This document shows, in pieces, positions 1-64,000 of a stretch of DNA of 64,000 bases. A program made the translations under genes and the position numbers. Each line of letters begins with the position of its first letter. Position 1 is the stretch's first letter. The notes beneath the pieces were generated by a model. The model was not told where the DNA came from, searched no databases, and saw nothing but the letters and a program-made list of their open reading frames with translations. Source of the stretch: Ophelia neglecta (Eukaryota). The DNA lies in assembly GCA_965285935.1 (NCBI GenBank), contig OZ260665.1, forward strand, positions 63,922,001 to 63,986,000, given 5' to 3'.

Positions 1-1691
1 GCTGAACATCCCCTTTTCTACTTCCTGTTTATAGATTAATTGTGTTAGCGGTAAACAGAACTTTGTTATTGTCCAGGGGACATCCAGATATCTGATCGTT
101 GATCTCTGTCTTTTTAATGCTGACATCCATAGTCTGAGATTTATAAATCATGTCTCCTAGTGTTTGCCATAACTGTGTCATAATACCAAAGAAATTACAA
201 ATAACACAGAATTTAGGATTTGGCTCACAGTGTTTAATACACAGGAATTTGTAATTTTAATCAGTTGCTTCCATTAGATTCAGCATGTGGTGTTCTCTGT
301 TTACACTCTGTTAACCTTATTTTCATGCTATGCTGGGGGGAATCCTCAGAGTTTAATAGTACCTGATGTGGTATTTTGCAATTTGGACTATTGTTTTTTA
401 CCGTTGTGATAGTGCATATTTTGTTTGTACATGTACAGGTTGATTTATGATTGGTTTATCACCATAGAGGTGAATGTACACCTAATAGGGTTATACAAAC
501 AGTCATTGTACATGTACCTCCCAGTTTTCTTTTACTTCCATGTTAATTCTTAGACTGGTTTTATGGATCGGACATACATGCAACTCTGTCTTGTCTCTGA
601 CCAATGATACATATATTGAATATATATATCAGTATTTTCTTAGCACATTAAAGCAATACTGCAATGAATTTTTTCACAAAAATATAATAGTAATATTTTC
701 TATGCTATTGCCAGGTTTGAGGTTTAATTGGTTGCCATGTGTAAGCAATAGGTAAGGTTGATCAAAATGATGTTTGTATTGTTTCATTGATAGTGTATAA
801 CAGGAAATCATCCATGTACATGCTGCTCAAGTGCAGGTCTATTTTGATCATATTCGCTGCCTGAACACCTCAATTGATTCCCTTCACCAGCAGGCTGTAT
901 GTCTTGATGCTGCATATCAAATAATATAGATTTGGTTGTTTATAAGCAAACAGTGCATTAGACTGACTGCAGCATGCAGACACAGCGCCAGCTGAACCTA
1001 GCCACGACGCAGAATGCTGAGTGTGGCAGCTGGGCTCATCGGGATAGACCCCTGAACAATAGTGATTAATGACCCTGAGCATTGTAGCATTTTCTCTCAG
1101 CCAAGTCAATAGCCTTCTGTTTAGTTTTGCAATCGATACCTGGATGCTGCAAATTCCACTGCTCAATGTGTAATGTTTGATCAAAACAGGGATTCATTTC
1201 TTGTGATCTCATTGCCATGTGATATCTGTGACATGACATGACACCCCTGATCTCTAGGATTACATTGTTGGCACCCTTTAACAGTGCTAAGGTCAAATTT
1301 GGAATTTTTATGGGATGATTATGGTAATGTTCGTCTCTGCTACAATTTTGTGATGGACTTCATTCACCATTGATATTCTAGTCACATGGCTAGTGGAAGT
1401 TAGAAGAAATCAATGGAATACCAGGTGCTTTTAATTCCACTGTTGGTTTTATTTCTCCATCTAGAAGTGAAGGCTATGAAACTGTTACCCTATGCTTTGG
1501 GCTTCACTGGTCCTTCAATATCTTGTACATACACAGGATAATATCCCTACTGTGCATTTTGTTTTGACAAAGAATGAGTATTAAACTTAGGTTGAACAGA
1601 CCTAAAAAGACTGACTTGTTAAAAGTGATTTTTCATACACACAACATGTGTATGTGAATGTTCAGGTATATCCATTTGAGAGTGTAAGGAT

Positions 1692-1898
1692 ATGGATTGG
1701 GAGGTGGAGGAGTATTTTTCTGATGATGGTCAGGACAACTCTCACTATCCCACTTTGGTAAACAGGATCCCTGTATTTCCTTCAGTTATTATATCTAACT
1801 ATGCCAGTCGTCAACCCCATCGTCAGCATTCCAACTCATCGGGCACATCCAGTCGTTACAATGGCCGTCTTCTCCCAGCCTCTCCTGGGTTTTCAAAG
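1692..1898 (+). CDS. Candidate alternative first coding exon of myosin XV (69 aa, MDWEVEEY...GFSK)
   Basis: Acceptor TTCAG at 1661-1665, in-frame TGA at 1677-1679 upstream of ATG 1692, and a phase-0 donor AAG|GTACAT after 1898 that matches the phase-0 acceptor of exon 2289. Confidence 0.55.
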
Positions 1899-2288
1899 GT
1901 ACATAAACATAAATATACACCCCAGTGTACAAGGATTTTAACAAGTGTAAATGTACACCTGGGCTTTCACATCTTAGTCATTTGTTTTGATATGTGAACA
2001 TTTATTGCTTAAACTTGATTTGCTAAGTGCTCTGTGGGTACTTCTATATCATAAATATTCATTAGTTTAGAAGTTGGGGGCCTATATTATCAAGTGTGTG
2101 GCCTCTCCCCTGATAAGTGTTGTGCAGCTGCTTTAAACTGACTTGAACGGGGCAACATTATGCTGTTATATGCTCCTGTTTTATTATGGTATTGACCTCA
2201 GTCTGGTGACTTTTGAGTTAAATGATACTGCATCACATCATTTTGTATTGAACATGGCTGCTATATAGTTTTGGGTATTGTTTTGCAG

Positions 2289-5200
2289 CTTCAGCCAAGG
2301 ATGGAGGTTGCCCATCTTGAAATTCCCTCAGAGCTTGGATATATATTTAGCAAGTTAAATGGTAAGTTAATAAGTTTTGTACATAGCTTTGTGCACCTTA
2401 TGAGTAAATTCTAACAATATGAAACATGTGTAAATAAATATTAAATATTACATCAGTGACCATAACCAGTATGGGCACTTTTCCTGCTGCCTGCTGACAC
2501 ACATTGTGGAGGTACTTTTAACCATTATTTCACTTCATTTTCAATAAAACTGTGTGCTTGATGTGTGTTCACCATACTGATTAATTAATTGATATAAACT
2601 CAGTGCGGCAGCCTCTTCATAATGAGAAGAATGTGAAACAAACTGAGGGCCATGTGGAGCTGAGGAACCTGGACCTGAGACTGCCCCATGACGTCAATGC
2701 CTATGACTTCTCTAAATATGTCAGCATCTACTTCAAGGTACAGACAGCCACTTTGGTGGATAAAATATCTCTTTCTGTTGTTTGAGAGTGAGTCGGGGTA
2801 GATCCACCACATTTATCTCATAATATTAAGGGTAGGAACAAGACTTAATACCAATGCCTTCAACTTTTTTCAAATACACAATGTGTAGTGCTTTAATACT
2901 TCATAAGGGGTTAGCAAGGTGGGTGGGTACCAGCGCGCGAGTATAGAAAATAAAAACAAGAGAAAAAAACTTCTAATACATGAAAGTAAGAAAACAAAAA
3001 TTTACATATTACATAAAATAAACACACATACAGTATTAATGGAGCAGTGGAAAAAAATACATATACACTAAGGAGTTACCGAACCTTTACTGTGTTGTTA
3101 TTAGAGTATCTACTGGAATCTGCCAGTAGTTAACAGATTAACATGCACGTATATACTTCATTGCACAGTCACTCATCTGAAGTGCCCTGAAAGTGCTTTT
3201 TTTCTGTCTGAACTTCAAACCTTGGGTGGGCCCCTGATAATCTCTGACCTCAACAATGTTTCAATATTTCACCCTTGAAACATCAGTAGTTTGACTGGAT
3301 ATCTAACTGCTGAGTCCTTGACTTGTGAAAGAATGAAGTTCAAAGCAAACATGTTTCCATGTAAACTAATTAGTCTGCCACTATAAAAGAATTAGAAATA
3401 GACTCTTTTGTTGTCCTCTTTAAACCAGAGGGACATACACGTATGCTAAGTACAGCTGTAAGCCAGATGGAAATTCTAAAAGGTCATTTTTTTTAAAACC
3501 AGTTATGCTTCAATAACAGTCTGTTTTGAAAATTTTAATATATAAGCCTGGGGAATATTGTCTTCTCTCTCATGATATGAAAATTTTGTCATTACAACAA
3601 AGTGGTCAAAATGTATAATCGCCTTAAATTGCAAAGTGATTGAGCAATTTGACCAACATTGTTATGATGTTTGCTCTTATGCAATCTATAAGCATAGCGT
3701 GATATACATGTACTTGAAAGGAAAATCATGTGTAATTTGGGTACCATAGCAGCTATAAACAAATCTTTGTAACATCTTAGGAGATAAACCTGTTGAGTGT
3801 CCTGTGAACCTTTAGGATATTATAGGCTGCAGAGCTGAACTTGGCTGCCATGATTAAAGTTAAATCACCAAAATCTGTTTTATCTGGATTCATTTTAATG
3901 GCAAGAGCTTAAAGACTGATTTATGATTGTAGAGAATAAATAAATTTATTGGTGTGTGTATTGGACTCTCAATTTCCCATCAGGATTGTAGCTGGTCACT
4001 CCCAGTGGCTGGCCAGCCAATCAGCGACTGTTTTGATCAGCGTGAAGAAGAGACAATCTAAACGGTTCATTGCATCTTGAGATGAATTTGAACATTATGT
4101 TCAACTTAATGATTTATGATTAAAATGTATCACATTTTACTATATTTAAACATACAGGTACACTTGTACATGAACCTAAGTGTTACATTTTAGATAGCAT
4201 GTAGAGTACATTTGATAATGATCATACTGGGCTTTGACCTGAGATGTTAAGGTCAATCTAAATATGTCTATTTCAGGTCAACTGCTCCATATTTTTTTCT
4301 TCGTTTTCAATATGATACAATGCATTACCCTTATATGGTGAAATTAAGATAAATACATATTAAATGTACATATTTCCTTACCATAAAAGGGTCACGAGTT
4401 GCGACCTCTTCAGGAGCCACTCACATCACCGTTTCTGGACCAAAGAAATGATTCAAATGTAAAGGATGCATTGGCTATTTTCAAACTGGTAAGCAAAATT
4501 AATTGTCTGATTTTTTTAATTGTGACCTAGAAGATCCCCTGTATCCAGACCCTGGCTGATTCCCTGAGGTGAGCTCTCCTAATATGCTGATGAGCTCCTT
4601 GTCTATCATGAAAGTATGAATCAATTAATTTTCCTCTGGAAAGAGACGTTATATTTTATAATAATGATTATTGTAATTATTAATTTAATTCATTTGAACA
4701 TTTAGTATTTTTAATTCTCAGATCCTGCGGTATATGGGAGATTCTAATCTGGTTGGCCAACGAAAACAGGCCCTGGCTGACTATATTGTGTACAAGGGCG
4801 AGTCCAACGCAGACATCAGAGATGAGATTTATGTCCAGCTGGTAAACCAGACATTTGGTATCAGCAATGAAGCAGCACTCCAGAAAGGCTGGGTGCTAAT
4901 TACTAACTGTCTCAGCTGCTTTCCACCAAGTCCAAGTCTCTCCAAATATCTACTCAAGTAGGGGTCTCATTTAAATTTATTTGTATTTAGTGTATCCCGG
5001 TAGGATCCAATAATCTGTGAAAGGAAACATCTCTTGTTATTGTGTGATATGTAATAGCCAGATGATTTTTGATGATACATTGTATATGAAGTTGTTTAAG
5101 TATTGAAGAAATTATCAGTCTAGCTGGATGAGCAATTACTCATGGGTCAAATGGAGTTATTTGAGTATTATTAAGAATTCTTCCATGACGTCAAAACTCT

Positions 5201-8200
5201 TAATGAGGATATTTTTATACTTCAGTAATTTCTCTGTTCTCATGTTACACCTTGACCCTTTGATTTCATTGGAGTCCCCGATTTAATTAAAGTCCCGATA
5301 TATATTTCCAGGTATGTATCTGATCATGCCTATGACGGTTACAAGCTGTACTGTCAACACAAGTTGTTACAGTGTATGGAGATTGCCCCTGAGCTCTCCA
5401 GGTGCTATGCCCCCTGTCTATTGGAGTGGAAAGCTGCGGGCGAGAAAGCTTGTATGGCTCTGGAGGCTTACTGTGGAGATGGTAGGCGGCCAGTTAGTTT
5501 TAAAGAATGATTAGCCTGTTCGTGTTCCTTTTATACATTGCTTGGTAAAAAGAATTCCATGATTTTTAGTATTTTTGTTAATACATGCGTATCAAATGAC
5601 GGACAGGTACTTGGAGGATAGATTGTCTCTAGATCTATCAACCTTTAGTTCTGTTTGTTTCTTATTGTTATTACTTGCTTTAATGAAACTGAATATAAAT
5701 TAATTGGAATTAAGTTTTTGTCATATTTTGATATACAGGAGGCAAAAATTATGGCCATGTTGAATCATGGATGACAGCAGAGGAGTTTGCATCACAGCAC
5801 ATACAAAACAGGTAAACCAATTCCCTTGAATTTTTTTTATTATTAAATCATTTCTGTATTGTTTGAGAAGAAATTGGCCACAACATGAAGCATCACTATG
5901 AGTCAATGAGGAGACAGTCTTTGGTATCAGCTAGCTACCAGCATGGGAAAGCCATGTGTAAATGAGATTAAACCAGTGACGTAGAGCACCGAAACACTCA
6001 TTGAAAACAATGAAATATTATAGGCAAATGAAATTTACAAGCTCATACAAACAAACCATAAAATTTGTTTTTTTTCCTCTTAATTATTAAGAAATGAGAA
6101 ATTGCTGACTGAGGATATGCAACGTGTTAAAACTGAAAGCTTCAAAAATATAAGCTCTATGTGTCACTGTACAATTAGTGGTGTATGCATCAAGACGTTC
6201 ATATGGCTGTAGGCTTGTAGTTTGGAATATATACAATGCCATGGTGATGTTTATTAACTTACCAGTTGACAATACCAACAGGAACATAGAAGAAGGTCAC
6301 CATGGGTGGACTGTGGCTCTGAGAGATGAGAGTGACGTGTACGAGTGTGCAGGCCATGATTACCTCCTGGATATGATCAGCGAGATGGAGATCCCACCAT
6401 ACTTCCCATCATGCAAAGCCTACTTTCTGGTCAGCAGTGACCGCCCCAAAGAAAGCAAACGAAGGAAACTCTTCATTGACACGTGAGTATTCTCTCTCTT
6501 TTTCTCCAAATTGAATATTATAGGACTATGCATCTATTATATTTAACAAAGAGTGATGAAGAGAACAAAAACTATTGCTATAGTCTGAGATTCAAATTTG
6601 TCTGTTGCCTGTCAGTATTTCTCAATTTATTTAGTAGTAAACAAAAGGAACATGATTTATAATTTACAACAGACCTCACCATGCTGATAACCCCCGCAAA
6701 ATGGAACTACCAATAGAGGAGTTGACTAAACCCACCCCGGCCTCCCCCAGGCCTCCCCTGCAGCCCAGCTCCTTCTTTCAACATCCCAGTAGCAAGAACG
6801 GAGATGCGGATTACGTATCCAGGGAGGAATTGCTCTCAGGTAGCATCCTCAACAAAAGAGACCTCAGCAATAACCCTGACCTGTCTAAGAATAGCATACT
6901 GAACATCAGATATGTTAAGAGGCCTGCTCCTCCACACCCTCAGTCTACCATCTCCACACTGGAATCTGAGGGCCAGCCATCCCCAAGGCCTGACTCGTCT
7001 GCTCCTCCTCTAGCTGCCAACAGCAAGATGAACAAGAGGTATGTGGCACCAGGCGATATCAAAATTGACTTGCCTCACACTAGACTCAATAACCGGTACA
7101 CTATCGCACAGGATAAGTTTTTCCCCAATGGAGATCTTCCAAATGGAGATCACTTTCCAAACGGCGTTCAAAATGGCAATGTTGACTTGTCTGGAAATGG
7201 TCAGCCCAACTCGCGTTATGCAAAGAATCCTAATGTAAATCGATCTAGTGCACATTTGGAGCACTCGGCAAAGGATCAGATTCTCAGGAAGCATCGACAA
7301 CAACCAGTAGTTTCCTCAGGTCGGTCTGATGTTTCCGACTTAGATCGATGGGTAGATGACGTTTTTGACAGGGTGCTTGATGGCAATGTTGATGAGTTAA
7401 ATGAACAACGGACTCTGGAAAACAGGCTGAAAGGTGGTGGAGATAACCCCTTCCAGGTAGGTCACATTCTCTTATTATTATTATTTCAACAAGTATCATT
7501 ATTAAATTTTTTTTTAACAAGCCTCAAAATAAATGTGAAAAATTGAGAGACGGTGTAGTGTTAGTTAAAGTTATTGTGAACAAAAATGTATTGTTATGGT
7601 GAAAGCTGTCTTATATTTGTCTCCAGCAGCCTGTATATTCCACCATGATTAATACGGGCATGCCAGGGACCTCCACCTCCTTCCCTGTCACACAGCCACT
7701 GTACACCCAAACCACTAGTCTAGGAACAGGTAAGTTGGAAATTAATAATGATAATTAAACTGTAGGTTTATTTATGCGTGACTTAGTAATGCAATATTTA
7801 GGATTTACTTGTTTATAAGATAGTTATCTAATATTGCCAGTAATGCATGCACATGTTTTTAGGTGCTAAAATCAGCTGTTAGTGTCTTTATATTTGATGA
7901 TTTATTCATTTATGGGTGTATTTTCCCCTTTGGTGTGGGACTGACATGGGGTGATGTCAATCAGTCAGTAAGTATTGCCCAAGATCTGCCTTGGCTGGGT
8001 GCAGGGCTAGTGTGGGGTGAAGTCCACCAGTCAGTGAGAATCAAGGATCTCCCTTGGCTGTGTGGGGCGATGTCCACCAGTCAGCAAGGAGTCTAAAACT
8101 ACCTTGGCTGAGTATGGGATGATGTGGGGCAATGTCCACCAGTCAGCAAGGAGTGAGGAACTCCCTTGGCTGAGTGTGGGATGATGTGGGGTGATGTCCA

Positions 8201-11200
8201 CCAGTCATTGAGAAGTCTAGATCTTCCTTGGCTGGGTGTGGGATGATGTGGGGCGATGTCCACCAGTCATTGAGAAGTCTAGATCTTCCTTGGCTGGGTG
8301 TGGGATGATGTGGGGCGATGTCCACCAGTCATTGAGAAGTCTAGATCTTCCTTGGCTGGGTGTGGGATGATGTGGGGCAATGTCCACCAGTCAGTGAGAA
8401 GTCAGGAACTCCCTTGGCTGGGTGTGGGATGATGTGGGGGGATGTCAGTCAGTCAGCGAGGAGTCAGGATCTCCCTTGGCTGGGTGTGGGATGATGTGGG
8501 GAGATGTCCACCAGTCAATGAGAAGTCAGGAACTCCCTTGGCTGGGTGTGGGATGATGTGGGGAGATGTCCACCAGTCAGTGAGAAGTCAGGAACTCCCT
8601 TGGCTGGGTGTGGGATGATGTGGGGGGATGTCAGTCAGTCAGCGAGGAGTCAGGATCTCCCTTGGCTTGGTGTGGGATGATGTGGGGCGATGTCCACCAG
8701 TCAATGAGAAGTCAGGAACTCCCTTGGCTGGGTGTGGGATGATGTGGGGCAATGTCCACCAGTCAGTGAGAAGTCAGGAACTCCCTTGGCTGGGTGTGGG
8801 ATGATGTGGGGGGATGTCAGTCAGTCAGCGAGGAGTCAGGATCTCCCTTGGCTGGGTGTGGGATGATGTGGGGCGATGTCCACCAGTCAATGAGAAGTCA
8901 GGATCTCCCTTGGCTGGGTGTGGGATGATGTGGGGCAATGTCCACCAGTCAGTGAGAAGTCAGGAACTCCCTTGGCTGGGTGTGGGATGATGTGGGGGGA
9001 TGTCAGTCAGTCAGCGAGGAGTCAGGATCTCCCTTGGCTGGGTGTGGGATGATGTGGGGGGATGTCCATGAGTCAGTGAGGAGTCAGGATCTCTCTTGTC
9101 TGAGTGTGGGATGATGTGGGGGGATGTCCATGAGTCAGTGAGGAGTCAGGAACTACTTGGCTGGGTGTGGGATGATGTGGGGCGATGTCAGCCAGTCAGC
9201 GAGGAGTCAGGATCTCCCTTGGCTGGGTGTGGGATGATGGGGTCGATGTCAATCAGTCATTGAGTGGTCAGGGATCTCTCTTGGAGAAGAAATAAGCACC
9301 AATTTATTCATTTAGTTATACCTTAATTTTATGTTATGTTCTCCCCATTAACTTAAGAATTATGAAGTTTTGGAAATTCAATGAGGGAATTTACCCATAT
9401 CTCTGTCTATGGTTGGTTGGTTGGTCGTTTGGGATTTTATGTGGCTTTTAACACTTATCGCCATGTTGCCTACTAGTGACAGTGGGCTTAATGCACTCTT
9501 TAGAGTGCTGCCTCACTGGAGTACCTAATGTGGACAGCAGACAGGGAACCCCACCCAGTCACATTATACTGACACCGGGTTGGCCAGTCCTGGTACTACC
9601 CCCTGAAATGCGCGGCACCTGGTAGGGGAGCTATCAGTACCTATTATTATGTCTTGGGTTTGACACGTTCAGGATTTGAACCCTGATATACTACTTGCGA
9701 GGCAACTCCGTCTATGGGTTGAACCCTGAATAGGTCATAGAGTTAAGATAACCTGGGACACCAAATCCAAGGTCACAAGTGTTTTCAACCATTTTATAGC
9801 CATTATTAAAACTTAATTAAAGCCATATATGCTGTTGGTTGTCAGTGCTGGAGCTTTAGAATAAATAGGGCTGGACTGCTCTTACATGTTAAGTGTGTGG
9901 ACTACTCTTACATGTTAAGTGTGTGCACAAAATGTATGTCCTTGTCCCAGGCTAAGTCTTACATATATCTTAAGAGATATGCTTAGCTGACCCCAACATA
10001 TGCCAAGATCAAGCATGATGAAACTGATGATATAAAATTCTGTTCAGTATTATTATTGTATGCATTGATATACAAAAGGGACAAAGCCCATCTAGAATCT
10101 GATATCACTTAATGTGTAACTTTTTGGGCCTGTGTTTGAATGGTTTTTAAACACACGTTTGAAGTTCAGAAGTTCAGTTAGTTATAGTTTGTGCCTGGTG
10201 ATGCCAGTTAATATTCCCTTGCCAGTAGTGGGTGGATGTTATCATAAATTCATTTTGATAGTCAATGTTTATATTAAGCCTACGAAAGTAGCACAGTAGA
10301 GCTATTCAGCAGGTAAAAAAATCAGTGAAAATAGATGTGAACTTCATGCAAAAATGTCTTGCCCCAGGCAAGAGTCAAACACTGATTTGGTCAAATTCTG
10401 CATATTGAGATGATAACATGGTATGGATAAAGAGGTGGAGTACTGGTGGTTTGCAGAATATATCTGCTCTTAACATATAATAAACTAGCAAGTAATATGA
10501 TATATTACCGGTATATGGCTAAGGGTGGTTTGGACTTTGACATGTCAGTAAAAATTTTGTGAACTGTCAGTAAGATCAAAGTACAATGTCCTTGGGCAAA
10601 TACGGAGATTGCTCCTATGTATTGTGCTACCACCTCTCTGGTAGCTTGAAGTATACCACCAGCACATAAGAGCTAGGAAGCCTACAAGTTCTTGCAATGA
10701 GAGCAATGAAATTTTATATCACAATGAAATTCATGGATTTCATTGCAATTGGTTTTATTTTGAAACTACACAGGTTTGCATAGTATGATTTGCAGCCTTT
10801 TTTATTTTGACTCACTTGGCTTGGGTTAATGTGGCAGGAATATTGATGTAAAAGTTCATAACTGACATGTATATTTATAGTCTGTGAGCCAGTTGATTGC
10901 TATACACCTCCCATTCCCACCACCTGTGTTTAGATTTGTTTTGCAAATGCCAGGTACAAACAATTCATACATTTAAAAGTTTTAAACTGTCTTATCACAG
11001 GATCAGAAAGCTATGCCTAAACTGAAAACTGATCCCATGGAAATTTTTACTTGTTCAAACTTTATTTTTTATCACTGCATTCTAGCTTGGGGACATCACC
11101 CATATTCACGACAGCACCCTGCATATTCATTGATTGTTGTACTCTAAGGCATTTAGAACCAACAAGCATGGCCGAGTGTTTAAGGCGTCTGCCTCGCAAG

Positions 11201-14200
11201 TGGTAGATCAGGGTTCAAATCTTGATCTTGTCAAGCCCAAGAGGCAAATATAGGTCCCCATAGCTCCCCTGCCAGGCGCCGGTTGTTTTGGGGGTAGTAT
11301 CAGACTATCAGGACTGGTCAACCCGGTGTCAGTATAACGTGACTGGGTGGGGTTCCCTGTCTGCTGTCTACGGCAGGTACTCCAGTGAGGCTGCACTGTA
11401 AAGAGGGCATTGAGCCCACTGTCACAAGTAGGCACCGTGGTGATATGACCATATAAGTGTTGAAAGCTATGTAAAACCCCAAACAACCAACCAATCTGAC
11501 ATAACTTAAGTTATTGACATATTGTTTTTATGAAAAACTTTGTCAACTGTTTTGTGTATATTATTTTAGCCAATCTCTGGGATTTGTTGGCTCCAGGTAA
11601 ATTGAATACAATTTAAGGATGAAAATTTTTGCCTTTTTTACTATAAAATATATGTCGTGATATAATGGCAACAGTGATATTAAAGTGACCTTGGCTTATA
11701 AAAATGAAATGCTAAATATACCAAATTCATTGGGATCCTGGTTCAAGACAATATTTTTGCATAATTAAATCAATTTCTAGTTATATTGAAACCAGTGTTT
11801 AAGACTATATAACTCCCTATCACAGTATTTTTGTTCATTTACCATACTCTACCTCAATACGTATTACATTCCCTATACCCTAGAACAGAAATAAAGCACT
11901 ATCATTTTTGACAAATATTTTAATCAGTTCACAACCCCTTATCGTAATTGAAGAAATAATTGATACCTAAAATTCTTAATGCTCAGCATAGTACGGTGAT
12001 TTTGCATGCTATGACAATCTTTACCCCATCCTTGAATGATCAATGTCTGCTATAAGAAGATACAATTACCCATATTAGATCAGGTTGCTAAAGGTGTTTG
12101 AGCTCAGCGAACCATGTTGGCTAACATTGAATGCACATGTACTCTGTCTGTCAACTCTTCAGTCTATCCATCCTTCTAGATTTTATCCACATAGCCATAA
12201 CTGGTAAACATTAATCCTCACCTACGCCTGCATAATTCATCTAACTCTCTCTGATTTCTGATAATTAGGTCACTCTCATATATATATATATTTGACAGTT
12301 TCCCAGTTCTGGGTAGATAGAAACATAAACAATATTCTTCTCTAAATTTTTCATAGTCCTCTTATTCTTATATTGCACCACAATCACTATTTAACAGCTA
12401 AAAAAATACAATGAAACTAAGGTTTGACAGTTATGCTGTCATTGTAAACATCCATCACAGACTTCGGCTTCATCAAGCTATCTATACTGCTGAAATTGTG
12501 AGAGCTAATAAATGAAATCCACAACTTTAAGAATCTACTGGTGACCTTGAATTTGACCTTGAACTCTTTTTCAAGAAAATTTATTTTTGATAATTTCAGG
12601 TTGCTTAATGGTACAAGACAGACTTGCAAGGTGTATTTACCAGTAATAATTGCAATGAAATTGTTTGTATGAAATCTATACTTGGTTTTTAATCTTTGTC
12701 AATGTCTGCTTGACAAATTAATAAATCAATGCATACTGCAGGATATAGAGGATAAGATAGGCTTAAGAATTATATTGGGCACTTTCATGAAACATATACA
12801 AAGAGCTTACTGGTGAACTGAAATTAATTTGACCTCTATCAAGGTCAAGTTAAGAAAATAGGGTTTTCAACTGCCTCTGGTGGCTTTATGTTACAAGAGA
12901 GACATATCAAATGTACTGGCCATGATGTATACATGTGCACAGTATGACAGGAATGTACTGGTGTCCCTTACTGGTGTCTCTGAATAAGAACTTAACACTT
13001 TTTCTAGGTCATATACTTGCATGTATTGTTCAATTAGTGTTATTATATAAATAAACAAGGAGAAATATGAAGTGTAAATGAACTATTACTTCTTTGCATA
13101 CAATATATTTTACATTTTCCCCAAATCCTTTATATTTATTTGGTTATAGCTTGTCTTTCCCATTAACTTTTGTCCTTAGACATATGCAGTAAATTTATAA
13201 AATCAAGTTTCAGAAATTGGCCGACTTCCTGGAAATTAGATTTAAACTTGTTTTATTGGTTAATCAGAAAAAATCCTGTTTTAGTCATTAAATTTTATGC
13301 AATATGAAATCAAATTTTGCAACTTGGTCAAAAACGTCATCAATATTAGCTAATCACTATACAATGTTCAGACCCACACAGTATGGGCTTTGAAATATTT
13401 TCATGTTTTAGTGGATTCTCTCAAACTGCATAATTGAAGGCTGGCAAAATTTTATCACAAAAATATGCAATTATGAGAAAAATTACTTCAAACGCATGTA
13501 TATTCTAACATATATTCCAATTGAAGAAAATCACGCAACAGGTTGATATTTACCTTTTACAAAAAATTCACCTATCTTAGTTATGACAAAATTCTGGACT
13601 ATCTAATCCTATATAATCTTCCTATGTATGCCTTTCGTATGGCAGGAATGGATACTGGAAACCAATTTTATTAGTAATGAAAAAAATCTTTTCAGACCCA
13701 ACCCAACAGTATATGCAGCAATTAGCAGCACAGCAGATAGTACAGCAGCAGCAACAGCAGCAGCAGGCTGTTCAGCTATTTGCACAACAGCAGGCTGCTC
13801 AACAATTGGCACAACAGCAGGCTGCTGCTCAACAATTGGCACAACAACAGGCTGCTGTGCAGCAAGCGGCTCAGCAACAGGCTGTTGTGCAGCAAGCGGC
13901 TCAGCAACAGGCTGCTGTGCAGCAAGCGGCTATGCAGCAAGTGGCTCAGCAACAGGCTGCTCAACAACTAGTTCAGCAGCAGAACCAGAGACTGGCTGCT
14001 CAGCAGTTGGCTTCACAGCAACAAGCCCTGGTTTCTCAGCAGGTGGCAGGTCAGAATCTGCTGGTAAGTCAGTGTATTGGGACTACATGTTGAATATATT
14101 ATAATTTAACTAAACCAAAATGAATTAAAGAATTCAAACAAACTTCAGAATACATGTATATACTGTTGATCTTAATTGAACATCATTTAAAATTTGGCAC

Positions 14201-17200
14201 AAAAATCATCCATTTCAGAGCCCACAACCACAGGCAGACAGTTCTGTGATTTTGAAAAAACAACTGGAGGAAAGGACCTTACAAAACAAAATTCTCCAGA
14301 TGGAGTTAGAATCCAAGCGGATAAAGCTGGAGATGGATTCTGTAGGACAGCAGTCTAAACCTCCACAGGCCCAGCAACCTGCAGCAAAGGGGGCGGCCCC
14401 ACAGCCAGCAGTCCTCAACTTCACCTTGCCAAAAAATGCCAATGTGGTAACCTCTCCTACCAAACCCCTATCACCACCTGTTGCACCCAAACCATCCGTC
14501 CCCAGCCAGTCTCCCCAGTACAAGATGTCGGCTGAGGGAGAAATTGATGAATCTGTACCAAGTGGTGTGAAAACTTTGGCCAAAGCGTTTGAGAAAAAAA
14601 TGCCATTCCTAACTGGCCAGACAAGACCACCCCCATCAACAAGACCACCACAGCCCATAAGACCAACCCCATCTGTTGTCGTCCCAGATCATGCCAGCAA
14701 CAAGGTTACATTCTCTGAGAGTGTACAGACCTTGCCTGAGGTTAGGGAAACAGGCACATCCCCCCCATCCCCTCCCCCTCCTGCCATCCCGGTGCCTTCA
14801 CCCCCTCCTCCTCCGACGATCAAGTCACAACCTAGTTCTAATGCAGTGTTATCACAGCCTGCCCCTCAGGCCCTGCCTAAGACTCCACCCCCAACCCTGC
14901 CTAAATCCCAAACTAGGTCACCAGTAGTGGTACCGCAGCTGGCTCCTCAGGCCCCACCCCAGTCACCATCACATGCCCCACCCCAGGCTCCACCCCCTCC
15001 CCCACATGAGGTCTCTACGCCACCCACAAAGCCTCCAAGTGCTCCTCCACCGCCTCCCATTCAACCATCAGCAATACATGAAGGTCCACCTGGGCCAATC
15101 CACTTGACTGACAAATCTGGCCGTGCCAGAGTTGTCAAAGTTGGGAAGATACAATGGCCACCACCACAGGAGGAATCCCATAAGGATGCACCTAAAGTTG
15201 GACGTCTGGAAATTTCAGAAAAGGTTTCTGATTCCATAAAACAGTCAAGAGTCAAGCGAACCCCATCTGATTTGAAGAGGCATTTCACCAAGGTATTGCA
15301 TCATCTATTTATAATACCCATATCAATTTCATCTAATATTTGTAGGCTATAAATGTAATTATTTCCGCGAAATGCAGATATTATGTTTTCAGTAGCGCCG
15401 CCGCCGCAGATTTTAGTCGTTAACGCGATAACTCAAAAACCATTTCGTACATCTTTTTCAAATTCAATACAGCCATAGACCTTATTGAGAGGAGGAACTG
15501 ATTAGATTCTGGTGAAAATCCAATAATTATTAATTAGTTAAAACAATTAATTAATTACGTCAGAAACGCATTTTCTGCAATAACACAAAAATATTTGATA
15601 CATCTTTTTCTAATTTGACACAGCCATAGACCTTATTGAGAGGAAGACCTGTATTTCTTCTGGTGAAATTCTGATAATTATTAATTAGTTAAAAAAATTA
15701 ATTAATTATGTCAAAAACACTTTTTCTATCAGATATTCCAAAGTATAGATGATATTGGCTTGAAGTTTTGTGTCATGATTCATGTAATAACTATATACAA
15801 TCTGTGTAATAAGTTAACTAGTTAACTTTATTAATGACCTGAAAAAAAATTAGTTTTGCATTATTATTGAGGTCATATGACACCTACTTTAAGAATGACC
15901 TGCATTATTATTGAGGTCAAATAGAACCTACTACAATCTGTGTAATAAGTTAACTAGTACTGTGTAATAAGTTAACTAGTCTAACTTTATTAATGACCTG
16001 AACAAAAATTAGTTAAGGTCGTTATCTTTTGTGCCAACTAAAAACTACCATATTCACTACCTCGCCTTATGCCATGTTCCCCATTCGATTATTGCACGCA
16101 TTCGCGGATATACCCCTTGCTGTCGCCCCCCCGACAGCGTTGGCCTAGTTTCTGTTTTGTTTTAAGACAATCGCAAGATCAAAATATGAATTCAGGCATA
16201 AAGCATAAGAATTATACTTTTTAGAAAGCTGATACAATCCGTCAAGAAGCTGGGTATGGTGAGTTGGACATGAAGACAAAGAGTAAATCCATTGAGGCCA
16301 AGTTGAAAAAAAGCTGGGGCCTTGACCCAGATGAATTAAGGGAGGAGCATAAACCAGAGCCTGTGAAGGCTCCTGAGCTGGTAAAGCCTGCCAAAGGTAA
16401 GCGAGACACACTGATGCCCCCGCCGCCTATGCCAAACACAAAGCCAAGTACCAGCGAGCTTTCCCCTTCACCGCCACCGCACAAGCCTGCCAAGGAGCTG
16501 CCAAAACCACCGAAAGGTAAGGGACCCTGAGCTTTTTTATAGGGAAGGTAAGACAAGTGTTCGAAGTCAACATTGCCTGACACACCATTTATCTATACAA
16601 TGAAGATATAGGTTTCTGGCTAAGAACATTAGTCTTGTATTCCCTTATGATGCAGTACAGACTCCAAGGCAGCTCAGAAGCTGTCCGTTACATAAGGCAT
16701 TCAGACCTACATGTACATGTATGTTACCTAGTGTAATTCCATTCTTTAAAGTTTTCTTTTTGTTTTTTAAGAAATGCCCATGTATCATACAGCAAACAAA
16801 TGCATGCAAAATTTCCTTTTAGTTAAGTTTTCACATAAATATAACCCGAAAGAGGACTGCTGTGCAAAGGATAAAAGTAATTCGATGCCTCCACATACAA
16901 CCAGTGATCACTGCACGTTATTAATTTTTGTCATAATAATTTGTGAGACTGCATAAGGAGAATGTGTAATATATATTCATACCTGTCCCTCTGTAATGAG
17001 GCATTTTAGCATTCTATGAATAATAATTAATGGATTAACATGTAACACTGAGCATGATATATTAGATTTTGATATTTAACTGCATGTTGAAAGCAAATTC
17101 TATTTATACAGTGTATGTACAACAAAACAGCCAAATATTATGAAGACAGCCACTCTTTGTAAATATAATGAGGCATTGAATTATCATTGGTATAGTAAAT

Positions 17201-20200
17201 ATAACTAAATATAATTTTTTTAAAGTATGACAAATAGATATAAACACAATGTTTAGGGCTATGTTTTTCATGAAGTGAGTACTGGGGTTAAACCATTACT
17301 TACTTTCATGTATTCCTTTATCATATGTGTAAAAACTTTGAACGAAAGCATTTGTACATGTTGTTTATGTTAAATTTTTTACATCCAAATCTGTCTCCTT
17401 ATTGCATTCGTTCCTATTAATAAGTAGTGTATTGTAGTGTACCCCCCCCCCCCCTCCCATTTCTACTTTTCCTAAGGTAGCTATTGCTTTTTATGCAGAG
17501 TTAGCGCCCCAGACTGTAGTGGACACCATACCAGACCTGAGGTCCCTGGAGAAGGTCCAGACTGTGTTGTATGCCCAGAGCACTGGGCCCTTCCTCACCT
17601 ACACCACAGTACCATGGACACTGGAAGTCCGCAAAGAGGTGCATGTTTGTAATGTTTATACTAGATTTAACAGGGGTTCCCAAAGATCTGTTCTGATGAA
17701 TTTCTGTTCTGATGCCGCCTTCAGCTGGCTGGCAAAATAACCTCATAGGAACTGAGCATATAAACTTCTTTGCTAGCTACCATCAAACCATCTTCTATAT
17801 AAACATATATGTTGTATACACCTTTGTACTGACCCAATGTACTGTATATGGTTCTTAAGGAGCCATAAAAGATGCTGCTGGATGTTCTTAGATATGCTAG
17901 GTGGCTGGTAAAAATGAAAACAGATATTTTCATATACCAAAGTTGTTTAAAAAATCTTCTACAAGTGTTACTTTGCAGATTTTACTTTTCTTCGTATTTT
18001 TGACCAAAGTTGACCTTGGCGGTTGTTGGGGGCCCCTGATTTCAGGGTACAGAATAATATATACGTAAGATGGAAATTCTTCCAGCAATTAAGACCTCAT
18101 TCTCTCTAGCTGCAGAGTGTAAATGTTGTGCTTAAGAAACAGAAATATCCCGAGCAATATTAAAACTGATTTTAATTATGTTTACAAATAGCTATGTACT
18201 GATCTAGTGTTGTTTTTATGCAGTTGTTCACTCCATCAGAGACATTGGAAAATCCCATGTTAGTAGACCTGGTGTTTGGTCAGATTGTGATGGACACCTT
18301 CTCTAATGCCTGTATCAGAATACAGAAAGTTGACAAGGTCAAGATGAGAGGAATGATGGGTAGGGATACACACAAGTCCATCTTCTATCAACTATTAGTT
18401 ATCTTAAATTCCATTCAAAGTCCTCCCCTACATCCCCACTCGTTCAAAAACATACAAGTAATTACACTTAACATGGAGTTAAGAAAAGTATAAATACCAA
18501 TTATTTAAGTTGACTATTCCCCATGAATTATATAAAATAAGAGGTACATTGATAAGTAAAGATAGTTCTCTTTTCAGAGAGCACTGGAGTAAATATGAAC
18601 ACCATACTAGATGACCATCCTGTGAAGTTGAAAAGAGACATCATAGACACTGCCTTGGAGTGGCCTTTTTACTTCAGCAGAATGTTTCCTGTCAATGTGA
18701 GTGGTGCTTATTTTCCTCAGACAAGCTTTTCTGCCTTTCCCTCTTCATGATAAGTTTAGTCTCAATATATTCTTGCCTCTAGGTTTTTGGGAGGATTTCT
18801 TTGTCTTATAATCTAATAAGCACTCCTTGAGCTCTCTTTTTTTATTTTTGATATTTATCAAGTGTAAGTTGCTTTTAGCTGTTCCATTTCTACAAGGACT
18901 GATAAATATTGCTTGGGTAACACCTTTCATTTAAAACCATAACTTGATATGAATTTAAGTTCCATCATGGAGTATTGGGTTTTCAGAAAGACTATAGATT
19001 TACATGATTGGTTGAAAATATAATGTCCTTGTAGGAATTAATTTCCTAGCCTTTGTCTACTTATATTTAAGTAGCTTTCAGTATTTGCACCAAATTCTTC
19101 TATATATCAGACTGATTAAGGTCAGCATTAAAGGGCTTATGTGTACTGCTAATTAGATATCATAAAAATGATCTCTGATAACTTGTTTATGATAGTTTTA
19201 TGGTAACACTACCTTACATGTTTGTGTATGTATGATACATAATTTTGCAAATGTACATTATCTTTATCCAACTAAAAGAAGAATCTCAATAAGGTAGTAT
19301 TTTCTTTTCTTTGGTCATGTATAGGAGTGTGTCAAGTGTGTTTTTTTCAGTGAATTTTTATCCAAGAGCCATATTTCAAGGATGACATTTCCAAAATGAA
19401 CTTTTTTGCCACCAATGTATATTTCATTCACACTGTTTATCTTATGATTATCCTTGCATGCCTACTGGGTTGAACGTTTTACTTATGAAATGTTGTTCAA
19501 CAAAGCTGTCACTATAAAAGTCTGTCTGTCTGTGGCTGCATACTTATGGTTATACCCATTTTAAACATTAAAATTATTTATTGTTTTTATAAATGGCATA
19601 GATTCAATTTCATCATTTGAGTAGTCTTTAAAATATCAAGTAAATGTACAACCAGCTATGTTTTCATTACTTGCAAGTTTATGTTTATAAATATAAAATT
19701 GTGATTGACTATTGCTGTAAATGCTTAGGGTGGACGAACTCATCCTAAAGTGCACATGGTTAGTGTAGGACATTCTGGTGTAAGGCTTCTGTCCCGAGAA
19801 AGAGATTTGGTTGAAGACAGTCTAAAGGTGCTTGAAACATTCAAGTAAGTTGAAACTAAGCTTTTACACAGGCCTTCTGGATCTGCCTTGGAAATCGTTA
19901 AGCAGGTCTCACTGCAATGACTTAGTAGGAATCTAGTAGGATTCACATCCCCAAAGTTTAAACTTTCCTATAAAAATGCGAAATACAGTGTTAAAAGTGC
20001 ATAGCCATTATAAAAATCAAGTCAATTCCATTTAGATTAAGTTGTATGGCAAAAACTTTCTTCTTTTGTATGATCTTCATATGTAAAACTGTTAGTAAAT
20101 TGATATCCTGCTATATACAATGTAATCTTTATTCTAAGAAAAAATGAAAATCCCAGATTTCTTCCTGTAGGTAAATATAATTACATGAAGTTTATGAAAA

Positions 20201-23200
20201 GTTTATGTCCTTGTCTTCAGATATGAAGAAATCAAAGATGTGAGTGTGCCAAGGCCTTTCACTGTACAGATTCACTCGGTAGATGAGAAATACACAATCC
20301 TCTACTCCTACAGGGTCAGTCTCAACTCATAGCATGTAAAATGAGATCAGACTAGTGGTTTTCATTAAACATCTACATGTTATTAAAGTGTTGTTTATTG
20401 TTCACCTTCCTTAAAAGTATTGTTATAGGTTTAAAGTAATATCTTAGATCATTGTCTTTTTTTCAGGCAGAGCAACTGAGGAGTTTGATTGAAGCCTTTT
20501 GCATTGAATGTGAAATGGTAAGTTATTACTGAAGTTAGAAATTATATATAAAAGATACATAACAAAGTTCAATGTTGGTTTATATTTCAATATTAGTGTA
20601 TGAATTTGTGTGTGAATTAATGTATAATATGATTGTAATGTCAATTAAAACCTATCACAGAAGAAATAAATCTGAAAAAAGTTGGATACTTGAGATATTC
20701 ACACATTAAGTGTGATTGCCTTAGTGAAAGTGGCATCTTTTTTCCCTTATTACACCCTGCCTGCCACATTGTTCAGGAAAAAAACACAACGGATGAGAAT
20801 TGTGTAGTGTTTCCTGCTTATTACATTCAAGTGTTTTTTACTTCTTGTGTGATACCTTTCAGAATGTAAGATACGTGAGAGCTATCAAAAGATACAACAC
20901 CCACGAGCCAACTCTCTTGAGTTTTGACAAGGGGGACATTATCAAACTCACCAACAAGAACATGACCATCGACAGAGGTGGGCAGGCCCAATTTATAATA
21001 TAATTATTATCATATGATATAAAAAAAGGAAATATATGGTTGGTTTATCTGGTAATAACCTTGAACAATCTGCTTTCAGCATGTTTTACTATGAAACATT
21101 ATATAAACACTGCACTGATTTATGATTGCAGAGAATAAATAAACTTATTGGTGTATTCATTGGGTCCTGCTGCTCTTGATTATTATTTATCTGATAGTTT
21201 ATTTTTGAGATGTGATATTTTTGTTTTGTTTCCAGGATGGCTGTATGGGTCAGTGCACGGTAGAACTGGACTTTTCCCAGAGGATTACATCAAACCTGTA
21301 CCCCTACATGAACTTACAGCCTTGCATTTACTGGTGAGATATAGAGTATTTGCTTGATAAAGATAGAATTGCATATCTATATTTTTTTCAGTATTATTGC
21401 AGTTTATTGCCATGGTGTGACATATTACTACATAAATATATTACTGCATCATAATAGTTTAGTGTGTATACATGTTAAATTTCCTGTACTCCATACTTCC
21501 TTGTATATAATTGTAAACATCTAAATGCTTGAAGTATTAAAAAAAGTCAAGAGAATGGAATTTTTACAAATAAGAAGGAAGTATGATAATTTCTAATGGA
21601 GTGTTTTCTTACTGCCATTATTATAGTCCAACAGCCGTGGTAATTTGATTGCTTAAGGATAATTTTAATGCATGAAGATTTTATATCTTTTAATAAGGCT
21701 AAAAAAACAGTTTTAACTCCATATAGTTACTGGGTGTAGATTATTAACTGTGCCAGGAAAATTTAGAGTTGTATATTAGCATCAGAAACATGTGTGGCAT
21801 GAAGTATCAGTAACACTGTCGTGTGTATTTGATTGGTTTGGCTCATTATTGATTGTTGGAAGTCAATCTATATTGCTTTAAAGTAATCTGGAATATGTTA
21901 AGAAAATCTGATTACAATAATCAGTAGTCTGATTACAGAAGTTATGTATAATCTTTTAATATAAACATTACTAGTACTTGCATGTTAATTCAGTTCAAGT
22001 TTGTTTGGAAATTCACTATTTTGCTGCCGAAATTACCAGATAATTGGTTTCACCAATAAAACTGTTTGGTATGTGTGCTTAATCTATTGTGATTACATGT
22101 GGAGGCATCTAATTCACTGTACAAATAACACAATGGGGAAAAATCAATTTGTGCAAACATACCAAGCAAGTTGTCTCATTGTTATATAGAACAGGTCCAG
22201 CGTGTTAAAGTCAACGACTTAAACATTATTTGTTCCCATAGCTATATTTTAATAAACAGGGATTTACATGTGGAGCAACTTTGGCCATACAACTTAATCT
22301 TAATGGAATTGACTTGATTACTAAGTCATGTGAATGAGAAAGTATCTACAGGCCTCAAGATAGTAAGTCATGGACACGAGATAGCATAGCGGGGCCACAA
22401 GATAGTAAGTAATGGGAATGAGATAGCATCTCAGGGCCAAGGGATAGTAAGTCATGGGAACAAGGTAGTATCTAGGGGCCACAAGATAGTAAGTCATGCG
22501 AATGAGATAGCATCCCAGGGCCAAGGGAAAGTAAGTCATGGGAACAAGGTAGTATCTAGGGGCCACAAGATAGTGAGTCGTGGGAATGAGATAGCATCTC
22601 GGGGCCACGAGATAGTAAGTTGTGGGGATGAGATCGGGCCACGAGATGGTAAGCCATGGAACATGTAGTATTTCGTTAAAATAAGATAGCATCTGAAGGC
22701 CACAAGACAGTAAGTTATGGGAATAAGATAGCATCTCAGGGCCACGAGATATTAAGTTGTGTGCAAGAGATATCAGGGAACGAGTTAAAAGAAAGAAATT
22801 CTGACTTCCCTTAGGGCTTAGGCCAGGGGATTATTTTAGGCCCAACCAATTAAAATCATCACAATACATGTATAACATTTCAAGTTCACAAGAATAGCAA
22901 GAATCATATTTTGACATGAAGCATTGCATGTTATTTGCATGGTTTACTGGCAATATAATGATACTGTAAACTTAAGCTGAATGAAAACAACATTATATGT
23001 TGTTTTGGTAATCTGAAAGAAAGTTAGTCTCCATTTGAATCTCTTTCTCATAAATGTTACATAGGAAATAAAATGTCAAGCATAGAGAACATTGTATATA
23101 ATAGATGCATCGCATACATAGCAGCATGTGCATGTACATGTATATTGAACCTTGCCATTTCTCACAATTGAGGTTCTAAATTAGTCATGTGTGGCCTTTT

Positions 23201-26200
23201 GCATGCATGAGTTGGCCGAGTTGGCTCACTTACCGTGCTGAAAAGGTATTTAGCATTAACCAGAGCCACTCCACACACTTGGAGTGCTTCTGATCTGGGT
23301 TCATCCCCTACTTAATAAACAGAGGTTTATATATTGTGCATGCATGGTGCCGACTGGCATACATATAATGTCAGTGATAGGCAGTCTGTTGGATATTGGC
23401 TGGCTCCACCTGAGTGAAAGCATGTATATAAGCAGTAGGTCCACAGGTTTATTTCACAGACGTGTTGGGTATTTTTTATAGGAAAAGGAATATCATTTCC
23501 ATATAGATACATCTTATAGAAAACGGCCACAGTGCTATGTGATTGGGGGGAGTTTTAAATTCAGGTCAGAATGGAATAGAATGAGACTATTATTTGTTCA
23601 CTTTGAACAAATAATTCTATTGAAGTGCCATATACCAACAAATATTTGTATGTTTGACATTGGTATTATTAGAAACGGGATGTTTAAGCTCTTTAGTGTC
23701 ACAAGGCTTGTCATGTCATTGTAGTGGCTTTTTGCAAAGACTACAATGATCTCTCCCAAAAGTCTGAAACTGTGTGGAAATCATGGTGAGAAAATAGTGC
23801 ATTCTTTGTATTAGGATTGAGAATTTTCACAAAGGCAGAGTAAAATGTCATCGTACATTTTGGGTAGAGGATATTTTTCTGGTGAAGATCTGACCCCAGT
23901 ACGAAGGAAGTATGGCTATGTTAAAGCTCCATCAACCTCTAGTCAGTGGACCAAGAGCAATGATACCCGTACAAAGGATAGCAAAGACAAACATATAAAA
24001 CATGGCCGAAGGCATTCAATCAGCAGTCTGAGAGAGCTGGACCTTGGCAGGGAAGGAGCCATATTATCCAAGTCCTATGATAATCTAGCTAATAAGCCTG
24101 CCAACCCCATTCCTAAGCCCTTCAAGGGATATTATAAAAAGTACAACAAAAGGGATCGCTATGGGAAGAACTACAAAATGGAGCCGAAAACAAAAACTCA
24201 GCTGGTGCCGAATGGCTATCATTTGGGACCCAGTGTTGAGCATATAAAACCCAGTAAGGGGAAGGCTCATACTATCCCACGTGAGCTGATGGAATTCTAT
24301 AAAGAAAACACTGTGTGGGAAATCAAACATAAACTAGACAGAGACAGGATATACAACGGGTACCCCCTAAACAACAACCACAATAACAACTACCACCTGC
24401 CCACCGGCAAGTCCCATTCCCTTGACCCTCACCTCTGGAGAACTAACTACAGATCTGATCTGCTGAGAACTAACTACAGATCTGATATTCTCTTTCAGAT
24501 GGACAAAACCAGAACTCCTGCAAGTACTGTAAGTCAATATTTAGAACTATTTACAGTTTTCACTATTGAATATTTGTGTGTATGTTGTACTGTACAAGCA
24601 TGTTTTAGCTGTACCCCAGATATTAAGTATTATAGTTAAGGTTCTGTGTTAATTTAATGATACATATATAAAGTACAGTTTGCTTGTCTTCTTCTACCTT
24701 TGCAATTAGTAAAATGTTTCAATTTATGTTCAATTCAATATGATGGCTTTAAAATCAATATGAAACAATTAAGTGATAATAAATTCAAAAGCTATTGATT
24801 TCTATCTTTTTGTGGGTTGATGAATGCAGAGGTCTGATTATTGATGAAAAGTACAAAAACTTCTATTTAAACATTTAGCATTAAATCAATGTCCAATAGA
24901 ATTACAATTCATCTGGAAATAACCAAAAACTCACGTGATTACAGTCTTATTCAATCATTATAATTGCGGTCAGACTGCTAAGGCAATAGAATATAAGGTG
25001 AATGGCCATGAGCTGACCAATGGGAGTCATGGCTATGATGGCGATGACGATGATGAGGATGAATATCATGATTCCGATAGGGTCGATCAATATGCTATTG
25101 TCAAAGCGCATAAGGTACAACTCCAAAGATACAAAGATCTTATACAATTTACTGACTTTGATTTAGTAAAGCTGCTAGCTTGGAAAATCTACTAATATAA
25201 CATATGAGGGCTGTGGGGATTTGTTGCTACAACTTTTTACCCATTTTTTATCGTTTTTTATTGATACTCATCCAGCTTCTGTTAATGGTGGAGGAAACAT
25301 AGTTTGATCACTGCTCACATAGATAACACCTTGTTTGGCTTCAATATGGACATCCTGGTCATTTTAAGTTTCACCTTTCATGTGACCTTTAAATAATTGG
25401 TGTCCCATAGCTAACAGCTTAAATTATATTATAAGTACCTATAATAATATTACTAACCATGTCTAGTGTGTGGCAGATACTGAAGATTTTGTTCTCAGTA
25501 TTTTATTCTCAATGGGGAAGGGGGAGGTGGGGGGGGGGGGGGGTTGAAGGGAAAAATATCTTTGTTTTGCACCCTACTTTCAGGGCTAGCCTTTGATAGT
25601 TGATCAATCCCTGTTCAACACTGGATCAGCCCTCCAAAAAGAAAAAAAAAACATTGCTGCCCAACCCTTCGTTTAGTGAAATTTTGGAAATATTTACAAA
25701 AGTCTTAACTAAGTTGAGATGTTTTCACTTTGTTCCTGTTTGACCACGAAATGATACAATGATAGGATGCATATTCAGATATTTTTTTTATTCAGCCGGT
25801 TTGAGAAAGGTGAATTTTTTGTTTGTTTCAGTTTAATCAGCTTCAGTGTTTCCCATTTTATTCATGTTTATGTAGAGTAAAATTATTAAAATGCATCTCA
25901 GTTTGTTTATGATATAAACAGTCTTGTGGGTGATTTGAAATCCCTTCATTTTGAAATTAATTTAATTAGACAAATATTTGAACAAATCTAACCTCCCTAC
26001 AGTAGATTTTAGACAATTACTTTTTTTTATTTAATCTTTTCACTTAACATGATACATTCACTGACTTTTACATTTATTTTTGGATTTGTGATAGTGTGTT
26101 TCAATTGCATGATAGAAAAAGGAGTTGTTTTCTTTAATATAGATATTATGTCATTTTTATATTGTACATATAATTTTCTTAATATATTACAATACTTTCA

Positions 26201-29200
26201 AGATGTTAAGCATTAATAGGCAAACAATAAAGAAGAAAATAAAGAAAGCTCATTAATTGATCAATATTTACACTGTTGAAAGTCCTCAACCTGTATGTCA
26301 CTTCCTGCATGAGGACTAATTTGAAAACTAGTCAAGGGATGGAATAAAGGGCAGAGTCAAATCCCTGGAGATGACCTAATTGATGGGGTTGGTAGGGTCT
26401 TCAGTGGCATTGAACTTTCTTCACAGCGTCGGCACATGACTGCCCCATTGCATGATGGCTTCCATTTCGTACCTAGTCTTGGGGCTCTCGACACAGCCCT
26501 TCTTTCCATCCATTAAACACAGTGCCAGTTCTATAAATCGCACTTTTACTGGTATAGTTATTAGTATTTATTTAATTATTTCAGATTGGTAGTGCATCTA
26601 CAATCAATGCTTCATCACCAGGAAAGTATTCTATGCTAGAGTTTGCCATGCTTCACTATAGAGACTCTGCCTTCAGGTAAACTTAAAGGTCTCTCCTTCA
26701 ATGAGAGGAAGCAAATATTAACTATATTGAGTGTAGTATGTCTTTATTATAATTATCTGTTACAAATATCTCAGTTATATTAATTAAGAAGAAGTCAGTA
26801 TTTGTATGATATATTTAAGTTTGGCAAATTTACAGTAAATGGTATAGAAAAATGTTTGTGCCGATTTTCATACATTACAAAATAAAAAAACACCTTTTAC
26901 TTGCTGCCTTAGCAATTTTCGGAGGAGTACATTTGCATAAAATTATTTAAATTTATTTTGATATAAAAATGTGATTGTCATGGCCTTAAATTCCACCAGA
27001 AAAAGACAAAGGGACACAAGCTTCCAAGGTAATTACATGTATACCATGAGACACAGCTTCTTTAATTAAGGAAGCTGTTTTTTTTTTGTTTTTTTTTTAG
27101 TTTAGAACCTGTTTATTTTTCTTTCAAATCTTGGAATCATATGGTCTGAATAGTCACCATTTATCTATTAAAAGATGGATAGCTTGATTATACTTTTAGG
27201 ACATGATGTGGGCAGAAAAGCAATGATGTTGCCATGGTTTCAAAAAACTTAATTATGAAATATTGATTTTAGCACTTGGAAATTTTTACATTTGATACTG
27301 GTAAATAGATCAAGATCAAGCTTTCATCTTGACTTTACCTTTTGTTTGAATGGAATATCACCGTTGGCAATATAATCAATACCTTTTGATTGATAATGTC
27401 TGAGCATTGCCACTCACCTGGGTCCACCGGAAACCCCAATCATGAAAGTCTCCCAAATCCTAGGGTAATAGGGATATAGTGGCTTTAAGCATTGAAAGCA
27501 TGTAGACCCAGAAATAAAAGCTTTGAACTGTGATAGGAACTTCAACCTGGAGAAAGTTAGACATACCATTCATAAATAAGTTCTAATAACAATCACATTT
27601 TTAGAACAAATTCAGTTTATGGAATGAATTAAGCTAAATATTTCTGTTACTACAGGTGCGCTGTGCAGCAATTCATACTATGTCTTTTGCTATGTGTTAA
27701 TTAAGTCACTTCACATTATTCACCTGGGTTGAGTCTCCTGGGTAGTCACCTGGATCTAGTCAACTAAGTCACCTGGGTTGATTCACCTGGGTTGATTCAC
27801 CTGGGTTGAGTCACCTGGGTTGAGTCACCTGGGTTGAGTCACCTGGGTTGAGTCACCTGGGTTGAGTCACCTGGGTTGAGTCACCTGGGTTGTGGGTTGA
27901 GTCACCTGGGTTGAGTCACCTGGGTTGAGTCAACTATGCTGGGTATTGTCTTTTCATATTCTGCATGTTTGTTTTGTTGTTTGTTAAGGGAGCAGTTTCC
28001 AACTGACAATGGCTCCATTGATAGCCACAGGAGCATGATTGGCACGCTAACCAAAAAAACAATCGAAAGCATTCGAGGGAGATCAAGAAAAAACAAAAAG
28101 GGTAAAAAAATACTGGTTTCACTGGTTAATTCAATCAATTGTCATGTCCTACTTCTTCTGCCCTTCACCATTATTCACCTAAAGTTGGATCATTAATTGG
28201 TCATCAACGCTTGGTCAGTGTGTTTTCAGCTGGCTAAGGCTTTTGTGTTTTATTTGTATGTGATATCAATGTACAAATGATCCTTTATGATAGTTACATG
28301 ATGGCTTAAGTTTTGGTACCTTTTTTTCATGTCTGCATTAGCATTTACTGTCTAGTAAATATTTATAAAGTGCCAATATTTAAAGTGCAATCTTACCGAC
28401 TTACTTGAATTTACTCAATGTTATCTACTGTGTCAATATTTGAACTGCAAAAGTTACCAAATTCTCTGATTTTACATAATGTTGTAAGTTGATTGTTTAC
28501 ATCAATCAATTATAATATTAATACCTGCTTTATTGGAGGAAACTAAAAATGGAAATGTTGATATGTGTTAATTAATGGCTTTTTTAGGGAAACAAAGTGA
28601 CTGGACTTGGAAAGATCAAGCTAGAATGGTTAAATGGACAAAAGTGAGTGGTAACATTTTGTGCCATTTTGGCTGTAATTAGTGAGTGGTGCAATCCTAA
28701 TCAATGCACATGCTTTTGAAAGGATTGACAGTGAGTTGATGTGTGCTGTATCAACTAGTGGATGGAACATATACACTCATAGACAAAAAAAAAATTATTC
28801 TGTAAAATATTATGTTTATTATGCAAGTATTGCCATTGAGTGATACATAAAAACACTGTTGCCTTCTGCATTATTTGATTGCATTAAATGTAGCGAGGCA
28901 TGTATAGCTATCACTTTATCATAGCCATGGGTAGTAATTTAATTGAAATATAACAGTATGGTAAACAATCTCTAGTATTGGCATTGCAAAGGAAAACCAA
29001 ATTTTACTGGAGATTGGCAAGAATTAAATGGTTTGTACTGTAGCCCACTTGATAAAGGAGTGGCTGCACTCGCATGGACTAGATTGTGATTGCCTCTAGA
29101 TTAACTTAAAGGTCTCTTCTTTGATGACAGGAAGCAATATGAACTATAAGGAGGGTATTGTGTCTATAGTATAACTATTACAAATATGTCATTTATATAT

Positions 29201-32200
29201 TTAACAAGAAGTCAGTATATTTATGGTATGGCAAATTTACAAAAAAATGTATAGTAATAATGTTTGTTGGATTGCACAGTCCCTGCGTTAATGATAACAT
29301 AACTTGGTACAATAAGGATACTATTAGATTTTGCTTTTTTTTCATGAGCAGGCCAGATTTATGAGGCACTTTAAAGGCATAATAGTGGGTTATTAAAAGG
29401 ACAATAAAGCTGTACACTTTAAAGGCAGCACAATTACAATTATACTCCAAAACCTAAAAATAGATACAAAATATTAACCTTTAAAAATTCTATAATAAGC
29501 TATTTTTGGGTTGCCAATGAAAGTTTCACTTTATCTGTATTGAATACCAAATCATTTTTTTTAGGATCCAATTCAGAACTCCTTGTTGAAATTTGAATCA
29601 CCTAAGATGAACAAACAAGCAGCAGAATGCTTTCTGTGTAAGTAAAGCATTATATACATTTAGTGATAATAAGATTGTTATTACAGACAATTTTCATGTT
29701 ATTAATTAAGGATTTGTTAACTGCATTCTCTGCCACCTTGTATACATGTATTAATGGTCACTTTGATATCTTTGCCCATGCAGCCATAATGCGATACATG
29801 GGAGATTACCCCTTGGACAAAGGTCAGAAGCCCATTGACAGTGTTTACTCCATACTGATGTCCTGCCACAACAACCCCGACCTGGCTGACGAGGTGTACT
29901 GCCAGCTCACCAAACAAACTACTAACAACAGGAGCACCAAACCGTAAGTTCTACTAAACTACAAACTATTAACACTCTGAGTAGACAAAACCAAAAGTAA
30001 GAAAAAACAGACAAGACATTTACTATGTAGTGCCCCAAACTGTTTCTAATGATAGAATGAAACATGAAAGCAACACTGACAGGAGGACTTGATTGCCAAA
30101 GTGTAACACAAATACAAGTTTGGATGGTACCTTTTATCTCAGTCCCCAGTGTTTGTTAGAGCAGCACCAAACAGTCTTCATGTCTTTAAAGAAATAAAAA
30201 TGAAACCAGTTGAATACAATTTTCTATTGGACGTCTCATCCAGAATCCTTGACAATTTGCTGTCTGACTGCCAAAAAGTATGAACTACCAGCAGTCGTAG
30301 CAACAGAGTAAAAGAAATGTCATGTTTGACTGGGCTTAGATAATACCTATAATATCCAAAGTGAATGGGTAGCTACAACTCTTCATAAGTAAAATTTAAT
30401 ATCCAAAGCTAAATTGGTAGCTTCAACTTGGCTTAGATAAAACCTAATTTCCAAATTGAATGGGTGGCTCAAAACTATCAGTCTGAGCATGACTTGCTTA
30501 GAATAAATTGTTTTAAATAATTTATACTATTACAATTGAAATAATGTTTTGGATTAAAGCCGTGTGCAGCATATGAAATAGTTCAGTTTTCCAACAAACA
30601 TAATGCTTGGTATTTACATATTAGTATAGGACTTGGAGCACTTGATTTTCCCTATTATGTTTTGTTCATTGCCTTTCCAGAGAGAGTGAAGTCCAGGGCT
30701 GGAGGCTCCTCTGTATCCTCAGCTCCTATTTTTCATCTTCCAAGGCCCTGCAGCCGTATCTCCTGAAATACCTAGAAACTGCTTACAACAGTGACAGACC
30801 TCACCATGGTAAAGTTCTATGTTTGCAGATTGGTTGTTTAGATAAATACCTTAACCTGCAACTAAGACCTCTAAATTCTAAGGAGTAGGTAAAATATGAT
30901 GAAAGTATCACACATTAATAAAGTTTATTAGACCAAGTCCTCAGCATGCACATGATGTCACCAAATAATGATATTTTATGCATTATACATTAAAACAAGT
31001 TCTGTCTAGGTACAAGATGGATCCTGAAATAGGAATTTTGGCCTGGGCATATCTTAATGCTGCAACAGCTTTTTGATGTACCAAGTCTTTAAAAATTTCA
31101 TGCAGGTGGTCTATGAATATCTGATTTTAGCATTTAATGACATGTTAATCATTCCTTTTTTTTCCAAAATTAATTGAACCATGGCTTCCCAGGCCTGAAT
31201 GGCTTCTTGTAGTCAGACGGCATGTACACAAATGTGTATCAAATTACAACTGACAAACCGGACTTAATAGATTGCACATATAATTGATATTTTCAGCTGC
31301 TGCCCAAACCAGTTTGATTAATTTACGACATACATTCAGATATGGTGGCCGAAAAAATGTGCCAAGCAGAATAGAGCTGGAGGCTCTTACCGTAAGTCTT
31401 CATTTTGTAAATTTGAATCAGTCCCAAGAGTCAGAGATCAACATATAATAACAGGGTACAGGAATTCTTTTTAAAATAAGGGCTCTTCCATTTGAAAAGG
31501 TGTGTGTGTGGGGGGTGGGGGTGGAACTGGCTTTTTTTTGCACCCCCCCCCCCACCAACAGATTTTTTTTTCTTTGGACCCCCCCGACCAAGGTAAAAGG
31601 TTCATTCGTGACCCCCCCCCCCATGTATAGTAATGAAATTTCAAAATATCCCCCCCTCCCCCCAAAGCAAAGAACTTATATTAAAGCATCTTCCAATTCA
31701 GGCTTTAAAATTGAATCTGTGGTCTGCTTTCACAATGCACCTGATCAGGCTGATGAGCTAACCGACTTGCTTCCTACCTCTATAAGTAATTTTATTTATT
31801 AATAGTGCCAGGTTTTGAAAAAACAAGTAAAAAATAAACACCATGGTATAGATGGGTATTAATGCCAATCCAAACAGAAATTAAAACAAAAGGTTGGGCT
31901 ATTTCAGCAGGTCAGGTGCTGCTAAGTTGAGTTTAATAGACAGTAACCTGGTAACTGACAGGCAAACCCTAAACCCAAACATAACCCTTATACATGCAAA
32001 ACAACTGATTTATCTTTAAAGAGCACCCAATACAGCAATATTCAGCAATGAACGTTTTCTCTAAGTTGGTCTGGCCGGTTTAGATACGTCCCTTTAATGT
32101 AATACCTGGTCCCGATCTCTAAATCGGCTCTCACAACATCGTCAGATCATCAGTCTATCAGTCTACCTATCTATAGCCAGTCAGTCAGCAGTCAGTCAGT

Positions 32201-35200
32201 CAGTCAGATCAATGTACTTGTGTACCACGCGCACTTGAATCTAGCCTAGACAGCGTGGTTCCAGTTACCCGACCAACACTAAAAAAATTCCCCGACCCTA
32301 TGGTTTTTACAGCTTTATTCAGAATAAAATGTTGGCCTGCGACCCCCGGTCCTGGCCTGACAAACGCATTTTTTTGTGTTCGGTTTCTTTCTTGTTCTGC
32401 TCTGCCAGAAATAAACTGGTCGTAAAGTTTTCTTCTTTCTCCCGCTATTGTGCCAAGAGCTACATGGCACTTACTTCATCCTGCATCCTCCCCGCACTGT
32501 CGGTATTTGTATGCGGGTACTCCCTGCACAAGCTGGCAGGGGTGTGTGCAAAGAGCTCAACAGCTGGTCGTCGGGAAGAGCAAGGTTCTTTAAATTTCAG
32601 CTCTCCCCCCACCCAACATATTAAATTTAACTATTCACCCCCCACTCTACAGATATTTTTTTGTGGTCCAGGGGTGTAGGAATAGAAAAACAAAATGCTT
32701 CCGTTCCACCCCCCACCCCCACCCCCCGCCCTGATCTTTTCAAATGGATGAGCCCTAATGACATTGTTAAAAATTTAATGAAGAAAAAACTTGTACATGT
32801 TTTCAAGATCTGTGTGATTGTGTTTCAGAGAGGTCGTAACACTAAGAGACAGATGTGTATACTACCTGGGGGTACTCCCATGATGCTCAACATGAGAAGC
32901 AGCAGTGTGAGTATAAACAGTAACCTACAACTGAAGACTACGGCCTTAATGGAAAGAGGTCATCTGATTTTATAAGGATGAAGTCAAGTCAAATTAATTA
33001 AAGAAGAATGGCTGTACAAAATTCCTGTTGCTAAGTGGGACAGATTACAGTATGGCACAGGCTAAATATTCTGTTGTGTAAATAAAAGACAGGTTTTTTT
33101 TTAGTGCTCCAGAAAAACATGTCTACAAAAAGACTATGAAGGGTATTTGATTTGATCTGGTTTGTTATACAGGTTGTTCAAGATGCCATAGAACAAGTGT
33201 GCAGCAAGCTCGGTGTCCAGTCGGCGTCTGAGATGGAAGAGTTCACTATTTTCTATGTGATTGAAACAGGTTGGTTGTGTTTATTCATCTTATTAGGTAT
33301 ATATTTATTTGTTCAGTGGCTTTGATTTCCAAAAGAAAAAAACACCTTTATATTAATATGGGCTTAGCACATTTTTTTATGAATTCATAAATGTGCATTT
33401 GTGACATTCTGGTTAGTATTAAGGTCGATAGGTCTAACCAGATATTTGTCCCTTCATTGTGTATATAATTATTGTCTATTGTCTTATTTGCAGAGAACCG
33501 CTATTGCCCACTACGTAAAGAGGAGTATGTGTTTGACATTACAACTGAGCTGACCAATCAGAAGAAGAACTACTACCTCCTGTTTCAGAGAACCAGCTGG
33601 GTGTTCCCACTTCACCTGAACAGAGATGACCGTTATGTCGATGTCATGTTCAACCAGGTCAGTCTGACATTCTCCACAATGTCTTTGAAAAAAATGTCAG
33701 GATAAAAGGGAAAAACACAGGTTTTAAAAAACACATCGAAACCATAAGGCAGAAAGCACCGGATGTGAACATGTCAAACTATAAGGCAAGTAACACTGGT
33801 TGTGAAAATGTCAAAAACCAAATGACTGAAAACACCGGCTGTGAACTAGTCAAATCAAAAGGAAGAAAGTTTTGGGTTTGAACTTGTCAAAACAAAAAGG
33901 CGGAAAACACTGGTTGAGAACTTGCAAAAGGCGAACAACACTGGGCTTGAACATGTAAAACAAAAATTCAGGAAATGCTGGATTTGAACATGTCAAAACA
34001 AAAAGGCATAACATGGAAGGCAACACTTCCAAGCAAAAAAGGCAGAGTGGATTATACCATGACAAAATTCAAGGCAAATCACAAAAAACACTAATGTGAA
34101 CATGTCAAACAAAAAGCCAAAACATGAGATCAACACAAAATGGCAAAGCACAGGATGCTATTATGACAAAAATAAAACAGTATACATTAAGATAACAAAA
34201 CTAAAAGGCAACACACTGTGTTAACACTTCTAAAATAAAAGGCAAAAAAAACACTGGGTTAACACTTCCAAAATAAAAAGCAGACATGTTTGCAACCCTT
34301 TTTAATTGATGGGGCGTGCATTTCTAAACACCTTGTTTAATATGAAATGAATTTAGGTACATCAATGCCATTTGATAAAATGTGTTGAAATGAAAGCATG
34401 TATGTGTATGACATTTCCGGTTTGTATTCCAGTGTATACCAGACTACTTGGATGGTTACCTGCTGGCAGTTGTATCAAACACACTGCCAGATCACATGAA
34501 GGTAACAATAGAAGTTCTATACTACTAAGACTGATAACCTGTCATAAAAGCACAGATATATCAGAATGCGCTAAGGACACAATTGTCAAGCATTTTTCTT
34601 TTAATTCTATTTAATCAGTTACTAACTATGAAACTCATTATTATTTTGTTGTATAACCTATTTGTTTTGCCTCAGGATGAGATAGCCTATCTAGCAGCAC
34701 TCCAGATTAGATCTTCAGAAAAGCCAGGTGTCATTCAAAAACAGTAGGTTTTAACATATAACTGTTGATAAGAAAATTGTATTGATAAACATTACAAATA
34801 TGCATTACTGAAAAAGAACGCTGTGGTTTATGTGTATCAAAGGCCTGAACAGAGGGTCCATCAGTGTTACTAATTTCCAGTAGAAATATTTAGCCTTGGA
34901 AGAAAAACTGAAGATAAAAATGTATGTTGAAATTAAGACAATTCAAACTGGATGTTAACTGCTTTTCAGAAAAGACGTCCAGTTCTTTATCCCCAGTAAT
35001 GTACAGAACTTGTCTGATATGAAGCCACAGCAGTGGAACAATAAAATCCACCAGTTACTAACAGAAATGCCCCACATGAAACCCACAGAATGCCAAAAAA
35101 AATTCCTTGGTAAGTATTAAGAGTGTTAGGTGTATATCATCAGCTACAATGGTCCTAAAAAATATGTTTAAACTGTAACCACATATTATTATTTCTTCCA

Positions 35201-36807
35201 TTACAGAGAAACTTCAGCGATGGCCACTATTTGGGTCAACTTTCTTTAATATAAGGGTGAGTCTTCTAGTTCAGTTGTATGGTGTGAGTTACTAATACTT
35301 GTGAAGAAAATAGTTCCTGCTAGTTGACCATTTAATGTTATTTCTAGATTTGTGAACCTGGTATGTTTTATGTTTTTAGGAAGTAAATGATCCTAAAGTG
35401 AAAGGTGACACCATGCTGGCCATCAACAGAGAGGGCCTCATGTTCTTAGACGCAAGAACACATGTAGGTCCACCAGTTCTGCTTTTATTTATATTTCTGC
35501 CTAAATTTTGAAGGTATTAGACATGGTGGAGATTGGAGTCCACAATCCTTGTAGTACTACCACCTAGATCAATAATGTGGATACTGCCTGTGCCATGTCT
35601 ACATCAGCATATGTTTTTACTAGCTGTGTTATATATGTCTCCAACAATATATGATTTTTTAAGTACATGTATTGCGTGAAATTTTCTTTTTGCTAATGCC
35701 CATATGCTCTGCCTGGTAAAATATTGTTGGGTACAGTCTCAAATAGTCAATGGTTTTCAAGCTTTGGTCTCTTTGATAATGAAAAGCCCTGGAGTTGTAA
35801 AAACCTTATTCCTGTATTAAATGTGTCTTTCAGTCGACCTTGGTGTACCACCGTTTCCAGGAAGTTCTTTCTTCACGCCGTGGTAATGCTGTAGATGGGA
35901 GCAGTCAGTTCTTGGAGATCAAATTAGGTGATCTCTACCAACAGAAAGTGCTACGACTAGTCACTGAGCAGGTAACTGTCAGACAACCAAACGGACTCAA
36001 AAGAAAGATTAGTCATATTTCAAGTTGGGTCCTGAAGAACAAAAATGTGTTAGGAACTCTTAATGATGTCATCCTCATTTACTCTGCAATAAATGTGATG
36101 GAAATAGTATGACATTTTACCTCAACAAAGAAAGTTGTTGACACAGTTTTACTCCCTTGGCCCTCAGTGTGTTGACAATTTGGTCGATTACTTAACTCGT
36201 TGTTTAAAGCAATGTTTAAGCCCCAGAACCGGAAGCAGCCAATTGATTGATTATGTTTAGTCACAGAATAGCTAATGATAATGGTGATAGTACACTCAAG
36301 TTTTGGAGTGCTAAACTGAGACCCTGAATAGGTAACTTTCAGAAACACAATATAAATCCATAACAAGTGTCACATGGGGGGGGGGGGGGAGGGCAGACCT
36401 ATGGCACTTTTTTTTACCATGCTCTCCAGCCTTCAAGGGGAGATGAGGGCGATGGAATTTGTTAGCCTTTAACATTATACTACCAATTTATTGTAAAAAG
36501 TCTAGTTTGTGCTATGAAATGTGGGGCTTGGGGGGGGGGGGGGTTCAATTATTTTATTCTTGTGTCTTCCACATATTAAGAGAATAATGAGTAATTATAA
36601 GCCAGTTAGGTATATATTTCATCTGCTGAATCATCAGCCTGTAGCCCCAGAATTATAGCTAAAGTGTTGATTATCTTATTTATTACAGTCCATACTGTCA
36701 AGAACTTTTGAATAAAGCACCTTTTCTTCCTGCAGGGGGCAGACATTGCTACTTTGATAGGACAGTACATCAAGATACACAACACATTGGCCAGTGATGA
36801 CCGATAG
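2289..36807 (+). CDS. MYO15: Unconventional myosin XV (MYO15-like), tail region; motor/IQ exons not in window
   Basis: 38 phase-consistent GT-AG exons (~2097 aa): 2289-2361, 2604-2737, 4390-4488, 4722-4957, 5312-5481, 5739-5811, 6282-6482, 6673-7456, 7627-7729, 13696-14063, 14219-15292, 16225-16516, 17499-17638, 18224-18359, 18578-18696, 19729-19844, 20221-20314, 20467-20517, 20863-20977, 21236-21333, 24974-25114, 26585-26676, 27989-28101, 28588-28643, 29565-29637, 29784-29943, 30681-30808, 31297-31391, 32829-32906, 33173-33269, 33494-33657, 34433-34501, 34676-34743, 34970-35109, 35207-35256, 35380-35463, 35834-35971, 36736-36807 (TAG). Motifs: VAHLEIPSEL; MyTH4-1 (ILRYMGD..IRDEIYVQLVNQT..KGWVLITNCLSCFPPS..KYVSDHAYDGY); Gln/Pro-rich linker; VRKELFTPSE; WPFYFSRMFPV; SH3 (YVRAIKRY..LSFDKGDII..GWLYGSVHGRTGLFPEDYI); YSMLEFA; MyTH4-2 (IMRYMGD..DEVYCQLTKQTTNN..YGGRKNVPS); FERM (WPLFGSTFF). 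This order matches class XV myosin tails. Confidence 0.92.
7930..9285 (+). repeat. G-rich minisatellite, ~62-bp unit, ~22 copies
   Basis: Unit approx. CCCTTGGCTGGGTGTGGGATGATGTGGGGCGATGTCCACCAGTCAGTGAGAAGTCAGGAACT, degenerate at both edges. Confidence 0.95.
9413..9705 (-). mobile_element. tRNA-derived SINE (Nin-domain-like), 5'-truncated, with TSD
   Basis: Reverse-complement homolog of 11167-11494 with a (ACCA)n tail. Flanked by a ~12-bp direct repeat CTC(T/C)GTCTATGG at 9401-9412 and 9706-9717. Confidence 0.85.
11167..11494 (+). mobile_element. tRNA-derived SINE (Nin-domain-like), near full length
   Basis: Pol III A-box-like TGGCCGAGTG..TAAGGC and B-box GGTTCAAATC. The core GGACTGGTCAACCCGGTGTCAGTATAACGTGACTGGGTGG resembles, from memory, the Nin domain of molluscan SINEs. 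Tail AAACAACCAACCAA. Confidence 0.85.
11570..11596 (+). CDS. Candidate 27-nt cassette microexon of myosin XV ((A)NLWDLLAP)
   Basis: U-rich acceptor TTATTTTAG, donor CAG|GTAAAT. It is symmetric phase 1, matching flanking exons 7729 and 13696, and contains no stop. Confidence 0.5.
15359..16150 (+). mobile_element. Non-autonomous Helentron/HINE (DINE-1/pearl-like) element
   Basis: Sub-terminal inverted repeats TCCGCGAAATGC (15364) / GCATTCGCGGA (16098); (GCC)n microsatellite; two ~151-bp internal tandem core repeats; 3' hairpin GCTGTCG-N6-CGACAGC (16119-16138); CTAGTT end. Confidence 0.8.
22320..22790 (+). repeat. Degenerate tandem repeat, ~40-bp unit (two ~20-bp subunits), ~11 copies
   Basis: Recurrent AGATAGTAAGTCATGGGAAYGAGATAGCATCTCRGGGCCAC. 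It generates the spurious repetitive ORFs 22321-22734 and 22536-22745. Confidence 0.9.
23845..24528 (+). CDS. Candidate internal alternative first (or large cassette) exon of myosin XV, 228 aa, basic/low complexity
   Basis: Long ORF in an otherwise stop-rich intron. In-frame TGA at 23818-23820 precedes ATG 23845. A strong phase-0 donor ACT|GTAAGT matches the phase-0 acceptor of exon 24974. Confidence 0.65.
26682..26850 (+). repeat. Dispersed repeat, second copy at ~29105-29260; TTAAAGG start (possible Kolobok-like MITE remnant)
   Basis: Both copies read CTTAAAGGTCTCT..GGAAGCAA..TTACAAATAT..AGAAGTCAGTAT..TGGCAAATTTACA. Confidence 0.6.
27718..27933 (+). repeat. Short tandem repeat (GAGTCACCTGGGTT)n, 14-bp unit, ~15 copies
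   Basis: Directly visible array ending ~55 nt upstream of exon 27989. Confidence 0.95.
31480..32755. mobile_element. Non-autonomous PIF/Harbinger-like DNA transposon
   Basis: TIRs GGGCTCTTCCATTTGAAAAG / CTTTTCAAATGGATGAGCCC (1 mismatch), flanked by TAA on both sides. The interior is C/G-tract and CpG-rich with no transposase ORF. Confidence 0.7.
33715..34285 (+). repeat. Highly degenerate A-rich tandem repeat (~30-37-bp unit)
   Basis: Recurrent AAACACTGG..TGAACATGTCAAAAC..AAAGGCA. Confidence 0.75.
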
Positions 36808-39800
36808 CTCCCAGGGACCAGCATTTTTGAAAAACTCACACTAATTAAGTTTTGACCAGACACTATACCACATTTAATACTGTCAGCTTTACAACATTCT
36901 TTTTTTGTCTTTCTTATCTTCTTTTTAGTAAAGGGCACATTTGTTTAATGTCATGTATTGCAAATTATTTAAATCTATGACGAGCTTTTATGTGATATTT
37001 GAGAGTAGAAAAGCTTTGAATTCTAAACAGGAAATTTCCCATAATGTGCCATAAAAAACCTGTGGAATTTGATTATGGATAATATTATTTTCACTGTGAT
37101 CTTACTGTACCAATGATTCTTTTAAGGTTTTCTACAATATTTTTTACTCCTATAATTAATATCTATATGTTATACATAGCTTTTTCTTGTTAGAATATTA
37201 ATTTTCTTACATGGCTGGAAAAATACTGCATTGAACATGTAATTGTTATACTTTACCAACCTATTCTTTGTGTGTATATATGAGAATGAGGTGTATCTGT
37301 TCATAAATATTTATTAAAGTGATTTTAGCAAACATTGAAGAGATTTTAAGCAAAAGAATGGTGCTGTTTTAAATCATATATGTATATAATGTGATCATTT
37401 TAATTTTATAGATTGTACATGTATTGGTGACAATAGAGTGTATTTGTATTCAATGCCACATCAATTACATTATGGGGTATTTAATGCTTGTATTGTTACC
37501 TGAAAAATCAAAGGAGGGACTTTGATTTTAAATACCTTAATGTCATTTCATTCCAAGCAGGTTTTTTTCAGTTAGAACAGAAGATTATAGTGTATATAAT
37601 GTAATGTAAACCTGCAGTGTTGTGCCTTAACCTGTAGATATTTATACAATCATAATTCTTTGTTGAGTTTTGAACATGTTTTAAGTTAGAAGCCAGCAAA
37701 TGTTTTGCAAGTCTTTCCATCCGGCATCTTAGACAATGATACCTAAACTTCCATAAAAGCGGTCCGTCATGTTTTCATTTGAGCACCTGTTTCCGACATG
37801 CCAAGCTGTTGTGTACAAGAAGGGAATTTATTTCTTGCCAATGAGGACAATATGTAGATTTTATCCGATAATAAGCATATATATATAACAAAAGTATCTA
37901 GATTTTCAGCTACATGCTGAAGAGTCAAGCTCCAGTAGTTGTATACAGACGTTTTGCACAAAAAACTGGCCAACAATGCTTTTTCCTGAATCCTTACACT
38001 GCTGTGATGACTGGCACCGCTCATCACGAAATGGTATCACTGTATGCTTTGTTGATGAGTGCCTCATGCTGGGGAATTATTTATAGTTTCTGTCTCCATA
38101 TCAATTCAAGATGGCTTTTGTAACAAATTTCATTCACCATAACTTGGTAGAACTCTTATTGTGTCGGGGTTGAGTTGAGCTTTCTTCAAAAATTCATTTG
38201 CTTTGATTTGTTTGAAATACCAAGTCCTTATATGGTGTCCCAAAGTTAAGCCTTTGGCAACTTTATTACCATTATTTACAAGAAGTTCTTCAGCGTTGCT
38301 AAGAATGCCATTGCTCGACAGCAAAAAGGATAATATTAAAAGGGTCACAACAGGCTTGTTCATGTATTGAGATTCATAACATCTTTTATGATTACAGTAA
38401 GATCTATGATTAAAAGGGGCGCATTTTGAAATATTCATCTTTCAGTGTAATTGAGTAAAGTTTTTGAAACTAAACAACAGATTGTTTGGGGAAATATGAA
38501 TTAATCCTTATATTGACAAAGCAAGTGTCATGACTGTTTGGCTTAAATAATGCACTATAAAGCAGAACACTTTAAACCTTTACATAACAACTTGTCTGAT
38601 TTTGGTTAAAATGTTTATTAACATGTATAAACACTGTGACTGCCAGGCAGAAATGTGTTTTTTTTTGCTGGTTTATTGTGTGTGTTATAACTCCCATACC
38701 ACATTAGCTATGTCCCCAGGTATACATGTATTAAAATGCAATGCAGTGTTGGACCCCCCCCCCCTACCCCTCCTCCCAAATTGTTAGATATGAAAATCCA
38801 TTCCATGGGAGAAGACACTTTATTAGCCCTTTGCTACTTTGTTAATCCCAATTAAAAATATGTTTAAATCAACCATAATCCATTCCATATGTTCAAGTTG
38901 AACTTTACATAAGTTATTTCAGTAGTTTTTTTCAGTTACACCATATCATATACATGTACTATCTAAATGTTATTTTTCTTTATTTTCAGCCAATTCTCAT
39001 TACTATTGATACCCTTTCCCAAAAGCATTGACTTAAGAATATTTTGAATACAGCCTAGGACTCAAGTCAGAAAAAATCTACAGAACTTTAATGAGGGATG
39101 ATTAATTGTGCAATGGTTGTTCACAGAAAATTAAGAATGTTGATTTTGAATGAAAAAATGTCTATAATTAATATTATTTGTATTTTTGAGTAAATGAATG
39201 TTGCCAATGAAGAAATAAATGATGATATAATACAAGGTTTAGATTTATGATTTTTTGTATATAATTAGATATAATCTATTGACTTGTCTAGCTTCAAACT
39301 ATGGGTTAATAGGTTAAGATAAGGATAAGTTAAGTAAGTACCCCATATTTGTTTGAAGGTTTGAAGGCAAAATAAGATGGACAAAAAATTAATAGTATAA
39401 ATGTATAAGTCCTGGTCACAGATAAGACTAAATCTGATATTGCCTTGCTGACCATGGTAAATAAAAAATGATGATGCTTTTCAAGGATGTCTCAAAGCTG
39501 ATGGAAGAATGTGGTTGTTCTATGAAATAAATACTTGATCATTTCCCTATTAGGCCATGGTTGTTAGGTATATACCTCAAAGCTTCTGGTAACAATGAAG
39601 AATGTGCAAAGCAAAAAAAAGCCAGAAAAAGTATAAGTATGTGTGGCATTCCACTAAGCTAAAGGTAAATCTTGAATTGGTAAAGGCCCAAAGCAGGGTC
39701 CATAATAAATGAGGCTCAAATAGAGCACATTTCTGATGGAATTTTCAAAATCCATAGGACCAAATTGCTTACTATGGCATTGTAAATTGTAAAACAGTCT

Positions 39801-41860
39801 CCTTAATTAACAGAGGGAATTCAAATGCCTTCCCTTCTCATTCTTTGACTAAAACTCTAGATGATGCATTTTCTCAATTTTTTGGCAATAATATATATTG
39901 CCACAAGCCCATGTAGTAAATCCAGTTTGATTTGGAAACACTGCGGGCTGATCATATTATTCTTTCAGTTCAGGAGACTTCTTTTAAGGGCATAGCTTAG
40001 GATGCATTTTATCCAACAATGGCTGACAAAGTAAAGTCAGTATTATTTCACGTGAGATTGACCTTATGACTATGTGGGTATAATAAGGAAGTCCTGTTTC
40101 CATAAACAAGATGCAGCTCCTACAAAAAATGGTAAATCCCTCATTCTGTTCCTAGCAGCCTTCTTAAGTTAACAGTAAGAAAAGAAAGCCAGCCTCAGTA
40201 ACGAGCAGAAGGCAAGTCAGCTGAACAAGTATTTCTGAAAATTTCTTTCAACTGAAGACAATATCAAAATAGCACATTTAATAGTGCTTAATTACCATTT
40301 ACTGGGCCTTGGTACAATATAGACAGGAAAATGCTTTACTGGTTGTCTGCTACATTCAGCACAGTTAATCATGCTCACAAGGTGATTAAGGACTTTATGA
40401 AGCCACCAACCACCGCTTAAAGTGGCCTGTTAACATCACTGTTATTGATAATGTCCCAATATTTTGGTGGTATTTAGTGGGGAGCTTCAACGGGAAGCAG
40501 AGATTCCAAACATTAAAACTTAAATCCCAGTGTGCAATTCTCCTAGGTCAAATGCTGGCAAGACTGGGCAATCAATACAAACACAGGTCTTGCCTGGTTT
40601 ATGCGTGACATACCTTACTCGGCCAAAGTGAGATGGCTAAGGGAGGTATCAGATTCATGCTCCTTGTTATTTGGTGTGCATTAAAAAAGCCTGTTAGGCC
40701 CTTTATTATTCTCAATATACACACTTTCACTGAGTGGCATTATGCGGTTGCATGATGCGCCTTTTTATCTATCAACCGCAGATGCCCTCATTTAAAGCGA
40801 GAAACCGTGAAAACAAGGAACTGAAACTATACTGCTTCAGAACTGCCTTGGAATATAATATATGGCCATGTATTTTTTGTACAAGTTAAACAACCCTAAA
40901 CTGAGTTTATGCTAATCTATTGGAAAAAAAAGTCTGATGGTTCTTGCATTTTTATTGGTGATACCAGTTCATGGAACTCTGCCAGAAATAATACCGGTAG
41001 TGCTTCTTCCTACCAAATGGCTCTCTGCACAAGCAGATAAATCATATATGTGCTCTAGTGCTTATTTCCAACTAAGACAGAGCCAAATCAAGCGGCATCA
41101 TTAAAGAGTGCTTTGAAAGCCGTAACCCATATTCTAAGTCATTTCAAAATTAGATAAATTTGTTTCTTGTACATGTACACAAGACAGCCTGCAGGCTTTT
41201 AGACTAGCTGAAAAAGTACCAGATGGATTAGCCAGACTGGTTACTGACACCCTATTTCAATAGGTCACAAATAACCCAAGTATTGGAAGAACTACACTGG
41301 CTGCCAGTCAAACACATGATATGGTACAAGCTGTGTATGCTGCTCTACAAATGCACTGCCAAGCTTGCTCCCTATAACTTTGTGCTCTCTTACAACCATT
41401 TATGGAAGGCTGGCAACTCAGTAGTTCCTCTGGTAAAGTATTCTTAAAGGTTCCTCGTAGTAAGAGAAAGCTGTATGGCAGCTGTGTTTTTTCTTATATA
41501 GAATTTATTTGGAAAAAGTAAAAAGGATCATTACTAGCTTACTATTTACATTGGTTTAAATGATGACCATAGTACTATGATTTGATCCACAGGCGCACTG
41601 GACTATAACCTTGAGCTGGCTGTCTGGATATCAGAAAGATCCTCTCTAGCACATCATACTTATAAAAAGAAATACATTTGTTTTTCCCTGTAATTTAATT
41701 CTTTATTCCACAAGTTAATGGACAACCACAGGATAATTTAAGCTTTTTAATTAATCATCTGGGTTCGATGTTCACATGAACATCTTTATTACCTAGTATA
41801 TCATATATTCAATGTATAGATAATCTATAGTCTTTTCATGATTTAAATGCTGGCAGTGAG

Positions 41861-44800
41861 TTATTTTTTCACTATTTGAATCACATCATCATGCGCCATC
41901 ACATGACTGAGTCCAACTCGCTGGGGGTTGAATTTAACACTTTGACCCTGAAAGAAATGACAATTTATCAGCAAAAAATTACCTTTTGCATAAGTTAATA
42001 GACAAGATAGGCGTCTAATAAATCTGCCAAATTACACTAAATATGCACTTGTTAAGAAAAAAAGTTCAACAGTACTTACCCACACTAAGGCATACTTAAA
42101 TTGTGCCACCAAGGTTCTGTGAACTGTGTGGCACTGAAAAAAATACAAAAAAAATGTCTAAATATTCATTGCAATGGCAATGGCATGGCAATGTTTTACA
42201 AGTCAATGTGGTATCAATATATCAACTTTGCTCTGTGTCACAAAAGCAACATGTGCCCAATGAGTGACAGGTATTATGAAGGGCGAATACTTATAAATAC
42301 TCAAATTACTGTTTCAGAATTTGATATTCTTTATTTAACTCAAAGATAGATATCTGCTGATTTAATAGATATGTACCTCTTTGGAGGAAAGAGTATTCCA
42401 TCAGTAATATTCAGTATCACTGAATGAGTTACAGCATTTTTCTAGACTTTACTGTACTTGTGTCACACAGCAGGTCTACAAACGTATTTTACCCATCAAC
42501 TATTTAAACGGAAGTAGCTTGAAAAATACTTACAACATGTTCAACTGTACAGCCTTTCCGTAGAATCAAACCATTTTCCAAATCTGGCCTCTCTGTATTA
42601 AATTTAAAAAACAGTGATGAAACGTTAAAAGTGCTATCCAATAGGTCAGTTATGTAAATACTGCATATCATAGAAACAAAGAAATGGATCAAGCACAGCT
42701 GCAGATATCAAAGCTGGGGAAGTGAGACCAGACTGCCTGTGAATGTCAGACATGGTCCCCCATCCCCTTCACTCATCCAACTTGGTTGTATTTTATCTAA
42801 CACTTGATAGACAAGCTTACCTCCTCGCTTCTTGGTGTAAACATTCACCAATGCTAACATTTCCCACATCACTTCTAGTAAGTAATCCAGGTTAAGCTTC
42901 ATGTTACAACTGGAGAAAAAACATTCAAAGCAAATGAGATCATATCTGTGACCAACTCTCCATGTTTTTGCATTATGTGTTCATAATCTCCCCTTTTAGC
43001 CTTTGGAAAATTGAGAGGTTTCTTTTGTTGGCTTATTACCATGTGTCTCTTTAGTAAAACTTTCATGACATTAACTCTAAGGCAGAAAGGTTAGGATATC
43101 TAGTGCAATGAGACAAAAAGAATACACTCTAACCCTATTTTGTTAATGAGTACTGTAGCTAATATAATAGGTAGAGTGGACTTACCTTACTACTACTGTG
43201 CTGTCTTCCCTTGCCAGGCGATCCACCTCCTCGATAGATATCTGATCTATTTTGTTATAGACCTAAAAGTTCAAACCAGTCATAACTGGAGCTGATTCAC
43301 CCCCATATATTTAAAAACATTGTTACATCTGCTATACTATCAATGCAATAATATTATACTAGTCTGGTCAATGATGGACAAGATGGCAGGCAGGTTGGAC
43401 TAGTATGTAAACACACATTACTACACTCTTCCTCCTAAATTCTACATTAAGTGTGTCAAATACCTAATAGATCCAGAATTATGAGAATATCAGTAAGAAA
43501 GGGGTGAAACATTGAATAGATACTAGAAATAGTCTTATAATTGTACTTACATATAAACAAGGCATATGTACACGATTTCCAACAACAACATCAATAAATT
43601 CATCTGCAGTGCTGTCTTCTCTAAATAAAACTTCAGCATTGAAAATTTCTGTCAATCAGTTAAGGAAATAGCAAGGAGCAGGGTGTTAAAAATACAGCTC
43701 AAAGTTTTAGATACAAAAAAATTAATATTTGAGTTATTGTAACAAAAAATATATTTGCTTTTGAGAAGGATACTGTATTCATGGAGGATCATCTGGACAA
43801 GTTTCTCATTCAATCTGGTAAGATTCACAGTGGAATTAAATGACAAACCTCCTCCCTTCTTAATCTGTTTGAAAAAGTGTAATACATTAATTCCATCAGT
43901 AAAAATAATCTTATCTTAAACTTATCTTAGCCATGGAGTTTTGAAATGATAGACATGATAAAAAAGCACTCCTACCACTGTTTGATCATAAATAAATACT
44001 TACCTTAAAGTATATATTTGGTCTTGCTTTGTTGAGTCGAATGCCAACACTTTCCAATTCCTTTTCTAAAAGCATTCTACAGAAATCAAATTTTAAATTG
44101 TTAATATATATCAGACTGAAAACAATGTATCAAGTCAAGATACCAACAGTATAAGAGTATTCATTGGCATAATATGAAATAATTCAATGAATAACCCTTT
44201 TACATTTCCAGCTATTTTTTCATATGTATGGTGCATATGACACATTAATGTTTGCAATTCGTCCATGTGTTTTCTTCTTTCCAATTCCTTTGTTTCATAA
44301 AGCAGATACTTTGTTGTATTACCAACCTTTGCTGAACGCCCTTTGTGGCATCTAACATCATGATGACCATGTCGGCCGTTCTGGCCACAGCTATCACCTG
44401 TCGACCTCTTCCCTTTCCCTGTGCAGCACCTTCAATGATTCCCGGTAAATCTAACAACTGGACATTGGCTCCTTTGTACTGAAATGAATAAAACAATGTC
44501 AACTTGAGAAGCTTATACCACACTGATTATACCAGTTCTTTTAATTCTTGAGGTTTGTCAAATAAACAAATGGAATTTCTAAAAAACACATGCTCCTACT
44601 AACGTCTGAGCAGAGACCAGTTTATTATCAGATATGAACGCATCAACATTTCGTGACTTGATTTTTTCATTCTCGCTGTTAATACCGCCTGACTTATTTA
44701 CCTCAATGACCCCCGGGATACAGGTCAGGGTTGTGAACTCATAGCCTGCTGATTCACTGTGAGTGGACGTCAGTGTGTTTAGCAATGTGGACTGAAGTTA

Positions 44801-46065
44801 AACAAGTCTACTCTTTATTCATGAGTTTGGTGGCTTTATAAATTATCACTGACTTTAATAATAAATCAGTGTACAGCATAAACAAATATACTAAAACCAA
44901 GTGTTTAAATTAAAATAAAATTTGTTAGGACCTTTTGACAATGTAATTTAATGTTTAAATTCATATCCTTAGACAAGTCTTAGATAAAAAAGAAGAGCAC
45001 AGTTGGCATAGAGGAATATATACAAACAATAGCCTGAGGACAATACCTTGCCAACAGATGGGAATCCTATCAAGGCCACTCTGGCATCACCTGATTTCAT
45101 AACATCAAAACCTTCTCCCTGTTTACGATTACAAATGTTATTATCACAGAACATTAAGGTACTAACCAGGTAACTAACAAACATGTAATCATGAATTTTT
45201 ATTCTTATGCTACATATTTTACCAATCAATACCCGGTGTATTTAAAATGCGCAACCACCCCAAACCCACTGGATATTAACCCAAACCGAGCTGAAACAGC
45301 AAGGTACTAGGGGGAAATGCTTCAGGATTGTTGCTAAAGTTGTTTTTGAATAACTTGCTGAGCAATCGGGCCATTTAGTAGCAAAAAAGCGAGCTAACTT
45401 GTTCACCCGTTCTCCGGTGTTAACGTTATATCGCGGCCATGACAACTGCACATCACACGCCCTCTGGTAGCGACTGCCCCGGATGTGCAGGTGTCATAGC
45501 CATGATCAAACGTAAACACCGGAGAACAAGTTAGCTCATTTTTTTACTACTAAATGGCCCGATTGCTCAGCAAGTTATTAAAAAACAACTGTAGCACCAA
45601 TCCTGATGCATTTCGCCCTAATACCTTGCCGTTTCAGCTCGGTTTGGGTTAATATCCAGTGGGTTTTGGATGGTTGCGAATTTTAAATACACCCATCAAT
45701 ACCTTTGCTCCAGATTTTGTTGTGGGTTCGAGAAGTTGTGCTCTGTATCTCGCCAATTTTGCCTTAAGTAAACCCAAGTGATGTTCAGTAGCTGAAAACA
45801 AAACAACATGCATGATTACTATAACATTTACATGTGTGCGTGTGTGTGTGTGGGGGGGGGGGTTGCCTAGGGTTAGTGGGTGGGGGAGAAATGGGTTATT
45901 TATTTATTTCTTCTGGTTCTGTTTAAATAATCAACAAGCACACTACGGAGACCCTTTTATCCATACCAGAATGAAAGGTTCCTTTATAATACTGTACATA
46001 CCCTTGTTTTTTTGGGTTTTGGCTATTTCCCTCTCGACATCCGCGATCCTATCTAAAATACCCAT
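41861..46065 (-). CDS. DRG2: Developmentally regulated GTP-binding protein 2 (complete, 13 exons, 364 aa)
   Basis: Exons 46002-46065, 45703-45791, 45047-45118, 44702-44791, 44327-44478, 44004-44076, 43774-43864, 43551-43648, 43186-43262, 42821-42909, 42534-42592, 42080-42133, 41861-41947 total 1095 nt. Sequence: [35 protein letters not shown]; G1 GFPSVGKS; [11 protein letters not shown]; G3 [25 protein letters not shown]; G4 NKID; TGS C-terminus ...DDVIQIVKK*. The MGIL start, the AQGKG motif and the length favour DRG2 over DRG1. Confidence 0.96.
43649..43773 (-). other. U12-type (minor spliceosome) GT-AG intron in DRG2
   Basis: 5' splice site GTATCCTT; branch site TTCCTTAAC (43667-43659) ending 10 nt before the 3' splice junction; no polypyrimidine tract. 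Confidence 0.92.
45234..45694. mobile_element. Foldback MITE with ~190-bp inverted arms and 9-bp TSD (Mutator/MULE-like) in DRG2 intron 2
   Basis: Arms GGTGTATTTAAAAT..CCCACTGGATATTAACCCAAACCGAGCTGAAAC.. and their reverse complement. TSD ATCAATACC at 45225-45233 and 45695-45703. Confidence 0.9.
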
Positions 46066-46480
46066 GACTGATGGTCGTTCGTTTTCCTATGCGCCTTCTT
46101 GGAGTCTTAAAGCGGATAAACTGCCTTGGTACTTATCTACATGCCGCTGACAGAAGAAGAAAATGATCAGATTCAGGTTTGTCCACACGAAACACACGTC
46201 GGACTTAGCCGGAAGTTAATAATCATGAAGACATCGAAGTTAAGGTAAGAGCAAGGGTGATGGTTATCAACGTGAGTAACAGATTGCAGTTGCGGTTCAA
46301 TACTTCCGGTTTTGGATGTTACGCAAAACCGGGGACCAGGCTAGGTTAGGTGTTTTGATTGCTATTATATATTCTCCTGGTAGAACAAGCTCCTAATGAT
46401 AATTTATCTTTAAGCTTGCATAGACGAAGGTAACTTCATCACAATATTTTTGATTTAACTATTTATCCACGTGTGATTAA
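46066..46480. promoter_or_regulatory. Bidirectional DRG2/COX11 promoter
   Basis: Head-to-head housekeeping genes with local CpG enrichment. Opposed ETS/GABP-type motifs CCGGAAGT (46209-46216) and ACTTCCGG (46302-46309), and CACGTG at 46468. The COX11 ATG exon has an upstream acceptor (TTCAG at 47020-47024), implying a non-coding first exon with a donor at ~46244 or ~46429. Confidence 0.7.
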
Positions 46481-47071
46481 GCTACAAACCACCTGGGTAC
46501 GTGCAAGTTCAGTGTTAGCATTGAACGTGTTGAAGGGGGGCGGTTGAAGGTGCTTTGAAGGAGCATTATGTGTTACCATCTTTTTTCATTTCCTGTTCCC
46601 TTACCAGTTCCTTTTCAGGTAATCGAAAAGCCTTTACTCTGATGATTTGTGGGACTTAGTACATCACTACGTCAAGGGAATCTATAGGCCCAAAAGTTAG
46701 GCAATTGCAAGGACCTGCAATGCGCATATCTGGGTGGGGAACAGGTCATTTTTGGCTGGTGGGGGGTGGGGGTGGGGGTGGGGGGTCCATTGCATCTTAG
46801 TAATAGTAATCCATTAGAATATATGGGCGGCTTACATTTCTAAGTGCCTTCCAATCTCCCTCAATGAGTGGACACTTTTTTGTCAAATTCTTCATAAAAT
46901 TCATAGAATTTATTCACACAAATGCTGCATTGTTCATCACAGTGGGAGTCTGCTGTCTAGTTTAGCCTTGTTCGTGGATGAAAATATTGGTTGAATATTA
47001 ATTATATTTTTTAATTTCTTTCAGAAATAAATTGATTGTTAAAGAAATAGTTTATAAAGAACTGATTTGAA

Positions 47072-49393
47072 ATGGCTCTACTTATAAGGAGAGTCCTTAC
47101 TAGCTCAAATGTACACACAGCATGGTTACAGGATTGTCAGCAATGGATCTTATCTGTGAACAAGAGAAATCTAAACTCATCTATTAAAAGTGAACTGCTT
47201 TGTAAAAGATCAAATGGACCTACTTTTGGACTGTGTTCAGCAAATACATGGAGAACTTTCTCATCAATATGTAAGAAGGCTTCTTTAACTTATCACCCAA
47301 AAGTTGGGGAGTCATGCTTACTTCTTTGTGGTTGGAAGGCTGGAGCTCTTAACATGAGAAGAGCACTTGGCCAAAGGATGATGTCCATGGAAGGAAAAAA
47401 CTCGGCTGCCAAGGCAAACCAGTCTCTCATGTTGTATGTTTGTGCCACAGGAGTATTCATGTTAGGGTTGTCCTATGCGGCCGTGCCTCTCTACAGAATG
47501 TTCTGTCAGGTAAGCTTATTTCAATGATCTTTAGTAAATTTAGTTACAATTTTCCCATATTATTAGGAAAATAGTAATGCCTTTTATGTTATGTAAAAGG
47601 TAATAAAACAAGTGTTTATGCTTGCAGTAGTATATTGAACTCATTTTTGTAATGATGGTATTGTACCTATTAAATTGTTTGTCTCATAACAAAGATAAGA
47701 AAATTAATTTGATTTGAGCTAAAATTTGATAGGTTTCTTTCAGGCTACAGGTCGAGGCGGCCAGGCAGTTCAGGGTCATGATGTGTCAATGGTCGAAATG
47801 ATGAGACCGGTCAAAGACAGAAGAATACATGTCAGGTTTAATGCTGATACCCCGTCCAGTATGCAGTGGAACTTCAGACCACAGCAAGCGGAAGTTGTTG
47901 TATGTTCATAAGATTTTTCATATTTTTCATGTTTATTGATAAACAATCTATTTTTTATGTAAGTTCTTACTTTAAAACATATATCAAAAGTCACTTTAAA
48001 CTGCACAGGTTGCACCTGGAGAAACAGCCCTTGCATTTTACCGGGCTAAAAATCCATCTAACAGGACAATCATTGGAATATCAACATATAATGTTGTGCC
48101 ATTCGAAGCAGGACAGTATTTCAACAAAATACAAGTAAGAATTTGTCCAGTTTTAATACATTTTGAATACTGTGATAACTGTAGTGATTTTGCAGGTCTG
48201 AAATGTAGGCACATTATATATTGGAGTAGGGAATTTTTCAGTTGTGATAAATTTGGTTTGGAATGCCATCCACAATCTTTGGAGCATGATATTGTATTTC
48301 TTACATTTTAAATTCCATTTGTATATTACATTTACATGGCAAGTAATAAGAAATAAATACATATGTGTGACAGCTTTATAATGTTTTTCCTTCTTATCCC
48401 ACAGTGTTTTTGTTTTGAAGAACAAATGTTGAAACCTCATGAAGAGGTAAGTAGTTTTGGTTTAGTTTCAGTTTTAAGTAGTAAGAAGCAAAGTACTTTC
48501 TTGAGTAGTACACCTTCACATTTTCACATACTGATGAGACCTGGTACATATAAAATAAAACCATCATTCTTTTTACAAGAATCTTCCTTGTAGACCCTAC
48601 AGTTCTATATACAGAGTGTCTGTCAGCTGACTAGAGCTACTGTGCAGCAGGCTGAGCATGTTCTCCTGCAGCAGTCAACGACTGGCAGCCAATAATTACA
48701 GATAAACCACAGTCTTGGAAAATTCGATCAGCTAGTGCACTTGTGTCTGTCTTAGATAAATTTAACATGTATTTATACATGTAAAAGTTCTAATACTGAC
48801 AATCAAAACAATTGAAACTGTTTCCTTGTTATTCATATGTTGAGCTTATTTTGTATTCCCGTCATATTCTAAGTGTCTGAGAGTTATGGGTGATGAGTTA
48901 CTTCAAAAAATGTTTGTGTTAGTACTTGACTTTGCTAGTATAGGTGTGTTCATAATATCAAATTTATTTGTGCAGGTGTGTTATGCATATATGTATATAT
49001 CTGCCTGGCTACGATCATTGGTACATAAATATATTTGTTTTTACATGGATTAAAATAAAAGATGAAAATATTTGAACACAATAGTTAAGATACAAAGAGA
49101 AATTAAAAGGGACTTTTTCTGTGTTTTATCAGTATTAGAGTTATTACTATCTATCACATAACTGTGTTTGCCTGGAACAATGATTTGAGTTTATTATTGG
49201 AATTTTGTTTTACTTACAGGTGGACATGCCAGTGTTTTTCTTCATTGATCCAGAATATGCTGAAGATCCTAATTTAGCTACTATGGACCACATTGAACTG
49301 TCTTATACTTTTTTTGAAGCCAAAGAGGGCATGTCCCTTCCCCTGCCTGGGTTCATGCAACAAAAACCTGCTGCTCAACCTGCTGCACAATAG
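47072..49393 (+). CDS. COX11: Cytochrome c oxidase copper chaperone COX11 (complete, 5 coding exons, 311 aa)
   Basis: Exons 47072-47509, 47744-47899, 48009-48134, 48405-48446, 49220-49393 (936 nt). Basic N-terminus resembling a mitochondrial presequence; TM segment ending YAAVPLYRMFCQATG; RFNAD..MQWNFRPQQ; PGETALAFY; YFNKIQCFCFEEQ (Cu-binding CFCF); VDMPVFFFIDPEY. Confidence 0.96.
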
Positions 49394-49759
49394 CACTAGC
49401 CACCTAACAGACTCTGTACCGGTATATAGAAATGTAGGAAATCAAAGGAAGATTCTTGTGAATGGGGTGTTGGTTTTGTCAACATATTGAAGTGTTTCAT
49501 CGTGTTTGGGTGATATTTTATCTTCTGAAGATCAGATAAGTAGGTTATGGGCCAAGTTATTTATAGTGAACCCAGTGTGAATTTGGTGTACTCAAATTTG
49601 GAAGATTTCTACTGGGATAGTTTGCCCTCCAAAAGGCTCTGCTTCTCCATAAGATACAATTAATACATACTTTTCAATCACTAATAATGAAACAACTAAA
49701 TAAGCATTTAATAATGCATATATTATGTACATGTACTTCAATACTATCTGTTTTTGAAA

Positions 49760-49765
49760 AATAAA
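49760..49765 (+). terminator. Likely COX11 polyadenylation signal
   Basis: AATAAA ~370 nt after the stop codon, followed by a U-rich tract. Confidence 0.5.
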
Positions 49766-51759
49766 TATGCTGAAATCTCATTATTTTTCCATTGTATGAT
49801 GTTAACAAAAACAAGAATTTAACCGGTACCTGGCAGGCTGGTTTGCCTTTATAATGTTAGCTGACAGTTTTTCTAATGAATAAATAATTGCTTTTGTCTC
49901 TGGCAAAAAAAAATGCCAGCATTAACACCTGTAGTATTGAAGAAAAAAGCGAGTGCACCCAGACACCCACCTATATGTCTGTGTGTGTGTTGCATGTTAA
50001 TGCTTGACAACTTCATTTGTATGGTTGAGTCATCAGTGACATAAAAACATTTGTCGCACACATTTCAGTGTCCACTGTGTATGTTGTATTGACCAGCTGT
50101 CCTTAGATAAAATGATTCATACAGGACTCCATGTGTTCAGAGACCCATATGGGACATGCTGCATGCAATGTTTATTTAACCGGCTAATACAGTAGAGGTT
50201 GATAGTTGCTGAGATATGTTGAGTTTTGCTATATAGTCAGTTTACCAAGTTTGTCAGGCACTAGGCATTCAGAATATGATAGCTGTCAACATGTTTTGTA
50301 ATAAAATCAGTTTCTTTCAAGAAACGGGCACTTTATGTGCTTTAATTAGGCAATAGGTGTCAGGTCTTCTTTAAATTTGGACATGTCCCATGTTGAGAGA
50401 GATGCAAGTTTAGGCAAAAGTACTTTTTGTAATAAAAACAAGACTTGTTAACTGACTCATCTGTCAGAAAAAGTTTCTAACTCATCACACTTCAGTTTAT
50501 TTAACTTCCACACTGTTATTAATGTGTTTCAGAGTTTTTGTCCAATAACATCTGCAGATTAATTCTCCTGAATCGCCCACTCTTGTTGGTCTGTTCAACA
50601 TACTTATAAGTTGGGACTGACTGTGTTTTGTTCTCTGTTTACCACACTGTGATGTTGTGAAGGATATGGCTTGCTTCCTGGAAACTGTTAGCTGGATTAG
50701 ACACCTGTGGAAATTCACTAGATTGAATATGAAAATTTTGTTAATGAATTATTCTTCCATCTTTTCTGTATTTTTTCCATGAGCCCATTTAATAAATACA
50801 GTAATTGATGTGAGTAAGCCACTTTTTAAAATTAAATGGCCCAATAATTTGTGGCACAATGGTAGAGTATTACATGAGACTGCTGACACACAGTACATTG
50901 GTGTCGGCTGCAGGGATATTGATGAAATCAGGGACTTGGCAAATCCCTTATAATTTTTTACCCTGACATATAAGTTCTGGGGATATTCCAATGATCTTTC
51001 ATAATAAAAAGGTGCATTATATTTAATTTCCCCAAGCTTCCATGCAAAAGTGCCAAATATTTTTCAGTCAGATTGGCAGAAAGCAAATTTGGTATTTTGA
51101 TCCACCCGGTCACTGGGGGTGCTTATTGAGGTGTGTAACTTAAGTTTACAGTAAGATACTGCAACCTGCATACAGAGTTTTCTTATTCTAAATGCTTCTG
51201 CATTTTAAAACTCCTACTTTGCAGCGTTACATCACAATAAGTATCCTACGAACATATGGTAGTTTTGTTTCATAAGCAGCTTTGATTTTATTTTTCAAAA
51301 CCTGTCCTCGTTTACAAGGAAGCAAATACTGGCTATCCTGAGAACACACACCAAATTCACCCAAGCATGACTGAACATGACTATGATATGCTTCGTCCCA
51401 AATTGACCAGCTACATAACTAAGTGGCCAGCTACTGAAATTATTTAACCAATATAAATTACTGTCTCTCTGACCATGATTTATTGTGTCTCTAGTTTTAA
51501 CAATAGTGGTCAAAGAGATTGTAATCTCTATGGCGATACTAGGATTTGTTATTTCTTAGGTTAAATCTCTAGATACCTTTGTAATTGAAAGGGACTGCAG
51601 ACATATTGAATGATGATTTGGGACTCCTACCATATCTAATACATGTTACCAAACAGGCATATCAGTAGATTCTAGTCAACATGGTTCATCTAGTCAATTT
51701 TTTAACTATAATCAGCATTTTAGTCAATAAGTCGTCTTTTAACTTCTTTTTATTCTTAC

Positions 51760-51838
51760 ACCTATGTTCAGCGTCTATGAGAAGGAATTTCATTTCTGTA
51801 ATAGTACGCTATACAAATGAATAAATATTATTATTATA
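51760..51838 (+). mobile_element. Possible LINE/SINE 3' tail fragment (L2/CR1-like)
   Basis: ..AGCGTCTATGAG..TACGCTATACAAATGAATAAATATTATTATTAT, i.e. a CGCTATAYAAAT + (ATT)n terminus. Confidence 0.4.
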
Positions 51839-53852
51839 TGGCTGATAATTGTTTTGGTTGAAACTTCATTTTCCAGTATTGAGATCTCCTGCAGTGGATA
51901 AAGGCTTCGATGCTCTTTTCTTATCAGTGCCAAGTTTGACTTGTGAAAATAAAACTATTACAGGAAACATAATACAAACATAAAGAAAAACAGTCAATCC
52001 TAACCAGACCGAAGGCAAATTGCTCTTTTAGTCTTTACTGACTAGATAGGATTGGGCAGATAGGGTTGTGTTCAAGTCTGGCAGCTACCTTAAAAAAATT
52101 ATGTAGCATGTTAATTGGTTTGCTATAAAATGTCAGAGAATCTGGAGTGGGATACTGCAAGTTTAGGGAGGGAAGATAATAATATGATATAACCTTCATA
52201 CATTACATCCTGAATTTCAGTAAGTGACCTCATATTGGTTGAAACATTCTGGGGTCAACAAATACCGAGGTGAGGAATTTACCAGTGCTTGTTGAAGTGC
52301 AGTTAGTTTTATCAGGGTATAGGTGTAATATTAGACCTATCGTTTTTCTCACAGAAACTTGCCATCCAAGGGCAGCCTAATAAAATTATCTTTGTGATAA
52401 AAACTAGCAAAGCAATTTTCATTTGAACAATTTGTTTCTTGTTTTGAAGGCATTGGAATTCTGAAATTTTTCAATGTCACAACTCTAAACTATTCAGCTA
52501 GAGCAACCGGTATGCTGCTGGTAGTTTTTGTTCTATTTTCAGGTTAAAAAGTCGCATTTACATCATTTTGAACTGAAACCAGTTGGCAGTAACAATAAAT
52601 CTGGCATCTTACACTGAACTGATGTGTGCAGATTAAATAAAAATGCTGGTATGGCTTGTCGTAACTCTCAAAATGGTATTTTGTGTGACTAACCAATTCA
52701 ATACTGTCAAGTGAGAATTTAAGAAATAGGCTTTGTTTATGTGATTATTTTAATTCTATGGTACCCTTTGATGTTAAATATCAGAGTAAATGAGCTTTCT
52801 ATAGATCTTCAGCAATATTGTAAAAATTAACCAAGACACAATGTTTGCTATAAATACAAATGTGATTACAAAAAAGCATGTAAAAGTTGACTGAATACCA
52901 TGTATTTTGGCTCCTTAACTGTGCCTTTATGGTGAAAAACAGTTATAGTAAATTATATTCATTTCATTTCATCAAACACAGCTAGTGCCTTAAGCGTTCT
53001 TGTCTGGTCATATCTAATTATGGCTTTGATTTGTTTTTCATAAACATAAATAAAAACAACAAAGACATCCAATACAAAATTTATCAATATATATTTATAT
53101 CCATTGCAATAAAGAAATTTCATTCATTTGTACATAACTTTCAACATCAGGTTTCTTGAAACCATTTATAGGTGCCTTCCAGAGTATTTTCCTTCATGTG
53201 TATAATCCTGACTCCGCATCTACTAGCAGCATCTCTTCACAAAATTAGAAAAACTGGTATGGCCCCAACACAGCCACTTAATCATCATAAGCAACAAAAG
53301 AAACATGTATGCATAAACAAAGTCACAAGAACATTTGAAATAGAAAAAATGCAACAAAGCTACATATAAGCAAGACTCATAGGTATAATTGTTTAACTGT
53401 ACTTCTGTATACTATTAAACAGTACCTATGTAAGACTGGGATGATCAGCCTTTGACAATACATAATAATGGCTATCACAGACAACCAAATTCGTTCAAAT
53501 AATTAAGGTGTAAGTTACTCTTTAAATCTAATATTCATCTCCAAGTTGGCTTCTATTGAAATAAAGTGCTACTGGCTTAGGCATACTAATATCGTAAGCT
53601 CCCATGCACATTTACACAACCCACAATGTTTATTAAAATGATAGATGTTTCATGGTTTGACAGCTACCATAGTCATATAAAACCATACATGTTTATAGTG
53701 TGTCATTCACTTGATTACAACTTCACCAATCTCAATTCCCCAGTAAACTTAGAGAAATATTTCATTTATACCAAATGTATAATGTGTTACAATATCTAAC
53801 ATTATATAAACTCTACTCCTATTAATACTGTGTTCTATCTTACTGTATCTTT

Positions 53853-54075
53853 AAAACCAGTTGTGGGGGGGGGGGGGGGCTAGTTCATTTTAATCCAGTT
53901 GGGGGTGGGGGTGGGGGGGTGGGGGGCTAGTTTGCTTTAAACCAGTTGAGGCCTAGAACATTTTAATCCAGGTTGGGGGCCTAGTTTATTGTAATCCAGT
54001 TGGGAGGCCTAGTTTACTTCAATCCAGTTGGAGGGCCTACTTTATTGTAATTCAGTTGGGCCTAGCCTATTTATT
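53853..54075 (+). repeat. Degenerate ~30-bp tandem repeat with G-tracts
   Basis: Recurrent AATCCAGTTGGG..GGCCTAGTTTATT, ~7 copies. Confidence 0.75.
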
Positions 54076-55824
54076 TCATAACACCATTTACAATCTTCTT
54101 ACCACCATGAATATATATTTAAAACAATTGAGATACAATCCAGTACCTATGGCCAACTAACTGATCACACCGATGGTTACGTATACAGAGCCGTAATCAT
54201 TTTAATGACTTCCACCATAAGAAAATATATTGTTGGCCCCAAAACAAGGTACATGTCATACTATATATAAGATATATGATGTTTCTGATATTTGCCAACA
54301 AGGATTTTCAAATGTTCTGTGGAGTATGATCCATGTAATTATTTGTATACAGGTAAATGCAAAGCATGTGAAAAGATAAATTCGTTTCAAAATATATAGC
54401 CATTATTGTATATTCTATCTAGGCTTATTATGAAACTGGTGACAGGAGTGGCTTGTTTATCACAGCCTATGACAAGATTTTAAATGGATGGTGGTGTATG
54501 AAGTCTTAAAATCATACCAATATCATAATGTGTGACTTGATCGCCGTATCTTATGCAAGATTTTAAAATTGATGTTGTTTTATGAAACATCATAATTGAT
54601 ACCAAAACATATATTCAATGACATCCTTCAATCAGATATTTTCGTTGCAAGCTTTTTTAACACAGTGTGCTCCTTCCTCCTTGCCACTTTAATGATTAAA
54701 CTCTCCTTTCCTTGTTGTGAAACGAGTTGATACAAACCTATCACCAAACTAGTATGGAAAATGAATATCATGATTAATGAATTGAGGCACAAGGTGTAGG
54801 AGCATTGTAGGACACCTCAATACATAATTAATAGGTCCATTAATGTTTAAAGATGCATGAATATCTTGTTATATAATCTTGAATAAATTGTAATATTTTA
54901 TTTTAGCCTGTTCCAATGTTTCAACTTGAATGAAAATGTATGTGCAAATTGGTGCCATATCATGTGACATATTAACATTACTTTACTAATCAATTAGTCT
55001 ACTAATCAGCCCATGCATCTTGGCAGTGATACATTTAATTGCTTTTGTTTATTATACATATTATTTCTCTGTTATTAGCAATACTCATTTAGTGTGCATA
55101 CAACTAATTTCAGCAAATATACATGAAGATCCGAGCAAAATTTACATTAACATAATGAGCCTAATATCATAAAGCATTGCATATATCTAACATTACAGAC
55201 AATTCATCCACCTACTTCTCAACTTTTATAAAGTGTATCTATTAAAAAGTATGGGCACCATTTTGAGTAAAGAACAGAACTATCTTGAGATGTCCCTGAT
55301 GTGAACAGATGAGCATTATGAGAAAGGCAAGCCAGGGCATTGACAGTGAATAACATAATAAATTCACCAATATTATCTATGTAGCAAAATACCGGTAAGC
55401 TTGCAGCAGCGGGTATAAATACCATTAAAAAGATCTTGCAGCAGTAAATGAAGTACTGATCAATTGGGAGAACAAGTGAAAAAAGGACTGTATACCACAT
55501 AACAAACAAATATAGGAGCGAGCTTTTGAAACATTGTTGAGACGTTTTAATAGATGACAACATGTAATGGTTACTCATATAATTTCATATGCTAGATACA
55601 GTGAGAAAATCTGAATCTGCACAGTTGACAGTAGACTGTAGTCTATCAAGTTTCTAACTCCACAAAGAGTCAAGTGTCCATTAGAACAAGCAAGACAGAA
55701 GTGCATACAGCATTCTGACATAAAATGTGAATTTAATTGTGTGCTGTCATAAATCCTTATATCATAAATGATTATTTTCACCATAACCTTAAAATGCTGG
55801 CTTGTTATAGACAAAATAAATGAT

Positions 55825-58800
55825 TTAATATTCCCAGAGGGTTGCCTTGTTCAACTCGGTACTCTTTGCACTGAAGATCCCGTTCTGCTCCCCTTTGATG
55901 TAGCACCCATTGGGTGCCCTGATGGAGAACTTGGACTGCACTCTCATTTCCAACTTAAATGGTTGAGGCTCTCCACTATCAGCATTGATCATTCCTTGAT
56001 CATCTGAATTCCAGTATTTCCCATTGGTACCTGCAATAGAATGGCAATACGATGAATAATGTATCTAACAACTTGGGAGACCCACAGAATAAGGGTCCTG
56101 AAGGTGGAGCAATGGTAGGGTCAGAACTTGAATACTCTCAAATTTCTAAGAACATAGTACCTAACAAAAAAATCAATAACATTTTGCTAGGGGACAACTT
56201 GTATCAATTTGGCTATCAAAAATTCTCTTACTAAGTTTGAAGTACCCATGCTTTCCATAAAACTGACTAAACTTGATTCAGTGCAGTATTGATTATCTAT
56301 AATCATATCATTCACTGTCTTCTCTCTATAGACAATAGTTAACAAAACCAAATAGTGGACACTACTATTTCATAGGCTTGTTCATAAATGCTGAATTATT
56401 CTTTATTCTAATGACTGGGCCAAGCTTGCATGGCTATGTGATCACTCATGGATATATACAATTCATCAGTAGTCAGTCTAAGTTTGCAGGCTCTGTTTAA
56501 CAGGTACATGCAGGTGAACTGTACAGGCTACAGCAGACGGATACCACACCCAGTCTGTGACACTTGTACTGTCTGACTGGCGTTAAAACTCAAATTGATG
56601 GCATTGTAAGCTTACCTCGAATAAAATAGTCGGCACTCTGACCCTTTGAGTGTTCTAAGTAGAATACGTCGTATGATGCTTTGTTGCACTCAATCCTGGG
56701 GTTGTTGGAGGATTTGAAGCCGACAAAGCCATAATCACATTTGAGCACTAGAATGGGCCTGTTGATAATTGTGATATAGAATTTCTCCTTGTCGGTGATG
56801 TTGTCACTGACGGCGTAGAGACTGCCGTTCATCTTAGCGGTGATGTAGCGACCGTTCTGGGCTTTCATAGCGATGCATCCATCCTCCATATATTCAATCT
56901 GGAAGAGCCCACTGCCAGAGCTGAAAAACATGAAACAAAAAAGAACTGTTACTTTTAAATCACACTGCACACAGGCTATAGTGCCAATGTTAAAACTAAA
57001 ACAGAAGGAAAGAATATCATGGCGATTTTCACTTGGTTATTATATATGCATGTTCCCTATACTGAATGGAATATTATAGGAAATAATACATAATTATAGT
57101 GACATCTATGCAACTTTTATTTATAAATATTTTCCATGACAACTCAAAGCGGAAATTAATGATCATGCTTTTTTAATGAGTTGTATTTAATTTGTAAATG
57201 TTCAGAAAAATGACTTCCATAAATTTTAAACTTGTTTATTTTAACTCTGCATTTCCAAGCCTGAGAAAGGCCATCAAATCAGAAAACACACAGCAATAAA
57301 TATACTGGTTTCCAACACACATGGAAAAGGGTTTCAGATATTAGTGCTTCTAGATTTCACATACTGACTGCAGTGAAATGCAGGTAAAACAATGTATTAA
57401 AATATACATCAAGTAAATACTCTTCATACCTCAACAGGCAATTTACCAGTAAACACAGTGTTTTAGTACTGGGAATGATAACACGGTGATATTCATTCCA
57501 CATAGACAACACATAAACCACAAGGACATTCAATTGACTTGGGTATATTGGCTTTTAGGCTGGGTCTATATGCTTTGAGGCTCCCTACATAATTTGTAAT
57601 GAAAATCAATTAATTTCCATTTTAAGGGGTTATATTACCAACTACTCATTTTACAAAACATACACTTAGTAAGTAGGCCTACGAATGACATGAATACATG
57701 AATTATTAAGCAACTTCACACATCAGGTCCTCAACAAACTACTGCAAACCTACATGGAACCTAATGCAATTAGCTGGGATATGCTTTAATATGAGTTATA
57801 TTTATGAAAACCTCATTGATACTAGTGCATTAAATGCAACTAAAGTAAATACTCATTCCAAACATATTCTAACAATGATATTTTTAGTTTGGAATACAGC
57901 TTAACAGGTCTAGTATCAGCTTGAAGGATGTCACACAAAATAAAACACATTATTTTACCATAAAGGCTTTCATTTCGTACCAGTTAGACAAAACGACTGG
58001 ATTCTTCCATGTCATAAACATTGCACTGCAAGACAAATCATGTTAAGTTCAATATGTCCTTTTGGGTTAGATATTGTTGAAAGGACACCAGTATCCTGGT
58101 AGATAAACATTGCTTGGTATAATAAATGGAATCTCCCAACAGACAGAATAAATTCAGGTACTTTTTTTTCTGCATTGTGCTTCCAATGGCACTTATATTC
58201 ATGGAGGTAATAAAACCGGTCCTCGGAGAAATGACATTTTTTAAGGCAAGTTAGTAAGCAGGGTGCAGTGTTGTGTAAACGATCAGCTTTGTTCACTGCT
58301 AGAGCTGATTAACATTTAGTAATACATTGACTGATACTAGCTGGCTTGATGATCTAAGGGAAATACATTCCCTTGTCTTCAGCTAGAATCATTGTTCACT
58401 TATGAGTATTGAGCATCAACATCTCGAGCATTCAAGAGTCTTGTTACTCAAAGTAGCAAAGCCTCTACTCCATCTAGAGGGTCTCTAGAAACAGGGCTGC
58501 TCTGTACAAGGGACTGTTGACCCTGGCACTTCATTTGGCATGCGATTCCTTTATCTCCTGATACAAGGATGCCACAGCTGACACAAATTACATCCATGGG
58601 CTTTGCTGTGCTACATGTCCGGTGACAAAGGTGATCATGGCTGTCATATTGTGTCTGCTCTAAGTTCGCTCCAATACTTAGGTGGATTGCCTCCATAGAA
58701 TTAACACTCCACAATAAGGAAAGAAAATGAGCTTTTAACACTAAGTGCTTATTACTTGTCTTAAAAACCTTTATCCAGTGTAGAGACATTCATACCCATC

Positions 58801-60386
58801 ACAATTAGGATGCTTGTTAATATTACCTAGATTTAATTTATTATGCTAATTATTTTGTGTTATTTGGTCTTTGCAGAATAAATGTGGACTCTAGTGTAAT
58901 GCTACCTCCAGCTTTTAATTCTGGAGATACCAGCGCAGTTTTGATAGTGAAACAATCATACAATGTGCAAGGTACTAATTACCACCCAAACAGCACAAGG
59001 TTCCCGAATGAAACATCTTGTGTTTACAGTTCATTCCAAAAACAATGTTAGACGATTTCTTGTTAGAAATTTGATTTTCCTTTCAAGAGAGAAAAGCTTT
59101 ACCTATAAATTTAATTACTTAAGTTTACCAGTAGCCATTAAACTAGAAACGATAGTAACTAAACCATGGCAGAATAGAGACAGAATTCCAGCACAAGCAG
59201 GTAATGAATCAGGCTGCTCCATATTAGTTAATAATCCATCTACTTGATAGGTTTTTTCAGGATCAGGTGATGTATTATTCCACGCATGTCTCTTTGAAAG
59301 TGGTCATTAATCCTTAATGCACTGAGCAAGAGAGGAAACAGAGAAATGCCTGCATTTTTTTGGGTCAAAACGATCCTTGTTGCTGATTGGTATTTGCAAT
59401 GCATGTGGCAAATTGAATTCTAATAATGCAGTTTAACCGCTTTTCATTCCAGGTTTCCTTGGGTTTCAAGCGTCTCAATTTGACGAGCAAGGTATTTCAC
59501 ACAGCAAAATGGCCTTATTATGGGTTACCCTTCAGCATTTATGGTTTGCTAAAATCAGCCATTGGACTAAAGTCCCACTTGGTATGCCATCCAGTTTTTT
59601 CACCTAGAGACTTCTGAAGGCCTTTCAATATCAAGTCCAAATCCTTCCCCTCCCATGTTGTTAGATAGAAACACAGGCTCCAATGTATTAGCAAGTCTCT
59701 GTTCCTGTTTTTGTCCCATTCAGTATCTCTGAGCTGTGCTTCTTCAGGACTAGTTTAAGCAGTCAATGTTTTCTGCTCACAGAGTCTTCCGCTGATTACT
59801 TTCTTAGTGCTAGTTGTCTGTTTAAATAGAAATCTACTGAATTGCCAAGTAGGCTCTGGCCTGTAGATACCGGATCCCATTATATGAATTACCCAGTATT
59901 TCATATGAATGCACTAACATTAATTAGATAAATGATTACCTCATGGGTATAACAAAAGCTGAGTTAATGCAAAACAGATAGAATGGAGCTGATGGCCTCT
60001 TTATTTTTTAAAGAGGCTATGAATATGTAGCTACAGGCCCAATTTGGGGTGATTTAATCAGAACAAATTCAGGGAAAGAATGGTCTAGAGGCCCTTTTTA
60101 CTTACAGTGATCAGTTCTGTATTCAGGAATAGATTACCCACTCTTGTCACCAGACATTTTCACTTTCTGCTTTTAAATACAATTCACCTACTGAAAAATG
60201 TAAACAAATTATCACTATTTTCTACTTACCGGTCGTTTCCAACAGACTGGATTCCACTAGCCTGCTCCAGACTCCAGTACTTGTCTTCCGATGTTCTCAC
60301 TCGCCATTGTTGTGTTTTCTTGTCAAATTCTACCTGGAATGTCTCACGATCAGATACCTCATCCTGGTTGGCTGTCAAGTCAACTC
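55825..60386 (-). CDS. FSCN: Fascin (actin-bundling, singed/FSCN family), last three coding exons; 5' part beyond window end
   Basis: Exons 60230-60386 (GVDLTANQDEVSDRETFQVEFD..WRVRT..YWSL), 56616-56920 (IAMKAQNGRYITAKMNGSL..INRPILVLKCDYGFVG..CNKASYDVF) and 55825-56030 (GTNGKYW..NGCYIKGEQNG..TLWEY*). These are beta-trefoil fascin signatures, and the phases are consistent. Confidence 0.93.
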
Positions 60387-60419
60387 CTACAAAATACAAA
60401 TACCAACAACATGTAACTA

Positions 60420-60582
60420 CAGTCAAACCTGTCTTAGTGGTCACCTGTGTAATAAGGTCACCTGCCCATTAAGGTCATGCTTTTCTAGCCTTTCTCCATT
60501 TACAACTATGCTAATTTACACTTTGCTAATGTGGTCACTTTTAGCCAGTCCCTTGACTGACCTTAATAGACAGGTTTCACTG
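60420..60582. mobile_element. Tc1/mariner-type MITE
   Basis: TA|CAGTCAAACCTGTC ... GACAGGTTTCACTG|TA, i.e. a TA TSD and CAGT termini. Confidence 0.85.
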
Positions 60583-61286
60583 TACTTGGAAGTCACACAA
60601 ATAAATATTACTTGATATTGTTTCCTATCAAAACATTGAGCCAGTAGTATAAGTTTAATCATATAATTTAATAAGGTGAGTCATACATGTATATAATTTT
60701 TTTGAAATCATGATGGAAAGTTGCATCTAATTAAGAAAAAACAGCTCATATCATCATGTCTCCTTATTGTTATATTTTCTACCTAATCTAATTTAATCAT
60801 GGCATTGAGTTCAGTTGTTGCCAATATCATGATGACACACCTGTGCTAGGGCAAACTCTCAAACATTTCGCGGATTTTGGGAACCCAATATTTCAGAAAT
60901 CATGTATTATCAGTAGAGGGGGTATCAAGTGGCTGTGAGCTGTGACAGACCATTGGAAGTTAGTGTGTTTATACTGATGTATGGCCACCGACCTGCTGTA
61001 AGAACCCTGAATTTCAGATAACCATCTCCACCAGGTGGGCAGAGGCTAGTTAATCACCTACCAAACATGCTGTATCCACCTCCAATCACTTGCTCTCAGT
61101 GGCAGCTCAGTGGCACCAGCCTGGTGGAGCAATGGCTACTTGGAGGAAAATACTAGGCTGTAGGGGTTAACTAGGGTTAACAAGTATATACTTCATGTAA
61201 TGTCAAATTACATGTCAAATATACATACAACAGTGCCTTCTTGATGATTTGAGGTTAACCCTTTACTGCCAGTCTCGACCTTGGTC

Positions 61287-61464
61287 AGTAGTGTATGGGG
61301 GTCCGCAAGGCTCACTCACGAAAAATAAGAACAAAAAATAAGAACAATAACAAAAGCACATGGTGGGGAGGACCAGAATCAATACTACCGACATTTAACC
61401 TTTGACCTCGATGTGGATTGGTCCCCTGGGTCATGTGGGGTAAAGCGGACCCACATACACTACT
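61287..61464. mobile_element. 178-bp element with Polinton/Maverick-type termini
   Basis: 20-bp TIRs AGTAGTGTATGGGGGTCCGC / GCGGACCCACATACACTACT (1 mismatch) and a perfect 6-bp TSD TTGGTC (61281-61286, 61465-61470). Confidence 0.75.
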
Positions 61465-64000
61465 TTGGTCCACTATATATATCCTCACCACTTGAGTATG
61501 TAGTCATATTTATTAAGTAAGTTAAAAATATAGTTAATTACTATGGCAACTTCTAGAGTGTTCCATTGGGAGATTAATGTATTACCTATGGAATTTCCAA
61601 AGTTTATATCCCATAAGTAAATTAATAACATGCTGGCATAACCTAAATTCAGCAATATACATCTAAATTGGAAATAAATTAGCATACATAGATGTATATG
61701 TAGGAACTGGTATATAGCTGGGGAACCTCTGACAGTGAGAGTTAAACCTGCAAGGGCCTACAGGATACAATGATGAGGATATCAAATTTCTTTCCTGTTC
61801 CTTGGCCTTGTCTGGATCTCAAGGACCCACACCAGATAGGAAGCAGAACACTTAAAAAAACAGGCCTTTTCTGAATCATGTTCAATGCTTCAATCGCCTT
61901 TGAATATCTGCCAGGTTTTTCAGTTTAGAAAAAGATTAGCTTAAAACTATATGAACTTGATACAACAGCCTTTAGGAAGTAATAAAAGCAATCATGTGAA
62001 TACCTATAAACAGCAGTTTTTTTTCTAAATATAACAAGTAAAAAGTGTTATTATCACTGCAATCTGGTATATCAATCATCAGATGGGAAAAACAAGTACA
62101 TAACAAAAGGAATTAATTAAATATTGCAACACAAGATTTTGGTTTGTGCTCTCATATATCATACATACCCCCTCTATATATATATGTATATCACTTAGTA
62201 AATTGGCCTGAAGAGGCAGAATTAAATTATAATGGCCAACTTTTTAAGAAAGACGGTGGCTGTCTTAATAATTACACTCTCCAACAGTGAATAACTGAAT
62301 CTGGGAGAAAGAGTACAATTATTACATCAGAGATCAAACATCTTTTAATACTGCTGGTACACACTTCCTAAATGATGGTATGTTTATGCACAAACTAGAG
62401 CAGACACGAACTTATAATGGATGGTGTATCATCCTAATGTATCATTATGCCATGCATCTGGGCCATGTTATTTTTCCTGGTAGTACTGCATGTGATAGAA
62501 TGTTTTTGGGGTCAGGACATTGTAAAAGGCTATGGTGAGAGTACCGCAAATTACATCACATCATGACAATCTAATTAATTTAGCAAGACAAATGAGAACA
62601 ACACATGTTGGTTTAGATATGCCCTGAGGCCAATTGGCCATCAATATGAGTAGACTCCATTGGTAAAGGGTGAAAGAATCTCAAATAAAAATGTTGCCAA
62701 TGTCTTTCTCAATTTTTAGCACATATCTTCAAGCAATAATATAAAACAAAAATGAATCTAAATGGCCCACACAGTGCTTATGTGCCATCACCCCCCCCCC
62801 CCCCCCCCAAAGTCCAAACCCAAATCAAGCAACAATCCATCATACAAGTGAAAACTATAAAGAGGCTATTCCTTATGCTTTGGTGATAACCTAAAGACAA
62901 TGGCTGGGGTGACTGAAAAAACCCTAGTGCCCTGTTGCAAGGCAGCTGAGCCCATTGCTTGTTGTCATGGCAGCAGAGGAGACTTGGTTGCTAGTGCAGC
63001 CTGGTGTAATCAAATTAATGTCAAAACAAACACAACCCTTTAGACCATACTTCACCTTACTTTGCTGATACTATTCCTGGATAAATTTGAGTCATCCAAT
63101 GGCCTACAATTATAGCATCAACAGGCTGAGATCTGAACTCGCTAACTAGGCCCTCAGCACAGTCACACAGCCACAACAGGTACTCCCTTGGATTGAGTAC
63201 AAATGTATGTACAGCTGATAGTATGTTTGGTAGAGCAGATAGCAAGCTGCAAGGATGAGCCAACTTTTCATATATTGGTGTGGATCATGCAGTTAGTCAA
63301 GGAAGATTTATTAAGGGAATCCCTCAATGTATAACAGACACATAGCATTAGTGTTAATAGTGTCATAATTTATTTAACATCCTATTTACGTAGCATTAGG
63401 AGTCAAATTCACAACTGGGCAATCTCAGATCTGTTGAGCCTACATTTTTTTGGTGTCAGCTTATAATGCCCCTTTAGTACCCCTTGTCATAACTGTGCTG
63501 TCAGAGTGAACACAAGTTAATGTGTCGGCTGGCCTCTGCCCAATATCTACCATATTTGATCTAAAAGAAGACTTACTTTTTTTTCCATTTTTCAGTGCTA
63601 GAAAATAATGTACTTTACCCTAACATACAAAACTTGGGGATGCATCTTGTATTGGAATAACATAGTTCCTTTATAAGACTTTTTAAGTATAAAATCCAAA
63701 AATAAGATTTGGCCACCACTGTACTAAAAATAAGAGTGTACCCTTTAATGAAAATGTGTCTTCTATTAGAGCATTTACAATAAAACTCAGCAGTATAAAA
63801 CTCAGTACCAGGAACATCTAAAGCACAGCCTGCCCAAGTTCACACAGGAAAAAGGCTTCAGGGTTATCCTGTGCAGGGCCATGAACATTTTGCAAACAAA
63901 GGTCTAGAATCTACATGAATGATGTATCTTTTCTGGAAAATCGCTGTACTGATAGGTCTGTCTAAACACCAATCAGTGTTTGATTACTGCTCTGTTCGTT

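What the first reader, a model, noticed from the sequence alone, without database searches (positions are those of the whole stretch)
930..2361. Candidate motor-less (headless) myosin XV isoform starting just before the tail
Seen: exon 1666-1898 has an acceptor, an in-frame TGA (1677), then ATG 1692 and a 69-aa ORF. It ends in a phase-0 donor that reads straight into the first tail exon (LQPRMEVAHLEIP). Because of the stop, it cannot be an internal coding exon of a full-length myosin when spliced at 1666. Upstream there is a TATA-like TATAAGCA (941-948), a GC-richer stretch, and a possible donor near 1323. Known: a headless isoform from an internal promoter is established for MYO10. Inference: this locus encodes a ~2170-aa MyTH4-FERM-SH3-MyTH4-FERM scaffold without a motor, either as an isoform or as the whole gene.
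Basis: partly seen in the sequence, partly recalled or inferred. Interest (0 to 1): 0.75.

Follow-up and report, generated by a model that had tools for sequence, protein, structure and literature searches.

The report
Possible motor-less myosin XV start exon
A 69-codon reading frame in the intron between the neck and the tail of a complete myosin XV gene looks like a start exon for a motor-less form of the protein, but it is not conserved and no RNA data exist to show that it is used.

Summary

The locus is not a motor-less gene. An intact motor (P-loop, switch motifs), IQ motifs and a charged neck exon lie 1.6-13.4 kb upstream on the same strand. They are collinear with full-length myosin XV proteins.

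The neck exon ends in phase 0 and exon 2289 starts in phase 0. In 31 of 31 homologues with upstream sequence, the neck runs straight into the LEIP motif with no match to this frame. The 69-codon frame is therefore an optional, lineage-specific element inside a 3.9-kb intron.

Its codon usage, GC/CpG content, Kozak-type ATG just after a stop, and good donor set it apart from the other 300 open frames examined. No candidate acceptor looks good. The proposed TATA box, upstream exon and donor are at chance level.

My estimates:
- Alternative first (start) exon of a motor-less isoform: about 0.4.
- Chance frame: about 0.3.
- In-frame cassette: about 0.18.

No RNA run exists for this genome. Motor-less class XV models already exist in databases (amphioxus, seahorse XVB, Owenia), so this would be a new member of a known kind.

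The parts
1692..1898 (+). Candidate exon D: ATG plus 69 codons (starts MDWEVEEY), serine-rich and probably disordered
   Evidence: frame; codon score, GC/CpG, composite 1 of 301; no Pfam family over cut-off
1677..1679 (+). In-frame TGA, 15 nt before the ATG
1664..1665 (+). With it, all three frames are closed before 1898. Its pyrimidine tract is weak (7 of 16).
1681..1688 (+). Two further AGs (1681-82, 1687-88) that would give in-frame internal exons of 72 or 70 codons. Their -3 bases are G and A. An A>C variant at 1687 in one DNA contig removes the second AG.
1899..1904 (+). Donor GTACAT after AAG, phase 0. GC drops from 0.55 to 0.33 here.
   Evidence: 97.6th percentile of 248 GTs
2289..2361 (+). 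Exon E, the first conserved tail exon (LEIPSEL motif). Phase 0 in, phase 1 out. Contains ATG 2301 in context A at -3, G at +4.
   Evidence: (15 homologues match at E<=0.01)
2604..2738 (+). Exon F, the conserved segment before the first MyTH4 domain
4722..4958 (+). First MyTH4 exon
   Evidence: PF00784, E 4.7e-16
941..948 (+). TATAAGCA; chance-level motif
961..1060 (+). GC-richer stretch (58% GC), single copy, no RNA family or protein family, CpG o/e at background
20842..21315 (+). SH3 exons of the tail
29783..30828 (+). Second MyTH4 domain exons
33161..35971 (+). C-terminal exons collinear with the FERM end of homologues (no Pfam hit on the two single exons tested)

Best explanation
**Shown.** The window begins inside a complete class XV myosin gene. 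The exons lie in this order on the + strand:
- Motor exons at window positions -13386 to -4940.
- Two IQ motifs, in the exon at -5111..-4936.
- A third IQ-like exon, at -3450..-3366.
- A charged neck exon, at -1772..-1587.
- The MyTH4-SH3-MyTH4-FERM tail, from 2289 onward.

The canonical full-length message joins the neck exon (phase 0) directly to exon 2289 (phase 0), as in all homologues examined.

**Inferred.** The frame 1692-1898 sits in that 3.9-kb intron. It is most likely a lineage-specific alternative first exon. On this reading:
- Translation would start at ATG 1692.
- The donor at 1899 would join to 2289.

The product would be a tail-only scaffold (69 new residues followed by the whole tail) that has no motor and no calmodulin-binding neck. 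Such a protein could bind tail cargo without moving on actin, as headless Myo10 does.
For: **Gene context:**
- The window is C8:63922001-63986000.
- Myosin_head matches lie on the same contig and strand at 63909169-63914917.
- There are 7 collinear motor HSPs with a myosin of the same genome.
- A 3071-aa protein named Unconventional myosin-XV aligns collinearly from -13386 to 35463, with 0 minus-strand HSPs.
- GESGAGKT, NDNSSRFGK and DIFGFE are intact.
- IQ motif E 5.1e-10; MyTH4 twice; SH3.

**Optional nature of the frame:**
- The neck donor AGG|GTTAGT and the acceptor of exon 2289 are both phase 0.
- 31 of the 40 homologues that carry the LEIP-type motif have at least 60 residues upstream of it. 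None of the 31 matches the frame at E<=10.

**Exon-like quality:**
- Codon score is in the top 3-5% of controls.
- GC plus CpG is in the top 3.5%.
- The donor is at the 97.6th percentile.
- GC steps down exactly at 1899.

**Start-exon pattern:**
- The in-frame stop lies 15 nt before an ATG with G at -3 and G at +4.
- It is the only 1 of 301 open frames with this combination.
- There is no ATG in 1666-1691, and only short upstream frames at 1646-1658.
- None of four candidate acceptors resembles this gene's acceptors: PWM scores are -1.1 to 1.0 against a median of 6.1, and the -3 base is C or T in 16 of 17.

**Precedent:** deposited amphioxus MYO15A models include one of 1852 aa with a unique 13-residue start joined 12 residues before the same motif.
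Against: - No RNA run holds the stretch. The 3 holders are DNA contigs of one sample and show no splice joints.
- No relative of the 73-aa peptide was found anywhere:
  - the word search found none, though it was limited to 40-128 aa candidates;
  - 0 of the 150 best homologues of the gene match;
  - a metagenome scan found none;
  - the own genome has no second copy.
- There is no promoter signature. CpG o/e is 0.0-0.36 across 500-2400, while island-like peaks elsewhere in the locus reach 1.0-1.35. TATA-like motifs are at chance density.
- The statistics are post hoc and partly dependent on one another (GC drives both the codon score and CpG).
- The acceptor PWM rests on 17 sites, some inferred automatically, and 5 of 17 true sites score 0.2 or lower in leave-one-out.
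- The closest full-length relative in the library is only about 62% identical even in the MyTH4 exon, so the lack of conservation has little power either way.
Confidence: 0.4

Rival explanations
1. The frame is not an exon. It is a chance open frame in the 3.9-kb intron between neck and tail, and the only messages join the neck exon directly to 2289.
For: - Open frames of this length are common here: 147 of 60 codons or more on the + strand of the 94 kb examined.
- No conservation in any search.
- No RNA.
- No good acceptor and no promoter signature.
- All homologues with upstream sequence lack it (31 of 31).
Against: - Chance would have to supply all of these together: coding-like codon usage (top 3-5%), GC/CpG (top 3.5%), a Kozak-type first ATG right after the stop, a donor at the 97.6th percentile in the right phase, and a GC step at that donor.
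- 0 of the other 300 open frames show even the ATG-plus-codon part.
Confidence: 0.3
2. The frame is an in-frame cassette exon of the full-length myosin. It is spliced at AG 1681-82 or 1687-88 (72 or 70 codons, phase 0 to phase 0) and adds a disordered linker between neck and tail.
For: - Both alternative starts keep the frame, and the flanking exons are both phase 0.
- Two homologues (P0068, P0118) carry unrelated low-complexity inserts at this position.
- One accepted acceptor of this gene (neck exon C) is AAG.
Against: - The -3 base is G at 1683 (0 of 17 acceptors of this gene) and A at 1689 (1 of 17).
- A CAG|G lies 17-23 nt upstream, and using it would close every frame.
- One DNA contig of the same sample carries A>C at 1687, which removes the second AG.
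- The Kozak-type ATG right after the stop would be a coincidence: only 4 of 301 open frames have a first ATG within 5 codons together with R at -3 and G at +4.
Confidence: 0.18
3. The frame is a 'poison' exon. It is included from full-length pre-mRNA at the 1666 acceptor, where it introduces a stop (at 1759 in the incoming frame). The message is then degraded or yields a tail-less motor-neck protein.
For: - CAG|G at 1664-66 has the best -3/+1 bases of the four candidates.
- With a phase-0 upstream exon, the frame from 1666 stops at 1759.
- The donor is good.
Against: - This does not explain coding-like codon usage in the ATG frame.
- The 1666 acceptor has the weakest pyrimidine tract of the four, 7 of 16.
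- No RNA.
Confidence: 0.07
4. The whole gene is motor-less.
For: None found. The best library hit (Owenia fusiformis CAH1793641.1, 2397 aa) is a model that starts 5 residues before the LEIP motif, which shows that such models do get deposited.
Against: Intact motor, IQ and neck exons lie on the same strand 1.6-13.4 kb upstream. They are collinear with full-length homologues and phase-compatible with exon 2289.
Confidence: 0.01

Closest known systems
Headless Myo10 (brain isoform from an internal start)
   Same: A MyTH4-FERM myosin gene that also yields a motor-less protein sharing the whole tail. The abstract states that the headless isoform is still expressed when the full-length form is deleted (PMC6345916; search listing and abstract start seen). 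Sousa et al. 2006 was seen only as an entry in a reference list.
   Different: It is a different myosin class, in vertebrates, and shown by experiment. Here nothing is shown at the RNA or protein level, and the candidate adds 69 new residues.
Branchiostoma lanceolatum MYO15A deposited isoforms (CAH1274627.1 1852 aa; CAH1274626.1 1840 aa; CAH1274625.1 1864 aa)
   Same: Class XV, motor-less models that begin 12-25 residues before the same LEIP-type motif. One has a unique 13-residue start, which suggests an alternative first exon spliced at the equivalent intron.
   Different: These are annotation models whose transcript support I could not inspect. Two of them start at an internal Met of the upstream exon and may be 5'-truncated. 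Their unique start is 13 residues, not 69, and is unrelated in sequence. The RefSeq isoforms X1-X4 of the same gene all carry the motor.
Hippocampus comes unconventional myosin-XVB isoforms X1-X3, and Owenia fusiformis CAH1793641.1
   Same: Database proteins of class XV type that start at a Met exactly five residues before the LEIP motif. This gene has a Met at the same place (ATG 2301).
   Different: They need no extra exon. They may simply be gene-prediction starts: other fish models (for example P0020, 3105 aa) carry the same Met internally after a motor.
Drosophila Myo15 short isoform (PE/RE)
   Same: A class XV gene annotated with a short isoform. That isoform shares the far C-terminus and is not hit by a guide RNA or an antibody aimed at the large isoforms (passages of PMC12237259).
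   Different: That isoform appears to start much further downstream, since it lacks the region around aa 2000-2100.
Human MYO15B
   Same: A class XV paralogue long represented by a shorter tail-only UniProt entry. GENCODE later annotated a CDS 1,534 aa longer (passage of PMC4895710). Its protein status is still called uncertain (passage of PMC13249394).
   Different: It is a separate vertebrate gene, not an isoform, and there is no link to this exon.

Membership tests
Class XV myosin (MYO15 / Myo15 / Sisyphus type) | Myosin motor domain with intact nucleotide-binding motifs | tested here: met
   PF00063 matches on the same strand 7-13 kb upstream of the window. GESGAGKT, NDNSSRFGK and DIFGFE are present. 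HSPs cover residues 47-753 of a 3071-aa myosin XV.
Class XV myosin (MYO15 / Myo15 / Sisyphus type) | IQ neck after the motor | tested here: met
   PF00612, E 5.1e-10, 2 stretches in L034:4889-5062. The third IQ-like exon gave no Pfam hit and was read by eye only.
Class XV myosin (MYO15 / Myo15 / Sisyphus type) | Tail of MyTH4, SH3, MyTH4, FERM in this order | tested here: met
   MyTH4 at 4698-4958 and at 29783-30828; SH3 at 20842-21315. FERM is supported only by collinear alignment to the C-terminal part of homologues; the two single exons tested gave no Pfam family.
Class XV myosin (MYO15 / Myo15 / Sisyphus type) | Best relatives are proteins named myosin XV | tested here: met
   Names given by sources for 7 of the 10 clusters looked up: Unconventional myosin-XV (Lottia, Microctonus), MYO15A / myosin-XV-like (Branchiostoma), myosin-XVB (Hippocampus), and unnamed or hypothetical (Owenia, Scortum, Argonauta). 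The other three clusters carry no informative name: two ENA clusters have none and one JGI/IMG entry is called 'hypothetical protein'.
Headless (motor-less) isoform from an internal start, Myo10 type | Transcripts that begin downstream of the motor exons | not testable with these tools
   No RNA run holds the stretch. The three holders are DNA contigs.
Headless (motor-less) isoform from an internal start, Myo10 type | A unique 5' exon with its own start codon, joined in frame to the common tail exons | tested here: inconclusive
   Sequence is compatible: stop, Kozak-type ATG, 69 codons, phase-0 donor, phase-0 acceptor at 2289. It is above chance by composition. The junction itself is unobserved.
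Headless (motor-less) isoform from an internal start, Myo10 type | A promoter in the intron | tested here: not met
   No CpG-island-like signal: o/e is 0.0-0.36 at 500-2400 against peaks of 1.0-1.35 elsewhere. TATA-like motifs are at chance density. A CpG-poor, tissue-specific promoter cannot be excluded.
Headless (motor-less) isoform from an internal start, Myo10 type | Conservation of the unique exon in relatives | tested here: not met
   0 of 150 homologues, 0 of 31 upstream segments, none in metagenome contigs. Power is low because no close relative is in the libraries.

The most novel reading that the evidence does not exclude
**The reading.** Class XV myosins of bilaterians would share an ancient internal start at the neck-tail boundary. 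An intron just before the LEIP motif would host alternative first exons, and/or a conserved Met five residues before the motif would start a tail-only scaffold.

**What fits it:**
- This gene has that Met: ATG 2301, with A at -3 and G at +4.
- 15 of the 40 homologues that carry the motif have the same Met.
- Six database models from an annelid and from fishes begin exactly at it.
- An amphioxus model has its own first exon at the same boundary.

On this reading, the 69-codon frame would be this lineage's version of a widespread, undescribed headless myosin XV.
Probability: 0.12. Interest if true: 0.6.

Novelty: new member of a known kind. Interest (0 to 1): 0.3.

Why it matters
Motor-less isoforms of MyTH4-FERM myosins can act as cargo-binding scaffolds or as competitors of the motorised form. 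This is established only for Myo10.

A tail-only myosin XV would change how knock-outs, antibodies and guide RNAs aimed at the motor are read, and would suggest a motor-independent role for the tail.

As it stands, the finding is an untested prediction in one unnamed invertebrate genome. Its main practical value is as a correction: the gene is a normal full-length myosin XV. It also defines a specific junction (1898->2289) to look for once RNA data exist.

Tried and rejected
- **Bacterial-type promoter/terminator scan.** Irrelevant for an animal gene; 9 sites found against 9.3 expected.
- **Rfam on 1-2400.** One match far below its gathering score (20.3 against 94.2 bits). The GC-rich stretch is therefore no known RNA.
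- **Pfam on the two minus-strand frames 873-1193 and 1069-1359 and on 962-1066.** Nothing over cut-off.
- **Repeat check of 860-1665 in the own genome.** Single copy, so not a transposon by this test.
- **Word search with the 73-aa peptide.** None found. Only 40-128 aa candidates were eligible, so this says little.
- **Two metagenome scans, with the frame and with the MyTH4 exon.** No relatives.
- **Acceptor PWM from 17 junctions.** It is noisy (leave-one-out scores from -9.8 to 11.7), and some junctions were inferred automatically. I rely more on the plain -3 base and pyrimidine counts.
- **Variant pattern in DNA contigs.** Too few differences near the frame to test selection; 57 further differences were not shown.
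- **Wrong-frame slip for neck exon C.** Searches used it in the wrong frame (L035:1226-1414). Those two results say nothing about that exon. The correct frame is L035:1228-1413, as read.
- **Literature.** I found no paper describing a class XV isoform that starts just before the first MyTH4 domain among the 15 of 106 and 10 of 126 papers listed. The rest were not viewed. No supplementary files were asked for.


Full report
**Observation**

- TTCAG ends at 1665.
- TGA at 1677 is in frame with ATG 1692.
- 69 codons run to 1898.
- AAG|GTACAT follows.
- Exon 2289 starts after TTTTGCAG in phase 0 and reads LQPRMEVAHLEIP.

From 1666, all three frames close before 1898 (stop codons at 1759, 1685 and 1677). 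TATAAGCA is at 941-948, ATG|GTAATG is at 1323/1324, and 961-1060 is 58% GC.

**Where the window sits**

The window is C8:63922001-63986000, + strand, of a 762-Mb genome. A whole-genome scan with the myosin head family found four matches on the same contig and strand at 63909169-63914917, which is 7-13 kb before the window.

I fetched 30 kb upstream.
- A myosin frame from elsewhere in this genome gave 7 collinear motor HSPs from -13353 to -4989 in window coordinates.
- A 3071-aa wasp protein that UniRef names Unconventional myosin-XV aligns collinearly from residue 47 at -13386 to residue 2995 at 35463, with no minus-strand HSP.
- The P-loop, switch I and switch II motifs are intact.
- The last motor exon carries two IQ motifs (E 5.1e-10).
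- The tail has MyTH4 twice and SH3.

The locus is therefore a normal full-length class XV myosin.

**Exon phases around the finding**

Read from the DNA:
- The motor/IQ exon ends CAG|GTTTGT in phase 2.
- An IQ-like exon (-3450..-3366) starts in phase 2 and ends AAG|GTATGT in phase 0.
- A charged exon of 62 codons (-1772..-1587) ends AGG|GTTAGT in phase 0.

Exon 2289 starts in phase 0, so the neck joins the tail directly and in frame across a 3.9-kb intron. That is also what relatives show. Among the 150 best library hits to the first MyTH4 exon (549 at E<=0.001), 40 carry the LEIP-type motif and 31 of these have at least 60 residues before it. In all those I read, the IQ/charged region runs straight into the motif. 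None of the 31 upstream segments matches the 73-aa peptide at E<=10. Two homologues have unrelated low-complexity inserts at that position. The frame at 1692-1898 is therefore optional and lineage-specific, if it is used at all.

**Is it an exon?**

A codon log-odds table was trained on 2292 codons under homologue HSPs against intron triplets.
- The frame scores 0.098 per codon. Three large disordered exons of this gene that were not in the training set score 0.06-0.147.
- Stop-free 69-codon control segments reach the frame's score in 5% of 60 (+ strand) and 2.8% of 71 (- strand) cases. The controls include other genes of the window, so this is conservative.
- GC of at least 46.9% together with at least 5 CpG occurs in 3.5% of 571 intronic segments.
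- GC falls from 0.55 to 0.33 exactly at the donor.
- The donor scores 6.7, at the 97.6th percentile of 248 GTs in the intron and within the range of this gene's donors.

Of 301 open frames of 60 codons or more in the 94 kb examined:
- 34 have their first ATG within 5 codons of the frame's start.
- 4 of these also have R at -3 and G at +4.
- Only this frame adds the codon score.

The thresholds are post hoc and the measures are not independent. Together they still make a pure chance frame the less likely reading.

**How would it be used?**

None of the four candidate acceptors looks like this gene's acceptors.
- In 17 accepted acceptors, the -3 base is C in 14, T in 2 and A in 1.
- Candidate 1666 has C at -3 but only 7 of 16 pyrimidines. 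That is the minimum of 18 accepted sites and below the mean of 8.3 for all 200 AGs in the intron. With it, every frame closes.
- Candidates 1681 and 1683 have G at -3.
- Candidate 1689 has A at -3.
- PWM scores are -1.1 to 1.0, against a leave-one-out median of 6.1 for true sites and 6.8 for exon 2289.

A DNA contig of the same sample carries A>C at 1687, which removes the AG that would serve 1689.

The overall pattern is a good donor, no convincing acceptor, a stop followed by a Kozak-type ATG, and coding-like codons from there on. This is the pattern of a first exon.

- TATA-like motifs occur 1.5 per kb on this strand.
- The proposed non-coding exon 970-1323 holds 12 ATGs against 8.5 expected.
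- CpG o/e across 500-2400 is 0.0-0.36, while island-like peaks of 1.0-1.35 stand at -29400..-28100, -11800..-10700, 15100-16300 and 45100-46600.

The absence of a CpG-rich signature counts against a broadly active promoter. It does not exclude a CpG-poor, tissue-specific one.

**RNA and reads**

The run search found three holders with 0.81-0.98 of the sampled words of a mostly intronic 6-kb stretch. All come from one sample and none is on record as RNA. Laid on 6 kb around the finding, they cover introns evenly at about 10-30x and show no splice-like joints. They confirm the assembly, including the TGA and the frame, but say nothing about expression.

**Conservation**

- The 73-aa peptide has no second copy in the genome.
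- It has no Pfam family over cut-off.
- The length-limited word search found no hit.
- It has no match in the 150 best homologues; the best E is 0.28, at a non-corresponding place.
- It has no relative in metagenome contigs.

The closest full-length relative, from the annelid Owenia fusiformis, is only about 62% identical in the MyTH4 exon. A young exon would therefore not be visible anyway. I searched the exons one by one. The joined, spliced model was not built or searched, and the stated length of about 2170 aa was not checked.

**Comparison with what is known**

- Headless Myo10 is established (PMC6345916; search listing and abstract start seen).
- For class XV I found only annotation-level precedents.
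  - Deposited amphioxus MYO15A models of 1840, 1852 and 1864 aa begin 12-25 residues before the same motif, and one has a unique 13-residue start.
  - Three seahorse myosin-XVB isoforms and the Owenia model begin at a Met five residues before the motif.
  - Drosophila Myo15 has a short isoform that shares only the C-terminal end (passages of PMC12237259).
- Human MYO15B was long represented by a shorter entry and was later extended by 1,534 aa (passage of PMC4895710).
- This gene also has a Met five residues before LEIP (ATG 2301, with A at -3 and G at +4). 15 of the 40 homologues that carry the motif share it.

**Verdict**

- The sequence observation is right.
- The claim that the stop rules out an internal exon holds only for the 1666 acceptor.
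- The whole-gene reading is wrong.
- The isoform reading is the best fit to the frame's own features but is unproven.

My estimates are: alternative start exon of a motor-less isoform 0.4; chance frame 0.3; in-frame cassette 0.18; poison exon 0.07. If true, it would be a new member of a known kind (headless MyTH4-FERM myosin isoforms), of modest interest until RNA data exist.

Noticed in passing
L034:8760-8830 (window -1241..-1170) and L034:6551-6634 (window -3450..-3366); L035:1033-1109 and 2254-2330: A partial duplicate of the IQ-like exon, with about 90 nt of its downstream intron, lies in the intron after the charged neck exon. It keeps a CAG|G acceptor in the same phase and an AAG|GTACAT donor, so it could be a mutually exclusive or vestigial neck exon. 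A perfect 77-nt direct repeat, 1221 nt apart, belongs to the same duplication.
   Followed up: partly
window 2301-2303 (exon 2289-2361): There is a Met five residues before the LEIP motif, in context A at -3 and G at +4. 15 of the 40 homologues that carry the motif have a Met there, and six database models (Owenia, seahorse XVB and others) begin exactly at it. This could be a shared internal start or only a habit of gene predictors.
   Followed up: partly
window 15100-16300; upstream -11800..-10700 and -29400..-28100 (L032-L034): CpG-island-like peaks (o/e 1.0-1.35) stand in a locus whose median is 0.23. One lies inside the motor region and one inside the tail, so they are candidate internal promoters or regulatory islands.
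   Followed up: no
window 8061-9284: A 62-nt minisatellite of 19.8 copies at 89% matches, GC-rich, lies in an intron of the tail.
   Followed up: no
L035:1-600 (window -2999..-2400): A high-copy repeat: summed contig depth is 400-2400 against about 25 beside it, with many loose ends and internal joints in the DNA contigs.
   Followed up: no
window 1687 and 1654: One DNA contig of the same sample reads A>C at 1687 and G>A at 1654, which look like heterozygous sites just upstream of the ATG. No difference was listed inside 1692-1898, but 57 differences were not shown.
   Followed up: partly
G000:C8:42860759-42862801 (L002): A complete Myosin_head domain (997 bits, positions 1-679) lies in a single open frame reported as 1908 aa. 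It is an intron-less myosin gene on the same chromosome.
   Followed up: no
window 13617-14090: A Q/A-rich repetitive coding stretch in the tail. The Owenia homologue has a similar Q/A repeat.
   Followed up: no

What the first reader, a model, noticed from the sequence alone, without database searches (positions are those of the whole stretch)
23380..24534. Internal promoter plus novel 228-aa first exon: a predicted stand-alone MyTH4-FERM protein nested in myosin XV
Seen: ATTGG (23395), TATATAAGCA (23425) and an Inr-like TTTCACA ~30 nt later. These are followed by an in-frame stop (23818), ATG 23845, and a 684-nt Lys/Arg/Tyr/His-rich ORF of no family I recognise. A perfect GTAAGT donor places it in phase with the second MyTH4-FERM module. 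The predicted product is ~833 aa (228 novel + 605 tail). With the 1692 exon, which shares the TATAAGCA core, the locus may produce a nested series: full motor, headless full tail, and MyTH4-FERM2 only. These could act as motor-independent membrane/microtubule adaptors or dominant-negative regulators. Alternative reading: a cassette exon entered through the weak phase-0 CAG at 23836-23838. Several upstream ATGs lie in the putative 5'UTR.
Basis: partly seen in the sequence, partly recalled or inferred. Interest (0 to 1): 0.8.

Follow-up and report, generated by a model that had tools for sequence, protein, structure and literature searches.

The report
Conserved extra exon inside myosin XV
A 228-codon reading frame in an intron of an invertebrate myosin XV gene is a real, conserved protein-coding exon. 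It may start a short motor-less MyTH4-FERM protein, but the proposed promoter is chance-level and no RNA data exist to settle how the exon is used.

Summary
ORF 23845-24528 is a genuine coding exon. One orthologue exists, on an ENA metagenome contig (L001). It sits at the same place, between the SH3 exons and the second MyTH4-FERM module. Codon positions 1/2/3 are 61/64/37% identical. Similarity starts at the ATG (MSSY vs MLSY) and stops at a GTAAGT donor in both species. No other relative was found among 1.84 billion proteins, and there is no Pfam or PDB match.

Whether it is a first exon or a cassette exon stays open, because there are no RNA runs.

For a start at ATG 23845:
- The ATG is conserved, with A at -3 in both species.
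- The in-frame acceptors are weak and not positionally conserved, unlike 21 of 24 other exons.
- The only positionally conserved AG, at ATG-12/-11, is out of frame with the SH3 exon.

Against it:
- The CCAAT/TATA/Inr words occur at chance frequency and are not conserved.
- Eight uATGs follow the proposed start site.
- There is no CpG-rich island.
- In-frame AGs do exist in both species.

A unique conserved 20-mer about 206 nt upstream points to regulation of some kind.

My odds: alternative first coding exon about 0.5, in-frame cassette about 0.35.

The parts
23845..24528 (+). Coding part of the exon. It encodes 228 aa, basic (pI ~10) and mostly disordered. It has a conserved RRHS motif and two conserved helical motifs (aa ~146-170 and 195-210).
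   Evidence: Orthologue L001:5645-6295 is 46% identical. Codon-position identity is 0.61/0.64/0.37. The frame is open in both species. AF2 gives mean pLDDT 44 with two helices. pI is 9.97 and 10.02.
24529..24534 (+). Splice donor GTAAGT, phase 0.
   Evidence: The same hexamer sits at the same aligned place in L001 (6296-6301). Protein similarity ends exactly here in both species.
23818..23820 (+). In-frame stop TGA, 9 codons before the ATG.
   Evidence: L001 has an in-frame TAA 19 codons before its ATG.
23836..23838 (+). CAG: the only acceptor that would join the SH3-2 exon (phase 0) in frame, reading ..LHLL|SKMSSY...
   Evidence: PWM score is -2.6, below 38 of 40 conserved acceptors of this gene pair. 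It is not positionally conserved: the aligned L001 triplet is GAT.
23833..23834 (+). The only positionally conserved AG before the exon, at ATG-12/-11 in both species. It is out of frame with the SH3-2 exon.
   Evidence: Joining SH3-2 here gives a TAA within 2-3 codons in both species. PWM scores are weak (-2.5 and -0.8).
23639..23658 (+). Conserved non-coding 20-mer CAAATATTTGTATGTTTGAC, about 206 nt before the ATG. It is the core of a looser conserved block at about 23615-23700.
   Evidence: 18/20 identical to L001:5434-5453, which lies 211 nt before that ATG. 0 of 400 shuffles reach it. It is the best collinear block of all intron flanks compared. It is unique in the 762-Mb genome.
23201..23224 (+). 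Second, weaker collinear conserved block (GCATGAGTTGGC core).
   Evidence: blastn gives 20/24 identical to L001:5057-5080, E 0.06 in the intron-to-intron search. It was not tested further.
23395..23458 (+).
   Evidence: Present but at chance frequency. No aligned counterpart in L001. Local CpG o/e is 0.24-0.31, against a window median of 0.22 and 0.6-0.94 at the intergenic island at 45-46.7 kb.
24439..24492 (+). In-frame 27-nt tandem duplication (RTNYRSDLL / RTNYRSDIL), absent from L001.
24974..25114 (+). Next exon, 47 codons, phase 0-0, acidic. It can be joined either to 24528 or directly to 21333.
   Evidence: The L001 counterpart is 6787-7095, also phase 0-0 and also beginning ACTG.
20863..20977 (+). 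SH3 exon 1 of the myosin XV tail.
   Evidence: Pfam SH3_2 22.3 bits, cut-off 21.8. Conserved in L001.
21236..21333 (+). SH3 exon 2, ending in phase 0 before GTGAGA.
   Evidence: The L001 counterpart ends at 3328, phase 0.
29771..31424 (+). Exons of the second MyTH4 domain, downstream target of the splice chain.
   Evidence: Pfam MyTH4 37.3 and 35.6 bits (cut-off 27) on two exons, 17.1 bits on a third.

Best explanation
Positions 23845-24528 are a genuine, lineage-restricted protein-coding exon. It lies in the intron between the SH3 exons and the second MyTH4-FERM module of a class XV myosin gene. Most likely it is the first coding exon of an alternative, motor-less transcript. In that reading, translation starts at the conserved ATG 23845, the exon is spliced 24528->24974, and the product runs on into the MyTH4-FERM2 exons. 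The product would be about 830 aa: a basic, disordered head of 228 aa carrying an RRxS site and two conserved helices, followed by MyTH4-FERM2. The full-length myosin would skip the exon by joining 21333->24974, which is in frame in both species. Shown: the exon codes, and its donor, phase and ATG are conserved. Inferred: that the ATG is used as a start, and that a transcript begins inside this intron. Where that transcript would begin is unknown. The conserved block about 200 nt upstream and the conserved AG 12 nt upstream are the places to test.
For: Coding:
- The orthologue sits at the same position between the SH3 and MyTH4 exons.
- Codon positions 1/2/3 are 61/64/37% identical and synonymous sites are saturated.
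- All indels are in frame.
- Within-species variants are 3 synonymous to 1 non-synonymous, with no indel in the exon.
- Exon GC is 0.44, against 0.36 and 0.27 in the flanks.

Start at the ATG:
- Similarity begins at the ATG (MSSY vs MLSY) and ends at GTAAGT.
- A stands at -3 in both species: AAAATG and ACCATG.
- In-frame stops lie 9 and 19 codons upstream.
- The in-frame acceptors (window CAG, L001 GAG) sit at different aligned places. They score below 38-39 of 40 conserved acceptors of this gene pair. By contrast, 21 of 24 other exons keep a positionally conserved AG.
- The one positionally conserved AG is out of frame with SH3-2.
- Skipping the exon keeps the frame in both species and leaves a linker of ordinary length.

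Precedent: headless Myo10 starts in an intron from alternative start sites (PMC5725431). MYO15A-3 uses an intronic first exon with its own start site and coding sequence (10.1101/2025.02.19.639121).
Against: No transcript evidence of any kind exists. No RNA run holds the exon, and the three runs that hold it are genomic. An in-frame AG exists between the upstream stop and the ATG in both species, so a cassette reading is possible. The promoter words are at chance frequency. uATGs upstream of the ATG are about as frequent as chance: 8 in 390 nt in the window and, by my reading, 4 in the last 200 nt of L001. There is no local CpG enrichment, whereas the inferred intergenic promoter island at 45-46.7 kb has it. 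Only two species could be compared, so the conserved Met rests on one pair. Internal exons are far more common a priori than coding first exons this deep in a gene.
Confidence: 0.5

Rival explanations
1. An in-frame cassette or constitutive exon of the full-length myosin XV. It would be entered at CAG 23836-38 (L001: GAG 5621-23) from the SH3-2 exon. It would lengthen the SH3-to-MyTH4-2 linker by 230 aa. The conserved Met would then be an ordinary internal residue.
For: The phases fit on both sides in both species. This gene has other large low-complexity tail exons (ORFs at 6701-7546 and 14246-15352). Weak acceptors and a conserved upstream intronic block are, from general knowledge, typical of regulated alternative exons. 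There is no promoter signal. Internal exons are the commoner kind.
Against: The in-frame acceptors are not at the same aligned place, and the L001 one is a GAG scoring at the median of decoy AGs. Similarity starts at a shared ATG with A at -3. My rough estimate of the chance of an aligned Met pair in the first ten codons of a poorly conserved region is below 0.1. The residues between acceptor and Met differ in number and kind: SK versus ITPRDNT.
Confidence: 0.35
2. The exon is included in the long transcript through the positionally conserved AG at 23833-34. This stops the myosin reading frame at once, giving a myosin XV without MyTH4-FERM2 or an NMD target. The 228-codon frame would be read only from other transcripts.
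For: That AG is the only positionally conserved one. It gives TAA after 2 codons in the window and 1 codon in L001.
Against: The acceptor is weak in both species. My rough estimate of the chance of a shared AG at some offset in so short a stretch is about 0.1. This reading does not explain purifying selection on the downstream frame unless the first-exon reading also holds.
Confidence: 0.05
3. An independent small gene nested in the intron and not spliced to the myosin exons, or a chance ORF or pseudo-exon.
For: The ORF runs on past the donor to 24639 (264 aa). No family was recognised.
Against: Similarity to L001 ends exactly at the conserved GTAAGT, and the read-through tails are unrelated. 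The donor phase matches the next exon in both species. The coding signature and the shuffle test exclude chance.
Confidence: 0.05

Closest known systems
Headless Myo10 (mouse), made from alternative transcription start sites in intron 19 (PMC5725431)
   Same: It is a MyTH4-FERM myosin gene that also makes a motor-less protein from an internal start. The product is thought to act as a scaffold or natural dominant negative. A leader exon spliced onto downstream exons is one of the ways the present exon could be entered.
   Different: The headless-specific exon of Myo10 is pure 5'UTR, and translation starts at an internal Met of the shared sequence. Here the exon would add 228 new residues. The product would keep only the last MyTH4-FERM, not the whole tail. 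Myo10 headless is proven by RNA and protein; this one is not.
MYO15A-3 (mouse/human), an intronic first exon with its own start site encoding a 6-kDa N-terminal extension (10.1101/2025.02.19.639121)
   Same: Same gene family (class XV). It is a previously unannotated intronic exon that supplies both the start site and new N-terminal coding sequence.
   Different: MYO15A-3 starts upstream of the motor and is a working motor. The exon here lies after the SH3 domain, so its product would lack the motor, the first MyTH4 region and SH3. There is no sequence similarity.
Stand-alone MyTH4-FERM proteins such as the PLEKHH/MAX-1 group (from my own knowledge, not tested here)
   Same: They have a MyTH4-FERM cassette without a motor, used as an adaptor.
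   Different: Those are separate genes with PH domains. The present product would be nested in a myosin gene and carries a disordered basic head with no known domain.
Regulated cassette exons with conserved intronic flanks and weak splice sites (general knowledge)
   Same: The exon is symmetrical (phase 0-0), has a weak acceptor, and has a conserved block in the upstream intron.
   Different: The exon is unusually long (690 nt). The acceptor position is not conserved, no conserved block lies downstream, and a conserved ATG stands at the start of the similarity.

Membership tests
Class XV myosin tail (MyTH4 .. SH3 - MyTH4 - FERM) | SH3 domain encoded directly upstream of the exon | tested here: met
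   SH3_2 scores 22.3 bits (cut-off 21.8) on 20800-21003. SH3_9 and SH3_2 hit the second SH3 exon below their cut-offs. Both exons are conserved in L001.
Class XV myosin tail (MyTH4 .. SH3 - MyTH4 - FERM) | MyTH4 domain downstream on the same strand and in order | tested here: met
   MyTH4 scores 37.3 and 35.6 bits (cut-off 27) on exons 29771-29944 and 30679-30825.
Class XV myosin tail (MyTH4 .. SH3 - MyTH4 - FERM) | FERM domain after the second MyTH4 | tested here: inconclusive
   Only weak single-exon hits were found: FERM_M 14.9 bits and FERM_f0 13.6 bits.
Class XV myosin tail (MyTH4 .. SH3 - MyTH4 - FERM) | Class-XV-specific domain (Pfam MYO15, PF26570) | tested here: met
   This is a precomputed hit on the L001 product at 1122-1340. 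That stretch aligns to window 18221-18364. I did not scan the window exon itself.
Class XV myosin tail (MyTH4 .. SH3 - MyTH4 - FERM) | Myosin motor domain in the same gene | not tested
   The motor lies outside the part of the window I studied.
Alternative first coding exon behind an internal promoter (headless-Myo10 / MYO15A-3 kind) | Transcript 5' ends inside the intron | not testable with these tools
   No RNA run holds the exon. The three holders are genomic DNA.
Alternative first coding exon behind an internal promoter (headless-Myo10 / MYO15A-3 kind) | Conserved start codon in a good context with an upstream in-frame stop | tested here: met
   The ATGs are aligned, with A at -3 in both species. 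Stops lie 9 and 19 codons upstream.
Alternative first coding exon behind an internal promoter (headless-Myo10 / MYO15A-3 kind) | Promoter signal above chance (core motifs or a CpG-rich island) | tested here: not met
   Motif counts equal the shuffled expectation. CpG o/e is 0.24-0.31, near the window median of 0.22. A conserved 20-mer at -206 is compatible with a promoter but not specific to one.
Alternative first coding exon behind an internal promoter (headless-Myo10 / MYO15A-3 kind) | Leader free of upstream ATGs | tested here: not met
   Eight uATGs lie between 23455 and 23845. This would be met only if the leader is shorter than 62 nt, or if the exon is entered by splicing at AG 23833-34.
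In-frame cassette exon | Symmetrical phases, with skipping and inclusion both in frame | tested here: met
In-frame cassette exon | Usable in-frame acceptor conserved between species | tested here: not met
   In-frame AGs exist in both species but at different aligned places. They score -2.6 and -6.4, against a median of 4.3 for 40 conserved acceptors.
In-frame cassette exon | Reads across 21333->23839 | not testable with these tools
   No RNA data.

The most novel reading that the evidence does not exclude
A group of invertebrates makes a dedicated MyTH4-FERM2-only protein from inside the myosin XV gene. It would start at a conserved ATG in a private 228-codon exon. That exon adds a basic, disordered head with a PKA-type RRxS site and two conserved helices. 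The protein would be a motor-independent adaptor, or a competitor for the cargo that binds the last MyTH4-FERM of the motor. It would be truncated further than any known headless myosin.
Probability: 0.45. Interest if true: 0.6.

Novelty: new variant of a known kind. Interest (0 to 1): 0.42.

Why it matters
The last MyTH4-FERM of myosin XV is the cargo-binding end of the motor. In mammals it delivers the stereocilia elongation complex. A natural protein made only of that module plus a regulated, disordered head would be a built-in competitor or free adaptor. It would extend the headless-Myo10 idea to class XV. Even under the cassette reading, the exon is a conserved insert with no recognised family. 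It carries an RRxS site at a place where the canonical tail has only a short linker. The case also shows that the promoter words used to call it are uninformative in a genome of 37% G+C.

Tried and rejected
- **RNA evidence:** the one run search found only three runs of one sample. Laying them showed even cover of introns, so they are genomic. They were useful only for variants.
- **More orthologues:** none beyond L001 was found. This covers the word search, full HMMER over 1.84 billion representatives, a metagenome locus scan, and degenerate patterns for HKLDRDRIYN in metagenome and genome contigs. The two weak HMMER hits are unrelated YNDLTNKP repeat proteins.
- **Family and fold:** Pfam, PDB sequence and Atlas searches were blank. 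The AF2 model has pLDDT 44, too poor for a fold search.
- **Hidden exon between SH3-2 and this exon that would fix the phase of the conserved AG:** no conserved coding piece was found in a sensitive intron-to-intron comparison.
- **Coding leader at the ATGAGTTGG block (23201-23224):** rejected. By my reading, the open frames and the donor phases differ between the two species.
- **Leader exon ending at the GT conserved 5 nt after the 20-mer:** considered and set aside. Both donors are poor (GTATTA, GTTGTT), read.
- **Intron minisatellite 22322-22772 as coding:** rejected. The + strand has stops.
- **Rfam on 21300-25200:** nothing.
- **Joined model:** Exons were searched one by one by reference. 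Only junction frames of up to 17 codons were translated in scripts.

Full report
**Observation.**
- ATTGG at 23395.
- TATATAAGCA at 23425.
- TTTCACA at 23452.
- In-frame TGA at 23818.
- ATG at 23845.
- 228 open codons to 24528.
- GTAAGT at 24529.
- CAG at 23836-38.

The next exon runs 24974-25114, with its donor at 25115. The upstream SH3-2 exon ends at 21333 in phase 0, and both 23839 and 24974 begin in phase 0. The open frame is not chance: it spans 272 stop-free codons, against at most 141 in 500 shuffles of the same intron. The promoter words are chance. TATAWAAG occurs 9 times in the window against 10.3 expected. TATAAGCA occurs 4 times against 4.4 expected.

**What the gene is.** The + strand carries the tail of a class XV myosin.
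- SH3 exons lie at 20863-20977 and 21236-21333.
- MyTH4 exons lie at 29771-31424, above Pfam's cut-off on two exons.
- Weak FERM hits follow further on.
- The last coding exon ends near 36806.

The exon in question therefore lies in the linker between SH3 and the second MyTH4-FERM. I searched exons one by one and did not build or search a joined model.

**Is the ORF a real exon? Yes.** The word search found one relative, P0001. It is encoded on a 19-kb ENA metagenome contig, L001. The same ORF lies there between a MYO15-domain exon, the SH3 exons and a MyTH4 exon. About 25 exons are collinear with the window. The evidence for coding:
- The two ORFs are 46% identical over their whole length.
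- Identity by codon position is 0.61/0.64/0.37 overall and 0.76/0.82/0.45 in the C-terminal third. Synonymous sites are saturated.
- All indels are in frame, including a 27-nt tandem duplication private to the window (24439-24492).
- Similarity starts at the ATG (MSSY vs MLSY). It stops exactly at a GTAAGT donor in both species, and the read-through tails are unrelated.
- Three genomic runs of the same species show 4 variants in the exon, 3 synonymous and 1 N83Y, and no indel.
- Exon G+C is 0.44, against 0.36 and 0.27 in the flanks.

The exon is single-copy in the 762-Mb genome.

**What it encodes.** No family was recognised:
- Pfam gave no hit.
- PDB sequences gave no hit.
- The Atlas gave one row at 0.79, which its own notes rate as a lead only.
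- Full HMMER over 1.84 billion representatives found only P0001 plus two unrelated repeat proteins.

The product is basic (pI 10 in both species) and mostly disordered. AF2 gives mean pLDDT 44 with two helices, at 146-170 and 195-210. These are the best conserved stretches: LMEFYK..TVWEI.HKLDRDRIYN and GKSHSLDPHLWRTN. An RRHS motif, a PKA-type consensus from general knowledge, is conserved near residue 55.

No RNA run holds the exon, and the three holders cover the introns evenly. Earlier follow-ups on this genome also found no RNA data. What follows is comparative evidence from two species only.

*For a start at the ATG:*
- The two ATGs align, and each is the first ATG after an in-frame stop, 9 and 19 codons upstream. 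Each has A at -3: AAAATG and ACCATG.
- In 21 of 24 other exons of this gene pair, an AG sits at the same aligned offset in both species. For this exon the in-frame acceptors do not. The window has CAG 6 nt before the ATG, and L001 has GAG 21 nt before it.
- I built a PWM from 40 conserved acceptors of the two loci, with a leave-one-out median of 4.3. On it these two sites score -2.6 and -6.4, below 38 and 39 of the 40 and inside the decoy range.
- The only positionally conserved AG lies at ATG-12/-11 (window 23833-34, L001 5633-34). Joined to the phase-0 SH3-2 exon, it gives TAA after 2 codons in the window and 1 codon in L001. It could serve only a non-coding leader or a truncating form.
- Joining SH3-2 directly to the next exon is in frame in both species, and both next exons begin ACTG. 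The full-length protein therefore does not need this exon, and the remaining linker has an ordinary length.

*Against a start at the ATG:*
- An in-frame AG does exist in both species. My rough estimate of the chance of that is about 0.2.
- By my reading, L001 has 4 uATGs in its last 200 nt. This is about the random density, so the stretch shows no selection as a long 5'UTR.
- CpG o/e upstream of the exon is 0.24-0.31, near the window median of 0.22. The intergenic region at 45-46.7 kb, which I take for the promoter region of the flanking genes, reaches 0.6-0.94.
- The upstream DNA does not align as a whole.

**A conserved non-coding element.** The 20-mer CAAATATTTGTATGTTTGAC lies at 23639-23658. 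It is 18/20 identical to L001:5434-5453 and sits at almost the same distance from the ATG, 206 against 211 nt.
- None of 400 shuffles reached its score.
- It is the best collinear block among all intron flanks of the two loci, scoring 30 against at most 24.
- It is unique in the genome.
- Looser similarity extends over about 23615-23700.

It shows that something beside the exon is under selection. A promoter-proximal site and an intronic splicing regulator would both look like this, so it does not decide the question.

**Weighing.** Internal exons are much commoner than coding first exons deep in a gene. The aligned Met in start context and the failure of the acceptor test roughly cancel that prior. 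My odds:
- Alternative first coding exon, with an unknown start site or a spliced leader: about 0.5.
- In-frame cassette exon: about 0.35.
- Truncating inclusion through the conserved AG: about 0.05.
- Nested independent gene or artefact: about 0.05.
- The specific CCAAT/TATA/Inr promoter of the finding: about 0.1.

**Comparison with what is known.** Headless Myo10 is made from alternative start sites in intron 19. Its 5'UTR-only exon is spliced to the downstream exons, and the protein is thought to act as a scaffold or natural dominant negative (PMC5725431). MYO15A-3 uses an unannotated intronic first exon with its own start site and a 6-kDa coding extension, but it keeps the motor (10.1101/2025.02.19.639121). 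The present case would combine the two ideas and truncate further, to the last MyTH4-FERM only. It would be a new variant of a known kind, and it is unproven.

**Verdict.** Interest is moderate.

Noticed in passing
window 15251-16250 and 32001-32500: These are local CpG-rich spots (o/e 0.77-1.11 and 0.76) inside a strongly CpG-depleted gene body with a median of 0.22. They could mark unmethylated internal regulatory DNA or inserted elements.
   Followed up: no
window 45001-46750: A CpG-rich island (o/e 0.6-0.94) lies between minus-strand ORFs with a GTPase-like sequence (44245-45229, read by eye as DRG-like) and a plus-strand ORF starting at 47072. It is probably a shared bidirectional promoter. 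I used it only as a yardstick.
   Followed up: partly
window 22322-22772; L001 3580-4357: Both species carry a tandem repeat in the intron between SH3-2 and the exon. The window has a 42-nt period. The L001 stretch reads as a tandem repeat, and its + strand is open in all three frames for about 220-250 codons. I did not test whether the two arrays are related.
   Followed up: no
L001 11127-12571 versus window 30796-30812: In L001, a 17-mer identical to the 3' end of the window's MyTH4 exon recurs about every 42 nt over 1.4 kb of the following intron. A minus-strand ORF of 511 aa was called over it. It looks like a minisatellite seeded from the exon end.
   Followed up: no
window 22716-22776: One of the three genomic runs carries an allele in which 59 nt are replaced by 18 other letters. 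This is a structural variant inside the minisatellite intron.
   Followed up: no
It is one of four copies in the window, against 4.4 expected by chance.
   Followed up: partly
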